Of a stretch of DNA of 64,000 bases, positions 1 to 64,000 are shown one piece after another. The notes under the pieces are model-generated. The model saw nothing but the letters and a program-made list of their open reading frames with translations. It made no database searches and was not told the origin of the DNA. Each line of letters opens with the position of its first letter. The first letter of the stretch is position 1. The translations under genes and the position numbers were made by a program. Origin of the DNA: Dipteris shenzhenensis (Eukaryota); assembly GCA_047967505.1 (NCBI GenBank), contig CM106538.1; one strand, 5' to 3'.

Positions 1-1135
1 CATGTGCATGTGAGAAGCATTGTCTGTCTCATCACCTCAAATACTCCTATGATCACTAATGCATTGCCAACCTTGAAAGAATTGAAGAGCGAGGTATACT
101 GGTAGCTTTAGGCCTACAATGAGGTTAATCAAGAAGCCTTGTGAGCTCTTTATATAGCTTGTGGTAAGTAATTGTCGTGTCTATAGATTGAATAGACTCA
201 AGATGAAGGCAGAGCACATGCAAATCAATTGGACACTTCTTTTACACATGACACCTCTCTTGGGCACACTTTTTCCACTGTTTTTTTCACTACCTCTATC
301 AAGTAACACTTTGATAGTCGGATTGGGGCCTGCCTACTTCTCTGCCTCATTCCCTTTGGTGGAGTCGATAAGAACGAGCACATGAGCTCCCTGCATTGTT
401 TGTGAAGTTACTGAATATGATTTTAAAAACTTGGACAGAAGCTAACAGATAAGCCCTAAATGCAAGGGACAATGGGGGATGTTACAAATTTCTTACTATT
501 AACAGACCTAGAAGTAGATGGAGATAGTTGAGACATCCATTGTAGAAAAAAATATTCATTGTGTTACCAATGCACAAAGGATGTAGGAGTTGGAGACACT
601 CGTACAATAACAAAGGAATCTTGGAAGAGCCTACAGAGAGCAGGGGTTATAGGAGAAACCACTTTGCAACTATAGCCTCTCACAACAACACAAAGTAGCT
701 ATAGACGCGCTTGGTAGATGCGCAAAATAGCGAGCGCGTCTATAGGCGTTGCTTTAGTAGAGGAATTACGGGCGCATCTAAAAGCACGTCTAACAACTCG
801 TCTATTTGCGCATATATTAACACGTTTACTTGCGCATCTAAATTGAGAAAATACGGGCCCGTCTAGCATCGCGTTTATCAGTGCATCTATTTGTGCATGT
901 ATTAGCGCGTTTATTTGCGCGTTTACACTGAGAATTAGATGCACATTTAGACGCATAGATAGATGCAAACCAGAGAATACAAAAAGTGAGATTTTGGTGT
1001 ACATCATTGCTTTCCAAACATTGCCCATGATTACCAAAGCACATAATATTTTGCAAGCCCACATATACAAGAATTAAGTGAGATGAGGAGAATGAGACAA
1101 TATGTAAAATAGTTTTGCCAATATCAATTATGGGG

Positions 1136-4100
1136 CTACGGTTCAATCTCATCCTCAATGAGATCAACCCTTGCCAAACTATCTACTTCAAAATCCAAAC
1201 AAGTGTTTAGATCTACAAATACATTCAACCCACTACTAGTGCCACTCATGTGCTCATCGAAATCAGCATCTCGAATGGTAGGCTCGTCCTCACAGGTAAT
1301 GGCATCAATATCTGTATCTCCTATCTCATGATCCTCCTCCTCTCTCGTATCACGGTCATCATCACGTCCATGGCCATGATCATCCTCCATATGCTCCATA
1401 TTAGTAAATGTACTATACATCACTTTGGAACGTGGCATGATAGGTATGACATGCCACCATCTATTATTATCCACCATTGGTTGATAGACAACCTAATTCA
1501 AACACAAATACAATCATGTTATTTTTCTTGCATCAAATATTTAAAAGCGAGTATTTTTATATGTGTGCACAGTACCTGTTCACATTGTTGCGGTAGTACT
1601 AGTGTGTCCTTCCTACTTTGCCAAAACTTTGTGGAGTCAATAGTTACAAAGCCACTTGCATAGCATTTGATTCTTCCGTTAGGGCCTCTTTCCACGTCCA
1701 CGTCCTTAAACCACTTTACATCCAAAACATACACAAAGAAGCGTCGAAAGTCAAGCATAATAATATCTTGGATTATGCCACAATAATCATCCATGGCTCC
1801 ATTGGCTCCCTCAAAGCTAGCAATGACACCGCAATCTTGTGTGTTTCTCTTATCATCAATCCGTTGTGTTCGAAAACGCTTGCCCTCACACCACATAGCA
1901 TTGAACATAGTGCACTACACCAAGAAAAAATCAATTAAATAAGCAATCTAAATTATTGAAAGCTCCTAACTTATGCATAAAATTCTATATACCGACCTTG
2001 CTCATGCATCCCCTAGCGTACTCCCATTCTTCCATTGTGATATGCATCCCCTCGTCTTTCTCTGCTTTCTCCATTTCATCAAGTAGCCAATCCACATGAA
2101 TATCCTTTGGAAGTGCTCTTAGATACTGAGGGTATGGCACACGAGATCCATGGTGTGTACGAAAGAGGGCCCTTTCTTCTTGTCTTCTTGCCTTTGCATC
2201 CTCATATCTTGTCACCCATCTTTTCATCACATCACTATTAAGCATGCAAAAGAGGTTGATACTATTATGCAACTCCGTGTCTATTACTTTGTTGCGTCCT
2301 TTCCCTTGAGGCACAATCTCGGGCATAATAGAGGTCATCCTTAGGTCTTCATCATCTCTCCATAGTCGTGGGAGAGAGCTATCCACATCAACAAGAAACT
2401 CAGAAATATATACAAGTGACTCTTGTACCAACCAACCCTCGGCCATGCTACCTTCAGGTCTTGCATTTTGTCTCACGAATCCCTTCAAGGTCTTTATGAA
2501 GCGCTCGAGGAAGAACAACCATCGTGCATGTATAGTACCGCATATAGCAATCTCATCCACCAAATGCACTATGAGATGTAGTTGGATTGTGAGAATAGAA
2601 CGTGGAAATGTCTCCTCCACTAAACAAATCGCCTCCATTGACATAACTCGAGCATTCTCAAGTGTGGTGGGATCTATTTCCTTTGAGCTCACATACCTAG
2701 AAATGAAAAAGTACAGCATATTAGCAATATGCATTCAAACTTGCATGGATCATTGATACGCATCATATTTTGTATCATGTAAAGTACCTCACAAGCTCGC
2801 CCATCTTGTAAATACAATCTTTCACGTCCTTCGTCGATGCACTACGTGAAATGCTAGTAGGTAGTATGAACTGAACCCACGAGGAGGTGGTTGATTAGTT
2901 GCTTATAACTATTCACTCACAAATTTGAAAGGAAAAAGATATTATGCACATAAAATACTTACTTGGAGCATCTTGTGCCAATCATGAGATTTCAAGCCAG
3001 ATAATTGCTCTACACCTCTTTTCTTGCTCTTTGTAAAGGCTCCCTTCAAACACCTCATGCATCCAGTGGGAGTACGAATTGTAGTAATAGCGCGCTTCAT
3101 CATCGCCATCTCTAGTTTTGATAACATCCACGGTGCACGAGGTAAAAAAACATGCCCATTTGGTCTCTCTTGAGGCCAAGCTTCATGCATCCTCCCTGTG
3201 GTACGCAGATCCTCCCTTATGCCTGCCGAATCTCGTGTCCCATTCAAATGCTCCCAAATGGTAGATGCCACATTCTTGAAGATATGCATGGGATCAAGCA
3301 GGTGATTGATCTTGAGGTGGGACCAATATGGTAAACGGTAAAAGATGGAGTATCTAAACAAAATAGTGTTAGCGGGCAATCTTTACTTTCAGCCAATATA
3401 GCCAATCTTTACTTCCAGCCAATAGTTACAAACCCTTACTGACTCATGCCAAGTGGTGGAGGAGTCGTGGAACCATCCCAAATTCTCATCCAATCTCCCG
3501 CAGTGAGTGATTATGGGAGGACTTCATTCCAAGGGGCAACATATCTAGGATGATCAGGTGGGAGAAATCGATGGTGATTCTCATAGATGACCTTATTCAA
3601 TGCGTCTTCCCATGAGGCAACTAGTGAAGGACCACAAACAGGACATGCATGGTAACTTGATGTAGTGAGACCTGAACAATAGACGCAATTAAGAGTTGAA
3701 GGTGGGTTTAGGGTGCCACATCCTTTGCCTATTCATAATTAGAAGTGCAATGCTTACCTGAACACTCGCCATAGCTTGGGAAGTCATGCATCGTCCACAT
3801 CAAGACTGCTTTGTAGTTGAAGCTCGTGACGAGGGAGGCCTGCTCACATCATGCACCTCGATACCTCTCCAAAGTATCTCTAGCTCATCAATCAAAGGCT
3901 CTAGATAAACATCAGGGTTTTTGACTTTATGTTTCCCTAGAATTAGAAGGGACAGCATAACATGTCCTTTCTTAATAGCCATAGAGGGTGGAAGATTGTA
4001 ATTCACCAATATCACTGGCCATACACTGTAAGACGTGCTTTCGAGACCAAATGGGTTCACACCGTTCATACCCAATCCAAGTCTCAAGCTCCTAGGTTCT

Positions 4101-5215
4101 TCCTTGAAGCTTGGCCATGTGTCTTCAATATGCTTCCATGCAGGAGAGTCCGCGGGAGTTCTCCACTTGCCATCGATTGATCGATGGGAGGAATGCCATG
4201 ACATGAGCTCTGCAATAGATTTGCACTTGAACATATGTTGGATGCGAGGGATTATGGGAAAATGTGGCAGAACCTTACGAGGCACATCCAAGGTTTTGAG
4301 ATCTACTCTATATCTTGTCTCTCCACAAGTAGGACACTCTCTTGCATCCTTATGTAGTCCACGAAACAAAACACAATCGTTGACACATGCATGGATGCGC
4401 TTGTAATCTAATCCTCCAAGAGAGGTCACATGTTGCCTTGCCATATCTCTTGAGGTCGGTAGTTTATTCTCCCTTGGAAGCATTTTACACAATAGCCTGC
4501 ACGTGAAGACCATAAATGAGGAAAAGCATTCGAGTAATTGACCCACTAGCATAATTCACCATGTTTGCAAAATAGACTTTAAAGCTTACTTAAGTAATGC
4601 ATTCAAACTTGCATTGCTCCATCCATAGATGGTTTGCAAGTTTAGTAACTCAAGGGAGGCACGTAGAACAGAGAATGTGCACCCCTCAAACAGTGGAGTC
4701 GATGCTGCAGTAAAAAGATCAACTTGCTCCATGCTATCATCCCTCCCTTGATGGACATATAAATCCTGCACCATATCATCAAACACCTCCTCCTCCATAG
4801 CTTCATGAGGTAATGGCGGAGGGCTACTATCACCATCACTCCATGCATCCGTAACAGTCCCTCCTGAAGATCCCACCTCATATCGCCGACGCTTCGCCTC
4901 CTCATGGCGAGCATAGGGCAACATATGCGAGTGTGGCACTGCATCCTGTATCAAATTAAAACGGGATCATAACTCAAACATATGAACACCCATAGGTATC
5001 TCAATCAACCTTAACTTACAAACCCTTACCCTGTTTACGGTCACATCCCATTCTCCATACTTTGAGATATGATTGAGTGTAATCCTGCATGCACGATACA
5101 TGTTTCCTCGACATCGATCACATAGACATTTGATTTTTTGCTCCAACCACATTTCACGATGGTGGATACGGAGGGATTCATCCTCATTGGAGCTACTTGT
5201 TGAAGATGAAGACAT
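1136..5215 (-). pseudogene. CACTA Tnp2/TnpD transposase (Transposase_21, DUF4218, DUF4216-like), multi-exon, disrupted
   Basis: ORF pieces with hallmark motifs: KCLCDRC, IHACVNDCVLFR..CPTCGETRY, DSPAWKHI, GVNPFG..SVWPVILVNYNLPP, HLLDPMHIFKNV, GLKSHDWH, QLHLIVHL..RWLFFLERFIKTLKGFVRQNARPEGSMAEGW, YCGIIQDII..VKWF, LPQQCEQV; GT-AG introns; frameshifts and stops. Confidence 0.92.
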
Positions 5216-5274
5216 CCTACAAAAAAAAAGCCCACCAGATTTGCTCTTCTTCAAATATTTAATTTTAAACTCTG

Positions 5275-5925
5275 TAGCGCATCTAAAGGCGCGTCTAAAA
5301 GCGCGTCTAAAGGCACATCTACTCTATGTATTTAGACACGCCTATAGACGTGATTATAGACGTAGCTTTTAAACCTACTTTTAGCGCGCTCGCTTTGCTT
5401 TTCTTCACATTACTTATACTTCGTGCGGTTTGCTTCCTTCCTTATTAGCAGATCCATAGTTTCGACGCTTAAGAGGAAGGCTCCCATACTTACTTCTAAG
5501 CTTACACTTAAGAGGAAGGCACCCACACTTACTTCCAAGCTTAAAGGAGAGGAGGATGAACAAGGAGAAGAAGCAACTTTGAAAAAGAAGAAGAACATTC
5601 CATACCTCTATCCCAGTAAGTCCTTTTGCAATTGATCTTGTTTGGAATTTGCTCTCTTTAGATTTGTACTTTCTCGTATCCAAGAAACGCATGATCTGGG
5701 TATCAGTGTCACGTTTGTGTGTCAGGCGCAATGTCCTTTTCTACTTTTTAGAAATTCCATCTATCAGAGCGTGTCTATAGGTGCGTCTCAGAGCATATCT
5801 AAAACCGCATCTATAGGTGCGTCTAAACGTGCATCTAGTTTGTTTGCAGACATAGATAGACACGTCTATAGATGCGCTGTTAGATGCAAAAATAGATGCG
5901 CTAATCAGATGCGTCTATAGACATG
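5275..5925. repeat. Internal clusters of the element's subterminal motif (GCGTCTA/TAGACGC) between the two divergent genes
   Basis: Many GCGTCTA/GCATCTA/TAGACGC copies at ~5275-5390 and ~5760-5925; same motif at ~700-965 and ~7790-8045. Confidence 0.8.
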
Positions 5926-6114
5926 CTCCGACAATAAGCCTCTCTTCCGTTCCCCTTTCTTCTCAGCTCATCAGTAATATATTTTTTTCCTTTTTTCCAG
6001 TTCAACATGTGGCCAGGAAGCGCTTTCAGCTCACCTGATCCCTGAGATTCTATTTGGAAGGACTTATATAACCTTTTAGGACACCCTCCTAGTCTTGCGG
6101 AGTTATACGGGTAT

Positions 6115-7472
6115 ATGATGGGTACTCTAAACACTCCCCAGGAGTCGGCACTACAGACTCCAAACCACCCCACACCGCCTGAGATCACCCAAGCAGAGTC
6201 AGCACAGTCGTCTTATGCCCCTTCTTATGCCCCTTCCCCCATACCGTCTTATGCCCCTTCCCCCATGCCGTCTTATGTCCCTTTTGCCATCCCGCCTTAT
6301 GTCCCTTCCCCCATGCCATCAGGAGGTCCTTTTGTCTCGCAGAGCCGTCGATGTACTCCTGTGCCGTCGAGACTCGGTTCTCCAGCTACGAGTGGTTAGT
6401 GTAGTCCCGTGCAGTCTCCAACTACGAGTGGCCAGCGTACGAGCTCGACACGACACGGTAGCAAGTGTAGTAGCAGGGAGAGCGGTGGGGGATGCATGGC
6501 AGAGTGCTTTGGGAGGGGTGGTGGTGGGGACAATGATGATTCAGATGATTTAGATGTGCCTCCTGGTGATGGTACAATATTCTATGACATCACTCAAACA
6601 GGAGGCATCTTGATGGATGCGCGGGGGAAGGACATCATGGCCTTCATGCGCTCCTGTAATTGCTAACAATTACAGAGATTGCTTTATCCACTTCAAAGAC
6701 CATCCAAAGCGATTGGCTGATGAGACCCTCGCTGCTGTTCGCTCTAAGTATCCTAACCCCCCCAATCGCCAGTTCATAGATAAATGGGCCAAGTCAAAGA
6801 TTGTTATGATACTTGGCAATAAAAGATCTTCGCTTAAGAGACAGGCACTAGCGGAGCTTGCCAGGCTTGAGGGAGGTCAACCACCAAGGGGCCCACCCCA
6901 CACCGCTCACAAGCGTGAGTGAAAGAAAGCAATGAAGTCAACGAGGGAGGACCCCAGTCTGTAGCACGTGGAGGCACGGAGGATCCAGATGGAGGAATAT
7001 GGAAGTGTGCATTTTAGAGCAGGGGGTGTTGAATCATGGGAGGCCCAATTTGTAAGTATCGATCTCAAATTATATTGCTTATGTAGTTTATTAGGAGGTT
7101 GTTTCTTTGTACTAATCCCTCCGCAAAGTGTGTCGTCTTGCAGCTTGAGATCGTGGGCAGATACCCTACTCCTGTGGAGACAGCCTACCACCGCCACCAT
7201 CGCAGAGGAGATACATGGAGGTACTTCTATGATGATGGGTTGATTACTGAGGAGTAGTATACCCGGGCTACTGGAGAAGCCCCCGAGGTATTTGAAAGTA
7301 ATTAAATAATGCCAAAATTATAAGTAAAGATTTGATTTTTCATACATTGATATATGTTGTCTCTTGTTTATAGGCCCGTGCACAAGACGATGAGGAAGAC
7401 GAGGAAGGAGGTGTAGAAGGGAGCACAGAAGGGAGTGTGGAAGGGAGCGAGGACCTGGAGAACATAGATTAG
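6115..7472 (+). pseudogene. CACTA second gene (TnpA/Ptta-En/Spm-like), 3 coding exons, disrupted
   Basis: Pro/Ser-rich N-terminus, then KYPNPPNRQF...GNKRSSLKR...HFRAGG, donor GTAAGT at 7052, exons ~7144-7287 and ~7373-7472 (acidic tail); homologous to the + gene in the second CACTA (KYPNPPNWEF...HFGAGG). Confidence 0.7.
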
Positions 7473-10400
7473 TCATAGAAGTAGTGCTTAGCTACTCTTT
7501 TTTATACTTAAAGCCACTGGCTTGGCTTCATGCCTCTTGTATATACACTCCTCTTATTTTTTGTACTTGAAGCCACATGACGTGGCTTAGCTTCGTGCTA
7601 TATGTATATACAAGCACTTTTTGAGCTTTCAATTTTATTGCGTTTTGGAGTTGTAATGTTTTATTTGGAATTGTAATTAAAATGCGATTGGCTGTAAGAA
7701 TTGAATTACACAATGTGAATATGGGATTCTTGTAACTATATCACATACACAACATACACAGCATTCTGTAAATTTTTAAAAAAAAAATCAAGTGCGTCTA
7801 TCAGTGTGTCTATAAATGCGTCTATATACGCGTCTGTCTGTTCGACAAGCATCTATTTTTTCATCTATAAACGCATTTATAAGCGCGTCTATTTAAGCAT
7901 CTAAGTGTATGTCTATACACGCGTGTGTCTGATATATAGACACACTGGTAGACGTAGGTCTCCAGACGCGAAAATAGACGCACAAATAGACGCGCCCGTA
8001 AGTTTTTTATTTAGTTCAGTAAATGCATCTGTGTGCGCGTCTATGGGTGCTTTGTCTTGTTGTGTCTACGATAGCGTTCGACCGCCCTTGGGCAAGTTTT
8101 ATTGTACTTTCAAGAAGGCAGGCATTGCAGAGATATTGAGTAACATGAAGAGGAAGAGAGCCATGCAAGCAGCGGAAAATCCATAAGTCTCATGGTTCTC
8201 CATGAGATAGAGTACATAAGGTTACCTCTATAGTACATAGAAGTACGTATAGTACATTTCCCTTAGAAGGCACCTGTGAGCCACTAAAAGAACCCCTCTT
8301 TGGTTGGTACTTTACCCTTAAAGAGAAGGAAAACTCTACATGCATATAACCAGTTGTCTTCCGTTAAATCTTCTCTGGGCTGATATCAACTTGTGCCTTG
8401 AGCACTTTATTGATGCTAGAGCCTTCCACATTTCTGATTGAAGGGTGAACTCTTTATATGCATTCTTGAAGACGTTGGATCGATTGTTTTTTATATAGCC
8501 TAGTGGTAAAACCTTGCATGGGTAGTCATCATCTTCCCCTTAGCATGAAATTTTGAAGCTATCCAACCCCCTTTGTGGTTTTCTTTCATCCTTCAACCTT
8601 ATATGCATCTTCGACATATGCCATACCCTTTGTGCTTTTCCTTGATCCTTTAACATTACTATGCATCTTTGACATATGTAATACAAAAAGTAGACTAAAC
8701 CAAACATCTAAAGACTCTCCTAAGCCTTAGCTCTCCTTGAGGAGTCCTTGAGCTCCATGCAATTAACATGAGCTCCAAGAGCAACTTGCAACATCTCCTT
8801 AGTTACACTTAAGGAATTAGATGAGAGCCAAATAGCTGGGGTATGATGAAAACATAATATGATGAGAATTGACCTGTAAATATAAAAGTAAAGGGTTTTC
8901 ATCAATTGCAAGTTTCAAAGGTATGCAAGCTTTGACGTAGAAATAAAAAGTAAAGTCTTTTCTAAATAATGTGCTAGATGCTCAAAAGATGTTAAGGCAT
9001 TTTGAATTCTATATAAAATGTTTGCAATTTTTAAATTAGAGTAGAAGAAACTAGGTCATAGGTTTCTGCCTGGGACCGCGAGAGTGGGTAGGTAGTAGGC
9101 AATTCCAAAAAGTTTATGATTTACATTAACAATGCACTATTTCTTTCTCCTTTTTTAAAGAACAAGTGCGTTTACTAATAAAGCTAAAAGATGGGCACTC
9201 TTAAGACTTCTATGAACTTCATCATGCAACTAATGACGCTAAGCATCGAGATTAGTGTGAGGAGCTTCTTTTTTTAATTGTGACAATGTCCAAGGTGCTT
9301 CTTCTTTGACTATTTAGTAGTGAGCTCATATCAATGATGCTGCTTAGTTGAGGTCTTCAAACGTTTATGGAGTCCTTAGTGAGGGTGCGAAGCCCTTCTC
9401 TTTCTCCTTTGAATGTTGGAATCTCTTCTTTAAAAGTTATGGAAAGCTTAATTTTGCAATTGAATGTTTTCAAAGTGAAATAATTTTTGAAATTTTGAAT
9501 TATTTACAAATGTAGAACGCACATGTTTTGGTTGGCAAAGCCAGTTCTTGTCCATGAGCGTAAATTTATCTCTTTATGAGATTTGAGGCCTGCAATTTAG
9601 AGGCTTGAATTATGAATCTTGATCTCAGCTAAATTGCATTTGAATGATTTGTAGTAATCTGCTGCTGCCGCATCTCTTTAAAGTTTCAAGCATCGTGCTG
9701 CACAGTGCAGGCTGCAGGCTGGATGACTGGATCTCTCAGCCGCTCAGCGCTGAATCCAGTAAAACATTTTACGATCCTCCGGTCACTCTATTCAGTGCTT
9801 ATTCTGCTCTCTTCTGAGGGAGCTACGTACCGGCCTCGATTGATGCTGATATAGTAAGTAGCTGGTTGCAATCACGAAAATGCAACTGGTCTCAGATGTG
9901 GCCAGTAGGCTGTTGCTTTCAGCTAGTTGCCGTGAATCCATCGCTGTATTTGCGGTCGCACTGTGGCAGTTGACTCATACGTTGGGACCAATGCTACGAT
10001 CTCTCTCTCTCTCGCACTCAGCTATCTCGACGCAACGAAGTAACGATGAACAATATGAAGGCACCGCCGCACCCAACTACTGAAAGAATGACCGATCATC
10101 TGCTCGGTCACTTGGTGGCAGACTTGTTTGGAGCTCTAATCTGTGACATTTGAGCGCTACGACAACCAAACTTGGATTCAACACTTGTAAGAAACCTTAA
10201 AAATTTGCATGGGCGGTGGTGTGGGAGTGTCATCCCGAAGTTGCAAGGAGCCCTGGGGAGGGATTACTACTTATTAGGTGAGATCAGTGCCGCTCTCGAA
10301 GGCTAGGCATTCCTGGAGAAAGGCTCTTCTGAGTTCTGAAGACGTGTTCTTGGCCTGCCGGCAATTTTTATATTTTCACAGATCTAAGTATCAGCTGGTT

Positions 10401-12399
10401 GTAACTTGTATATTCCTCCCAGGAGCTTCTTCTTTTGTCTTCCATTTGTACATCTAGATTGTGCCTAAATGCTTATAAGCCATCCTTTAAGTGTTGTGTT
10501 ATTACATATTTATACAGAGCTTAAATAACGCAGATTTTCTCCTACGTTGACACACGATAGTCGAAACTTGAGTATTCCATTCCGATATAATGCTAGTTAT
10601 TGGAATCAGTTAGCATAGTTTTCAATGCTTTTGTAGTGATGCATGCTCAAAGCACCATACTCTTCCACAAGCACTGATCTCACCGCCATGCACGGTGCAC
10701 CGTGTAAATAAGTAATTTTTTCTACAACTTTAACGATAATTAAGAATACCAATCTCGATTCTCACAGCGTGAAGATTCCCAATTCCAATTTCCATTAAAG
10801 AAACACAAAGCGGCAAAGGATCCTTTTGTCTGACCACACACAGAATACCTCCAGCATGACCTTGGTTTTTGCCGAATCCTGATGATCAAACCCACAACGA
10901 TTCGCCCTTGTTCTTTATAAATCTTGGTGCGCGCTGCCACCGTATGTCATGCGCGCTTCGATTCCCACAACGGTCCCCCGAAGCGACAAATGACCACCAA
11001 AATTGCACCAAAGGAATTCTGGTTCACCTTTGTCTGTCAGCTAGATTACAACTTCGCTGGAAACCACATATAAGTACCTACAATAGCTTCACCTCTTTTT
11101 ACAGTTTCCTACACTTTTGTTGCCTTCATCTTTGTTTTTCATTCCCTACTCTGAAAATATTCCTTCTCTAAAAAAGTAAATTTCGTCTTTTGGAAAATTT
11201 ATTGCACTTCTTTTAAAAGTTTTTGGTCACCCGTTTAATAAGAACACATACCCCTTTAACATTTCCACTTTTTTCCTCCACCTTTCATCCCTACTAAAAT
11301 TATATCTTGGGCTTCTTTGAAAAGAATTTTCTTAATGGTTTGCTTGCTTGGGCATCACTTATTTTCTTTCCACTTTTTAATACTTCTACTCTCAAGTATT
11401 TTAATAGATAATATATGATCAATGCACAATTTCTTCACTCTTATTTCTAAATTTAAATCTCTCTAATGATTTTTTTGGTTATTAAAAATAAATTATTTAT
11501 TGAAAGCAACAATCTCCCTAAATAAGGAAATTTTAAATAAGATGGATTAAAGAGATTCAAACATTTACATCAATCACAATCGTAAGGTGAAGGTATAACT
11601 TGATAGTATAGATGATAAAATGGGACATTCATGGATTTTCTTATTTATCCATAAATTTGGATATTTATTTGCTAACAACTAATGTATTGCTTTGTAATTG
11701 AGCGAAAAAATATTTGCAAAATTCTTTTGTATCAATCATGAAAAAAATGGATACCCCACTTAATGAGCTAATACTACAAGTAATGTTAACATAACAAATA
11801 TAAATTATTTTCTATAACCCCACAACATTATCTATTTTTGGAACATTATTAATGTAACTATTAATAGTATCATAAGTAGTAGCACATGATGTCTCCTTCT
11901 CAGTATGTAATTCATGTATGAGCTAGCATAATTTACTCCTTCTGCTGCATCGAGGCTGAGTCAATTAAATACATGTACAAAAATGAGTAGGGATGTTTTT
12001 GTTAAAGCTATACTTATATATTTTGATAAAATCTTGGCGAAAGTTTATCAAGCTAGTTTTTCTAGTTTCGCAATATTTGTAGAACATATTACACTTTTAT
12101 ATATTTTCTTTTTAATTTTAAAGAAAAAGTTATAAATCTTGGCAAAACTTTAAAATTTTTCTAATAAAAGTTTCAAATCTTGGCGAATTTTTCAAACCTT
12201 TTGTTAAAATTAAGGCATACAAACTTTCGACACCAATATAAAAGTTTTGCTTCTTAACAAAACTAATAGGAAAAAATCATCCATGAAAATGCGGCTAAAC
12301 TTATCTAAGCTAACATGATTAAGGAGAGTGAACTTCACGAGAGGCTGCCACGTGGTGACCAAGCTTAGAGAGAGAGAGAGAGAGAGATTTGGGTGCATA

Positions 12400-12810
12400 G
12401 AGGTCTCGTAAAAGACAAGAGCGACTTGTAGAAATGTGGAGTGGAAGTGTGCAAGCTATAAAGGTATACTCCATGGTTGCAACACTTGCCGATGATGATC
12501 CTCTTGGCCATTTATTTTGGATTGCATAAGTGATTGGTTTGATCACATCTGAGACTGGAGATATTATTTCCCTTCAAGTGCATTGGTTTAGAAACAGAGT
12601 CATGATGCGTACAATGGAAAGTACACCCCTAAAATGGTCACAAATACTCGTGGTAGGGGAAAGCAAAGAGGAGTAAAAAATCAACCACATGTCACTGTGT
12701 TTGTTCTTGATGAGGTTGACATTCTTGTTTATGACTTTCAATTGACCAATGCTAGACATCTTCGCAACAAGACAATTGGCATCATCAAACAAAAGCTCTC
12801 AAAGAAATGC
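12400..12810 (+). pseudogene. Decayed coding fragment, Tudor/SH3-like motif pattern of the kind seen at DNA-transposase C-termini
   Basis: Reads MVATLADDDPLGHLFWIA*VIGL..LQVHWF/(frameshift)DAYNGKY..ILVYDFQLTNARHLRNKTIGII; one stop and one frameshift; family assignment is by recollection only. Confidence 0.4.
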
Positions 12811-12814
12811 ATTG

Positions 12815-12815
<1 letters not shown>

Positions 12816-12861
<46 letters not shown>

Positions 12862-12926
12862 TGTGTGTACATACATACGCATGTGTGTATTATAACACAT
12901 AATACACACATGCATATGTATGTATG

Positions 12927-12962
<36 letters not shown>

Positions 12963-12982
12963 AAGTATGTATGTATGTGCAT

Positions 12983-13008
<26 letters not shown>
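12816..13008. repeat. (GT)n followed by (CA)n microsatellites
   Basis: Direct reading; the GT and CA tracts are mutually complementary. Confidence 0.95.
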
Positions 13009-13013
<5 letters not shown>

Positions 13014-13249
13014 TATCTTCTTCCTTGATGGATGCAATGGTGCATATAACTAATGAGGGGAATACTGGTTAGGTAGGACATTGGAGATCAGCGAACGAAT
13101 TGGTGATCAATGGCCTAAGACTAGAGGATACAACTATCTCAAGTTTGGAAATTCATAGAGAACTTGAAAACTATTGATGACTCTATTGAAGCTAAAATAG
13201 AGGTATTGCAAAGCCGTCCTATTTGTCAAAGTTCTTGGGCATCACCCAT

Positions 13250-13736
13250 AAATTTGGTGGTTGACAAGGAAACTCATACTAGAATATTCTGCATGTTGAG
13301 CTAAGATAGGATGTTGCTGGAGAGAGGATGCTAGCACAGATCGATATGGTGTGTAGCAAAGTAACTAGCTAACTCAGTTGTTACATCACCCATTAAATTA
13401 TTTCTAACAAAATCAAGCCACCACAGTTTGTTCATCTACCAAGCTCCTATTGAATGGCTTTGAAGAGCTGCTTCATTAGAGATGAAGCTGTGTTAGGGCC
13501 AAGCAGTTTCCCAAGGTTAGAGAGAGATAAATTTGTTGGTTGACAAAACTCATGCCAGGATATTCAGCATGTTGAGCTTATATGGGATGTTGCTCAAGAG
13601 ACGATGCATGCATAGATCAATATGTTGTAGAGCTAAGTAACTAGCTAAGGTAGTTGTTAAATCACCCATTAAATTATTTCTAACAAGAGTAAGCCACCAC
13701 ACTTTATTCATTTATTCATCTACCAAGCTCATATTG
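13250..13736. repeat. Diverged direct repeat (~200-bp core, ~280-bp spacing)
   Basis: AAATTTG(G/T)TGGTTGACAA...CACCCATTAAATTATTTCTAACAA...TTCATCTACCAAGCTC occurs at ~13250-13453 and ~13529-13736. Confidence 0.85.
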
Positions 13737-15088
13737 ACTCCATGCTGATGTTGTTACTTTCTAAATACAGACTTGTACTGGTTACTTTGTAATACAGACT
13801 TTGCTGGTTACTTTGCTGATAAAATTAATGGTGAGCTGATAAATCTACTGGTGTTTTTACATGGTATTGGTGCTGTTAAATGGTACTAGTGTTTGCTAAT
13901 AAAAGTACTAGGTGAGCCATTGTTTTAACCAGTGCATAAATAGCCAATGTTGATGCAATAAAATATATGGTCCTTTTTTATATGTTATCTTTTATGGTAT
14001 TTTTTGCTCAACTATATAGTACCAATTTTACTTCTGGATAAAATAATACTAATTATTAGTCAGATCTAAGCTAAGGAATCATGTGTCATGTCTATTATGG
14101 TGCTCATATAGTTGGTTGTTTTTTATTGGCATTACAGATCCATCAATGTGTAATAGAGCTGTACACTCTTCTGCTCTAGAGCTACAGGATGGAATTGCAA
14201 AAAGCGATGATAACATCTTCAGAGACCTTACAGATGTAGGGTACGGCCCAAAAGAAATAGCAACTTCGGATGTCCGAGATGACAGTCCCTCGAGTCAGCT
14301 ACTAATGAGGATGCTGAGGAAGAAGGGCCAAAAACTCCTACATTCTAGGATCGTTCCTTCCTAGAACATAGTATATTGGGGTGTGTGGAGTGTAGCATCG
14401 CAGAGCTATTGTATGTATCTAAGCCTGACCAGGTTGTATATTGGGGTGTGTGGAGTGCAGCGCAAAGCTTTTGTATCCAAGCCATTTGGGCTCCGTAATG
14501 TCATATGACTGATTCTATATGTCTCATTATGATTTTATATGGTGCCTTTTGATTTTTTATGGCTCATTCTGAATTATAAGTGCAATATATTAGAAAGAGG
14601 AACAACATTACAAAAATATGATATGACAGTAGTACAATGGTTCTCTCTCTCTGTCTCTCTTTTTCTCTCTCAATTGATAGCAGATGTGCTACTTAAGATA
14701 GTACCACTACTAGACACGGATCCTATTGCGACGTTTACGTACCGACATTTAGCGCTCGCTTAGCGTTAATCGTCGGTATGAAAAGCGGTTTCCGTAAAGC
14801 GTCGCTATATAGCGACGCTTGCCAAAAGTTGCTATATAGCGACCTTTATAAAAGTCGCTATATAGCGACTTTTAAGTTGCTATATAGCAACACTGATATA
14901 CTATTTTATAGCAACATTTTCCAGAGAGTTTTTTTTTTCCATATAGGCCTTAAAAGTTAGTTTTTTCCAATGACAATTTTTTTTAAATTTTCATACATGT
15001 TTGATCTCATAGAGAATAAAAAAATGAGAGCATGTACATCAAGCCTTTGAAGCTCATATATTCATGTCCAAGTTTGAGATGAGAAAAA

Positions 15089-18000
15089 TCAATTAAGAGC
15101 ATTTACATCAACTGTTTCCAAGTCTAAGGTGCCAAACAAGTCTATCTCCAACTCTATACCGAGTCGATCTCCTATATCATCATCGTACTGTAGCATCGTA
15201 CATTCACCTAAAAGTATTTGATCATCTTCTCCAATAAAGTGTGGTGATTCTTGATGATCGTTGTCTTCTTCCTCAATATCGTGATCTCCATGTTCCTCCC
15301 ATGCGATATCATTATTCACATCTTCCTCTTGGCTCATATGGTGATCTACATCTTCTTCGCTAGATTCATCAATTGGATCCGGCATTGGTAGTGGCATCTC
15401 CATATCCACATCTCTATCTTCAAAAATTTGCTTACTTTGTGGTGCAACTTGGATCACGTACCACCATCTTGGATCAGAACGATCCGGATGAAAAACCACC
15501 TATATTGAAGATGGCTGCCAAATGTCGTCAATTATATATATGAAATTATGCTCAAGTACATGTATCAATGGATCTTTAAAAACGAAAGCTTCGATTAATT
15601 AAATCATTAGTATGCACCTACTCACAGTGCTCAGGAAGAACAAAAGTATCACTTTCATCACTCTAATGTTTGGTGGAGTCTATTGCAAAGAGACCGCTAC
15701 TATCTTTCCTCACTGTCGCATGGGAACCATTGTAAATAGTTCTAAACCATTTTACATCAAGAATGAAAATACTAAATCATCTAAAATCAACTTCATAGAT
15801 GTCGGGTATGGTTCCACAATAATCCAACTGTGAGGAGAGAAGATTGGTATTCGAAGCACTTGCTCGGCTATCTTGTGTGAAGTTAGCCATAACTCCACAA
15901 TCATACATGACTCTCTTTGAATCGATGCGTTCCATGTGAAAATGTTGTCCATATGACCATAATGCACTATACTTTTTGTACTGTAAAAGAGCATCATTAA
16001 AACAATGAAGATGCATCTATTTTATAGCATATATTGCCACAAATAATTATTTAATTACGTCAAGAGGTAAGAAACTTACATGCACCATACATCCAGATGA
16101 TAACTCTCGCTCGTGCTCATTTATTGTCTCTCCATCATGTTTGGCTTTACGTAGAGCCAGTTGTAGCCAATCAAGTGACATGTGAGTAGGGAGAAGAGCC
16201 AGATCCCGTGGATATGGTTGTGATCGCCTGTACATTACTCTGAATCTCATCCTTGCATTTATTCTTTCTGCTTTGGCCACTTCATATCTCTCAATCCACT
16301 TCTGCATCTCAGGGCTATTGAGGATACAAAACTTATTGAATTTCTCCATTTGCTCTTCGCTCATCTTTCTTTCAATCCCTTTTCCTTGGGAAACCTCGCC
16401 AACGATGCGATCATCATCCTTGTTATGCCAAGCTTGCAGCATATCGGGATCTGTGGATGCAAGAAACTCTATGATATATACTAATGACTCTTACACAAGC
16501 CATCCCTCGCTTGCTTCTGTTCTTGCTCTTTGTCTTACAAATCCCTTTAAAGTTTTCATAAACTGCTCGAGAAAAAACATCCATCGACTATGAACGGTAC
16601 CTGCTATAGCCACCTCATCAGCTATGTGCACAAGCAAGTGGACTTGAGTTGTCATAATGCTCGAGGGAAAGTGCTTCTCAAGCAAGCATACGGCTTCGAT
16701 GGATTCCAGCCTAGCCTTCTCGATGCTCGATATGGAGATCTCTTTTTGAGATATCCACCTATTTCACATGCCCATGTAAGATATTTTCATAATCAATCTA
16801 CAGATTAATCAGCTTAAATTGAAGAAAATACATTCAATGCGATTTGATAGTAAGCATACCTCACAATACCACAGATCTTGAATATAGCATTTCTAACATC
16901 TTCTTGTCAGCACCCTTTTATTGTAATTGGGAGGATGAACTATCAAAGCAACAATGAAGTGATGTCAACAATATAACATAATAATAATTACGCTAACGCA
17001 TCATGATTATCGGTACACTAATTCTACTTAGAATACCTATAAGACCTTGTGCCAATCATGGGACTTGAGCCCACTAAGCTTACTGTCCTTTGAAAATGCT
17101 CCTTTCAAGCAACACATGTACCCTGTCGGTGTTTGAAAAGAGGCAATGTCTGCCTTGACCGCTACCTCCTCCCTTGTAGAGAGGATCCACGTTGCTTTCG
17201 GGAGGACAACTTTTCTCGAAGCATGCACTTGGGGCCACAAACGAGACATCCTATTCATAGCACGCAAGTCTTCTCGCACTCCTCTTGAGTCTTTGGAACC
17301 AACCAAGTGTGCCCAAATGGTAGCCCCCACATTCTTGAAGATATACATGGGATCCAAGAGATGATTGATTTGTAACTGACCCTAATAAGGAAGCTCGTGA
17401 AAGATCAATAGCCTCTTCATACCAGGAGGAGGTTCCTCTCCATTTGCCCTCCAAGCTTGAATCCAGTCACTTGCCTTCAAATATGATGGTGGTGGATCAA
17501 GCTAACCTCCACGTGCAAGATGGTCGAGCAGAAGATATCGAGCATGGGCCTTCATAAACATTTTTCCTCATATGTTTAGAGTAGTGTGCAAGCGATTTCA
17601 AAGCCGGTCCACAAACAGGACAAGCATGGTACCCACTTGTAACAAGTCCTGCACGCGTGCATGAATGTGTTAGTACAAGACATGCGTGCGAAAGAGAGTC
17701 ATAAAAGCATAATCCCTCATTGTACATGTAAAGACACAACCACGTACCTGCACACTCTCCATATCTTGGGTAGTCATGCATGGTCCACATCAAGATACCC
17801 CTAACCAAAATATCATTGGTATGTCTAGGAGCTCTAGAAATATCAAAGACCTGCACTCCTCTCCATAATATCTGTAACTCCTCTATCAAAGGTGCCATGT
17901 ACACGTCCGTATTTTTTGCCTTGTACTTTCCTGGCACAAGTAGTGCAAGTATGAGGTGTCCCTTTTTTATTGTTAGCCATGGTGGGATATTGTAATTCAC

Positions 18001-19181
18001 CACGTCTATGGGCCATGTCGACCAAGATGTCGAGCGTAACCCAAAAGGATTCACGCCGTCCATGGCTAGCCCAAGATGTAAGTTGCGTGGCTCCCTCGCA
18101 AAGTCTGGCCATTGATTATCTATGTGCTTCCAAGCTGCACAATCTGCGGGAATCCTCAATGTGTCATCAGTGGACCGATGAGATGCATGCCATGTCATCA
18201 ACTCCGCTATGGATTTGCATCAGAACATGTGTTGTATTCTTGCAATGATGGGAAAGTGTCTCAAGACCTTTACCGGTATCCGCTCACCCTGCAAGTCATC
18301 TCTATATCGTTGTTCCCCACACTTTGGACAACTAGCCAAATCTCCATGCTCACGACGAAAGAGAATACAATCATTACGGCAAGCATGGATGGTATCATAA
18401 TCCATATGCACCATTGTTAGCATCTTTTTTGCTTCATCTCTTAATGCGGGCATGGTATTTGGTGCAGGCAACATCTTTTGGAGCAACCTATGACAATTCG
18501 AAACATACATAGGCTTCGAACAATGATGATTCGGTATACACTATCCAAATGATGATTCTCAAAACAAACAATATCCAAATAATGAGTCAAATTAATGCAA
18601 GAGCTAACCTCATTAAGGCCGAGACACTTGTATCCGACCACCCATACTTTACTTGTAGATTCAAGATTGAGAGACAAGCACATAGTTTAGACATCCTAGC
18701 ACCCTCCTACAATTGTGTTGATTGCAACTCTCGCATTTTGACCTTAGACTCTGACATCACGTGTACATGGGATGTAGTGCCCCTAAAAATGGAATCCATC
18801 ATGTCGACTATACCCTCGTCATCATCCGGGAGACTATAGTCTTGCTGAAAGTGAGAAGGTATATGTGTAACCTCGTCACCCTCCTCATCCTATTTTAAGA
18901 TTTCATGTAAATATAAGATCTTGTATTTCCTAATATACAATAAGACTGTGAACTTAAACAGCTTTGACTTACCGATGGTCCATCAACACGTGCAACACCG
19001 ATGGTGGGTACTGGTTTTGGCTCCTCCCCATACATCTGCAAGTGGCGCATGATAATTTGACATTGATGTCGTACTTCTCGCTTGCAATGAGTGCAATGAT
19101 AGTATAACCTCTCCGTAAGCCACTTCATGCTCCCGAGCGTTGGCGCATCATCAGATGAGAGCTTCCACTCGTCCCTTCCAT
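15089..19181 (-). pseudogene. CACTA Tnp2/TnpD transposase, multi-exon, disrupted
   Basis: IHACRNDCILFR..CPKCGEQRY, MDGVNPFG..WSTWP..YNIPPW, LMWTMHDYP, DPMYIFKNV, GLKSHDWHK, QVHLLVH..RWMFFLEQFMKTLKGFVRQ; same exon layout as the transposase in element 1. Confidence 0.92.
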
Positions 19182-20014
19182 CTACACTTATAAAATCACA
19201 ACATAAGCATGAAGAAGAGATATTAACAGTTATAAAATAGCATCTATGAGCTTCCCTTCATGCTACAACAAAAAGTGACTTAAAGCGTCACTATATAGCG
19301 ACTTTTTCGTCTGTTCCATCGCTATATAGCAACATTTTTAATTAAAAGCGTCGCTATATATAGCTACACTGTGGGTTAAAACTTGAGACTCCCGTCGTCG
19401 GTGCTTTCTTTATCCCCTTCTCTAATCTCTCAAGTAAGCAAGGCAATCTCTCCTCCCACCTATTTTCGACGACCTCCCACCTATTTCTGACAACCTCCCA
19501 CTCTATTCTCCACTCCTCACCCTTCTCCTAGCTCTTGTACTCCCTCTCTACCCTTTTCCCTCTTTGGTTTCTTGAAAGGAAGTTCTTCAAGAGGTGAGTT
19601 TGTTTCAACAATGTAGATTATTTGTTTGTTAGCTTTAGTTTTGTGAGTGCTTCTCCTTGTATTGCTAAACCTATAAACTAGTTTTCATGCTTGTTTTCAA
19701 AGGATTGAAACAAAAAACGAGATTTCAAGAAAGAAAGAAGACACACCTCTTTTCTGTATTTCTCTTCCTTCTCTTTCTCCTTGTCTCCTCAATCTCCTCC
19801 TTTCAAGAAGTTACTTTTGTAATCTCCTCCTTCCTCTAACATCTTATTTGAAAAATGGGTTGTTTCCTCTCTTTTGTAGGGCCAGTCCACAACACCGAGC
19901 GGGACGTACTATTTCAGGTAAGTGCTTCCTCTTTTTTCCATTTATTATTTTTGTTATTTGCATTGGTTTGTAGCTAGCGCCTTAAGCGCTAGCTACAGTG
20001 ATGGGTGTACGAAC

Positions 20015-20790
20015 CCTCTCTTCCCCTCAATCTCTTTCCTTCTTCCCTCCTTCAATCTATTTCCTCCTCTTTTTCCCTTTTTCCTTTTCCTCTTCTTCTC
20101 TCTTTCTTTCCCTCTTTTTCCCTCTTTCCTTTCCCTCTTCTTCTCTCTTTCCCCCTTCTCTTAAGCATAAACATAAGCATGAGCATAAGAATGCTTATGC
20201 TTATGCATGAGCATAAGAGAAGTAGACATATGCTCATGCATAAGCATGAGCATATGTCTCTTTTTTCCTCTTTTCTCTTTCCCTCTTCTTCTCTCTTTCC
20301 TTTCCCTATTTCCTTTCCCTCTTTGCTTTCCCTCTTTCCTCTCTTTCCCCCTTCTTTTATGCTCATGCATAAGCATAACCATGAGCATAAGAAAAGGAGA
20401 CATATCCTCATGCTTATGCTTATGCATTAGCATAAGAGAAGTACACATATGCTCATGCATTCGCATCTTTTTTCCCCCTTCTCTTATTCTCTCTTTCCCC
20501 CTTCTCTCTTCTTCCTCTTCTCTCCCTCTTCTTCCTCTTCTTCCTCTTCTTCCTCTTTCTTTCCCTCTTCTCTCCTCTTCTTTCCCTCTCCTCTCCTCTT
20601 CTTTCCCTCTTTCCTTTCCCTCTTCTTCCTCTTCTCCTCCCCCTTCTCTTTTCCCTCTTCTCTCCCTCTTCTTCAGATTCCTCTTCCTCTTCCTCTTCTT
20701 CCTCTTCTCTCCCTCTTTGCCTATGCCTATGCCTATGCCTATGCTTATGTTTGTTTTTTTGTTTTTTGTTTTCGTGTTTGTGTCTATGTT
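20015..20790. repeat. Polypyrimidine low-complexity intron with GCATAAGCATGA-type palindromic repeats
   Basis: C/T-only tracts interrupted by TATGCTCATGCATAAGCATGAGCATA blocks (~20160-20255, ~20355-20465); lies between donor GTAAGT (19918) and acceptor AG (20792). Confidence 0.85.
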
Positions 20791-20794
20791 AGAC

Positions 20795-22359
20795 ATGGGA
20801 TCACGTCGCTCATTCGATGAGTACAGACACCTCACAGGAGGAGAGCTCACGATCTATATGCTCCAGAGGACTTTGATTCCTCTCAGGAGACTCCCTCGAG
20901 GACTACCCCTGGTCCGACTCCTCTCAGACCTAGCACTACGAGTATCCTTGGTCCAACTCCTCTTCCACATAGCACTGCAACTACCCCTCGAGGAACTCCT
21001 TTGCTAGCCGTGCATGGCTTTGTCGGGAGTCCTGACAAGTTTGTAGCACAGATGAGCGATGAGGAGGCAGCGAGATTCTTCTCTCTGCTATCTCAGAGGA
21101 CCTCAGCAATTCCCTCCCCTACACTGACGGTTGGACGTACTGCCCAGCCGCCCCCTCATGCCCCTTAGACCGAGGGGTCATCACCTGTGCATGCCTCTCG
21201 TAAGGGAAGGAAGAGTAGGAAGGACAGCTTATGTTGTGCTGACTCGGGAGATGTAGATGAGTCAGCACACTCACGTTCCTACAGGTCTCCACTTGGTCCG
21301 GAGACACAGTATCAGTCACAAGTCCCTTTCCCTCTCCTACTCCCACTGCTACTCCTCGCTCCGGAAGGGCTCGCACAGCTTCCACTCCTTCTGACTCTAC
21401 TACCATCAGTCCTCCTTATTGATCAGGGGATCTCTCCTATCAAATCACAGCTGCCGGAGAGATAATAGAAGATAGAAAGGGCAAAGCAATGATGGCCACC
21501 ATGAGGCAGTTGATGAGACATCACTTCAAGAGCAGCATTGCTACCGATTAGCGGTATCAAGATGGCCAAAAGAAGTAGGTGGTCATCGATGAGTTAAAAC
21601 AAAAATACCCTAACCCGCCAAATTGGGAGTTTAATGAGGATTATATGCGAGAGCACATGGGTTTGGTCTTGAAGCATCGTAGATCAACCTTGCGTACTTC
21701 CATCACAAAGGGGTTGGCTAAACCCAGCTAGGCAGACAAAGCTAATTGGAAGTTCTTCAAGAAGCAAAATAGGGACCATCCCGAATTGTTCGAGGGTCAG
21801 AGGAGGGCTGCGAAGAGATGGCTGGACGTCATAGGTACTTCGCACTTTGGTGCAGGCGGACGGTTGGCATTCGAGGCAACCATGGTAAGTCTACTTCTTC
21901 TCATTTAATGTATTGTTCTATTTGTTTTACTACATATTACATGCACTTTAGCTAACTCTAACTCTCATAAATTAGATCCACAGCAAGCTGCGATGGGTCA
22001 TCTTCCTATAGATGCAGAGACGCGACGTGTATTTCAGATAGGAACAAAGCCGTGGTTTATTGAGCAAGAGGCAATGGGAGCGACGGTCGATTGGGCTGAG
22101 GTGGCTGCTCGCACAGTATAAGTTTACTCCTACTTGTAATCTCACTTTTTAAATTGTTTTATTCTTTAAGTTCCAATCTAATTTTTGATTTATATGGTTC
22201 ACTCTTAGGGTCAAAGCTCAAGCGTCCCATCATTGAAGGCGAGCGATCACAACAGGGCTAGGATCAGACACACGTGATAAGGATCAGGGAGAAGACACAG
22301 CTCACGAGGACCAAGGAACAAGCCAACAAGACGAGGACGATTCAGATTCGGATGAGTAG
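20795..22359 (+). pseudogene. CACTA second gene (TnpA/Ptta-En/Spm-like), disrupted
   Basis: ATG just after acceptor; low-complexity N-terminus; KYPNPPNWEFNEDYMREHMGLVLKHRRSTLR...SHFGAGG then donor at 21885; two further exons ending in an acidic tail. Confidence 0.7.
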
Positions 22360-22938
22360 TAGTAGTAGTGGTGGTAGTAGCATTTTCTTCGCCCTGTATG
22401 TCATTTTGTATATCTGCTCGTTTGAGCAATTTTGTATCGCCCTTTTAAAAGGGTAAGTTTGTAACAAACAATGTTGTATATGTTCAACATGTATATGCTT
22501 TTTTTGTTCGATCATTTCATTTGAGTGATTTTGTATCACCCTTTTCGCAAGGGAAATTTTGTTATAAAAAAACTTTGTTTTGTAATTACCAAAAAAAAAA
22601 GGATTAGTGGGGCTAAACAGGGCCATAGCAAGCCCTATTTAGCTCCACTAATCCCTTTTTTTAGTTCTGGTAAACGTCGCTATATAGCAACGATTAACAA
22701 TGTCGCTATATAGCAATGTTTATCATCATCGCTATATAGCGACGCTTTATAGTGATAGCTCTTTTCCGACACTTTTAGCGACTTTTATAGCGATGTTTGC
22801 ACCCATGAAAAAAAAATTTAATGTAAAATCCGTCGGTATTTTCGTCGGAAAATGGCCTATGCCTTGTAGTGTACTACATAGTATCACATAGTACTAACCA
22901 AATAGTACTACGTATTATGATATGACAGTGGTACAATG

Positions 22939-22993
<55 letters not shown>

Positions 22994-23869
22994 CTCTCTC
23001 TCTCTCAATTAACAGCAAATGAGTTACTTAAGATAGTAGTACATAGTACTAAATAGTACTAACCAAATAGTAATAAGTAGTATGATATGAAGGTAGAACA
23101 ATCTTAATATGAACTACAAAAATTACTACAATAGTACACAATCACTAAAAAATAGGGCTAATAGTATGATATGATAGCAATACCTAAACATTAATAATAT
23201 AATAGTACACAATTAAAACTAATAGTACTAAAAACTATTAAAGTTCCTCATTGTGGAGCATCCCCGAGAGAAACAAATAAGTCATGTTGTGAAAATATTT
23301 GTTTGCTAGCTCCACTATCACTACACTTGCACAATTTTTGGATTCCTTTTCTTTACCAGTAGATGCATATTCATTCGTCCCATTTAAACACTTGATTTTA
23401 GACATTTGTCCCATTTGTCCCATATTCACTTGGCATGGAAACACTCCCATTTAATCAATGTACTGAAAAAAACACACTTAACTTTTTAAATTTTTTTTGT
23501 TAAGACAAGATGCCTTTGTATTACAAAAGTACTAGTAGCAGGGTTAGTGCAAGGAGAGAATGATTACGCTCGAAGTCCTTCTCTAATACAAACAATTTCA
23601 AACATCACACACTACTAATTAACATTAAATAGTACTATTTAGTCATAACGAGTATTCTATTTAGTCATAATTGCAAACAATACTATTTTGTCCTATCTTT
23701 ATTCCTAGGACTGATTTCTAAAATATGGTCTATATTATGAACATATTAAGTCCCCGGTGTAGTATTTAGTAGTGTGATTCTATGATTTAGTGCTAAATTT
23801 GCTTCATATAGAGTCTGTAAAGAGTACCAAATAATAGTGTGTAACTTGGGCTTTGTTGAAAGAAGAAAG

Positions 23870-24503
23870 ATGCACATCTATGAGCTCCAAGAAATGGGTG
23901 GGATGTATTGCATACTTTCTTGGGCCAACCTATGCTTGCAAACATCCTTCTTGTTTGGGAAAACCCTAGTGTTGTCTTTCCAGAACTGGACAACACATTG
24001 AACAACCTTACAACTTAAGGAATCCTGTTTACGCTTTTGACCTCCATCTGCCCATTTGAAGGAAGCTTGTTTTATGTCCACGCCATGTTTCTTTAGATTC
24101 TGTGCTTGAATTCCAAAGGCTTTAGCTACTTTGCTATCACTATATTTTTTAAATGCTAAAGTGTTAGCAATCATGTGGAGAGCTACTCTCTTTATAGGTA
24201 ACTTATCAACACTTTCTACTCTTTCAGAAGACTCAATGATGTCTTTAGATTATCCATTATTGCCATTGATATGGACTAGCTTTGAAAATTTGTCTCATCG
24301 ACAACCTCTTGCATATCTGGATGTTTTATAACCTTAGACAAAATGTTAGCCTTCGTTCTCAAGTCCAAGTTCTTTGTGGTATGCTTGAAATGTCACACAC
24401 CTATTAATGTTAAGTGTCTCATGTTCCTTTCGAAGCAATGCTATGGCAGTGCATTGAGCGAGTTCCCTTCATGGTGTGGAACTTCTAGTGTGGAGTTCTC
24501 CAT
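23870..24503 (-). pseudogene. Transposase-like N-terminal fragment (resembles Sola-type/unclassified DDE element proteins)
   Basis: SKVAKAFGI (HTH-like)..QKRKQDSLS..VVQFWKDNTRVFPNKKDVCKHRLA..HPTHFL; stops/frameshifts; no catalytic domain visible. Confidence 0.4.
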
Positions 24504-24609
24504 CCTGTGCACAACTGTATTTTAATGGTAAATCATAAATTAATGAACGACATAAGAAGACAATACGTCAAAACATGCATGCTCAATCTTACTATACGAG
24601 AAAGTCATC

Positions 24610-24611
<2 letters not shown>

Positions 24612-24664
<53 letters not shown>
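24612..24664. repeat. (GA)n microsatellite
   Basis: Direct reading. Confidence 0.95.
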
Positions 24665-24666
<2 letters not shown>

Positions 24667-25559
24667 GTAGAATCACCCAAACATAACTAGTTTTTGTGCG
24701 AGAGAGAACATACGGTCCAAAGTGCGAGGGCTTCAATGAGAGAGAAGGGGAGAGCCAATTTGCACAAAGAATGGAGAGAGCCAGGGAGAGAGAGAGCAAT
24801 GGACCTCTAGTGAAGATGAGCGGAGATAATTGCAGGGACAAAGATAGGACTCCACGAGAGAGAAGAGAGTCGACTGTCAATGGTTTCAAACATGTGTGAG
24901 TATTCCATGAGAGAAGAGAGTCAACTATCAATGGTTTCAAACATGTGTGAGTGTTCCATGAGTAGATTGTACATCGTGGATTCCTCGATGTGCAGGGAAA
25001 TCATCCTCAATTGAGAGTGGATTGTAGATTGCAGATCGTGGACTCCTCGATATGTGAAAATCTAATCCAACTATCAATGCCTTTTAGTACACAATTTAGT
25101 ACTATATCTATGCTAGAACCTTTGCTAAAAAGAGTACTTTTTTAGACACCGTAGCATGCTTTCACCCGAATAATATAATTATCACATTTCAATCATGAGA
25201 TATTTATTATATCATCAAATATGATTTTTTTTCATCATCAAACATTTAATATGTATCCATGATAAATTCCCCTTATGTATCCATGAGTAAATGCCCCTTA
25301 TGTATTCACATATTTAATAAAATCAACCAAAATAACATTGTGAGCAAAGGAAAACAAGTCACACATTTAATATGTATCCATAATAAATGCCCATTATGTA
25401 TTCACACATTTAATAAAATCAACCAAAATAACATTATGAGCAACAAAATCACAAATACAAAGTTTTGTGACTTTGCACTTTTACATGGATCACTTGCCAA
25501 TAAAGTTTTTTCTACTTCAAAAAAAACTCATGTACATGCTAAACCCCATCATAAAGCTT

Positions 25560-27344
25560 CACAATAAAGTGTATTTTTATGCTTGCTGTGGACTCCGTTG
25601 TGATGCTTTGGAAATAGACTCTTTCTCTCAAGGCTTTGATGCTTTAGGCATATATGAACTTTTCCTTTGGTCATAGAATTTGTCTACTTCCAAGCATGAA
25701 CTGGATTGTGATGGTTTAGGCATAGAATCTAGTGGAGGTTGTGATTCTTTGGGCATATATTGAATCTCTTCTTTTGAGTGTGGGGTAGATAGTGATTCAT
25801 TGGGCATAGAATCCTTGGGAGGCTATGATGCCCGTAGCATAGAATGAGTCTCTACTTCCACTCGTGGACTTTGCTGGGATGCTTTGGGCATAGAATCCCC
25901 AAAATGGTGTTATGTTTTTGCCGTAGATCAAGTCTCTAATTCTGCGAGTGGACTCCCTTTTGATGCTTTGGTTTTATACTCCTCAAGCGTACATTGAATC
26001 TCTACTTTTGCGATGGCTGGAGTTGATTGTGATGCTTCGAGAGTAGACTCCTTTAAAAGATGTGATGGATTGGGAGTCACATTGAGTCTCTACTTCCTCA
26101 AGAGTCTTTGATGCAGACTTGGGTGTCTCAATTACTTTAATTGGAGATTGAGCAATTATGTATCGAATGGTATGAGCCATAAATGTATATAGTTCTGCAT
26201 CGGAATATGTAGACATTGAGGATTGTGAACCCTTCACATCAAATATTTCATCGAGGAGCAACTTGCAGTTGTAGCACACTCTCTACCCATAGCTGTATGG
26301 ATCATTTTGCTCTACAACCTCGCATCATGGTAAGTCCATTGCTTCTTGCAAGTCACCATCATACTTTGTGACTTATTCAATTGCACTTATTAACCTTGAT
26401 GTAGACCTATCCATCATAACATACAAGGGAATGAATAAGTGCATCGCAAAAGATACATACCACGAAAGTTACAATGCATTAAGAGTAAGTGTACCACGAA
26501 AGTTACAATGCATTAAGAGTATACTTATGCTAACACATTACCATGATATCTTGCCATTGAATTGGTAAAATAGCATTTGTTGGCTTGTAGGTCCAAAGCC
26601 ACCAAACTCCAATGTTTCCTGCATGGCCAATTAAGAATCTTTATTATTTGACTTCATCTTACCTCTCACAAAAGTAAATATGAGGTTGTAGTGTCACTTA
26701 TGCCTCATAATATGGAAAAATGATAACTCATACATTGTTCATATTGAGAGATTGCAGCCAGGTGCATATATCTTCTATTGACTTTTTATTATTATTGAGC
26801 CATGTAGAAAGCATGGAATCTATGACATATACACACTTTCCAAGATTTCGAGGAAACCAAGATATCATTGTACTACATAAAAAAAAAACCAAACATTAGC
26901 TCATTAGATTTAATCAATATATAAATACTAAGCTAAGATAAAGTTTGTATCAAACCTGAGGGTGGCCATTATAACTTTATCATTAACATCTTTTCCTTGA
27001 TATCTTAGGATTTAAAACTCTTCTGCACCAAATGATAGATATTGAGGTTGTTGGCCAATGACAACCTGAACATCAAAGTTGCTTCCTATTTCTCGTAGCT
27101 TAAAAAAATCTTTAGAATTCTTCAGCGTGAGCCACGCCATCATCAAATGCTCTGAGTTTCCACACAAGTGATATATTTAACTCTCTATGTTAGGAAAGTC
27201 TTTTAGTGATCCTTTTATTGTTTTAAATATTTCACTTTTAGTTTTTACAGCAATCACCATATCGATTAAACTTGAAGGAAATATTGTGGCCTTCCTGACT
27301 TCAGATCCATGTGAACTCATTTCATATGCTTTCCCCTCTACCAT
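25560..27344 (-). pseudogene. Ulp1-like (Peptidase C48, clan CE) protease, copy A, decayed
   Basis: Manual translation: KDVNDKVIMATL / intron / VYVIDSM..VIIFP..HYNLIF..CYFTNSMARYH..VEQNDPYSYG*RV (catalytic C reads Y, W reads stop; both single G>A changes); C-terminal SMPK(A/E)SQ repeats. Confidence 0.7.
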
Positions 27345-29045
27345 CTATAAAAAATACAAAAGCATTAGGAAAAAAGGGAGCTTATTTTGGGGCCTTTTAG
27401 GGTTTTAGAAAAAGGTCTCTCAACCAATGAGGAGAAGGCCAATGTAACGTAGAAATTCCACAAAAAAAGGTAAAAATATGAAAAAGAAAATAGTACTTTA
27501 TGTTGTTACAAGCGTGTGGCATTAATGAGAAGATTTGTTTTTTATTCTTTTACGATTCACTTGTCGTACCAAGAGATGTGGACCCAAAATCAAAACGAAG
27601 CTCCATTTTGAAACCTTCCCATGTGGTAACCCAAAACAATCATCCATTTTCTCTTGTTCTCTGGTGTCATTCTCTCTTCAACAAGAATTTCTCTACTTTC
27701 ACCACGACGAGCCATTCCACTCTCTTTGACAAGCATTTCTCGTTTCATCATTGTTGTTGTGATGCTCTTAAACTTTCAACACAATAAGCTCCTTTCACCT
27801 TTTATTCGCTTGTTTGCATTTTTGTTCATTTTTGTTAATCTCTTACTATTTTGGTGTGTGTTTCTTTGACTTCGCAGGTATTAGAGTGAGGATTTTAGAT
27901 GGCAACCAAAAAATTTGGTAGTACCACTAGGAAACAGTCTGTCGCTCTACCTGGCGAAGATGTGAAAGTACAAAGTATCTCTTTGCCATGAAGACCTACC
28001 TCACTAATCTCATGTGTAGAATTTTTTAATAATGTAAATGTGGACGGTAGTTGGAAAAGGATTGCAATGGCGAAAGGAGATGGGGTTCTAATGCAACCCA
28101 ACAAGCGGAGAAAGCAACAATCAATTAACACTTTTTTGGCTTCTTGGAAGGGCAGAGTGAAAGATTTTAGAGTGAAAAAGAAAGGCACAAGATGCGTTAG
28201 ATAGGTTCGGATATAAGATGTCTACATGCACCAAGAACTTATATTACGAGATTATCATGTTTATCTTCCACACCATAGACCCAATTGTAAGTGTATTTGT
28301 CTAATGAAATACTTAAAACGAAATAACTATTTCTCTCTATGATAGATAGTCTCTTTGTTTTGGTCCAGATATATATATCCCTCATCATACAAAGAGTGGC
28401 AACCAATGGAGTGCATTCTGGGATTCTTTGATGCTTTACATGGTGCTATTGGGGAGCTACAGTACAAAGGTAGAAAATCAACAGTGTTGGCTAAATTGGG
28501 TATATTTTATTATGATCACTTTTATCAGTTGATGGACAATGCTCACTCACACGGTTTATTAAAAAAGCAAGATCTCCCAGCATGGAATACAGTTGATTGG
28601 CCAGTCCCTGATGGCAGCATCACAGAATCATATAGAGCCAAACTATTTTTGGAAGTACAACATTCCCTAAAACCAAATATTGCTACCAAGATAGTTAAAA
28701 TCAATGTTTTCATCCCATTTACAATTTTTATAGAACTTTTTGAAGATTATCTAGTTAAAGTTTGTAAGACAATGTTAACTTTTAGAGCAAAAGGGTGTGA
28801 TGAAGTTTCAATTCCAAAATTTTTGGAAATGGTTGGGATAGAATGGTGGCCAACAATGTGTATTGTGAGGTTGCTCATAACTCCATCAACATTAAATACA
28901 TGATTTCCTCTCAAAACTTTATTTTCTCTTTTTACTATAAATGCAGCAGGATGATTGGCACAAAACTTGTGGCAATGGACCAAGACGAGAGGTCATCAGG
29001 CCCAATAATTGAAATCAATGTTATTAATAATGACATCCTTCTAAC

Positions 29046-32000
29046 TGTAAGAAAACAATACAACATCTGTGCTCAACAAATAATAGGATCTCATACGCAA
29101 GAGAGAAAACCAGATAGTATGGAGAATCAAAAATTTGATTACTGCAGAACTGATACAATAAATGGTGCTACCTCCCAGCCATGTGCTCTTGTGAGAGAAG
29201 CTTTGATGGCATGCTGTAAATAGTAGAGGACGAAGGCTGGATGCTAAGGAATCAGGGTTGCTATAGCCAGTGATAAAATGGGCTTCACGGGCTTGCTCTT
29301 ATATAGCCACCAGTCGTAGTCAGTTGGGCTCAATTGGGTGACCGACCCAGTCTACCCAAAACGGTCGTCCTGAAATAGGGCATCGACCACATGATAGAAC
29401 CGGTGCGCAAAGTAGAGCAAGTAACCTACGGTACCGTTCGGCCCACAACCATCCGAGATCATCTGGGACTCCAAACGGGCCCCGCAGCTCGAGAGTGGTC
29501 TACCTCGAGAAATGCTCCATCTACCCTCAATGCGGTCAATCATGGGATGCCTTCCCGCCTTGCATGTAGCCTAGTTGGTAGTTTGCCAACTCCGTCCACC
29601 CTTCAGGCCACACATGGCCCCCATCTGGTGTCCAAACTAGGACCTATCGGATAACCGAGCTACTCAAATGCCTTCTCCTCATATGGGGGACTTACAAGTA
29701 AAGTTAGCTGGTTCTCGTGTAGTTACGTGAGAGTAGAGCATTGATGTCTAACTTACAAGTAAAGTTAGCTGGTTCTCGTGTAGTTACGTGAGAGTAGAGC
29801 ATTGATGTCTAACACCCCCCCTCAATGTCCACCCGCAAGTGAACTTACTTTTTCGGCCCAATGCTAAGTCGATGAAGATGCCTCTTCAGCAAGTCTTTTC
29901 CAAGAGCCTTCGTGAAGATGTCCGCAGCATTCTTTATAGTTGAACAGTACACCAAGTCGACCTCTCCATCCATGATGAGCTCACGTACAAAGTGATATTG
30001 AATCTCAATGTGTTTTGTGCGAGCGTGGAACACAGGTTTCTTTGCAATCGCCATGCTTGCAACTCTAATTGTCACATGATAACTGCTGCACCCATGTCCC
30101 CTAAAATCCTCCTCAACCACACTGCCTCGCAAGAACCAAAGCATGCTGATTTGTACTCGGCCTCGGTAGAAGAAAGAGCAACTGTGGGTTGCTTCTTGCT
30201 GACCCATGACACAACTCCAGATCCAAGTGAGAAACAATAACCTGTCACTGATCTCCTGTTGTCCACATCTCCTGCCCAATCTGAGTCACAGAATCTGGTC
30301 AAGATGTTGCCCTTGGTATAGGTGATGCCATAATCAAGTGTGCCTTTGATGTATTTCAGCACCTGCATCCCTGCCCTCCAATGGTTCTCCTGGGGCTTAT
30401 TGGAAAACCTGCTTAGTACACAAGTCACAAAGATGATGTTCGGCCGCATGTTGCACAAGTAAATCAAGCTGCCCACAAGCCTTATGTACTTCGCTTCATC
30501 CACCAGTGGTGATGAATCCTCGTTTGAGAGCTTCACGTCAACTTCCATAAGGGTACCAACTGTCTTGCACTTAGCCATGCCAAATGCCTTCAGTATCTCT
30601 CCAGCATACTTCAGCTATGAAATGAAAATGTGTTTCGGCTCTTGCCAGATTTCAATCCCCAAATAGAAATGCATCAGTCCGAGGTCTGTCATTTCAAACT
30701 CTCTTCCTAGCAAATGCTTCGTCTGTGAGATCTTCTCTTCATGGTTTCCTATTATGACAAGGTCGTCCACATAAAGGACCACGATCATACACCTGCCTCC
30801 TTCTTTGAAGATATACAAATTTGCATCTGATGGGCTCCTCCTGTTTTGTAGAAAGTAGGCATCAATTCACTTGTACCATGCTCGTGGGGCCTGTTTCAGT
30901 CCATAAAGTGCCTTCTTTAGTTTACAGACTTTACCTTCTGAACCGGGGATCACAAAACCTAGTGGTTGTTCCATGTATACCTCCTCCTTGAGATCCCCAT
31001 TCAGAAAGGCAGATTTTACATCCATCTGAAACATGGGCCAACTTCCCTGGGCAGCTAAAGCCAAAACACTACAAATTGTGGTTAGTCGAGCTGTGGGAGC
31101 AAAAGTATCCTAATAATCAAAACCATGTACCTGTGCAAATGCTTTTGCCACGAGCTGAGCCTTGTACTTATCCAACATGCCATTGGACTTGTACTTGGTC
31201 TTGTATACCCACTTGGTGCCTCAGGGGGGTCACTCATCATATGTAACCCTATCACGTGAGTTCAACAGAAGGATTTTTTTTATTTCTAAAATTTACAGAA
31301 ATAAATATACATAAGGGAATATTTAAAATAGTTTTGGAAAAAATTTACAGATTTGTATAGGAAAGGGGTACATTTTATCAATGAAATTTTTTACAGATAA
31401 GGGACTTTAAATATAGGCCTTGAACGCACGTGATATAGAGGGTTTATACATAGTGACCCCCCCGAGCTTGGTGCTGATTACCTTGCGTTTTGGTGGATGA
31501 TCCACAAGGTCCCAAGTGTTGTTCTTCATTATGGAGCCATACTCCAACTGCATAGCCTCCATCCACCTATCATCACCCTGTGCCTCTTCAAGACACTTGG
31601 ATTCATCAGCACGGATCACTTCTGTCATCAAAGCATAGTTGACCAAGTGTTCCTGCACTCTTCTTTGCTCCTCTAATCTCTTGGACCGGTAGTGTTTGGA
31701 TGGTTCCTCCTCAATGGCTAGAGGTTCTCTGCCATCCAAAAGCTGCTTTACCCACTTCGGGGATGGCTTTTGCCGTTGTGGTTCTACAGGCTCTTCTTCA
31801 TCTTCTTTATCTTGAATCCTCCCAAGCACCATTGGGGGAGTGGCCCACAGCTATCCGAGATCATTTGGGACTCCAAATGGGCCCTGCAACCTAAGGTGGG
31901 CTACCTCAGGAAATGCTCCATCTACCCTCAATGCGGTTAGTCATGGGATGCCTTCCTGCACTTGCACGTAGCCTAGATGGTAGTAAGCCAACTCTGTCCA

Positions 32001-32156
32001 ACCTTCAAGCCACACATGGCCCCCATCTAGTGTCCAAAACCAAGGCCTACCGAATAATCGAGCTACTCAAATGCCTTCTCCTCATATGGGGGGCTTACAA
32101 GTAGAGTTAGCTAGTTCCCGCATAGTTACATGAGAGTGGAGCATTGATATCTAACA
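29046..32156 (-). mobile_element. Ty1/copia LTR retrotransposon, internally deleted (RT-RNaseH retained)
   Basis: TSD CTAAC at 29041-29045 and 32157-32161; 3' LTR 29046-29814 with adjacent PPT; only ~315 bp of 5' LTR (~31842-32156); QMDVKSAFLNG, LYGLKQAPRAW, YVDD, DSDWAGD, TKHIEIQYHF. Confidence 0.93.
31220..31466. mobile_element. 247-bp non-autonomous TIR element (MITE), copy 1
   Basis: TIR CTCAGGGGGGTCACT...AGTGACCCCCCCGAG; 8-bp TSD CTTGGTGC (31212-31219, 31467-31474); splits the copia RKVISTK|WVYK codons. Confidence 0.95.
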
Positions 32157-34022
32157 CTAACATCCATCTCACTGGGACAATGTTGCACTCTCTCTTAGTT
32201 AGGCAATGATTCCAAAATTTTTGGAAATGGTTGGGATAGAATGGTGGCCATCAATGTGTATTTTGAGGTTGCTCATAACTCTATCAACATTAAGTACATG
32301 ATTTCCTCTCAAAACTTTATATTCTCTTTTTACTATAAATGTTACAGGATGATAGGCACAAAACTTGTGGCAATGGACCAAGACAAGAGGTCATCAAGCC
32401 CAATAATTGAAATCAATGTTATTGAGAATGACATCCTTCTAACATCCATCCCACTAGGACAATGCTGCACTCTCTCTCAATTAGGCAATGATATTATTAT
32501 GGAGATTGAGAATAATATTTGTAAGCAATTTTCATTCATTTTGAACAACATGAAAGTAAGTTGGTTTCCACCTTGTGTTCCTCCTAATTTGACCACCTTG
32601 TATTTCTCTTAATTTGATTCTCTTTACATTTGCATAATACATTTACATATTGCTAGAAATTTATTTTTACAAATACTTCAAAGGAGAGAAAGCAAAATTC
32701 AATGCAAGGACATTGTAAATAGAAAAATTCAAATAATACAAATCTATTGACTCTAGGTATTACTTGCAACCAAAAAAAAAAGTTGACATTTGATGTATTA
32801 ATACAAAATAATTACAAGTATTATCTGTTTTTCTATTAATGCTTAGAATCTCTCTCTTGACTTTTTTGCAATGGAGACTCCTTCTGAGAATCTTCCACAT
32901 GTTGCTCAGGTTGCTCTGCTGCTATGGATGCTGCTACTGTACATCATGCTACTCTACATCTTGTTGTTGCACATCCTCCGTCGGTACTACCTCCTTGTGC
33001 ATCAACTCCTTCTGTTGATTTGGTGTCCCTGCCTCCTTGTCCATGGGCTCAAGCTTAGGGCTCGTGCTGCTTTGATGTCCTTGCCTTCTCGTGCATAGGC
33101 TCGGACTTTTGTGGTAGCTTTGCCTGGAAAAGATCAACTGCAAGATCTCCTTCCACATCCTTTGAGAAATGTTTGAGCAACTTATCAACATTGACACCTT
33201 CTAGATTGCTAGTGGTAGGGAAATATTGAGCCCCTGGTTCAACCCAAAGATCCTCAAGGCCTTTTGAGCCCTCTCCTATATGGATTATTCGGTTCGGTGC
33301 TGGACAAGGGGAAGAGACCTCTAGCAGCTTCAAAATTGTCTTTGCTCTCAAGCTATGTACATATTCAGAGCCAAAACTATCCTCTTTCATCTGCAATCAA
33401 AACAAAGAATGTTTTCAATCTTTTTTGTATCAATGCATTGAATTTAGAACTTCTTAAATAGTATGCAATAAAAGTACTCACAAATTCAAGCTATTTCTCT
33501 AAAAAGTATGTGTCCATCATATATTTTGCACTTATTAGAGTCCTCCATCCACAAGAGAAAGTATCCTCCTATTGTGGTGTCTGTTTTATCAAAATAGAAA
33601 GCTAAGATGTATATTGGACTATGAAGAGTGCAAAAATAAGAGGGAGATAAAGATAAGTGACAATGATTATTGTACCTGCAATTGCATTGGTTGAGTTGAA
33701 TCTAACATCGTTAAATTTGGATCAGAGAGGTCTAGTGCATCCATTAGCCTTTTGAGACAACTACAATGGGAATGAAGGGCAACAAAATATAAAATTCATA
33801 CATTTGCATGTAAAAGTGATATGGCTGACTTTTCAAGAGAAAACATGAAAATTGTGTTTTAGAGCAAAATTATGGGCAATGATTGACTTACAATTCTAAG
33901 TCCTAGTGGATACCCTTCAAGGAGTTGAAGGTATAGCATAACTTTTGTTGTACATCTATATGCACCAAACTCCAGTGATTGCTGCAAGAGAAACAAATAA
34001 CATGAGGGGATTAGACCAAAAG

Positions 34023-35784
34023 GGTACCAGAGAATAGACAAATTCTTTCATAAATTAAACTTCAAAAGGTGTGCCTCAGATGCTAACTTGTATGTGTACA
34101 AGAAAGGTGGAAACTCTACTATTATTGTTCTATATATGGATGATCTCCTTATTACAAGTGACTATGAAGACATGATCCAGTAGACTAGAAAGGTGTTGAG
34201 CACACAATTTGAGATGACAGACTTAGGCTTGATGCACTACTGTTTGGGGATTAAAGTCCAGGCAAGATCTTCATCTCTCAACAGAAATATGCAAGGGAGA
34301 TCTTGAAGGCATTTGGTATGTTCGAGTGCAAGGAGATAGCTACAACTATGGAGGTAAATGTGAGGCTATCTATGGAGGATGCCTTACCACTAGCAAACAT
34401 CGGGAGGTACAAGAAGTTGGTTGGCAGTCTCATCTATCTGTGCAACACCAAACCAAACATCAATTTTGCTATTGGCATTTTGAGCAAGTTCTCCAATAAG
34501 CCCTGGGAGAATCATTGGAATGCAGGGATGCGAGTGCTCAGGTATGTGAAGGGCATTCTTGATTATGGCATCACTTATGGTATGGGCACTTCCTTGGCTA
34601 GTCAGTGTGACTCAAATTGGGTGGGCTGGAGATGTTGATTCCAGGAAATCAGTTTTTGGATATTGTTTCTCTTTAGGTTCAGGTGTCTTCTCTTGGATCC
34701 ATAAGAAACAACCAACAGTGGCGTTGTCTTCTACCGAGGCAAAGTACAAGGCAACATGTTTTGCTGCTTGTGAAGTAGTGTGGCTAAGGAGGATCTTATG
34801 GCACATGGGAGTGCAAAAGATGAGGCAACTGTGTTGAGGACGACAATCAAAGTTGCATGGCCATTGCTAAAAATCTAGTGTTTCATGCATGCACAAAACA
34901 TATAGAGATTCAGTATCACTGTGTGCATGATTTGATCGAGGATAGGATAGTGGAATTGGTCTACTATCCAACAAAGCAAAATGGAGTAGATATCTTCACC
35001 AAGGCACTCAGGAAGGATCAGCTTCAGGGTCATCTTTAGAGACTCGGCATTGGGCCAAGAAGGTAGTTCACATATGGGTGGACATTGAGGGGAAGTGTTA
35101 GATATGCTCAATGCCCCAACCTCTTGGTAACCACCAGTGGTCCAAGGTGCTCAAGTTGTAAGGCCCCCATATGAGAAGAAGCCATGTGTGAGCCCGAGAT
35201 ACTACCCGGGATACTAGATGGATCCTAACTTGCATGTCAGATGAGGTCTATTAATAAGACCGTTGATGGTAGAAAGGTGATTGTGTGGGAGCCCCTTATT
35301 CTTGCTGGGGCCTAGGGGCTAGCTGGCCTTTGACTAGGGGTCCTAGTGGGGCCAGCAGCCCCATTAGTGGGGGTTTGAGGGCAAGAGCCCTCGAGACGAT
35401 GGTATAGGGAATATTCCTTGAATATTCCATGGACGACTAGTCGATTCCACCGACTAGGTTGACTAGTTGACTCCACTGACTTGGTTGACTGGTCAATTCC
35501 ATCGACTACATTGATCCGACTACTACTCTCATAGCTATAAAGAGGCGACCTCCCCAGTCCATTGTATCATATCAGTTTAGATCAGATCAGATCTTCTAGC
35601 TAGTAGGTCTTCACCTAGTATCTGTTTAGATTGCCATCTAAGCTCCACTGTGGGAGCACACGGGTGGACGGAGCCATCATCTATACTACATCAATATTGA
35701 AGGAAAATTTTGTTCCTCTCTTGTTTTCTATGTACTCTCTATTCTTTGTTTATTTTTTGTTCCGCTGCATCATGTAATTCAACA
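34023..35784 (+). mobile_element. Ty1/copia 3' remnant (RT end, RNaseH, PPT, 3' LTR 35096-35784)
   Basis: LVGSLIYLCNTKPNI, KKQPTVALSSTEAKY, TKHIEIQYH; PPT TGAGGGGAAG then TGTTAG...CAACA; same lineage as the 29046-32156 element; 5' part absent. Confidence 0.88.
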
Positions 35785-36119
35785 TTAAGCACTGAAAAAT
35801 AATTGATATATTAAAGCAAAACGTCCAAGGACTTTCCCAGTTGAATAAAATAGTTACTTCTCCTTTATAGTTTGTCATGTTTTCCAAATTATAAGTTAGA
35901 ACACTCTTTCCAATTCATAATATTGGATGTTTCTAGGTTTTAGAGTAAGATGTAAATAATGTTTTTTCCATAAAAGTAGCTATTTTTAAAAGATATTTGA
36001 TATAAAATTGTGTATTTTGTCTCCATAGTTTGGAAAAAGGCACTTTTTTTGTTTTTGATTTTTTTAAGGACTTGTGTTGTTGTTTGCATGATTTTGTTGT
36101 CATTTTTTATGACTCCCTA

Positions 36120-37203
36120 TTGGGAGGGAAAGAGGGGAAAAGAGGGAGGAAAAACAGAGGAGAAAAGAGAGAAATGAGAGGAGAAAAGAGAGAAAATAAG
36201 AAATAAAGAGAGGAAATAAGAGAGATAGAGGGAGGGGAGAAAGAGGACATGAAAATAAGAGAAAGGAAAAAAGGAGAAGAGTGAAGGAAAAGAGAGTCCG
36301 ATAGAAGAGGAAAAGAGATGGGAAAAGAGGGAGGGAAACTAGAGGAGAAAAGAGAGCAAGGAGAGGAGAAAAGAGATAGGAAAAGAGGGAGAAAAAAGCG
36401 AGGAGAAAATATAGAAGCAGCGAGAAGAGAGGAAATAAGAGAGGAGAGGAGGAAAGAGAGGAGAAAAGTGAGGAGAAAAGACAACAAAGGAAATAAAAGA
36501 AGAGAGGAGAAGAGAGGGGAGAAGAGAGGAAATAAGAGAAGAGAGGGGAAGAGAGGAAAATAGAGGTGAGGAAGAGGGAGGGAAAGAGGGGAAAAGAGGG
36601 AGGGAAAATCGAGGAGAAAAGATAGGAGAAGCGAGGAGAGGAAATAAGAGAAGAGAGGAAATAAGAGAGGAGAGGAGAAAAGAGAAGAGAGGAAATAAGA
36701 GAAGACTCAAGGGAAATAGAGGAAAAGGGAGGGGAGGAAGAGGGAGGGAAAGAGGGGAAAAGAGGAAGGAAAAAGAGAGGAGAAAAGAGAGAAAGAAGAG
36801 GAGAAAAGAGAGGGGAAAAGAGGGAGGCAAAAGCGAAGAGAAAAGATAGGAGAAGCAAGAAGAGAGGAAATAAGAGAAGAGAGAAGGAAAGATGAGGGGA
36901 GAAAAGAGGGGGAGAAAAGAGAGGAGAAAAGAGAAGAGAGGAAATAAGAGAAGAGAGGAGAAGACAGGGAAAGAGTGGGAAAGAGAGGGGAGGAGGAGGG
37001 AGGGAAAGAGGGGAAAAGAGGGAGGAAAAAGAGAGGAGAAAAGAGAGAAAGGAGAGGAGATAAGAGAGAAAAAGAGGAAATAAGAGAGGGAAAGAGGAGA
37101 TAAGAGAGGGAAAGAGGAGATAAGAGAGAAAGAGAGGAGATAAGGAGAGGAGAAAAGAGAGGGGAGAATGAAAGGGGAGAAGAGAGGAGAAGAGAGGAGA
37201 AGA
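36120..37203. repeat. ~1.1-kb polypurine (A/G) low-complexity tract
   Basis: Nearly pure A/G with recurring GAGAGGAAATAAGAGA units; on the - strand it lies between a GTAAG donor (~37306) and an AG acceptor (~36117). Confidence 0.92.
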
Positions 37204-37434
37204 GTTATTACATCCATCACTACAACTATCGCTTAAGGTGCTAGCTGCTGCAAGCCAATGCTATCACGAAAAGAAAAATAGGAAAAGAGAGGAAGCACAT
37301 TCTTACCTAGAAATGATGTATCCTGGCACTGGATGATCCCACTCGGAAGAGGAGTTGTTTCATGTCCTAGCCCTATAAAGGAGAGAAAACATACCATTTA
37401 AGGAAACTAATTAGTTTGAAAGGAGGATTTGGAG

Positions 37435-37681
37435 CTCGGGGGGGTCACTCATCATATGTAACCCTATCACGTGAGTTCAACAGAAGGATTTTTTTTATTT
37501 CTAAAATTTACAGAAATAAATATACATAAGGGACTATTTAAAATAAGTTTGGAAAAAATTTACAGATTTGTATAGAAAAGGGGTACATTTTATTAATAAA
37601 TTTTTTTACAGATAAGGGACTTTAAATATAGGCCTTGAACGCACGTGATATAGAGGGTTTATACATAGTGACCCCCCTGAG
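37435..37681. mobile_element. 247-bp MITE, copy 2
   Basis: TIR CTCGGGGGGGTCACT...AGTGACCCCCCTGAG; 8-bp TSD ATTTGGAG (37427-37434, 37682-37689); near-identical to 31220-31466. Confidence 0.95.
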
Positions 37682-38018
37682 ATTTGGAGAAGCAACATTC
37701 CAAAGGATACGGATTGAGGAGACAAAGAGAAGACTACAAACAAGGATTCCTTCAGGTTGTATCCCTTCAAGAATCATAAGCTCATTCCTTACTTCTCTAT
37801 GGTATGTTTTTGTTAACAAGTTGATGGTGGCTTTTAGGTTTTGTTTTCGTTAGCTACATGTTAGCTACTATTGGCTACATGGTAGCTACCATTATAACTT
37901 GTTGCAACAAATAAGTACCTATTCATTAGTGTTGTGTTGTTAAGGCTCTACCTTTTGGTAGCTACATGGTGGTTACCATGGCCTAAATTGCTATGACTTG
38001 CTATGACTACTTATCGAA

Positions 38019-41000
38019 TGATGTGATTAGCTACTAAGTACTATCAGTGGCACTCAAGTTGGAGTGAGCAGAGTCATGGTTACATAATAACTAATGAGAG
38101 TGCTCTCAACGGAAGCAAGAACGGAAGAAGGAGAGAGAGAGACAGAGAGCTACACAAGTTTTGGTGGGTGCAGAACCACCCTAATCTTCTTTTTCATTCA
38201 TTTATATATGTGTTTGAGTATTGTACATAACCGGGGTAAAGGCACAATGATCTTTAACCCCCACAACCTCCCACTTAAAGGACAATGTGCCTTTAAGGGA
38301 GAACAACCAGTGAGCATACTATCCAATGCCCATCAATGCATGACAATACTCAAACCGCTCTTCATCAGCATATCTGCAGGGTTATCATCTGTATGAGCCT
38401 TGACAAGCTCTATGCGCTTGTCCTCAAGTACCTCCCTGATGAAATGGTACCTGACCTCAATGTGTTTGGTCTTTGCATGAAAGACCGGATTCCGTGCTAG
38501 TTGAATAGCACTCATGGAATCACTATGCAATGTCGGTACACCTATATGAATCCCCAAATCTCCCACTAGTTGATCAAGCCATATAGCCTCCTTGCAACCC
38601 TCTGTGGCTGCAACATACTCAGCCTCTGTGGTAGACAAAGCAATGCACTTCCGTGCACGAGAAATCCACGACACTGCACCACCTGCAAAGGTGAACACAT
38701 AACCAGAAGTGGATCTCCTACTATCCACATGCCCTGCATAGTCTGAATCTGTGTACCCAAGTACACGCATGTCTCCTTTACTAAAGCAGATGCACATCTC
38801 CTTGGTACCCTTCATGTACCTCATGATGCACTTAACTGCCTCCCAATGCCTCTTTCTTGGATTAGCCATATACCATCTAACAACTCCCACTGCAAATGCA
38901 ATGTCTGGTCTAGTAGCTATCATAGCATACATAAGACTCCCAACCGCTAATGCATAAGGAACCTTGGCCATCATGGCTCTTTCCTCATCTGATTTGGGAC
39001 TATCTATATGACTTAGTTTCACATATGGCCTTTAATGCATCTAGCTCATAAGTATTCTTGCTAGCCAATAGCATATCATCCACATATAGTGCCAAGATTA
39101 TTAGGCTATTATCCTTATCCACATATAGATCAATTTCACTCCTTCTAAAACCCTGGGACCGAATGAAAGCATCAAACTTCTGATACCATTCTCTAGGCGC
39201 TTGCTTAAGACCATAGAGACTCTTCTTTAGCTTGCAAACTAAATGCTCTTTGCCCTTTTCTTCAAAGCCTTCCGACTGCACCATGTAAATTTCCTCATGC
39301 AAATCCCCATGCAAGAAAGCTGTCTTGACATCCATTTGCATAAGCTCCATATTCTCTGATGCCACTAGTCCAAGCATGCATCTAAGTGTGGTCATCTTCA
39401 CAACCGGAGAGAATATCTCATCAAAGTCCACACCCTTCTCTTGCTTGAACCCTTTAGCAACCAAACGAGCCTTGTACTTGTGAAGATAGTGGGAGAGAGG
39501 GAAGGAGTCTCACTTGCAGCTTTCTCACATACACAATGGGGGAATACACACAAAGGTGGAGGCTGAAAACAGTTTTCCTCTTCTTAGTTGTGAAAGCCAA
39601 AAGAACTCTAGTACAAAGAAATAGAAGAACCCTATATGTGGGTCTCAAACCAAACTCAACTAACTAAGGTGGCATACTAACTGAGCCACGAACTAGTGTA
39701 GATAAGGATAGCTGTCATCCCGCTATTATTCATGGGCAGTGTACCAACCGCATCTGTAGCTAACAAGTCGGTGACATAAATGCACAACGGTCACCCTGGC
39801 ATATCACGAGTGGAGCTCGATATCTCAACAGTACCTAGGCACATCATCACCTGTGACCTTCATTTTGTAGACCCATTTACATGGCAATGCTTTCTTTCCA
39901 TGTGGCAAAGAAACCAAGTCCTAAGTCTTATTCTTAATAACTCTGATTGCATAGCATACTCCCACTTGCGTTGATCCCCACGCATCATAGCCTCTTTGTA
40001 GCAAGAAGGCTCCCCGCAATCAGTAAGCATCACATAGTCTACCCCTGGAACAAACTTATCAGGCGGTCTAGACACTCTAGATGATCTTCTCAAGGGCATT
40101 TCAGCTTGTTGTCCCACCTGCATATCAGCAACATTTGGCTCATCATTTCCACCAATAGATGATCCATCATCTACCCTTGATTGTATACCTGTGGGAGTAC
40201 TTGGTGGTACCATTTCTTGCACATTTGGTGCATGGATAGCTTGCTGTCTATCAACATATGCAGGTGGATTCACATCCTGAAAAGTGATTCTCCTCATTTC
40301 CACATGCCTCATGGGTGCCTTATGCATCTTCTTTTCATTGAAGACCACATCATGGCTGCGTATGATCTTCTTTGCTTCTGGATCCCAGAGACGATAGCCC
40401 ATCTCTCCACTTTCACCATAACCCAGAAAGATGCATTTCCTAGACTTAGGATCTAGCTTCTTTCGAAGCTCTTTTGGCACATGTGCATATGCCTCACACC
40501 CAAATATACGCAAATGAGAGTAAGAGGGCTTCTTGCCACTCCATGCCTCTTTAGGAATACCACCATCCAAACTCTTACTAGGTGATCTATTGATCACATG
40601 CACTGCAGTCTTCATTGCCTCAGCCCAAAAACCACCAGAAAGACTTGCATTGGAAAGCATGCATTGCAACCTTTCTTGAATGGTACGGTTCATCTTTTTA
40701 GCAACTGTATTTTGCTCTGGAGTACGAGGGGATGTGAGCTCCCTCTTAATCCCATGTGTATCACAGAAATGCTGAAAGTCATGAGAGAGATACTCTCCAC
40801 CATTGTCAGTCCATAGGCATTTAAGCATTCTACTTGACTGATTCTTAATCAAGGCCAGCCATTTCTGAAATACCTAGAACACATCACTCTTCCGAGCTAT
40901 AGCATAAGCCCACACTTTCCTAGTTGCATCATCAATGAATGTCACATAGTATTCAGCCCCGCCTAATGACCGTGTAGGCATGGGACCGCATACATTTGAA

Positions 41001-42530
41001 TGCACCAAATCAAGCTTTTCAAACTCTTTCTTTCCCCTTCTTTTATGGGCTGATTTAGTCTACTTCCCATAGAGACAGTGCTCACAAAATTCAAAATCAG
41101 AGAAACTCAAATGCGATACATAACCCAAACGGCATAAGAGTTTCATTCCATTCTGGCTCATGTGCCCCAACCTGCAATGCCACAAAGAAGTGCTTGGCTG
41201 CTCGGTTATTGCAACAACATGATCAAATACCCCTGATACATGTAAGGGATACAAAGTCCCACACTTGGCACCCCTGGCCAAAAGCATAGAGCCCTTCTGA
41301 ATTTTCCAACTCTGAAAACCAAAAGTGGTGTGAAAACCAGCATCATCTAGCTGACCCACTGAAATAAGACTCTTGGTCAACTTGGGCACATGTCTCACAT
41401 GGTTCAAAACAAATGCAGACCCATTTGCAAAAGAAAACTTTATGTCACCTGCTCCCACTATGTCATATGCATAGTCATTTCTAAGATGCACACAACCTGT
41501 CTTTCCACTGTCATAAGTGGAGAACCATTCCCTATGGGGAGTAACATGGAATGAAGCACCAGAATCCAAAATCCAATCCTGGGAATATGCATCATCTGAA
41601 GTGGTAAGCAATTCTGCAGATAAACTAGACATGAAGAGAACGTCATTGTCAGTACCATGTGTGACTGCATTGATCTCCTCGATCTTCACTTTTCCTTTGT
41701 CCTCCCTTGGACTCTCTTCCTTTTTATTTGCACCCCAATTTGCATTCTTTTTTTTATCCTTTTGCTCTCTTTTCAGCTTGTAGCAATCCTTTTTCATATG
41801 GCCCTTCTTGCCACAGTGGTACCATTCAATGTTCCGTGCCCTAGATTTGCTACGAGACTTCCCTCTTTCTTGGGACTTCCCCCTGAACTGTGATTTGCCC
41901 CTTTGCACATTTAAGGCTGCATCCTGCTTGTTTCCATCCATAGACTTCCATCTAATCTCCTCGTCCAACAAGCTACCCACAACATCATCAAATTTTAGTA
42001 CTCCATAGGTGCAGAGTTACTGACAGCTGTACGGAAGGTATCCCATGAGGATGGCAATGAACATAAGAGAAATATTGCCTTAGTCTCCGCATCAAAATTC
42101 ATCTTCTGAGCCTGAAGCTGGCTGAAAATAATATTGAATTCATTCAAGTGAGAAGCAATGGAGACGCCTTCCTTCATCTGTAGCTCAGACAACCTCTTCA
42201 TGAGGTAAACTTTATTAGAGGCAGTTTCCTTCTCATAAGTGGCACACAGTTTCTTCCACAAATCTTCCGTAGTCTGCTCATTTACTACTGTGAAATAAAC
42301 TGACTCTGCAAGATGAAGTCTAATAGTAGACTTTGCTAATGCATCCAACTCATTCCAATCATCCTCAGACATATTTGCAGGCTTAGCTTCAATCCCTGCC
42401 AAGGGTTTAATCTGCTTCTTTTGAATAAGCACATCCCTTATTTGTTCTTTCCACAAAGAAAATTTTGTCCCATCAAACTTTTTAATGGTAAAAAACTCCT
42501 TTTCAGACATGGAAGAGGATGCCAGCCCCT
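38019..42530 (-). mobile_element. Ty1/copia element (Tnt1/Tork-like), gag-pol decayed, 5' LTR missing
   Basis: gag from 42510 (KFDGTKFSLWK), zinc knuckle HCGKKGHMKKDC, protease WILDSGAS, LWHCRLGH, integrase TDNGGEY, RT QMDVKTAFLHGDL/LYVDDML, RNaseH DSDYAG/TKHIEVRYHFIRE; PPT then 3' LTR ~38019-38265 (outer edge uncertain); no PBS upstream. Confidence 0.92.
39479..39830 (-). mobile_element. Solo LTR (352 bp) nested in copia RT
   Basis: TG...CA ends; 5-bp TSD GTACT/GTACC (39474-39478, 39831-39835); removal restores KWVYKMKVTGDDVPRYKARLVAKGF. Confidence 0.85.
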
Positions 42531-42539
42531 TCTAAGCAT

Positions 42540-43290
42540 GGAGATAAATGAATCATATAGAAATAGAATGTTTAATGATGTGAGAAATGCTATAAAGCCA
42601 ACTACCTGGTGGAAGAAATGCTAGGTTAACCTAGTTTCTTCCATTTCCATGCTTTGTTTATTTCTTTGCAAGTTGTAGGCAATTAAGGAAAACAAAGATT
42701 ACTTACACTTGGAAGAGCTTAGAAATGGACTGGCTATCTAAGCCATTTGACAATGGATGGACAACAAGAACATGTCATGCTGAAGATTTAGCACAATGTC
42801 GATTGAACACTTCAGATGTGACATTTCAGTGAGCAAATCTTACAATTCTTGTTTGTATAAAAAATGATAAGGATACTATGTATTGATAGATCCCAAATTT
42901 TGCAGGCATTGCATTGGAAGGCAAATCTCTGCATGACTTTCACATATAGAAGGTTTAGATGGAAGAACCTTCAATGGGAAGCAATGGATGATGATATGCG
43001 TGATGGGACTCACAGTCCTATTGTCGAGGTATCAATTTATTGCGGCAAGGACATCCTGATCTAATGTTGGAATTGGAAGATAAGTGGACCATGTGATTTA
43101 TCAGGGAAGAATTGTAGTTGGCAATAGCAAGCCCTCCCCAAGACTATTATTTTAGACTTGATAATCACAAAGTTAGATATAAGGATGAGACAAGTATCCT
43201 TTGTAAGAATTGTTGCCCTCCCCATACTCTAGAGATAGTAGAGACATGATGGCAGGTATTTCATATGATATCTAGTTTCTTGGATCCTTA
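42540..43290 (+). pseudogene. Unnamed protein, copy B (homolog of the C-terminal part of 27899-32555), 5'-truncated
   Basis: EINESYRNRMFNDVRNAIKP..VNL/FLPFPCF..KPFDNGW..FTYRRFRW..AMDDD..SPIVEVSI..KDILI aligns by eye to SITESYRAKLFLEVQHSLKP..INVFIPFTIF..FGNGW..FYYKCSRM..AMDQD..GPIIEINV..NDILL. Confidence 0.7.
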
Positions 43291-43546
43291 GTGCTTCATC
43301 AATGCACTTGGTAATAAGGCATTGCTACATGTATGAATAGAAATCATATATAATACAAAGTGTTGTTTCATTTATTATTAATATTTTTAAAATTAAGTAT
43401 GGACCTCTAGATGGATGGCTCTCTATGGTCTATGAATGATAAAGCGATAAATATTTGTAATTTTAAATTTGTGTGGGTATTTGTATATCTATATTGTGCA
43501 AGATAGAGAGTGTGTGATCTCGAGATAGATAGCAATTAGAGCATGT

Positions 43547-43552
43547 GAGAGA

Positions 43553-43609
<57 letters not shown>

Positions 43610-43669
43610 AGAGTACAATAAGCGACACAAATAATGCACCTGGCCATGAGACAGAGTTAGATGTATGGC

Positions 43670-43703
<34 letters not shown>

Positions 43704-44244
43704 AGTCAGGGACACAAAGGGAGAAAGAGACAAAGGGAGGGGGAGGGATACAAAGGGAGACAGAGAGAGTTAAGATTGCATTTATTCATTTGAACCTCTA
43801 AGTTGAGAAAGAGAAAAATATGAAAGTTAATTAAGGTCTTTGAGAGTACGAGATTGAAGAAAAACCCAGATACAACTGATCCAAAGGGTGGATCCGCTAA
43901 CAAAATACAAAAATTGTATACATGAAATCAATGTCCATGACAATGGAGACGAGGACAGAAAGAGAGAGATGGAGAGTGGGATAGAGAGAGAGAGAGGTAG
44001 AGAATGGGAAAAGAGAGAGAGTTAAGATTGCATTTATTCATTTGCACCTCTAAGTTGAGAAAGAGAAAAATAAGAAAGTTAATTAAGGTCTTTGAGAGAC
44101 TATGAGATTGAAAAAAAACCCATGTACAACTAATCCAAAGGGTGGAGCCGCTAACAAAATACAAAAAGTGTATATGTAAAATCAATGTCCATGACATAGA
44201 TAGCTAAGGGCAACATGGCAACAAGATGATCATCGGGTGTGAGG

Positions 44245-44294
<50 letters not shown>

Positions 44295-44360
44295 CAATAG
44301 GGACACAAGGGGAGGGAAAGAGATAGAGAGACAGAGAGAGAGCAAGGGAGAGGAGGGGAG

Positions 44361-44397
<37 letters not shown>

Positions 44398-44578
44398 AAG
44401 AGAGCAATGAGGGACACAAAGGAAGGGAAAGAACGAAAGATATAATAACATCCTCAGAAGACCTTGTGGGTCTATGAGAGAGAGAGAGAGAGAGGGAGAT
44501 AGCTAAGGGCAACGAGAGAGAGAGAGACAAAGAGAGAGACAAAGAGAAAGGGAGAGAGAGGAGAGGGAGATAGCTAAG

Positions 44579-44612
<34 letters not shown>
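43547..44612. repeat. (GA)n-rich region with ~250-bp direct repeat
   Basis: Multiple (GA)n tracts; GAGTTAAGATTGCATTTATTCATTTG...AATCAATGTCCATGACA at ~43765-43942 and ~44017-44196. Confidence 0.9.
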
Positions 44613-44615
<3 letters not shown>

Positions 44616-44790
44616 TCCAAAGAAAAAATAATAAATATAAAAATATTGTAATTAAGAGCATTTTTAAGGGCAATATCCATTTATAAAGTACACTTCTAAG
44701 GTCATTTTCACATTTTCAATTTTCCAGTCTTGAGTAACCTTGCATTTCATAACCGGCCTCTTTCATCTTCCCGAGCATCCTCCTACACTC

Positions 44791-47039
44791 ATGGCTTCCC
44801 CTAGAGAGGCTTTTGACTAGTGGATTTCATCCATTGATTCCCATGCCTCTGCAGATCAGGTTTATCCTATCTTCTACAAAGCATTCCATCTTGAGTCACA
44901 CTTGAGTGCTCTTCTTCCTGTTGATAATCCCTCTCTTCAATTTTTCGATAGACTTATCCATGGGCAATCTGTCGCGATTGCTAACTCCCTCACCAATGGG
45001 TTTCATTGGATATTTTGAGCTATTTTGACCAGAGTGCTAACTTCAAGAAGAGATTAGGTAGGGCCATGGATAATGTCCCTATCTCTCTCCATGAGTACAC
45101 TATTACCATTGGGGATGATTCATCTTCCCCAATTCATTTGATTGAGAGAGATGCAACCCTTACCATTCTCCTTGCGACTAGCAAGCTTGATGAGGATATT
45201 GGCGAGCAACCCAAGGGTCCTGCATCCACAAGTGGTGGAGTAGGTCCATCAACAAGTGCTGGAGTAGGTCCATCAACAAGTGGTGGAGGAGATGACCTAA
45301 ACCTAGACTTAGAGCCTAAGGAGCATACTATTAGCCTCGCTGAGGAGTAAGTTGAAAGCGAGGTCATCTTATCTTCATATCCGACTCGTGCATATCCATC
45401 CTCTACCTATAACCTAGATGAGGCAGCAAGCAAGCCACACCTTGCTTCGGTTGATCCAATCAGGATTGAGGGTGAGGAACACCTTACTCGAAGTGATGGA
45501 AGAAACCAGTCTCCAAGAGGACGAGGTGCTCTGTCGGCTCTCGAATTGACACTTTCGATGATGTCATTGACTTTGATGCTCTAGTGAATCTAGCAATCGA
45601 TGAGATTGCACACTTTGATGACTCGAGCCTCACCGATCTGGAGGCAATCCAACTAACACAGAAGGCAATTGAAGATGCCACACCAGAGTACGACATGTCT
45701 GATGTGAGTAGTTCATGAATTTGAAGAGGGAATTGTTCGGGGATAGAGATGAAGAAGCTAGCACCTCAAGCTAAAATGAAGTTCAAGACCAACCACAAAA
45801 GGGAGTCCAGTTGGACACTGTAGCTGACACACTCTGCGATGAGGTAGAAAAGGTATGTAGCTTTGCTAGCTTCATCATGTGATCCAAAATCATCAGTATA
45901 ATTCTAGGTTCCATTTTAGGAACAAAAATCATTGCTTTTTCTTGAATTGGTAGGGAATAAAAAATAGGGTTTAGGGTTTAGAATAGAAACCCAAGCAAAT
46001 TTTATGATTTTAAACCCGACATCCTGCCACTGCCACTTGCCCCTAAATTTTTGGAAACAATTAGGGTTATGGTTTTGTAATTTAGGAAAAAAAAAGTTCT
46101 AATCAAATTTGGGAGGCCACTAACACCCTAGCAACCATGTGCATCATTTTCAAGCCAAAACCCCCCCTGGAAATCCTAAATTTGACATCATGCGACCAGA
46201 GCCCTGTTAAATGATGCACATGGCTGCTAGGGTGTCAGTGGCCTCCCAAATTTGATTTAGGGAATGAAAAATAACATTGAGAGTTTAGAGTACAAAACCC
46301 AACCAAATGTTATGATTTTAAACCCAGGACATCCTACCATTGTCACTTGCCCTGCCACTTGCCCCTGACACATGCCCGTGCCACTTGCCCCTCGCACTCC
46401 ATTTATGTAAATAGGGTTATGGTTTTTTCACAGGTAAAAATCATATCTTTAAGAAATGATTTGGGAGACCACTGGGACCCTAGCAACCATGCCCATCAAT
46501 TTTATGCAAAAAAAAACCCTGCAAGCCCAAAATCTAACATCATGCGACCAGAGCCCAGCTTCTGTAGAAATTGGGTGCGACCAAAAGCTGGGCTCTGGCT
46601 GCATGATGTCGGATTTTGGGCTTGCAGGAGTTTTTTTGGCATAAAATTGATAGGCATGGTTGCTAGGGTCTCAGTGGCCTCCCAAATCAGATTTCTTAAA
46701 GATATGACTTTTACTTGGAAAAAAACCCTTATTCTTATTAATTCTTGAAAAATGACATTTTATTAATTTATATAATCTTTGGATTTTGATGTAATATGTT
46801 GGTTGTAGGATATTTTATGGGTTGATGAGTATACCGGATGCAAGGGTGGAACCAGAGGGTCTTCTGGTGGGGGGATGGCATCAATCAGACTACATCAACG
46901 GAGTGGCTCAATACATTTTGGTGTTCCATCGACAATTATTGCTAGATGGAAAGATAAATATCATGAAGTTCAAGGTCCTCAGTCAGATGGTGAAGATGAG
47001 GCCCATTCATCCTATTGCCGATCGTGTTGTTTTGATTAG
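44791..47039 (+). pseudogene. Two-exon decayed gene, acidic/disordered exon 1 and HTH-like motif in exon 2
   Basis: Donor AAG|GTATGT at 45853, acceptor TTGTAG at 46809; phase-0 join reads ..RSGSIHFGVPSTIIARWKDKY (46899-46961), an HTH-type pattern; an alternative frame runs to 47223. Confidence 0.4.
46101..46727. repeat. Two related intronic inverted repeats (foldbacks)
   Basis: Arms 46101-46149/46209-46257 and 46421-46564/46582-46727 (17-nt loop); both contain ATTTGGGAG(G/A)CCACT..ACCCTAGCAACCATG. Confidence 0.92.
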
Positions 47040-48537
47040 GCGTAGTGTAGCTTTATTTTTGTTTTCAGACACACAATTTGGTCCGCTTTATAGTATTATA
47101 GCTAGTGCAGGGCTAGCTGGCATTACAGATCCCTTGGCTATAGAGAATGAAATTGTGCAGCCCTCTTTGCTTCAGCAAAAGCAAAAAAGGGATCTAAGCC
47201 AAGCAAGAAGAGGCGTAGACTAGAGTAGCTTAGGCATTCAAGCTTTAATGATCTTTATGATATTACTCAATGTAAATAAAGAATACAATTTTCAAATTAT
47301 TTTCTCTTCCCATTTACAGAACATTCTTTCCTTTACTATGTTAAGTAAAATTGAGTATTATTTCCTTTTGCATGTTCTATTAAGATGTGATGTTTATTAT
47401 TTCATTTTGCTTTTGTATACATTGAGAGTGCATGTAAGTAAATTAATAGATTGCAAATACATTGAAAATAAATTTAAGATTGCACATGCAAAGACAATTC
47501 TAAAAAAGACATTTTATTATATTGATGCCCATAGGCAGAGTACTTGTAAGGTAGATGCCCATAGGCAGAGTACAAGATAGATGCCTGTAGGCAGAGTATA
47601 AGGTGGAGCATACAAAATAAGACCGTATTAGATAATTCGGGAAAAACCCAATTCCCAGAATGGCAGTTTTGGAAGAAATTGTAGCACCCCTCAATGAAAA
47701 AACAGGAGAAATATGTGAAAATAGACTAGATAGCCATTCATGAAGTGTGAAATATCAACTACATTCTCAAATAATAAATAGAATATCAGTGTCTAAACTA
47801 CGTTATCATCAACAAAATAATAAACTTTGAAACCCATTTGAGTTAGATTCATCTCGTGAGCCATAGTGATGTTCAAAAACACCTTCATAATAGCGAGTCT
47901 CTGGAATTTCCATTGATATTGAGACTCGCTTTTGTTGTGAGCATTCTCATTTGAAAATCTCCAAAACACCGTTTAAAAAATGTAGAGTGTAATTAATAAC
48001 CATGAGTATTGCAATGAAAATGCACAGGCTCTTTAACTTAGTAAGATATGTAGTTGATGGAAAATCAAGATATGTAGTTGAGGAGAATGTATGCAAGATA
48101 TGTAGTTGATGGAAAATCAATGGGCAATGACAAGCATTTGATGTAATTTAGGTGGCAATGACAATCATTTATTGTGCACTTTCAATGTTTAGACTGACTA
48201 GCATTATTGTAAAACGATAACTTTACATGTCATGTTGATTACTCATTGCAAAGTAAAAAAGTACACTTTAGGATGAAAACATAACTTCTTGTTGATACAC
48301 CATTGAAATCCCTGAAATAAATCATGATTCCAAAGAAACTCTCAATTTCTAGCCCCAAAGAGAATGGCACCGGAAAGAATGGCACGAGAGACACTCCTTC
48401 AAAATACATTATGAATGTAGTTATGAACATGTTTGCATATTATTCACACACAACAATTACGCACCAATTTACATAGTTGGCAAGAAAGTAGTAATTCCCA
48501 TAAGTAATGATTATATAAAGAAATACAATGTTATTAT

Positions 48538-51500
48538 TCAAAACTCATAGTCTGCAAATAGCTTCTCTCCTGCATGTATATCATCTATGGATTCAATACA
48601 AATGTGACCATATTCTACAATATCTATGTTCATCATGGGGTCATACCAAGGTGGAACATCAGGGGAAAATACATAACAAACATTTGGCTTTACATTGGTA
48701 TTTCTATTGCTGTTAATAAATCCTGCCACATTGCCATATTGAACATCACCAACAATATGCACCATATCCTTCATAGGGACAGTAGGGTCCTCTTGGATAG
48801 AGTACTTCTTTAGCCTTGGATGAACTCTACATAATTCCTTCCAGTCTCTGTAGGAGTACTTGTCACCTCCATAATGGAGAATAGTAGTCCATTTCTTGAT
48901 GGAGCCATGCACAAACACACCTGTAATGGTTGACTCATGCACCTCGAAAGCCACATTTTTTATCCAGAACACTTCGTTGATAGGGACAGGTAACTTTGGT
49001 GGTCCAAATGGATCTCGTTCTGGTATGTACCTACTCAAGCTTGATTTGAACGTATATCTATCTACATCACAAAAGAAAAATTCAATTAGCTACAACAACA
49101 GTTATATATATCGAGATAAAATCAAAAAACACTTTGACATATGTACCTTCATGAAAATACACATTCTGTAGTCGGTTTATGTAGCCCTTAGCAATGTATT
49201 TCTTGATATAGCGACCTTTGTACCCTAGGTCTATAGCCAATTGAGAAACTTGCATAGATTCATGCTAGAGAGTTGTGGAGCATTCCTTAAAAGTCTTATT
49301 TGGGATGCATTGAGTTTAGGCACCTGGCCATCACCACCATGGGTTGCCCTACCACCTATATCCCTCTCTCTTAGTTGATCTACAAAAGGAAGATTTCTTG
49401 TTTTATATTCCATTCTTGACCATGCATGATTTTCCTCCCTCCATTCATCAATTACTTTCTGGACAAGGTTGAAATCCTTATGCCCCTCCATCATAGGTAA
49501 TTGTCCATACCGATTTGTCTCAATCATGCTGCGCACATCTTTAGTCTCATCGAGTTGTAGTAAGTACGGCATCAACTCTCTCAGTAGAATATTATCATCC
49601 TTGTCTTGTACATCAAACGTTGAAGGAAATATGCAATTTGATGGAGGGCTAATGCAAGCCTTGTATGGGGAGTCATCAACAAGGATTGTCCTTCTAGCAT
49701 CACATCCAAATGCCTTTGAGATTTTTGCCAAGGGTTTGAACATTGCCTCAACACCAACCTTGTCAGGCCTATTTATCCTCGTCTTACTGTAAGTGTAGCA
49801 TCCTTGTTGAGACCATATAACAAAGAAAGGGAGGCTCTCATTTGCATAATTTTGCAGCTTTCCTACCATATCAAGTACGTTATGCTCCATCGCAGTTGAC
49901 CAGATACCTACATTAAATCTTTGTAGCAAGATTTTAAGAAATTCTATGCACCCAGGACGAACAACCATATAACTATTTTTGCCATGCATAATGGACGGAT
50001 GTATTGGAGACTTGAATAGGCAGCAACTTAATAACAGGCCATTCAAGTCTAATATGATTGTTAATCGTGGCATATCCAAAGAAATTGTATGTGGATATAG
50101 ATCCAAATTCTCCTTGAAGTTGCTGGCTTCTGACTCATCCAAATTGTCAACAGGTGCTATGATTTCATACATGTTTGCAACAACAATAAGATTATCTAGT
50201 TTTGTCCCCAATGTTGAGACAGTACGTTCATCCATGTTCTCTTCTAAAAGTATAGGATTCGTGATATTCCTTGCAATTTTCTCCATTTTTGGGGTTATGT
50301 TTTCTTCTATACCTCCTGTATCCATCGCGTAATTGATAGTCCCCAGTTTGGGTGGTATGTTGTCCTCTACATTTGATGTCTCCACATCCTTCCATGCATC
50401 ATTGGTCCCTGTGGAAGTTGAGGAATATAGAAATATTTTGATTCTTTAGAGTGTATTCAACAATGTCGATGCACAAAAGCATATGAAACTAATAAATAAC
50501 AATAAAGTATGAGAATTATCCATCGTCGTTCATCACTGATTCCATTGTATTTTTGGGGAATGGCAAAAGTGCCAATCTCTCTAAAGTTCAATTGAGAATG
50601 CAAATAGTGCAACCTTTCTCTCTGAACTCATAGAGAGAATGGCAATAGTGCTATTCTTCTCTTGAGGTGGTGCTAGTGCCATTTTACATATAAGGTTATG
50701 GAGAATGCCACTAGTGCCTTTCTCTATACCCTCATTGGGAGGAGAGAATACTACTAGTGCCTCCCCCCATGTCCCAAAAGAAATGTACAATGCATGATCT
50801 AAAAGCATAGATACTGTATTACTTTGGTCCAATAGATTTGTAGAAAGCACCCAAATCAAAACTTTGGTAGCATAGTTAATACTATACAATTTTTAATCTC
50901 TGTAATGCTTTCAACTGACATAGATTCAAGAAAGGAACATAACAGTATTACCATTTCTACATAACCACAAAGAGAGAATGGCACTAGTGCCATTCTCCAT
51001 ATGAGGTCGCATAAAATGTTAATAGTACCTCTTATGTATAACCCGACATAGGGAGAATGACACTAGTACCATTCCCCATGTCATTATGTCACGCAATTTT
51101 ATCATACCTAATGTTTAATATCTTTAATATAATGAGAGTATGTGCAATCGAGAAAATCCATAAAAGTCATATTATTTTGAAACTGAATACACAAGGCATA
51201 AATGAGTAGCTAAAGACCTTGTTCCAAATCTTCCAATGTAATCTTTGGGATAGCTTCAAGATCTGCTTCAGTTAAAGGTCGCAAGTCTTCAATGTGATGC
51301 TCACCCTCTTTAATTCCTTCATCGATAGGTGAATCAGCTCTTTGTGTCTCAAGAGGCCTCTCAATGCTAGACCAAATCTTAATATGGGGATTATTTGATG
51401 CATGTGCCACACACATAGCCTCGACCTCTGTCGCCTGTTGGGATGTCTTCACCAGTGAGATCACTTTTCTTTTGCTTGACAATGCTTGTAATGCCACACA

Positions 51501-54212
51501 TCCATTAGTAAAGACGTCAACAACAACTTCATGTTCCCTACTACAATAGCACCTGATGCACTCCTTGATGATGCCATGCTTCACAACCGCCTCTTTTTCA
51601 TACTCATCGCCCTCATCAGAATAAAGAATATTGTCCTCAATTATTGTGTATGGCCTTGCGATTTCTAACATGTGCTCAAATCCATCAAACCCATCATGTG
51701 AGCTGACAAATGACAAAAAACAAAAGGTCTCAGACAAACCCTTTTGTGCACTATCCGATTCATGGATAACACCCACAAACCTTCTATGCCAAAATCGAGC
51801 CTCTATCATTGCTTCCTTGAGATTTACCATCTCTATCATTGTCATAAATGATAGCAATACATACTGTGACGGAGTGGCAACGGTCTCCATCAAGCCACAG
51901 AGCAACTTCTTGAAGGCATCCTTATCCCAACACATGCCTTTGGCAGATCCCTTTGAGGTGTCAAGCACACACAAGCTGATTGGAAGTTGTCCCTTGGAGT
52001 GACGTGTTAGAAAGCTCTCCCCCTCCATCTCCATGTTCACTTGAATAATTGTCCAAGGAAAACAAGACTGAGATGTAGACTTGTTACCCTCTATTGAACT
52101 AATCACCCAATCAACATAGATTGACACGGCTTTTGGGAAATCAGGTGTGGACTTGCCAACTTGCAGCTTCTCTTTGACCCATGACTCACATGAACCCTTG
52201 AAGCTCTGATAAACAATTGAATCAATTTTGAAGTAAGTTGCAAGGGCATCCCATGTTTGATGTTGGGGCGAAGGGTGACGTGAGTTGAACTCCTTGATGA
52301 GTGCTTCTTTCAGGGCTCTATCATGCTTAATCTCCATTGCCCATTGAGACATTTCAATGGAGTCCTTGTCTTTGCTTGACTTGACAAAGACTATTTCTTT
52401 AGACTCAATCTCTGCTTGAAGTGCACGTACATCTTCGTCTTCCAATCCTAGCAGACACCTCATATATGTTATTGTGGGATTTCGACCCTCAAGATCACCC
52501 TGCTTCACCAATGTCAAAATCCTAATCCATTGTTCGTAGATGTCATCATCGTATGTGACCATGTGTGTCCTTGGTAGCAAAGTTTGTGCCCATCGATACG
52601 CTTGCAACTCTGGCAAAATTCTATATAAAAAAATCAAAATCATCTTAGACATTCCTCTAATCCAAATCCTGTAATAGAGATAATAATGACACTAGTGCAA
52701 TTCTCCCATTACCATGTCAAAAGCATGACTTGGTAACTAGAAGAATGGCACTAGTGCCATTCTCACATCAAGGAATTGACACTACTATCATTTCTTTTAC
52801 AAATCCATAAACATTCTTGAAATAAAAAATGCATACAAAACAAAGTTTATTACTCACATCCCAACTTTGTCAATCTTTATGCCCTTTGACAAGGCCTTGG
52901 GCTAGTTTCTTTGGTCGTCTGAATGCAATCCACTGTGCCCTTAGGTGTTGTAAGATATCGATATATGGTTGAGTTTTCAAAACGGTCTGTGCCTCCATGT
53001 TGGCCATTGATGATATCTTACAACTTGCTTCAACTGGTGCATTGACAACAATTCTCGCCTTCCTCCATGTATAGAAACCTTTTCATTGATTGAAGGCTTC
53101 TCCATGTGCTTTAGTTATAAATATCCTTGCAGCATAAATCGAATGCTGCCCTGCGAGAATCCAATAATTATACTCCTTTAACTTTTCCACCTTTATCTCT
53201 TCCTTGGACATCGGAGTATTTGTGCCTATGTGGTAAGGCATAAGATATGCACATGTTGCAGGAGGTCATGCATTCATTGCAAAACTCTTGACCAAGTCAC
53301 TGACATAGCTAAGGGTCAATGTCCTGTACACATATTGGCTTGGTGCTCTAAAGCAATTCATCACTGGGATCAACACCTCAAACTCCAAACCAAATGGGAA
53401 GTACTCTATGTACTCCATCAAGCCTGTCATACTTGTGTCCTTCCTTTCCAATTTCTTTTGTAGTGCCTTAAAGTCAACATCTGGCTGGATTTTCTTATAT
53501 TGGATGATTTCTCACCATGTCCTGTTATATGTGTCTCACCACTCCCCATTGCATCACCTCCACTTCTAGTTCCATTAGTGACTATTCCCGTACCTCCCTG
53601 TTTTCCTCCTAAAGTTGTCTCTTTGTCTTTAGCCTCTAGTTTATCCCCAATGCTTGTTTTTCCATCTGACCTTATTTCCTTCTCACCTGTTGTTTCCTCC
53701 TCACTGGTCTCTCTAGCCTTCTCTTTCAATGTGTGAGCAATGTGTTCTGAGACACTTGAGAGCTTGATCCCTCCATCACTTTTCTTGGTTCTTTTCGAAA
53801 CTTTTCTACTCTTTTTTATATCTTGCTTTATCCCTTTTGTTACCAAATCAAAGCTTTCTAATATTTGTTGATTGGTATAATTTTCTTGCTCATTAATCCA
53901 ACCCCTAGATATCATCGTGTCCTCCCCAGTAGCATTCATCCTCGCATGATCAAAACAAGCAGGATCCAATTGATACACATTGCCTCCCAATGTATGAATT
54001 TTGAGAAAAGGAACGTTGTCTTTCTCGGTATCCTCCATCTCTTTAACTTTTCCAACATCTTCAAAAGTTGCTCCTTGGATGTTCACAAAACAATGCACTT
54101 TATGGAGTTTTTGGAGTTCGTTATTGTATATATCCAAAAACCATCCTCTTCTAGAACTAACTCCATCATAAACTGACACCTCTCGAACCTTTCTCTTTCC
54201 CTTGCTAGCCAT
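48538..54212 (-). pseudogene. Multi-exon multidomain gene: ParB/Srx-like + degenerate N4/N6 DNA methyltransferase-like + NIF/FCP1 (HAD) phosphatase-like + SET domain, ~1,500 codons, lightly disrupted
   Basis: Exons 54212-52858, 52620-51218, 50408-49147, 49061-48538. YRTL..V.DLVKSF..YWILAGQHSIYAAR..ARIVV..ISSMAN; SLCVLDTSK..KHGIIKECIRCYCSREHEVVVDVFTNGCVALQALSSKRKVISL; IILDLNGLL..RPGCIEFL..VGIWST..TILVDDSPYK; GVF..ILHYGG..GNVAGFINS..PNV..IHAGEKLFADY. Junctions 2-3 and 3-4 are phase-compatible; three in-frame TGA stops and at least two frameshifts. Confidence 0.75.
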
Positions 54213-54619
54213 TCTTGCAATGTTCTGTTAACAAAAGAAGCAAGGACACAATGAAATGTATAATAGAAAATCATAAACTTAGTAGGAAATATTACAACCA
54301 CAATGCAACTTCTATTAACAAAATAACCAAGGTGAAGCAACTTATATATGCATTATGAAAAACTACACCAACACAGTAAGCAAATATACACAATATCAAA
54401 GTTAAGATGGTTATAATAAAGAATGGTATTCGTGCCATTCTCCAACATAATATGATGTTAGAAGAGTGTCACAAATGCCATTGAACACATGGATTGTGAG
54501 TTTGTTCAGAATGGCACAAGTGCCATCCTCCGTGAGAGTTTAAGGATAATGCCACTGGTGCCATCCTCCATGATGTTAAGGAGAACGGCAGAAGTTCGAT
54601 TCATCACATGGAACCACTA

Positions 54620-57600
54620 CCATTCTCCACTTGTGGCATTCTACACAGAGATTGACACAATTCCATATGATCTCTACGCAGTGCAGACAGTGATCACTAC
54701 ATAGAAGAATGCACATTTGAGTTTAAGATTCCTTATGCATGTTTTCAGGTCATGGCATGAGATTGGCACCACTGCCATTCTCCACTGGTGGCATTCTCCA
54801 CATAGATTGACACAATTCCATATGATCTCTACACCGCGGAGATAGTGAACACTACATAGAAGAATGCACATGTGAGTTTAGCATTCCTTGTGAATGTTTT
54901 CAGGTCATGGTATGAGATTGGCACCACTACCATTCTCCACTGGTGGTATTCTCCATAGAGATTGACATAGGCTTCTCAATGCCATTTCTTAGGGCCTAAT
55001 AAGAGATTGGCACCACTGCCATTCTCCACTTGTATAGATGTTTACCCTACTATTCTAGGAGGGGTATTCCAGTGATCATAGGAGAGTGGTGTCCGATTCC
55101 AATCCACATGTGAGTTTGATGATCTCAGTGTCATTATGTAGTTGCCAGCATGAGATTGGCATCACTGCCATTCTCTGCTAGTGGTAGTCTAGACAAACTG
55201 AACCTATAGATTGACATTCCACTAATTTTATTGGCTGCAGTAGGATAATGGCAAAAGTGCCAATGCACATGTGAGTTTAGGATTCCTTATGCATGTTTTT
55301 AGGTCATGGTATGAGATTGGCACCACTGCCATTCTCCACTGGTGGCATTCTCCACAGAGATTGACACAATTCCATATGATCTCTACACAGCGGAGACAGT
55401 GATGACTACATAGAAGAATGCACATGTGAGTTTAGGCTTCTCAATGCCATTTCTTAGGGCCTAATAAGAGATTGGCACCACTGCCATTCTCCACTTGTAC
55501 AAATGTTTACCCTACTATTCTAGGAGGGGTATTCCAGTGATGATAGGAGAGTGGTGTCTGATTCCATGTCTGATTCCAATCCACATGTGAGTCTGATGAT
55601 CTCAGTGTCATTATGTAGGTGCCACCATGAGTTTGGCATCACTGCCATTGTCCACTAGTGGTAGTCTAGACAAACTAAACCTATAGATTGACATTCCAAG
55701 GCCTAATAAGAGATTGACACAATTCCATATGATCTCTACATAGCGGAGACAGTGATCACTACATAGAAGGATGCACATGTGAGTTTAGGCTTCTCAATGC
55801 CATTTCTTAGGGCCAGCATGAGTTTGGCATCACTGCATTCTCCGCTAGTGGTAATCTAGACAAACTAAACCTATAGATTGACATTCCACTAATTTTATTG
55901 GCCGGAGTAGGATAATGGCAAAAGTGCCAATGCACATGTGAGTTTAGGATTCCTTGTGCATGTTTTCAGGTCATGGTATGAGATTGGCACCACTGCCATT
56001 CTCCACTGGTGGCATTCTCCATAGAGATTGACACAATTCTATATGATCTCTACACAACGGAGACAGGGATCACTACATAGAAGAATGGCAATGCACATGT
56101 GAGCACATTACCACTAGCGGAGAATGGCAGTAGGATAATGGCAAAAGTGCCAATGCACATGTTAGTTTAGGATTCCTTGTGCCAATGCACATGTGAGTTT
56201 AGGCTTCCCAATGCCATTTCTTAGGGCCTAATAAGAGATTGGCACCACTGCCATTCTCCACTTGTACAAATGTTTACCCTACTATTCTAAGTTTAGGCTT
56301 CACAATGCCATTTTCTAGGGCCTAATAAGAGATTGGCACCACTACCATTCTATGCTTGTACAAATGTTTACCCTAATATTCTGAGAGGGGTATTCCAAGG
56401 ATCATAGGATAATGGTGCCCGATTCCAATCCACATGTGAGTTTGAGGATCTCAATGTCATTATGTAGTTGCCTACATGAGATTGGCATCACTTCAATTCT
56501 CCACTGGTGGCAGTCTAGATAAACTAAACTTGTATATTGACATTCGACAAATTTTATTGGCTATAGTAGTATAATTGCAAAAGTGCCAATGCACATGTGA
56601 GTTTAGGATTCCTTATGCCATTTTTAAGGTCTAGGTATGCTACCATTCTCCACTGGTGGCATTCTCCACAGAGATTGACACAATTCCATATGATATCTAC
56701 ATAGCGGAGACAGTGATCACTACATAGAAGAATGCACATGTGAGTTTGATGGTCTCAGTGTCATTATGTATTTGCCAGCATGAGATTGGCATCACTGCCA
56801 TTCTCCACTAGTCGTAATCTAAACAAACTAAACCTGTAGGTTGACATTCCACTATATTTATTGGCTGTAGTAGGATTATGGCAAAAGTTTCAATGCACAT
56901 GTGAGTTTGATGATCTCATTGTCATTATGTAGCTGCCAGCATGAGATTGGCATCACTTCCATTCTCCACTAGTGGTAGTGCCAATGCACATGTGAGTTTA
57001 GGATTCCTTGTGCATGTTTTCAGGTTATGGTATGAGATTGGCACCACAGCCATTCTCCACTGATGGCATTCTCCATAGAGATTGACACAAATCCATATGA
57101 TCTCTACACAGCGGAGATAGTGATGACTACATAGAAGAATGCACATGTGAGTTTAGGCTTCTCAATGCCATTTATTAGGGCCTAATAAGAGATTGGCACC
57201 ACTGCCATTCTCCACTTGTACAAATGTTTACCCTAGTATTCTAGGAGGGGTATTCCAGTGATCATAGGAGAGTGGTGTCCGATTCCAATCCACATGTGAG
57301 TTTGATGATCTCAGAGATTGACACAATTCCATATGATCTCTACATAGCGGAGACAGTGATCACTACATAGAAGAATGCACATGTGAGTTTAGGATTCCTT
57401 GTGCATGTTTTCAGGTCATGGTATGAGATTAGCACCACTGCCATTCTCCACTGGTGGCATTCTCCATAGATATTGACACAATTCCATATGATATCTACAT
57501 AGCGGAGATAGTGATCACTACATAGAAGAATGCACATGTGAGTTTAGGCTTCTCAATGCCATTTCTTAGGGCCTAATAAGAGATTGGCACCACTACCATT

Positions 57601-58904
57601 CTCCACTTGTACAAATGTTTACCCTAGTATTCTAGGAGGGGTATTCCAGTGATCATAGGAGAGTGGTGTCCTATTCCATTCCACATGTGAGTCTGATGAT
57701 CTCAGAGATTGACACAATTACATATGATCTCTACACAACGGAGACAGTGATCACTACATAGAAGAATGCACATGTGAGTTTAGGATTCCTTTATATGTTT
57801 TCAGGTCATGGTATGAGATTGGCACCACTGCCATTCTCCACTGGTGGAATTCTCCACAGAGATTGACACAATTCCATATGATCTCTGCACATGTGAGTTT
57901 AGGCTTCTCAATGCCATTTCTTAGGGCCTAATAAGAGATTGGCACCACTGCCATTCTCCACTTGTACAAATGTTTAGCCTACTATTCTAGGAGGGGTACC
58001 CCTGATCATAGGAGAGTGGTGTCCTATTCCATTCCACATGTGAGTTTGATGATCTCAGTGTCATTATGTAGTTGCAAGCATGAGATTGGCACCACTGCCA
58101 TTCTCCGCTAGTAGTAGTCTAGACAAACCGAACCTATAGATTGACATTCCACTAATTTTATTGGCTGCAGTAGGATAATGGCAAAAGTGCCAATGCACAT
58201 GTGAGTTTAGGACTCCTTGTGCATGTTTTCAGGTCATGGTATGAGATTGGCACCACTGCCATTCTCCACTGGTGGCATTCTCCACAGAGATTGACACAAA
58301 TCCATACGATCTCTACACAGCGGAGACAGTGATGACTACATAGAAGGATGCACATGTGAGTTTAGGCTTCTCAATGCCATTTCTTAGGCCCTAATAAGAG
58401 ATTGGCACCACTTCCATTCTCCACTTGTACAAATGTTTACCCTACTATTCTAGGAGGGGTATTCTAATCATCATAGGAGAGTGGTGTCCGATTCCAATCC
58501 ACATGTGAGTCTGATGATCTCAGCGTCATTATGTAGGTGCCACCATGAGTTTGGCATCACTGCCATTTTCCACTAGTGGTTGTCTAGACAAACTAAACCT
58601 ATAGATTGACATTCCACTACATAGAAGAATGCACATTACCACTAGCGGAGAATGGAAGTAGGATAATGGCAAAAGTGCCAATGCACATGTGAGATTGGCA
58701 CCACTGCCATTCTCCACTGGTGGCATTCTCCATAGAGATTGACACAATTCCATGTGATCTCTGCACATGTGAGTTTAGCCTTCTCAATGCCATTTCTTAG
58801 GGCCTAATAAGAGATTGGCACCACTGCCATTCTCCACTTGTAGAAATGTTTACCCTACTATTCTAGGAGGGGTATTCCAGTGATCATAGGAGAGTGGTGT
58901 CCTA
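54620..58904. repeat. Modular tandem array of ~150-160-bp units (3 unit types, ~465-bp higher-order repeat)
   Basis: About 25 copies of GAGATTGGCA(C/T)CACTGCCATTCTCCAC, e.g. at 55003, 55152, 55313, 55468 (spacings 149/161/155) and 57935, 58082, 58243, 58398; second shared node CACATGTGAGTTT. Confidence 0.95.
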
Positions 58905-59169
58905 TGTGAAGATTGTTGAGAGTTCACGCTCAACATCATGTGATCATGTGTGCATAGCACCATCACGTGATCATATGTGCATAGCACTAACCTTATAGAG
59001 TGCTATAAAGGAAAGGGTTAGATCCCCTAACCCTAACCCTAAAAGGGTTTGTATATATTCTATTTTTTCAACTAATTCTAGTGTACAGTTAGTCATTTGT
59101 GGTGTGCTCTCTAGCTGTGCCCTCTCTCCTCATCTCCACTCTTCTCCTCTCCCTCTTCATATTTTGTCA

Positions 59170-59181
59170 TGGTATCAGAGC
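59170..59181 (+). promoter_or_regulatory. Primer-binding site complementary to initiator tRNA-Met 3' end
   Basis: TGGTATCAGAGC immediately after LTR-terminal CA. Confidence 0.95.
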
Positions 59182-60579
59182 TTCCTTGTCTTCCGCTGAG
59201 ACATTGTGATTCTTGAGAGTGATTGAGAGTTTGAGAGATTGAGAGAGATTGAGTGTTTCATTCTCTTCCGTTGAGAGAATTTCCGTCCATTGAAAGAAAT
59301 TTCTATCATTGCTCTTGAGAGAATTCTGATTGAGAGCTTATGTTTTTCATTATTGAGAGAAGAGTGAGAGAGCTTACAAAGCTCGGATATAGGGAGAGTT
59401 CATTTGAGAGAAAAGAGAGTTTCCAGAGACTATTGAGAGTCTTGTGAGAGCTCTTCGTGAGAGAGATATGCTTATGACAGAGAGTCTGAGTTAGCCAAGG
59501 CCTCGACTTACTTCTATGTCCAGCGCTGCTACTGATTGCTGCCAATTGCTTGACCTTCACGAGCATCGACCTACGCTACTCCTTCCTAGGTCCCAACGCC
59601 CACGGCAACAACAGCAAATGAAGCTCCAACAATACTCAAGCTGCCGCTCAAGGGTCTTCATTCGAGTTGAGAAACTTGCCGCGTTGAGAAGCTCCAAGGC
59701 ATCTCCTTCGTGAAATGATTATCGTTGCCAGAGCTTTCCTGACCGGAGAACAAATTCTTGTCCACTGTGATTGTGGCCGAAAGGGAGACAAAACGTTGCT
59801 CACCCCAACTTTGATAGGATTCCTGGGGCGTGCAGGATCCATTCGCTCCTTGAGCAGCACGGGGCGATTTCTCCCAGCTCCCGTTTACTTTTCTAGCAGG
59901 AAGATGCTTCGAAGAAGATTTTCTTTGATCGGTCAGCTGCTGCTCTGGGTGGGGATTATGCTCAAAGCCGTAGGTCTTTGACGAAGATATTCCTATGACA
60001 TTACAATCCGATCTTCAGCCACTGAGCGTGAAGCTGAAATGCCGTCCTGTACAGCAGCGCCTTGAGCTGCATTTCCATGGGCAGACCCAGACCCATTCCG
60101 AGCGACCAAAGCAGGTCCAATCCCAAGCCTGAGCTCAGTATCCTGAAGGTCCAGATCGAACGATTTTGCATAGTCATGAGGAGCAGCGATGATATTCTTG
60201 TCCCGTGGTACAGAGATTCTTGGTTTCTCTTTCAGCACCGTCCACGCTATTACTCGGTCGTAGTAGTGCTCCAGTCTTCGAACAATCGCGGCTCCTGAGG
60301 CGCAGCCCAAGCTCCTTCCATGCCCGCGACCTGCAACGGCAAGCCTTATTGAAGCGTAGCCACAAAGCACGCTTCCTCTTTGACAAGGTCGCCTCCATCG
60401 ACTCTCTTCTCTGAGAGAGAAACTGCCACGTGGCAGATAAGGCCACGTGGCACTCTTCAAACCACACCCACCTTGGGTCAAGGTAATTTGGGTAGCGTTA
60501 CTCTGGTTAGAAGTGGATAGGGTTGGTTACATTAACCAAGGTCTAGTTAACCTAGGATAAGGTTGTCTCACCTATTGAC

Positions 60580-61035
60580 ACGTGGCACGCTCAACGACTG
60601 CCACATCATCAACTCTCAATCCCATCAGTGCCATGTCATCAGCCTATCCACACTGCCACGTCAGCATTGACATGTCAGCAATCCACATCATCACCGACTG
60701 CCACGTCATCATCGACTGCCACATCACTTGTGCCATGTCATCAGTGCCACATCATCAGGCCATGTCATCAGTGCCATGTCACCAGGACACGTCATCAGTG
60801 CCAGGTTAGCATTGCCACATCACCTTGCTGACATCATCTGTGCCACCTCAGCACTGCCACCTCAACAGTCCAGTCAGCACTGACCCTCTACAGGCACAGT
60901 CCCTTGCCAGGCACACTGTGCACACACTACATGTGCACACTCCTGCCACCTCAGCACAGAGCTTCACTGGCACACCTCTTGCTAAGCACAGTGCCACATC
61001 ATCACTACATGTGACTCACAGTGACACATCATCAT
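60580..61035 (+). repeat. TGCCACATCA/TGCCACGTCA/TGCCATGTCA minisatellite-like cluster in copia leader
   Basis: Roughly 20 degenerate copies; two GCCACGTGGC palindromes just upstream (60425-60451). Confidence 0.85.
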
Positions 61036-61814
61036 TGAGCACCATTTGCACTCCTTTTGCCCCTCCACCTAGATCAAGTCATATCTCTTGATCCAGGAAG
61101 AATTTGAGGGTGCTCCAAAAAGGAAAGTCGCTCGTTTTTTTGTGCTCTACGCGCTCGTTACATCAACGCACATTTCGGCACAAGTTACACTCACATTTGT
61201 GCCTCGCCGACAAAACCACTTCCTTCACGCACATTTGCCTCTACATCGACGCATCTGACCCAGCACTTAAAAAGAACAAAAGAAAAGGAATTATTTGTTG
61301 CTCTTTCATCGATCGACGGTTGGTTTAGATCTAGATCAGAGTAGACTAGATTGCCATAGAGGGGACGCTTTGAATTCCCCAAGTTGCCAATCTAAGCCAT
61401 GCCCAAAATTCCTGACTAGTTTCTACTCGGAGTCAGTCCATACGCTCACATCCGATTTCACATCATTACATTACCTAAAACCTTACGTTCATCAGTTCAG
61501 TGAGCAGACTTCAGAGTACAGAGGCATTGCAGATTGATTCAGTGGGCAGATAGCACTTGATTTCACACACACATGCCACCATTCTAAAGCCTATTTGGCT
61601 ATCTCATGGCATTGTGCACATCATTTTTCAGCCTTGTAAAGCCTCTTGGCTATTCTCGGCATCATTGCCACAAGCCTTGTAACACAGATTAGATCTTATA
61701 TACTGCAGTTCTATCTTCACCGACGGTACAGAGATTTCACTTGGCATCTTCAGTGTATTTGCAGTTGATTCATATAGAGTTTTTCAGGACACTTTTGAGT
61801 ACATTGTTTGCACC

Positions 61815-64000
61815 ATGTCGACTAGCAACCTCAATCTGGAGGCATCTGCTAAGTTAGACAACTCCAATTATGGTACATGGAAATACCGAATGGAGACCAT
61901 TCTTGTGCTTCAGGACAAATGGGAGTATGTCGATGGATCTATACCCAAACCATTGGACGATCCAGCCACCAGTAGCTCTACTCCATCTGTTGTCACAGCA
62001 CCAGCAACGGAATCTACATCGGGATCTACATCTACACAAACAGTTTCCACACCAGTAGCAGATCCTGCCATTGCCTGAGCTCAAGCAGAATGGGATAAGA
62101 AAGACAAGTATGCCTATCACCTGATCAAGCAAAACGTGCAAGATATCATGCTAGGACAGCTCAACATAGTTAAGACGTCAAAAGAAGCATGGGATATGTT
62201 CACAGCTCTCTACGAGTCCAAGAACACATCCAGGATTCTCACCCTGAGAAACCAGATCAACCAGAGTTTCTGCAATAGCAATGAAACCGGTCATGCTTAT
62301 GTACTCCGCATCAAAGACTACAACAATCAACTTGCAGCAGCAGGAGAGACTATGAATCCCACAAAAATGGTTCAAGTAATCCTGAATGGACTAGGAGAAG
62401 GATATGAGAATCTAGTCCAGAGTATTGCCATCCAATGGCAAATTCCAACACTGGAAGAACTTCAGTCAGTTCTACTTGGTGAAGAACTCAGGACTCAGGC
62501 CATTCAAGCACATAAAGGTCATTCTAATGATCAGGCATTCACAGCTTCAGACAGAAGCAGAGGCAAAGGCAGAAACAGAGGTAGATCATATCAGAAAAGT
62601 GGTAATCATCAACAAAGTCAAAATCAGCATCATCATCAACATCATCCTCATCAGCAACATCAGAATCAGCAAAGAGGAAATCATTCCAACCGAGGAAGAT
62701 TCCAAGGACGAGGGAATGCATCCACCAATGTGTCAAACATTCAATGCAACTACTGTCACAAGTTTGGACACTATGAAAGAGATTGCTGCAAGAAGCAGTA
62801 CGACCAAGGCGGTCAATCCAGCAATAATCGAGGGAATTCCCGAGGAAGAGGAAATCATCGTGGTGGACATTCTAGTCACAGTCATTTTGCAAATGAACAT
62901 GGAAATATGTTTCTTGCAAGTGAGGAATTGCATGAGACTGATACAATGCACCTAGACACTGATTTCAATCCCAAAGAGGATTTCAGCTATCAAGTCGACC
63001 AAGTGGAACAGGATCCTTGGTACATCAACAGCGCTGCATCATCTCATATGACAAATCACTAGGAATGGTTCATAGAAATGAATCCATTAGAAGGTCAAAA
63101 GAATGTCATCTACACAGCAGACAATACACCGAATCCGGTTCAAGGGACAGGTGTTATCCCTATGAACAATTTCACTGGTACAAAAGGATTAGTCAAAGAT
63201 GTGCTCTATGTTCCAAAGCTCAGCAAGAACCTTTTGTCAGTAGGTCAAATGAAGGAACACAACTACAAAGTCATCTTCGACGGTGATGAATGCACTATCA
63301 GAGACAAATCCAAAAGAGGTCAGCTAGTAGCAAAAGGTGTCAAGGAAGGACGCTTATACAGGATGCTAGCTACAGTACCAGATAAGCATGCCATGTCAGC
63401 TCAAATGCAACAGATGCCACTATCTGCAAAATGGCACAAGAGATATGGTCATGTCAACTTCAAGTACTTGTTAGATCTCAGGAATCAGAATATGGCAATT
63501 GGGATTCCGAAGCTACAGTTTCTTGGAAAAGTTTGTGAAGCATGCTGCTTCGGCAAACAAAAGCGAACCAACTTTGTCAGAAGTACCTCTCATGCACGAG
63601 GTATTCTTGATTTGATTCATATAGATGTATGGGGTTATGCCCAGACCTGCAGCATCAATGGTTCACTTTATTACTTGACCTTCATCGACGACTACAACAG
63701 ATATTGTTGGGTCTACTTTCTGAAAGAGAAATCTAAAGTGTTTGCCAGATTTCAAGAATTCAAAGCCATGGTAGAAAACCAGACAGGCAGAAAGATCAAG
63801 GTCATGAGATCAGACAGAGGAGGTGAATACATGTCTTCAGCATTCATGAACTTTTGCAAAAATCACGGCATTCGAAAGACAATTCACATGTGCAGAAACT
63901 CCTCAGCAAAATGCAAGAGCTGAAAGGAAGAATGGGACTTTAGCAGACAGTGCTAATGCTTAGTGAAAAGCATCTTTCGAATCAGTATTGGGCAGAAGCA
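61815..64000 (+). pseudogene. Copia gag-pol (partial), with in-frame stops
   Basis: KLDNSNYGTWKYRME, UBN2-like gag, CNYCHKFGHYERDC, protease WYINSAASSHMT, WHKRYGH..CEAC, integrase HIDVWG/FIDDY/RSDRGGEY; stops at 62076-62078 and 63060-63062, frameshift near 63890. Confidence 0.93.

Follow-up and report, generated by a model that had tools for sequence, protein, structure and literature searches.

A dead copy of a fern-family gene with ParB-like, methylase-like and NIF domains, and probably SET, among private inverted repeats

Gene layout and decay of the window copy

The window, by which we mean the whole 64,000-nt stretch of DNA analysed here, carries on its minus strand a four-exon gene of ∼1,500 codons at 54212-48538, as an earlier note on this DNA had observed, and sequence inspection places its start ATG at 54212-54210 and its stop codon at 48540-48538 (Table 1). 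Exons 2 and 3 join in frame as they had been read (CAA G/GT, exon 2 end 51218; AG/GG ACC, exon 3 start 50408; the slash marks the splice point), and so do exons 3 and 4 (GAA G/GT, exon 3 end 49147; AG/AT AGA, exon 4 start 49061) given the frameshift near 49255, with the shifted tail resembling the C-terminus of the relative P0020 (E 8e-6). Exons 1 and 2, whose junction had been read as out of phase at the nearest AG, are compatible; the caveat came from a CA-run frameshift at ∼52565, downstream of the junction. The donor GAT/GT (52858/52857) and the acceptor AG (52622-21) give a phase-0 splice that reads NFARVASVSMGTNFATKDTH, which matches the relative P0040 (E 1e-4) and agrees with the reading WD/gt..ag/AFLRMAKMGAAPSWIAKQAHMVTY of the related contig L001.

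Table 1. Features of the locus, in window coordinates
Feature	Positions	Strand	Detail
Two half-sites, GAGAATGGCAC and AGAATGGCAC	48360..48385	.	just 3′ of the stop codon
Exon 4	48538..49061	-	SET domain (48921-48547) and stop codon; candidate link to exons 1-3
Intron 3, proposed	49062..49146	-	GT..AG, 85 nt, phase 1
Exon 3	49147..50408	-	acidic linker, NIF domain, conserved C-terminal tail; frameshift near 49255
NIF/FCP1-like domain	49531..50064	-	Pfam PF03031, E 2.9e-20, 73 bits
Intron 2	50409..51217	-	GT..AG, 809 nt, phase 1; 5 inverted-repeat copies inside
Exon 2	51218..52620	-	helical region and methylase-like domain; frameshift in CA run ∼52565
Predicted beta-class N6/N4 DNA-methylase fold	51369..52070	-	AF2 model, pLDDT 83.3
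Intron 1	52621..52857	-	GT..AG, 237 nt, phase 0; 2 inverted-repeat copies inside
Exon 1	52858..54212	-	N-terminal region, K/E-rich linker, ParB-like domain; starts at ATG
Exon 1 lesions			16-nt deletion ∼53502 and three in-frame TGAs
TGA no. 3, in frame	52870..52872	-	R in P0065, P0040, P0033, P0064
Predicted ParB/Srx-fold domain	52972..53382	-	AF2 model and structure comparison
TGA no. 2, in frame	53083..53085	-	R in P0065, P0020, P0040
TGA no. 1, in frame	53266..53268	-	K or R in relatives
Conserved N-terminal region, ∼110 aa	53883..54212	-	30-35% identity to relatives' N-termini
Upstream array	54415..58835	.	degenerate 94-391-bp units, each with inverted repeat TTGGCAnnnnTGCCAT or ATGGCAnnnnTGCCAT

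At least six lesions disable the window copy, which is dead: three in-frame TGAs, one 16-nt deletion and two other frameshifts (∼52565 and near 49255). It is therefore unable to make the protein, so that the earlier reading of a ∼1,500-aa protein has to be given up for this copy. The TGAs lie where they had been reported and align to K/R, R and R in relatives; the first reads AGA, not CGA, in one contig of sequencing run X1, whose contigs are 95–99% alike to the window copy and differ in their indels. The exon 1 deletion corrects the earlier reading: ORFs 54227-53427 and 53511-53266 differ in frame, and the frame is restored in a related contig with 16 extra nt behind 53502. Compared with the X1 contigs, 27 substitutions comprise 11 synonymous and 16 non-synonymous changes, more synonymous ones than neutral drift predicts. 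The CpG observed/expected ratio falls from 0.41 for the whole window to 0.31 over the gene and 0.15 over the upstream array.

Domains and predicted folds

The NIF call is secured by a Pfam match above cut-off which covers the full length of the profile (1-160 of 160), and the local match is human SCP1 (E 5e-4). The DxDxT position reads D-L-N-G-L, as it also does in P0064, and SLCGL in P0004. The SET call likewise holds (Pfam PF00856, E 1.9e-6, 28.7 bits, above cut-off), with an Atlas score of 0.97 and 22 of 30 matches belonging to the SET set. The conserved N-terminal region has no Pfam match; its relatives at the identity given in Table 1 are P0064, P0067, P0081, P0011 and L001.

For the other two domains, Pfam (E up to 1-5), PHROGs, NCBIfam and PDB profiles yielded no ParB or methylase match, and these two assignments therefore rest on predicted structures, which are AlphaFold models built from family alignments only. 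The best VIA match of the methylase model was CcrM (Z 15.2, rmsd 3.4 over 200 residues), VIA ranks 1-20 were N6/N4 DNA methylases throughout, and Foldseek matched the model to M1.HpyAVI at E 6.1e-6, so that the beta-class call is supported at the level of predicted fold. Matches in the viral structure library were phage and Pandoravirus N4/N6 methylases and one phage ‘ParB/Sulfiredoxin’ protein. The ParB-like model, from an alignment of 8 sequences, is of middling confidence (pLDDT 67.8), and it superposed on M. xanthus ParB with a VIA Z of 10.8 (rmsd 2.2 over 95 residues); when 48,161 chains were searched without a filter, 8 reached Z>=5 and every one of them belonged to the ParB/Srx superfamily, which likewise favours the fold that had been proposed. 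YWILAGQHSIYAAR occupies the place of the ParB motif GERRxRA. In the methylase-like part the motif IV position reads D-T-S-K and the motif I position VVDVFTNG. PP[YFW] behind the motif IV Asp was present in none of 26 aligned members, i.e. DPPY is missing from all 26, and the Asp itself is retained in 23 of them. The catalytic motifs are degenerate, as had been noticed, and for motif IV of the methylase this is family-wide.

Relatives and the place of the SET exon

The family is multi-copy, and its sole named members are ferns: it has 63 cluster representatives at E<=1e-3, with nine gene models in Adiantum nelumboides and one in Ceratopteris. In one Adiantum model (P0064, MCO5596946.1; 1125 aa) the four parts, N-terminal, ParB, methylase-like and NIF, follow in collinear order, and P0020 spans the last three of them. 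Exon 3 is covered by 7 of the 84 relatives retrieved, and exon 2 is also covered in all seven. In L001, exon 1 (416 codons) and exon 2 (470 codons) are both intact, and the 82-nt GT-AG intron between them interrupts the same WD/ site as window intron 1; position and phase are thus conserved at 43% protein identity. Judged from the fern gene models and from L001, the parts from the N-terminal region through ParB and methylase-like to NIF make up a single gene, and relatives such as P0064 carry them in single polypeptides.

To this extent the earlier one-gene claim stands, but the SET exon is covered by none of the 84 relatives, and its link therefore rests on the in-phase 85-nt GT-AG intron and on the boundary seen in one X1 contig. 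This 1086-nt contig is ∼98% identical over the SET exon, and the match ceases exactly at 49062, the predicted acceptor, with the G in the phase-1 position kept. It is also true that its sequence upstream of the SET exon does not match window exon 3 at >=85%, and that the three relatives with the C-terminal tail (P0004, P0020 and P0064) end 3–5 residues from the splice point in the window. These observations, with the absence from relatives, would fit two units, in which the ParB-methylase-NIF gene ends near 49082 and the SET ORF, from or captured from another gene or element, merely looks spliceable to it. We regard this as a serious, though not the favoured, reading, since the SET ORF is on the same strand, opens only 28 nt ahead of the acceptor and is separated by an interval of the right phase, motif half-sites persist 3′ of the SET exon, and a PF01555+SET fusion is known in red-alga PAG2 (10.1101/2025.02.11.637652). 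Hence SET probably belongs to the same transcript as exons 1–3, by a modest preference.

Inverted repeats, origin and known systems

Copies of a private 20–24-bp inverted repeat fill introns 1 and 2 as well as an array of 4.4 kb ahead of the ATG, and the half-sites behind the stop codon set the lower limit of a motif-bearing block of ∼10.5 kb (48.36–58.83 kb) that encloses the gene. At <=1 mismatch, ATGGCAnnnnTGCCAT has 31 matches, 29 of them within 50560-58830 (chance expectation 0.3), and all 23 exact matches of GAGAATGGCA lie inside 48360-58825. L001 has a 21-bp motif of its own: of the 13 copies, 4 lie upstream of the ATG and 9 after exon 2, and there are zero in the L001 exons and zero in the window; thus the two members differ in motif and share the layout.

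Our main reading, at a probability of roughly 55%, is that the window holds a decayed copy of a fern-family gene which would be the land-plant counterpart of the ParB, methylase and SET accessory genes of giant algal transposons. Carriage of the gene by a transposon is something we infer rather than demonstrate. The mobile-element origin proposed earlier is plausible in flavour, but no transposase, terminal inverted repeat (TIR) or target-site duplication is tied to the block: a short-word comparison of the flanks and a scan for CACTA-type TIRs gave nothing convincing, and the closest remnants of a transposase (Transposase_21) lie 30 kb off, at 15-18.2 kb and 1.5-4.6 kb. This lack would suit an ordinary non-mobile fern gene family with a pseudogene copy in the window, i.e. 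an ancient phage-type ParB-methylase module plus NIF retained for host chromatin or transcription, the repeats being unrelated MITE-like insertions. The conserved position and phase of intron 1, the intact ORFs of L001, the excess of synonymous changes and the single Ceratopteris model found speak for it, and introns and reading frames conserved across fern genera fit it equally well. We nevertheless consider it rather unlikely, as one fern genome has at least nine divergent gene models, 2 of 20 relatives scanned are chimeras with retroelement domains, and the CpG decay resembles that of the adjoining Copia element. Moreover, two distant members each have their own motif array upstream and in intron 2, and the same layout with different motifs makes chance MITE insertions hard to invoke. 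That giant-virus or phage DNA with ParB, methylase, NIF and SET genes inserted here recently (an endogenous viral element) is very improbable: Pandoravirus N4-methylases and phage ParB-methylase proteins are among the best viral structural matches, but the gene has three spliceosomal GT-AG introns, one conserved in L001, the family is multi-copy and 25–45% divergent within ferns, composition equals that of the surroundings, and none of 74 pattern matches in an IMG/VR scan was confirmed as a relative.

The gene would encode in order the N-terminal region, ParB/Srx fold, helical region, methylase fold, NIF and, probably in this lineage, SET. The ParB-like part with the helical region behind it may bind the inverted repeats and so bring modules directed at chromatin and transcription to the element's own DNA, where SET could methylate histone lysine and NIF could bind or dephosphorylate the Pol II CTD; the methylase-like fold may act without catalysis, as a module that binds DNA or SAM. 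The VANDAL anti-silencing protein of eudicots, which is element-encoded, targets its own element and alters its epigenetic state (10.1101/2025.02.11.637652), is a functional analogy only, with no shared domain; that system was shown experimentally, whereas the one in the window we infer.

Overall, the four domains and degenerate motifs of the earlier interpretation stand, qualified by the dead copy, the SET link and the wording on novelty. No described protein had been said to have this architecture; ParB+DNA-methylase and PF01555+SET combinations are in print, and the NIF insertion and the all-in-one ParB/methylase/NIF/SET fusion were not found in the literature searched. The NIF domain resembles FCP1/SCP1 CTD phosphatases (PF03031) in its full-length profile and SCP1 match, and differs in that other residues stand for the second Asp and the Thr in DxDxT and the domain sits inside a 1,500-aa protein. 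Structurally the window domains resemble phage and prokaryotic proteins (CcrM, M1.HpyAVI, TTHA0409 and the phage ‘ParB/Sulfiredoxin’ protein), and phage and plasmid ParB-methylase fusions and ParB-Tls loci, as far as described by Iyer, Zhang and Aravind (2016, PMC4738411), have the same N-to-C order of ParB N-domain then beta-class N6_N4 methylase. The window gene differs from them in being eukaryotic and intron-bearing, in the added NIF and SET, and in DTSK for DPPY and GQHS for GERR (catalytic and arginine-patch motifs).

Nearest among known systems are the accessory genes with ParB, PF01555 and SET that giant algal transposons carry, likened here by description only. Ectocarpus Sola1-1_Ec32 encodes an accessory 1104-aa ParB-like+DNA-methylase protein (Dinatale et al. 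2025, PMC12477816); in the available part of that source its methylase is predicted active, its gene adjoins a Sola1 transposase, unlike the window gene with no linked transposase, and neither NIF nor SET is reported. In the Plavaka elements of red algae, according to the accessible part of Petroll et al. (10.1101/2025.02.11.637652), the accessory gene PAG2 combines a PF01555-type DNA methylase with SET, and PAG3 combines a ParB-like N-terminal domain with a 2OG oxygenase and adjoins tandem inverted-repeat arrays. These are two genes in an algal host, whereas the window gene, from a fern-type land plant, has ParB, methylase-like and probably SET parts in one polypeptide, has NIF and lacks the oxygenase, and its methylase is undetected by Pfam and has lost the DPPY loop. 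Nevertheless the same unusual modules lie on repetitive DNA in both, the best HHpred match of the PAG3 ParB-like domain, 7BNR, is the second-best VIA match of the window ParB model, and the proposed logic, in which the element's own DNA or chromatin is bound and modified, would be the same.

Exon joins and the one-gene question

The gene model was assembled from seven stop-to-stop ORFs on the minus strand (54212-48538) in TE-rich, plant-like DNA with a GC content of ~40%. Exons 1–3 form one gene with a conserved intron, because P0064 (an Adiantum protein, MCO5596946.1, 1125 aa) is a single polypeptide collinear with the N-terminal region and the ParB-like, exon-2 and NIF parts, P0020 (a second fetched relative) spans the ParB-like, exon-2 and NIF parts, and all seven of the 84 fetched proteins that reach exon 3 also contain exon 2. 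Moreover, in L001, a distantly related public contig of 4265 nt, exon 1 (416 codons) and exon 2 (470 codons) are both intact and are separated by an 82-nt GT-AG intron after WD codons equivalent to those of the window, at protein identities of 43% in the ParB part and 29% in exon 2. Thus the polypeptide of P0064 and the intron shared with L001 show that the segments of exons 1–3 are not separate genes. The exon 2/3 and exon 3/4 junctions proposed in the earlier note are in frame as given, and its caveat that exons 1 and 2 were not phase-compatible is resolved by taking the AG at 52622-21 as the acceptor and reading exon 2 in phase 0; this yields the peptide NFARVASVSMGTNFATKDTH, which matches both the relative P0040 (E 1e-4) and L001, which reads WD-gtaagt...ag-AFLRMAKMGAAPSWIAKQAHMVTY.

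Whether the fourth exon belongs to the same gene is more finely balanced, and we lean slightly towards the view that the SET exon is joined to exons 1–3. Intron 3 is in phase and the SET reading frame is open from 28 nt ahead of the acceptor; a 1086-nt contig of X1, a sequencing run with contigs 95–99% alike to the window gene and whose nature as RNA is a guess, covers 48546-49062 at ~98% and its match ends exactly at the predicted acceptor; and half-sites of the repeat motif go on 3' of the SET exon. Against the link, SET is found in 0/84 relatives, the three relatives with a complete tail end 3–5 residues past the splice point, and the same X1 contig runs on into sequence unlike window exon 3, the 30-nt loose end having no match in the window. 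Hence of the single four-domain gene claimed earlier, the part encoded by exons 1–3 stands and the evidence for the SET exon is mixed.

When 1.84 billion representatives were searched by full HMMER with the exon-2 ORF, 63 proteins were recovered at E<=1e-3, 38 of them at <=1e-10 (best 2e-74, 33% identity); a word-based protein search with the same ORF, at near and longer lengths, found no relative. All named relatives are from ferns, namely nine 'hypothetical proteins' of Adiantum nelumboides and one protein of Ceratopteris richardii. In two Adiantum gene models (P0003 and P0033) the annotation joins family sequence to RT_RNaseH_2 or Tf2-1 SH3 pieces; both models are probably chimeras with neighbouring Ty3-type elements.

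The copy in the window is a pseudogene, disabled at at least six places. The two large exon-1 ORFs stand in different frames, and an X1 contig has 16 extra bases behind 53502, which is exactly the shift needed to join them. Three in-frame TGA codons follow, aligned to K/R, R and R in relatives; at the first, the X1 contig has AGA and not the CGA from which the earlier note derived all three. A frameshift within an ACACACA run near 52565 leads into the long exon-2 ORF, and across another, near 49255, the NIF ORF continues into a tail of 39 codons that resembles the C-terminal end of P0020 (E 8e-6). The CpG observed/expected ratio is 0.31 in the gene and 0.15 in the upstream array; the window as a whole stands at 0.41 and a neighbouring Copia element at 0.26. 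The low values of gene and array fit methylation-driven decay. Comparison with X1 contigs, which leaves out 49085-50603, introns 1 and 3 and everything above 54090, gave 27 substitutions (11 synonymous and 16 non-synonymous), a hint of some constraint from a small sample in which paralogues are mixed.

Coordinates of the gene model, its in-frame stop codons and neighbouring features
Feature	Position	Strand	Remark
Exon 1	54212-52858	minus	
Intron 1	52857-52621	minus	237 nt, GT..AG
Exon 2	52620-51218	minus	
Intron 2	51217-50409	minus	809 nt, GT..AG
Exon 3	50408-49147	minus	
Intron 3	49146-49062	minus	85 nt, GT..AG
Exon 4	49061-48538	minus	
In-frame TGA (lesion 2)	53268-66	minus	K/R in relatives
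In-frame TGA (lesion 3)	53085-83	minus	R in relatives
In-frame TGA (lesion 4)	52872-70	minus	R in relatives
EnSpm/CACTA-type transposase remnant	1519-4555	minus	several broken ORFs
EnSpm/CACTA-type transposase remnant	15089-18219	minus	several broken ORFs
Copia-type gag/integrase/reverse transcriptase-like ORFs	38333-42531	minus	translations judged by eye
Copia-type gag/integrase/reverse transcriptase-like ORFs	29845-31850	minus	translations judged by eye
Copia-type gag/integrase/reverse transcriptase-like ORFs	61683-63923	plus	translations judged by eye
Long GA/CT-rich low-complexity tract	20000-21000		strong strand skew
Long GA/CT-rich low-complexity tract	36100-37260		strong strand skew
Long GA/CT-rich low-complexity tract	43480-44680		strong strand skew

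Predicted folds and altered motifs

The ParB-like and methylase-like parts were modelled with AlphaFold2, template-free and from alignments of family members only. With a pLDDT of 67.8, the ParB-like model has middling confidence; its top Foldseek rows (best E 1.2e-3) were Noc, ParB, PadC, KorB, sulfiredoxin and SbnI. Structure comparison by VIA aligned it to Myxococcus ParB (7bnk_B) with Z 10.8 and an rmsd of 2.2 A over 95 residues, and in a Foldseek-independent search of 48,161 representative chains only eight reached Z>=5, all eight of ParB/Srx type (PadC, KorB, SerK, pNOB8 ParB, Srx, SbnI and Atu1540 among the types), with unrelated rows at <=2.5. No ParB-type sequence match was found in Pfam (E up to 1 or 5), PHROGs, NCBIfam or the PDB profile search. 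Chromosomal ParB, which has a CTP switch, carries the arginine patch GERRxRA; this patch is absent here, the window reading AGQHSIYAAR and the relatives [SAD]G[QL]H[SF], some of them DGQHS. Between the ParB-like and methylase-like domains, the exon-2 ORF is modelled with confidence as helical over residues 45–205, a stretch to which no known domain could be matched; the one lead, a weak match to the sigma factors FliA/WhiG (P0064 477-571, window ~52500-52200; E 0.022), makes a helix-turn-helix possible in this region.

The exon-2 model (pLDDT 83.3, pTM 0.71) has a predicted beta-class N6/N4 DNA methylase fold in residues 208–441, with a Foldseek E of 6.1e-6 to M1.HpyAVI. In VIA the best match was CcrM (Z 15.2, rmsd 3.4, 200 residues, model residues 210–440), ranks 1–20 were all N6/N4 DNA methylases, and MT-A70 enzymes came next at Z <=10.7. 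Moreover, the beta-class order is kept, with the strand ending at D244 (motif IV) before the strand-loop-helix of 389–405 (motif I). A viral structure library yielded N4/N6 methylases of phages and Pandoravirus for the same model, as well as a phage protein labelled 'ParB/Sulfiredoxin'. Hence the ParB and methylase domains named in the earlier note are right as judged by modelled fold, both folds being found by structure search. Sequence profiles gave no such match: PF01555 was absent from the window ORF, L001 and the 24 distinct relatives scanned, no methylase family was matched in PHROGs or NCBIfam, and PDB profile searches with two family alignments (A2 and A3) gave chance-level rows only. 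The family is thus a worked example of proteins that are nameless to the profile libraries and PDB sequence searches tried, and clear by predicted structure.

N6/N4 methylases are marked by a catalytic (D/S)PP(Y/F) loop and a SAM loop FxGxG. Among 26 aligned members the Asp of motif IV is kept in 23 and PP[YFW] in none, the window reading D-T-S-K, and the SAM loop is DVFTNG with one Gly in the window and F-G-D-G in L001 and the relative P0005. Because the catalytic motifs are altered, DNA amino-methylation by the family is unlikely. The NIF and SET domains were also correctly called earlier, and here sequence profiles suffice. NIF matches PF03031 with 73 bits against a gathering threshold of 21.8 (E 2.9e-20, profile positions 1–160/160), and the catalytic DxDx(T/V) motif of this domain is replaced by D-L-N-G-L in the window and P0064 and by S-L-C-G-L in the relative P0004. 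SET matches PF00856 with 28.7 bits against 22.4 (E 1.9e-6) and scored 0.97 by Atlas, with 22/30 hits in the SET set; a PDB sequence search with this exon had no match at E<=1. SET domains typically carry NH(S/C)xxPN and ELxxDY, and in the window (this copy and one contig only) we read INSNRNTNVKPN, with Ser for His, and EKLFADY, with the Tyr kept. The expectation of variant catalytic motifs was therefore borne out in the methylase-like (DTSK) and NIF (DLNGL) parts, and the SET part of this copy reads INS in place of NH.

Private repeat arrays and the surroundings of the gene

The locus is marked by a 24-bp palindrome with perfectly matching arms, GAGAATGGCACTAGTGCCATTCTC, and by variants of it. 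Across the window, the 20-nt palindrome core with <=3 mismatches has 22 hits, all within 50558-58832 (0 expected), ATGGCAnnnnTGCCAT with <=1 mismatch occurs 31 times, 29 times within 50560-58830 (0.3 expected), and the half-site GAGAATGGCA has 23 exact hits, all within 48360-58825. Copies lie in intron 1 (two), intron 2 (five) and a 4.4-kb array of 94–391-bp units directly upstream of the ATG, and none lies in an exon. L001 has a motif of its own, TTGGACAAGTGGTGGACCTTG, in 13 copies (four upstream of the ATG and nine after exon 2), none of which is in exons and which does not occur in the window. Units in L001 (1-480 and 3380-4265) share sequence on either side of the motif as well, ..CATGCTTCAATAGAGTTAGC-motif-AAACCAAACCACTCATACT.., and all stand in the orientation of the gene, so that the array is a tandem of units of ~55–120 bp. 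That two independent members carry private arrays in matching positions argues for a tie between the gene and its repeats. At 6–10 nt upstream of the ATG, window and L001 alike have a pyrimidine-rich ..cag acceptor-like site (window 54222-54233, L001 528-539); from its sequence it suggests a 5'-UTR intron, in which case the upstream array would sit in the promoter or first intron. Elsewhere in the window, a MITE-like hairpin cluster at 46101-46740 has 108-nt arms that are 90% complementary and 17 nt apart, and related arms of 49–104 nt; these hairpins show no sequence relationship to the gene's palindrome.

In a bolder joint reading, to which we give a probability of about 0.3, each member of the family would be a self-addressed chromatin regulator. 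The ParB-like domain of each member would recognise its private 20–24-bp repeat (putatively TGGCA-n4-TGCCA in the window and the L001 motif in that contig), of which the promoter/5' region and the introns of that member hold multiple copies; protein and site would co-diversify between lineages; and SET together with a Pol II-CTD-binding NIF module would set the epigenetic or transcriptional state of the element that carries them. If true, this self-addressing system would be the first in land plants, and the family would be a fused, catalytically rewired descendant of a phage ParB-methylase cassette. Since two distant members have two different private arrays, the protein-DNA specificity is a directly testable hypothesis.

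A serious rival is that this is a host gene family of ferns and not mobile at all, because neither a transposase nor termini tied to the block were found in the 64-kb window, which holds a single copy. No convincing TIR pair emerged from a short-word comparison of 44.6–48.6 kb with 58.7–61.7 kb or from a whole-window scan for CACTA-type 16-mers. The two EnSpm/CACTA-type remnants match Transposase_21 (E 1.3e-38 and 1.6e-46) and DUF4218 (E 9e-27), and no link between them and the gene was found; by-eye reading places one or more Copia-type elements nested between the gene and these remnants. The low-complexity tracts, with a GC skew of 0.60 at 36–38 kb, yield long spurious Ser/Leu/Pro ORFs. An origin from giant viruses was also considered and rejected; a viral sequence scan with a tighter family alignment (A4) found no relative.

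Comparison with accessory genes of algal transposons

ParB, N6/N4-methylase and SET accessory genes have so far been described in green, red and brown algae, where giant transposons carry them (10.1101/2025.02.11.637652, PMC12477816). Giant Plavaka (EnSpm/CACTA) elements of the red alga Bostrychia carry PAG2, which combines PF01555 with SET, and PAG3, a ParB-like domain with a 2OG oxygenase adjoined by tandem inverted-repeat arrays, and both genes also occur on Zisupton, Mutator and Fanzor elements (10.1101/2025.02.11.637652). In Ectocarpus, the product of a 21.5-kb Sola1 element is a protein of 1104 aa that combines a ParB-like domain with a DNA methylase and is put forward there as possibly a new class of accessory proteins, binding and modifying their own transposon; for green-algal cases the same text cites Iyer, Abhiman and Aravind 2011 (PMC12477816). 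The role proposed, without demonstration, for the algal genes is that an element uses them to bind its own DNA and mark it (10.1101/2025.02.11.637652, PMC12477816), and Iyer et al. 2016 derive a number of eukaryotic methylases from phage ParB-Tls loci (PMC4738411). Among the papers listed in our literature searches none tied ParB to ferns, and the only related work was algal; the algal supplements, which possibly hold domain variants (any with NIF among them) or land-plant homologues, were outside their scope.

Likened by descriptions, the window gene resembles the algal accessory genes in its ParB-like, N6/N4 methylase and SET content and in the short inverted-repeat arrays beside it, and the arrays, found in the window and independently in L001, recall PAG3 in particular. 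Unlike the algal genes, the family has its modules fused in one gene, has lost the methylase catalytic loop and occurs in a vascular plant, and unlike PAG3 it carries NIF and no oxygenase. For transposon and chromatin biologists, the points of interest are the four modules in one protein (on the SET-linked model), the added Pol II CTD-phosphatase-like domain and the loss of the methylase loop in every aligned member, and the family would bring the accessory-gene idea to vascular plants whose genomes are very large. By this comparison of descriptions, the family represents a variation, in land plants, on the ParB/methylase/SET accessory-gene theme, set apart by its inserted NIF domain and its private repeat arrays.

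Follow-up and report, generated by a model that had tools for sequence, protein, structure and literature searches.

Plant DNA transposons carry subterminal protein-binding motifs, as in En/Spm, where the 12-bp motifs of TnpA surround the promoter in both direct and inverted copies, form inverted, everted and direct pairs and span a few hundred bp at both element ends, and where TnpA affects transposition as well as the epigenetic state. That accessory proteins bind the element that encodes them and mark it has been demonstrated only for VANDAL and is otherwise proposed from algal genomes, according to the available part of a recent preprint (bioRxiv 10.1101/2025.02.11.637652). The same part describes the PAG2/PAG3 genes of Plavaka (EnSpm/CACTA) elements in Bostrychia moritziana, which encode PF01555-type methylase, SET and ParB-like domains and are adjoined by inverted-repeat tandem arrays; most copies are degenerate, and the protein is suggested by the authors to bind its own element and modify it (bioRxiv 10.1101/2025.02.11.637652). 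A further case is the 1104-aa accessory protein of Sola1-1_Ec32, a giant DNA transposon of Ectocarpus, which displays a DNA-binding domain of ParB-like type together with an N4C/N6A methylase and belongs to a class that, in the accessible portion of the article, is proposed to bind and epigenetically modify its own element (PMC12477816).

The locus described here lies in a 64-kb window, by which we mean the whole stretch of DNA that was analysed, and consists of a multi-domain gene whose surroundings carry the dyad GAGAWTGGCA-N4-TGCCATTCTC (Table 1). Depending on stringency there are 26–42 copies, which are found only within 50,556–58,834 and are essentially all non-coding. The first-pass annotation had claimed that a palindrome family is enriched around this gene, and the counts bear it out. 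The core TGGCA-N4-TGCCA gave 26 exact matches (50,561–58,829) in a pattern scan of the whole window, with 0.12 expected by chance and none of 100 shuffles reaching 26, while the full 24-mer with up to three mismatches matched 19 times, all within 50,635–58,834, against an expectation of 0.00. The matches include a perfect palindrome at 50,974–50,997 and a near-perfect copy, with one mismatch, at 52,741–52,764. All degenerate copies that had been listed, near 50,557, 50,634, 50,701, 50,744, 51,053, 52,685, 54,421, 54,508 and 54,547, were recovered, the one at 50,744 via its repeat family. When the 20 arm positions of the dyad were scored with a threshold of at least 15 matching, we obtained 42 hits, of which 41 lie in non-coding DNA (50,556–58,834) and a single weak one (15/20) at 54,003 in the first coding block; the remaining ~55.7 kb of the window and three shuffles returned none. 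Concomitantly, the half-site GAGAWTGGCA with at most one mismatch was counted 109 times in the window (96 within 50,400–58,910 and 13 outside), compared with 2–9 per whole window in five shuffled windows. These half-sites are paired in inverted, everted and direct fashion, and 0/96 fall within the 4,476 bp of exon. The dyad is thus a feature of the introns and upstream DNA rather than of the long exons, and its full form is absent from the rest of the window, both as initially noted.

Each dyad has a 10 + 4 + 10 bp architecture (GAGAWTGGCA-N4-TGCCAWTCTC). The 4-bp centre varies (CTAG, CCAC, TCAC, AAAG, ATAG, CAAG, CTGG, TTCG) while the arms are kept, as would be expected from a dimer contacting two half-sites. 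Two direct half-sites are also present in the 3'UTR, and therefore the motif family brackets the gene, with a left boundary at ~48,360. A second dyad cluster that would mark another element end was not found by the half-site scan of the window.

Table 1. Features of the locus and of its surroundings, in window coordinates.
Feature	Position	Strand	Remarks
Direct half-sites GAGAATGGCA, AAGAATGGCA	48,360..48,384 (starts 48,360 and 48,375)	+	Sequences given as on the + strand; ~155–180 nt past the stop codon, in the 3'UTR
Stop codon of the gene	48,538–48,540		
Last exon, SET domain	48,538..49,061	-	PF00856, E 1.9e-06; ends ...FADYEF, then stop
NIF/FCP1-like phosphatase exon	49,147..50,408	-	Pfam E 2.9e-20; frameshift near 49,250–49,270
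Intron dyad clusters	50,556..51,076	.	Within the ~809-bp intron (about 50,409–51,217)
Methylase-like exon	51,218..52,620	-	Intact; helical region and beta-class N6A/N4C DNA-methyltransferase-like fold
Intron dyads	52,682..52,794	.	2–3 copies: 52,682; 52,741 (19/20 arm positions); weak 52,771
First coding block	52,858..54,212	-	ATG at 54,212; conserved N-terminal beta-rich domain, low-complexity linker, 'ParB-like' region (YWILAGQHSIYAA)
Upstream repeat array	54,419..58,912	.	Three unit types and dyads; 5' of the gene
Copia LTR retrotransposon junction	~58,906–58,913		Inserted into the array; loose contig ends at 58,913/58,914
CACTA transposase remnants	1,988–4,555 and 16,494–18,219	-	Same strand as the gene; Pfam
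Bounded CACTA element	14,705–22,871		CACTAC... and ...GTAGTG ends, TAC flanking both sides

The array starts ~207 bp upstream of the ATG, extends over ~4.5 kb and is satellite-like. A degenerate proximal cluster (54,419–54,640) comes first, and behind it lie 29 segments, each opening with CACAT(G/T)T(G/T)AG. They fall into three types of unit, 155 bp (A), 149 bp (B) and 161 bp (C) long, whose usual succession is A-B-C (~465 bp); recombinant and shortened units are present. Since a Copia element inserted at ~58,905, the right boundary is not a natural end. All three types place the start of the dyad at unit position 48, and the C units hold a second dyad, GATAATGGCAAAAGTGCCAAT. When the three consensus units were compared, just two blocks proved conserved, namely a CACATGTGAGTTT box (13/13 positions) and the dyad plus 3 bp (25–27/27), while agreement was 13–19/34 in the spacer between them and 23–25/73 after the dyad. 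Between unit types the dyad is thereby 93–100% identical and in register, as compared with 32–56% for the rest outside the two short boxes; the proposal that it is a constrained cis-site gains from this, the dyad being one of two blocks kept between three diverged units. Within unit types, mismatches to the consensus are rarer in the dyad (7/384) than elsewhere in the unit (69/1323, p = 0.003), whereas the difference from the spacer (17/544) is not significant (p = 0.29).

In the introns the dyad stands on its own. The ~809-bp intron harbours 4–6 copies in a cluster at 50,556–50,767, and the perfect palindrome with 1–2 degenerate copies in another at 50,974–51,076; the dyads at 52,682–52,794 occupy much of the ~237-bp intron (about 52,621–52,857) at the junction of the N-terminal block and the methylase-like exon. 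Pairwise comparison of the 12 copies outside the array gave 74–77% identity in the arms, a value inflated by ascertainment because the copies were picked by arm matches, and 27–34% in the flanks against 26% expected from composition (27–29% for the 20 bp on either side). The intron dyad is thus a conserved island of 24–30 bp amid unrelated sequence. We also considered whether insertion of palindromes had created the introns, as in introners, and rejected the idea: the intron after ...PW(K/E/Q) is apparently shared with distant homologues, four of which (the predicted P0076, P0079, P0080 and P0081) end by read-through exactly at this point, and is therefore older than the palindromes.

The gene encodes, in order, an N-terminal domain, the putative ParB-like region, a methylase-like fold, a NIF-like phosphatase domain and a SET domain, and the copy in the window is a pseudogene. 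Its first coding block carries a frameshift near 53,500–53,520 and TGA stops at 53,266–53,268 and 53,083–53,085, while a further TGA at 52,870–52,872 is perhaps a stop, perhaps the sign of another frameshift; counting two in-frame stops plus a minimum of two frameshifts overall, it cannot encode the full protein. The Pfam scan of the methylase-like exon gave no hit. Its structural model (pLDDT 86) has a fold at about residues 208–442 of the 493-aa frame that aligns with CcrM (Z 14.9 over 200 aligned residues at rmsd 3.4 A) and with ten further beta-class DNA methylases (Z 12–14.5, against about 6 for unrelated rows), M1.HpyAVI, MboIIA, PvuII, RsrI and rotifer N4CMT scoring Z 12.6–14.5; a Foldseek search with the model returned 25 hits at E < 1e-3, led by and mostly consisting of beta-class DNA methylases. 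A resemblance of the helical part (residues 29–128) to the SYNCRIP acidic domain reached a Z of about 6, the same as the unrelated level, and was treated as not meaningful. The DPPY-type motif is missing from 15/15 aligned family members, and the domain, as modelled, is a member of the beta-class fold with a probably inactive site. The phosphatase motif DxDxT likewise reads DLNGL in the window gene, and DLNGL or SLCGL in 5/5 members examined. The delivery of methyltransferase and phosphatase activity to the locus, as first suggested, thereby becomes doubtful even though the methylase fold is real. The SET domain scores 28.7 bits (cut-off 22.4), its NHS motif, as we take it to be, reading NSN, and is absent from the fern homologues examined.

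The identification of a ParB domain, on which the first-pass annotation had relied, found no confirmation in profile or sequence searches. Neither PF02195 nor any other ParB-clan model matched any of 13 family members, window pieces included, at Pfam E-values up to 10, NCBIfam gave nothing, a profile run against PDB sequences had 0 hits, and tblastn against phages and plasmids was blank. The AlphaFold model of the N-terminal and ParB-like part is unusable (pLDDT 36). What is left is a weak language-model lead, in which the ESM features of the region score 0.91 to a cluster with 35% ParB_N members, the top hits (0.95) being fungal DUF3723. Besides, the YWI(I/L)xGxHS motif of the family resembles what we take to be the DGQHR-type motif of ParB-superfamily proteins. 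Pfam detected no ParA/CbiA-type ATPase in 93 open frames of the window (12 plus 81, the latter drawn from 120 frames of at least 90 aa, the rest of which are mostly low-complexity or overlapping).

Relatives of the protein are rare. A phmmer search found 63 representatives among 1.84 billion proteins, with organism names that are fern-only or missing, and many diverged paralogues occur in one fern; parts of retroelements are fused to some of the annotated proteins. In its rarity, paralogue number and retroelement fusions, the family behaves like a mobile-element gene. A protein search for 'longer' relatives of the 493-aa exon found none, and a scan of metagenome contigs with this exon matched 21 pattern stretches with 0 relatives among them. 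The corresponding scan with the dyad pattern picked 10 contigs (GC 35–68%) with one isolated match each and no clusters, which we read as chance. DNA contigs of sequencing run X1 span the gene and the array at about 96–99% identity. Contigs of run X4, which is RNA only by guess, cover the exon parts 48,546–49,062 (stopping at the intron acceptor) and 53,608–54,089 and have 0 coverage of the array bins 54,673–58,674, which we do not take as evidence on expression or silence.

The conservation footprint, as far as sequence comparison goes, favours a protein-binding site. Our preferred explanation, held tentatively and short of even confidence, is that the multimerised dyad serves as a docking site to a DNA-binding protein that is dimeric, sequence-specific and encoded within the same selfish-element family, most likely by intact copies of the gene next to it. 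The dyad could be read by the N-terminal domain, by the possibly ParB-like region, or by the catalytically degenerate methylase-like module. The family protein also bears the NIF/FCP1-like module, which is akin to RNA polymerase II tail phosphatases, and in the window lineage a SET module; binding at dozens of places, from the promoter-proximal array through the introns to the 3' end, would gather these chromatin and transcription modules on the element's own DNA and might thereby influence its transcription or silencing. As the methylase and phosphatase motifs are degenerate, any such effect would pass through binding, scaffolding or the SET domain. The original proposal, that the fusion protein recognises the dyads and acts on its own locus, survives in its cis-site part, with cis-site-like conservation and an algal precedent on its side, while the ParB identity gains no support, the enzyme delivery is doubtful and this gene copy is a pseudogene. 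Among the results that count against our explanation, the searches above yielded no confirmed DNA-binding domain in the protein, and the window copy cannot encode the full product. The association of motif and gene is based on one locus (n = 1).

The repeats could also be an ordinary nucleosome-sized satellite or minisatellite that expanded in the non-coding DNA of a decaying transposon-rich locus, in which the dyad is the monomer part that unequal exchange and gene conversion have homogenised best and binds nothing specific, the exons being dyad-free since insertions were purged while the gene was alive. We regard this as somewhat unlikely. Units of 149–161 bp are of typical satellite length, and the higher-order pattern, the recombinant and truncated units, the dead gene amid Copia and CACTA debris, and contigs from other runs that join motif copies in different arrangements, as for a recombining repeat, all agree with it; array conservation can arise by unequal crossing-over or gene conversion in the absence of selection, and the lead of the dyad over the spacer inside unit types is not significant. 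Homogenisation of whole monomers would, however, not leave the dyad so well kept and in register amid the drift between unit types, the intron islands are unlike satellite spread, and the centre varies while the arms are kept. The palindromes might instead act as structure, through hairpins in pre-mRNA or array transcripts that feed small-RNA silencing, or through cruciforms with an effect on replication or recombination; the perfect 24-nt palindrome is able to fold into a 10-bp stem with a 4-nt loop, and copies are present in the transcribed introns and the 3'UTR. Yet degenerate copies lose complementarity by independent, non-compensating changes (e.g. GAGAATGACA...TACCATTCCC and GAGAATGGCA...TGCTATTCTT), many half-site pairs are direct or everted and unable to form a hairpin, and an Rfam search of 47,500–59,500 matched no family; we regard this reading as very improbable.

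A further possibility, distinctly unlikely in our view, is that a large DNA transposon (CACTA/EnSpm-like or of another superfamily) uses the dyads as its subterminal transposition sites, bound by its transposase or a TnpA-type helper to join the ends, the multi-domain gene being a passenger and not the reader. Two CACTA transposase remnants lie on the gene's strand (Transposase_21, E 1.3e-38 and 1.6e-46, plus DUF4218), but at a distance of 30–50 kb, and one of them belongs to the separate bounded element. That element contains the 16-bp palindrome GTCGCTATATAGCGAC 9 times (0.08 expected) in subterminal 26-bp tandem repeats, which would make tandem palindromes near the ends the CACTA house style of this genome; its subterminal repeats occupy about 100 bp, however, as against at least 4.5 kb for the array. 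The 12 copies of CACTACATAGAAGAA contained in the A units resemble a CACTA terminus, the 96 half-sites include direct and inverted copies near the promoter, and red-algal accessory genes of similar type reside, as the available text has it, in CACTA-type Plavaka elements. Within the window, however, no CACTA terminal pair encloses the gene: CACTA...TAGTG termini with a 3-bp target duplication were not found around 42,600–58,912 by the same by-eye logic that finds the bounded element, the canonical En/Spm-type terminus pattern had 0 matches, and the terminal-pair scan gave nothing convincing, in a search space bounded by the Copia insertion that cuts the array and by the window end at 64,000, so that the true ends may fall outside. 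The other end would moreover need a second dyad cluster, which is missing from the window, and end-synapsis leaves the intron and 3'UTR sites unexplained.

If the docking-site explanation is right and the dyad serves the neighbouring protein family as its address label, the locus would provide a compact, testable pairing of protein and cis-site in a selfish element of plants, with 10-bp arms, a free 4-bp centre and a CACATGTGAGTTT box at fixed phase on one side and modules touching DNA, histones and the polymerase II tail on the other. The self-marking accessory-protein idea would then extend to the fern/land-plant lineage, with apparently dead enzyme domains as readers; if the repeat is a plain satellite, it amounts to routine repeat annotation. 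A more specific version, which we consider unlikely as a whole, is that a fern-type land-plant selfish-element family reads a private 24-bp dyad via its ParB-like and/or dead-methylase module, while histone marks or RNA polymerase II on the family's own DNA are rewired by its SET module and a pseudo-enzyme module of CTD-phosphatase-like type. This would be a self-addressed epigenetic module whose sites run from the promoter through the introns to the 3' end, parallel to Arabidopsis VANC yet independent of it, and akin to the PAG system of algae. Such a layout has already been proposed for algal transposons; the literature searched contains no account of a comparable gene or dyad array from ferns or any other land plant.

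Multiple palindromic sites adjoin the gene of a putative binder here, as in ParB-parS. Unlike that system, no profile detects a ParB N-terminal (CTPase/Srx-like) domain, there is no ParA among the window ORFs, and the setting is eukaryotic, with introns; the 24-bp site with a free centre also differs from what we take to be the 16-bp parS consensus. Compared with En/Spm TnpA, the dyads cover at least 4.5 kb on one side as well as introns, and no TnpA-like protein or termini were identified. With VANDAL VANC the locus shares an element protein, putative here, that recognises short motifs amplified as tandem repeats in its own non-coding DNA; VANC is nevertheless unrelated in sequence, has no enzyme-like domains and recognises motifs that are not long dyads, and VANDAL is Mutator-like, while Pfam matched neither a MULE transposase nor anything VANC-related in the 93 scanned window frames.

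The algal proteins are the nearest in domain content. Like Sola1-1_Ec32, the window gene would fuse a ParB-like region, putative here, to a beta-type methylase in a transposon-type gene. Sola1-1_Ec32 belongs to another transposon superfamily, and the accessible portion of the article reports no SET or phosphatase domain, mentions no cis-repeat array and predicts an active methylase, as opposed to the missing DPPY in the window family (PMC12477816). As for PAG2/PAG3, the available part of the preprint places the domains in two genes (methylase with SET, and ParB-like with a 2OG oxygenase) within Plavaka/CACTA elements, whereas the window has one gene with N-terminal, putative ParB-like, methylase-like, NIF-like phosphatase and SET parts, no oxygenase and no enclosing CACTA terminal pair in 64 kb; its methylase and phosphatase motifs are degenerate, its dyads extend to introns and 3'UTR, and its host is plant-like with fern relatives instead of a red alga. 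Both systems nevertheless combine a methylase fold, a SET domain, an adjacent inverted-repeat array and degenerate gene copies, a likeness of domain content and layout.

The dyad GAGAWTGGCA-N4-TGCCAWTCTC, two inverted 10-bp arms around a 4-bp centre, is a real and non-random feature. In the window scan its core TGGCA-N4-TGCCA has 26 matches, against 0.12 expected, and all lie within 50,561-58,829, in agreement with the first-pass annotation, which did not see the full dyad elsewhere in the window; the 24-mer, when at most 3 mismatches are allowed, has 19 matches against 0.00 expected. The perfect palindrome reported at 50,974-50,997 is present, and the copy placed near 52,742 was found at 52,741-52,764 with 1 mismatch to the 24-mer. 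When only the 20 arm positions were scored, with at least 15 matching, 42 dyads were detected in the 64 kb, while none was seen in the rest of the 64 kb outside this locus or in three shuffles. Forty-one of them lie in non-coding DNA (50,556-58,834), and the other is a weak match (15 of 20 arm positions) within coding sequence at 54,003. The elementary repeat unit is the 10-bp half-site GAGAWTGGCA rather than the whole dyad: allowing 1 mismatch, it occurs 109 times in the window, compared to 2-9 per window in five shuffles, and 96 of these copies lie within 50,400-58,910. It is paired in inverted (the dyad), everted or direct orientation, the latter at 15-16 bp spacing. None of these 96 half-sites falls in the exons (4,476 bp) of the fusion gene, the minus-strand multi-domain transposon-type gene of this locus. 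Two direct half-sites are also found at 48,360 and 48,375, about 155-180 nt beyond the stop codon, so that the motif family brackets the gene.

We compared pairwise the 12 dyad copies outside the regular array. Their arms are 74-77% identical, a value inflated because the copies were picked by their arms, and their centres 68%; the 20 bp on each side drop to 27-29%, with the next 6 bp at 34%, for a composition expectation of 26%. The random-level flanks remain informative despite this ascertainment, and the intron module is an island of 24-30 bp with no longer repeat around it. Degenerate dyads have lost their symmetry through independent changes in each arm, which is therefore evidence against selection for a hairpin.

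The array upstream of the gene (54,419-58,912, 4.5 kb) is not a simple repeat. It consists of 29 segments, each starting with CACAT(G/T)T(G/T)AG, with a conserved opening box CACATGTGAGTTT and an exact opening CACATGTGAG present in 27 copies against 0.15 expected. Its units belong to three types, A (155 bp), B (149 bp) and C (161 bp), which for the most part follow each other in the order A-B-C; recombinant and truncated units are also present. In A units (54,695-58,637) we also noted CACTACATAGAAGAATGCACATG, which resembles a CACTA-type terminus and is present in 12 copies; the array may have arisen from a repeatedly copied transposon end. The three consensus units have clearly diverged from a single ancestral unit. 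Agreement among them reaches 13/13 positions in the opening box and 25-27/27 in the dyad plus 3 bp, but falls to 13-19/34 in the box-to-dyad spacer and to 23-25/73 after the dyad. The dyad starts at unit position 48 in all three types, and a further one, GATAATGGCAAAAGTGCCAAT, is found in C units. Relative to the consensus of their own type, the units show mismatches at 1/208 positions of the box, 7/384 of the dyad, 17/544 of the spacer and 69/1323 of the remainder, so that within unit types the dyad differs from the rest (p = 0.003) but not significantly from the spacer (p = 0.29). The conservation signal of the dyad is thus weaker within a type than between types. The right edge of the array is artificial, because a Copia element begins at about 58,906-58,913; it is shown by highly abundant contigs whose loose ends fall at 58,913/58,914, with contig depths of hundreds to thousands in sequencing runs, and by gag and pol frames at 61,683-63,920.

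Features of the fusion gene and of the surrounding transposons
Feature	Position	Strand	Remarks
ATG	54,212	minus	
First coding block	54,212-52,858	minus	Conserved N-terminal domain, linker, region labelled 'ParB' in the first-pass annotation
Intron, ~237 bp	Between first block and 1.4-kb exon		Modelled
Intact 1.4-kb exon	52,620-51,218	minus	
Intron, ~809 bp	Between 1.4-kb exon and NIF exon		Modelled
NIF-phosphatase exon	50,408-49,147	minus	Pfam E 2.9e-20
Intron, 85 bp	Between NIF and SET exons		Modelled
SET exon	49,061-48,538	minus	Pfam E 1.9e-06
Copia-type LTR retrotransposon	38,336-42,531	minus	
Copia-type LTR retrotransposon	58,913-64,000	plus	Extends beyond window; gag/pol frames 61,683-63,920; cuts off dyad array
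CACTA transposase remnant	1,988-4,555	minus	Transposase_21 E 1.3e-38; DUF4218 E 9.1e-27
CACTA transposase remnant	16,494-18,219	minus	Transposase_21 + DUF4218
Fully bounded CACTA element	14,705-22,871		Ends CACTACTAGACACGG... and ...CCTTGTAGTG; TAC at both flanks

Judged by alignment to uninterrupted fern proteins, the window copy of the fusion gene is dead. The first block has a frameshift near 53,500-53,520, TGA codons at 53,266-53,268 and 53,083-53,085 and a further lesion near 52,870-52,895, either a third TGA (52,870-52,872) or a frameshift, while the NIF exon requires a frameshift near 49,250-49,270. All four stops interrupting the reading frame of the first block, these three and one at 53,512-53,514, are TGA. 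Four predicted homologues read through into the intron right after ...PW(K/E/Q), the site of the 237-bp intron; because they end at the same position, this intron is old and was not made by the palindromes. A full HMMER pass with the large 1.4-kb exon retrieved only 63 relatives among 1.84 billion representatives, the best at 33% identity. Twenty relative clusters were looked up: the 9 that are named are all from ferns (8 Adiantum nelumboides, 1 Ceratopteris richardii), and the other 11 are unnamed proteins of metagenome or read-assembly origin. Fern homologues include MCO5596946.1, MCO5591555.1 and MCO5590628.1 of A. nelumboides and KAH7436354.1 of C. richardii. A 1125-aa Adiantum protein has the part order of the fusion gene through the phosphatase, without the SET domain. 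Paralogues in Adiantum are numerous and diverged, and in some cases the annotated protein is joined to retroelement fragments, a pattern with the appearance of a mobile-element gene.

The large exon was modelled with a pLDDT of 86 (53-sequence alignment), and in structure comparison, with which Foldseek agrees, its residues ~208-442 match beta-class N6-adenine/N4-cytosine DNA methyltransferases. CcrM gave Z 14.9 (rmsd 3.4 A, 200 aligned residues), and TTHA0409, M1.HpyAVI, MboIIA, the EcoP15I and Mbo45V Mod subunits, M.BceJIV, rotifer N4CMT, PvuII and RsrI gave Z 12.1-14.5, unrelated rows lying at Z ~6. The catalytic motif of these enzymes is (D/N/S)PP(Y/F/W), and D(V/I)F(S/T)xG is a SAM-loop-like motif. 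The latter is mostly retained in the family, while the catalytic motif, DPPY included, is absent in all 15 aligned members, which have T, S, N, L or A after the conserved Asp and variable residues beyond. The phosphatase DxDxT motif is non-canonical in 5/5 sequences (DLNGL in the window copy and in two fern proteins, SLCGL in two others), and the SET NHS motif reads NSN in the fusion gene. With these non-canonical motifs, the protein looks less like a triple enzyme than like a scaffold carrying reader modules, and comparison of window 48,538-52,620 with the fern homologue proteins P0068, P0007, P0009 and P0013 suggests a family of pseudo-enzymes serving as binding modules. The 'ParB' label itself was not confirmed: ParB-clan Pfam matches were found in 0/13 family members with E up to 10, and the region had no match in an NCBIfam or PDB profile search or in tblastn against phages and plasmids. 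Its structure model (pLDDT 36) is unusable; the only leads, from a language-model search, are fungal DUF3723 (0.95) and a cluster of which part carries ParB_N (0.91).

The window consists of transposon debris. The CACTA remnant at 1,988-4,555 is diverged and shares no DNA similarity of at least 150 bp with the other one. The fully bounded CACTA element contains a perfect 16-bp palindrome, GTCGCTATATAGCGAC, in 9 copies against 0.08 expected, within 26-bp tandem repeats just inside both ends (14,801-14,891 and 22,676-22,743) and once internally (19,287-19,333). Palindromes in subterminal tandem repeats are therefore nothing unusual among the DNA transposons of this genome. On both sides of the element (14,620-14,705; 22,915-23,040) the flanking DNA is a repeat too, gacagt(a/g)gtacaatggttctctctc ... 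cttaagatagta; either a tandem repeat was the insertion target, or element and flank were duplicated together. Elsewhere we noted long TC-rich/GA-rich tracts (19,922-20,717 and 36,651-37,298; inverted, ~16 kb apart, 73-76% similarity), GA microsatellite blocks at 43,500-44,650 and, downstream of the fusion gene, a foldback or MITE-like structure at 46,101-46,740 (arms of 104-108 nt, 79-90% complementary).

Altogether, the conservation pattern of the dyad is best read as that of a putative protein-binding site. Its likeliest binder, which we propose tentatively, would be encoded by the same element family, probably by intact copies of the adjacent fusion gene. A plain satellite is a live, somewhat less probable alternative: tandem units and the limited dyad signal within unit types stand beside the dyad agreement between types and the isolated islands in the introns. 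A further live alternative, less probable still, is that the dyads are transposition sites with another protein as their reader. Subterminal palindromes do occur in the bounded CACTA element; around the fusion gene, no CACTA terminal pair is found within the window.

Comparable gene combinations have recently been proposed in algae. According to a preprint, the giant elements of Bostrychia moritziana that belong to Plavaka (EnSpm/CACTA) carry accessory genes, of which PAG2 combines a PF01555 methylase with SET and PAG3 a ParB-like domain with a 2OG oxygenase (bioRxiv 10.1101/2025.02.11.637652). An Ectocarpus Sola1 family is described with a predicted ParB-like plus methylase accessory protein that its authors regard as a possible new class (PMC12477816), and ParB-HTH fusions to Dam-type methylases are noted in chlorophytes and chytrids by Iyer et al. 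2016. A literature search of articles without their supplements found no such gene or array described in ferns or other land plants. Compared to the proposed algal systems, the fusion gene and its dyads differ in fusion architecture, in their apparently dead enzyme modules and in having sites within introns. We regard them as a putative variant, on the land-plant side, of the system proposed recently for algae, the idea not being categorically new.
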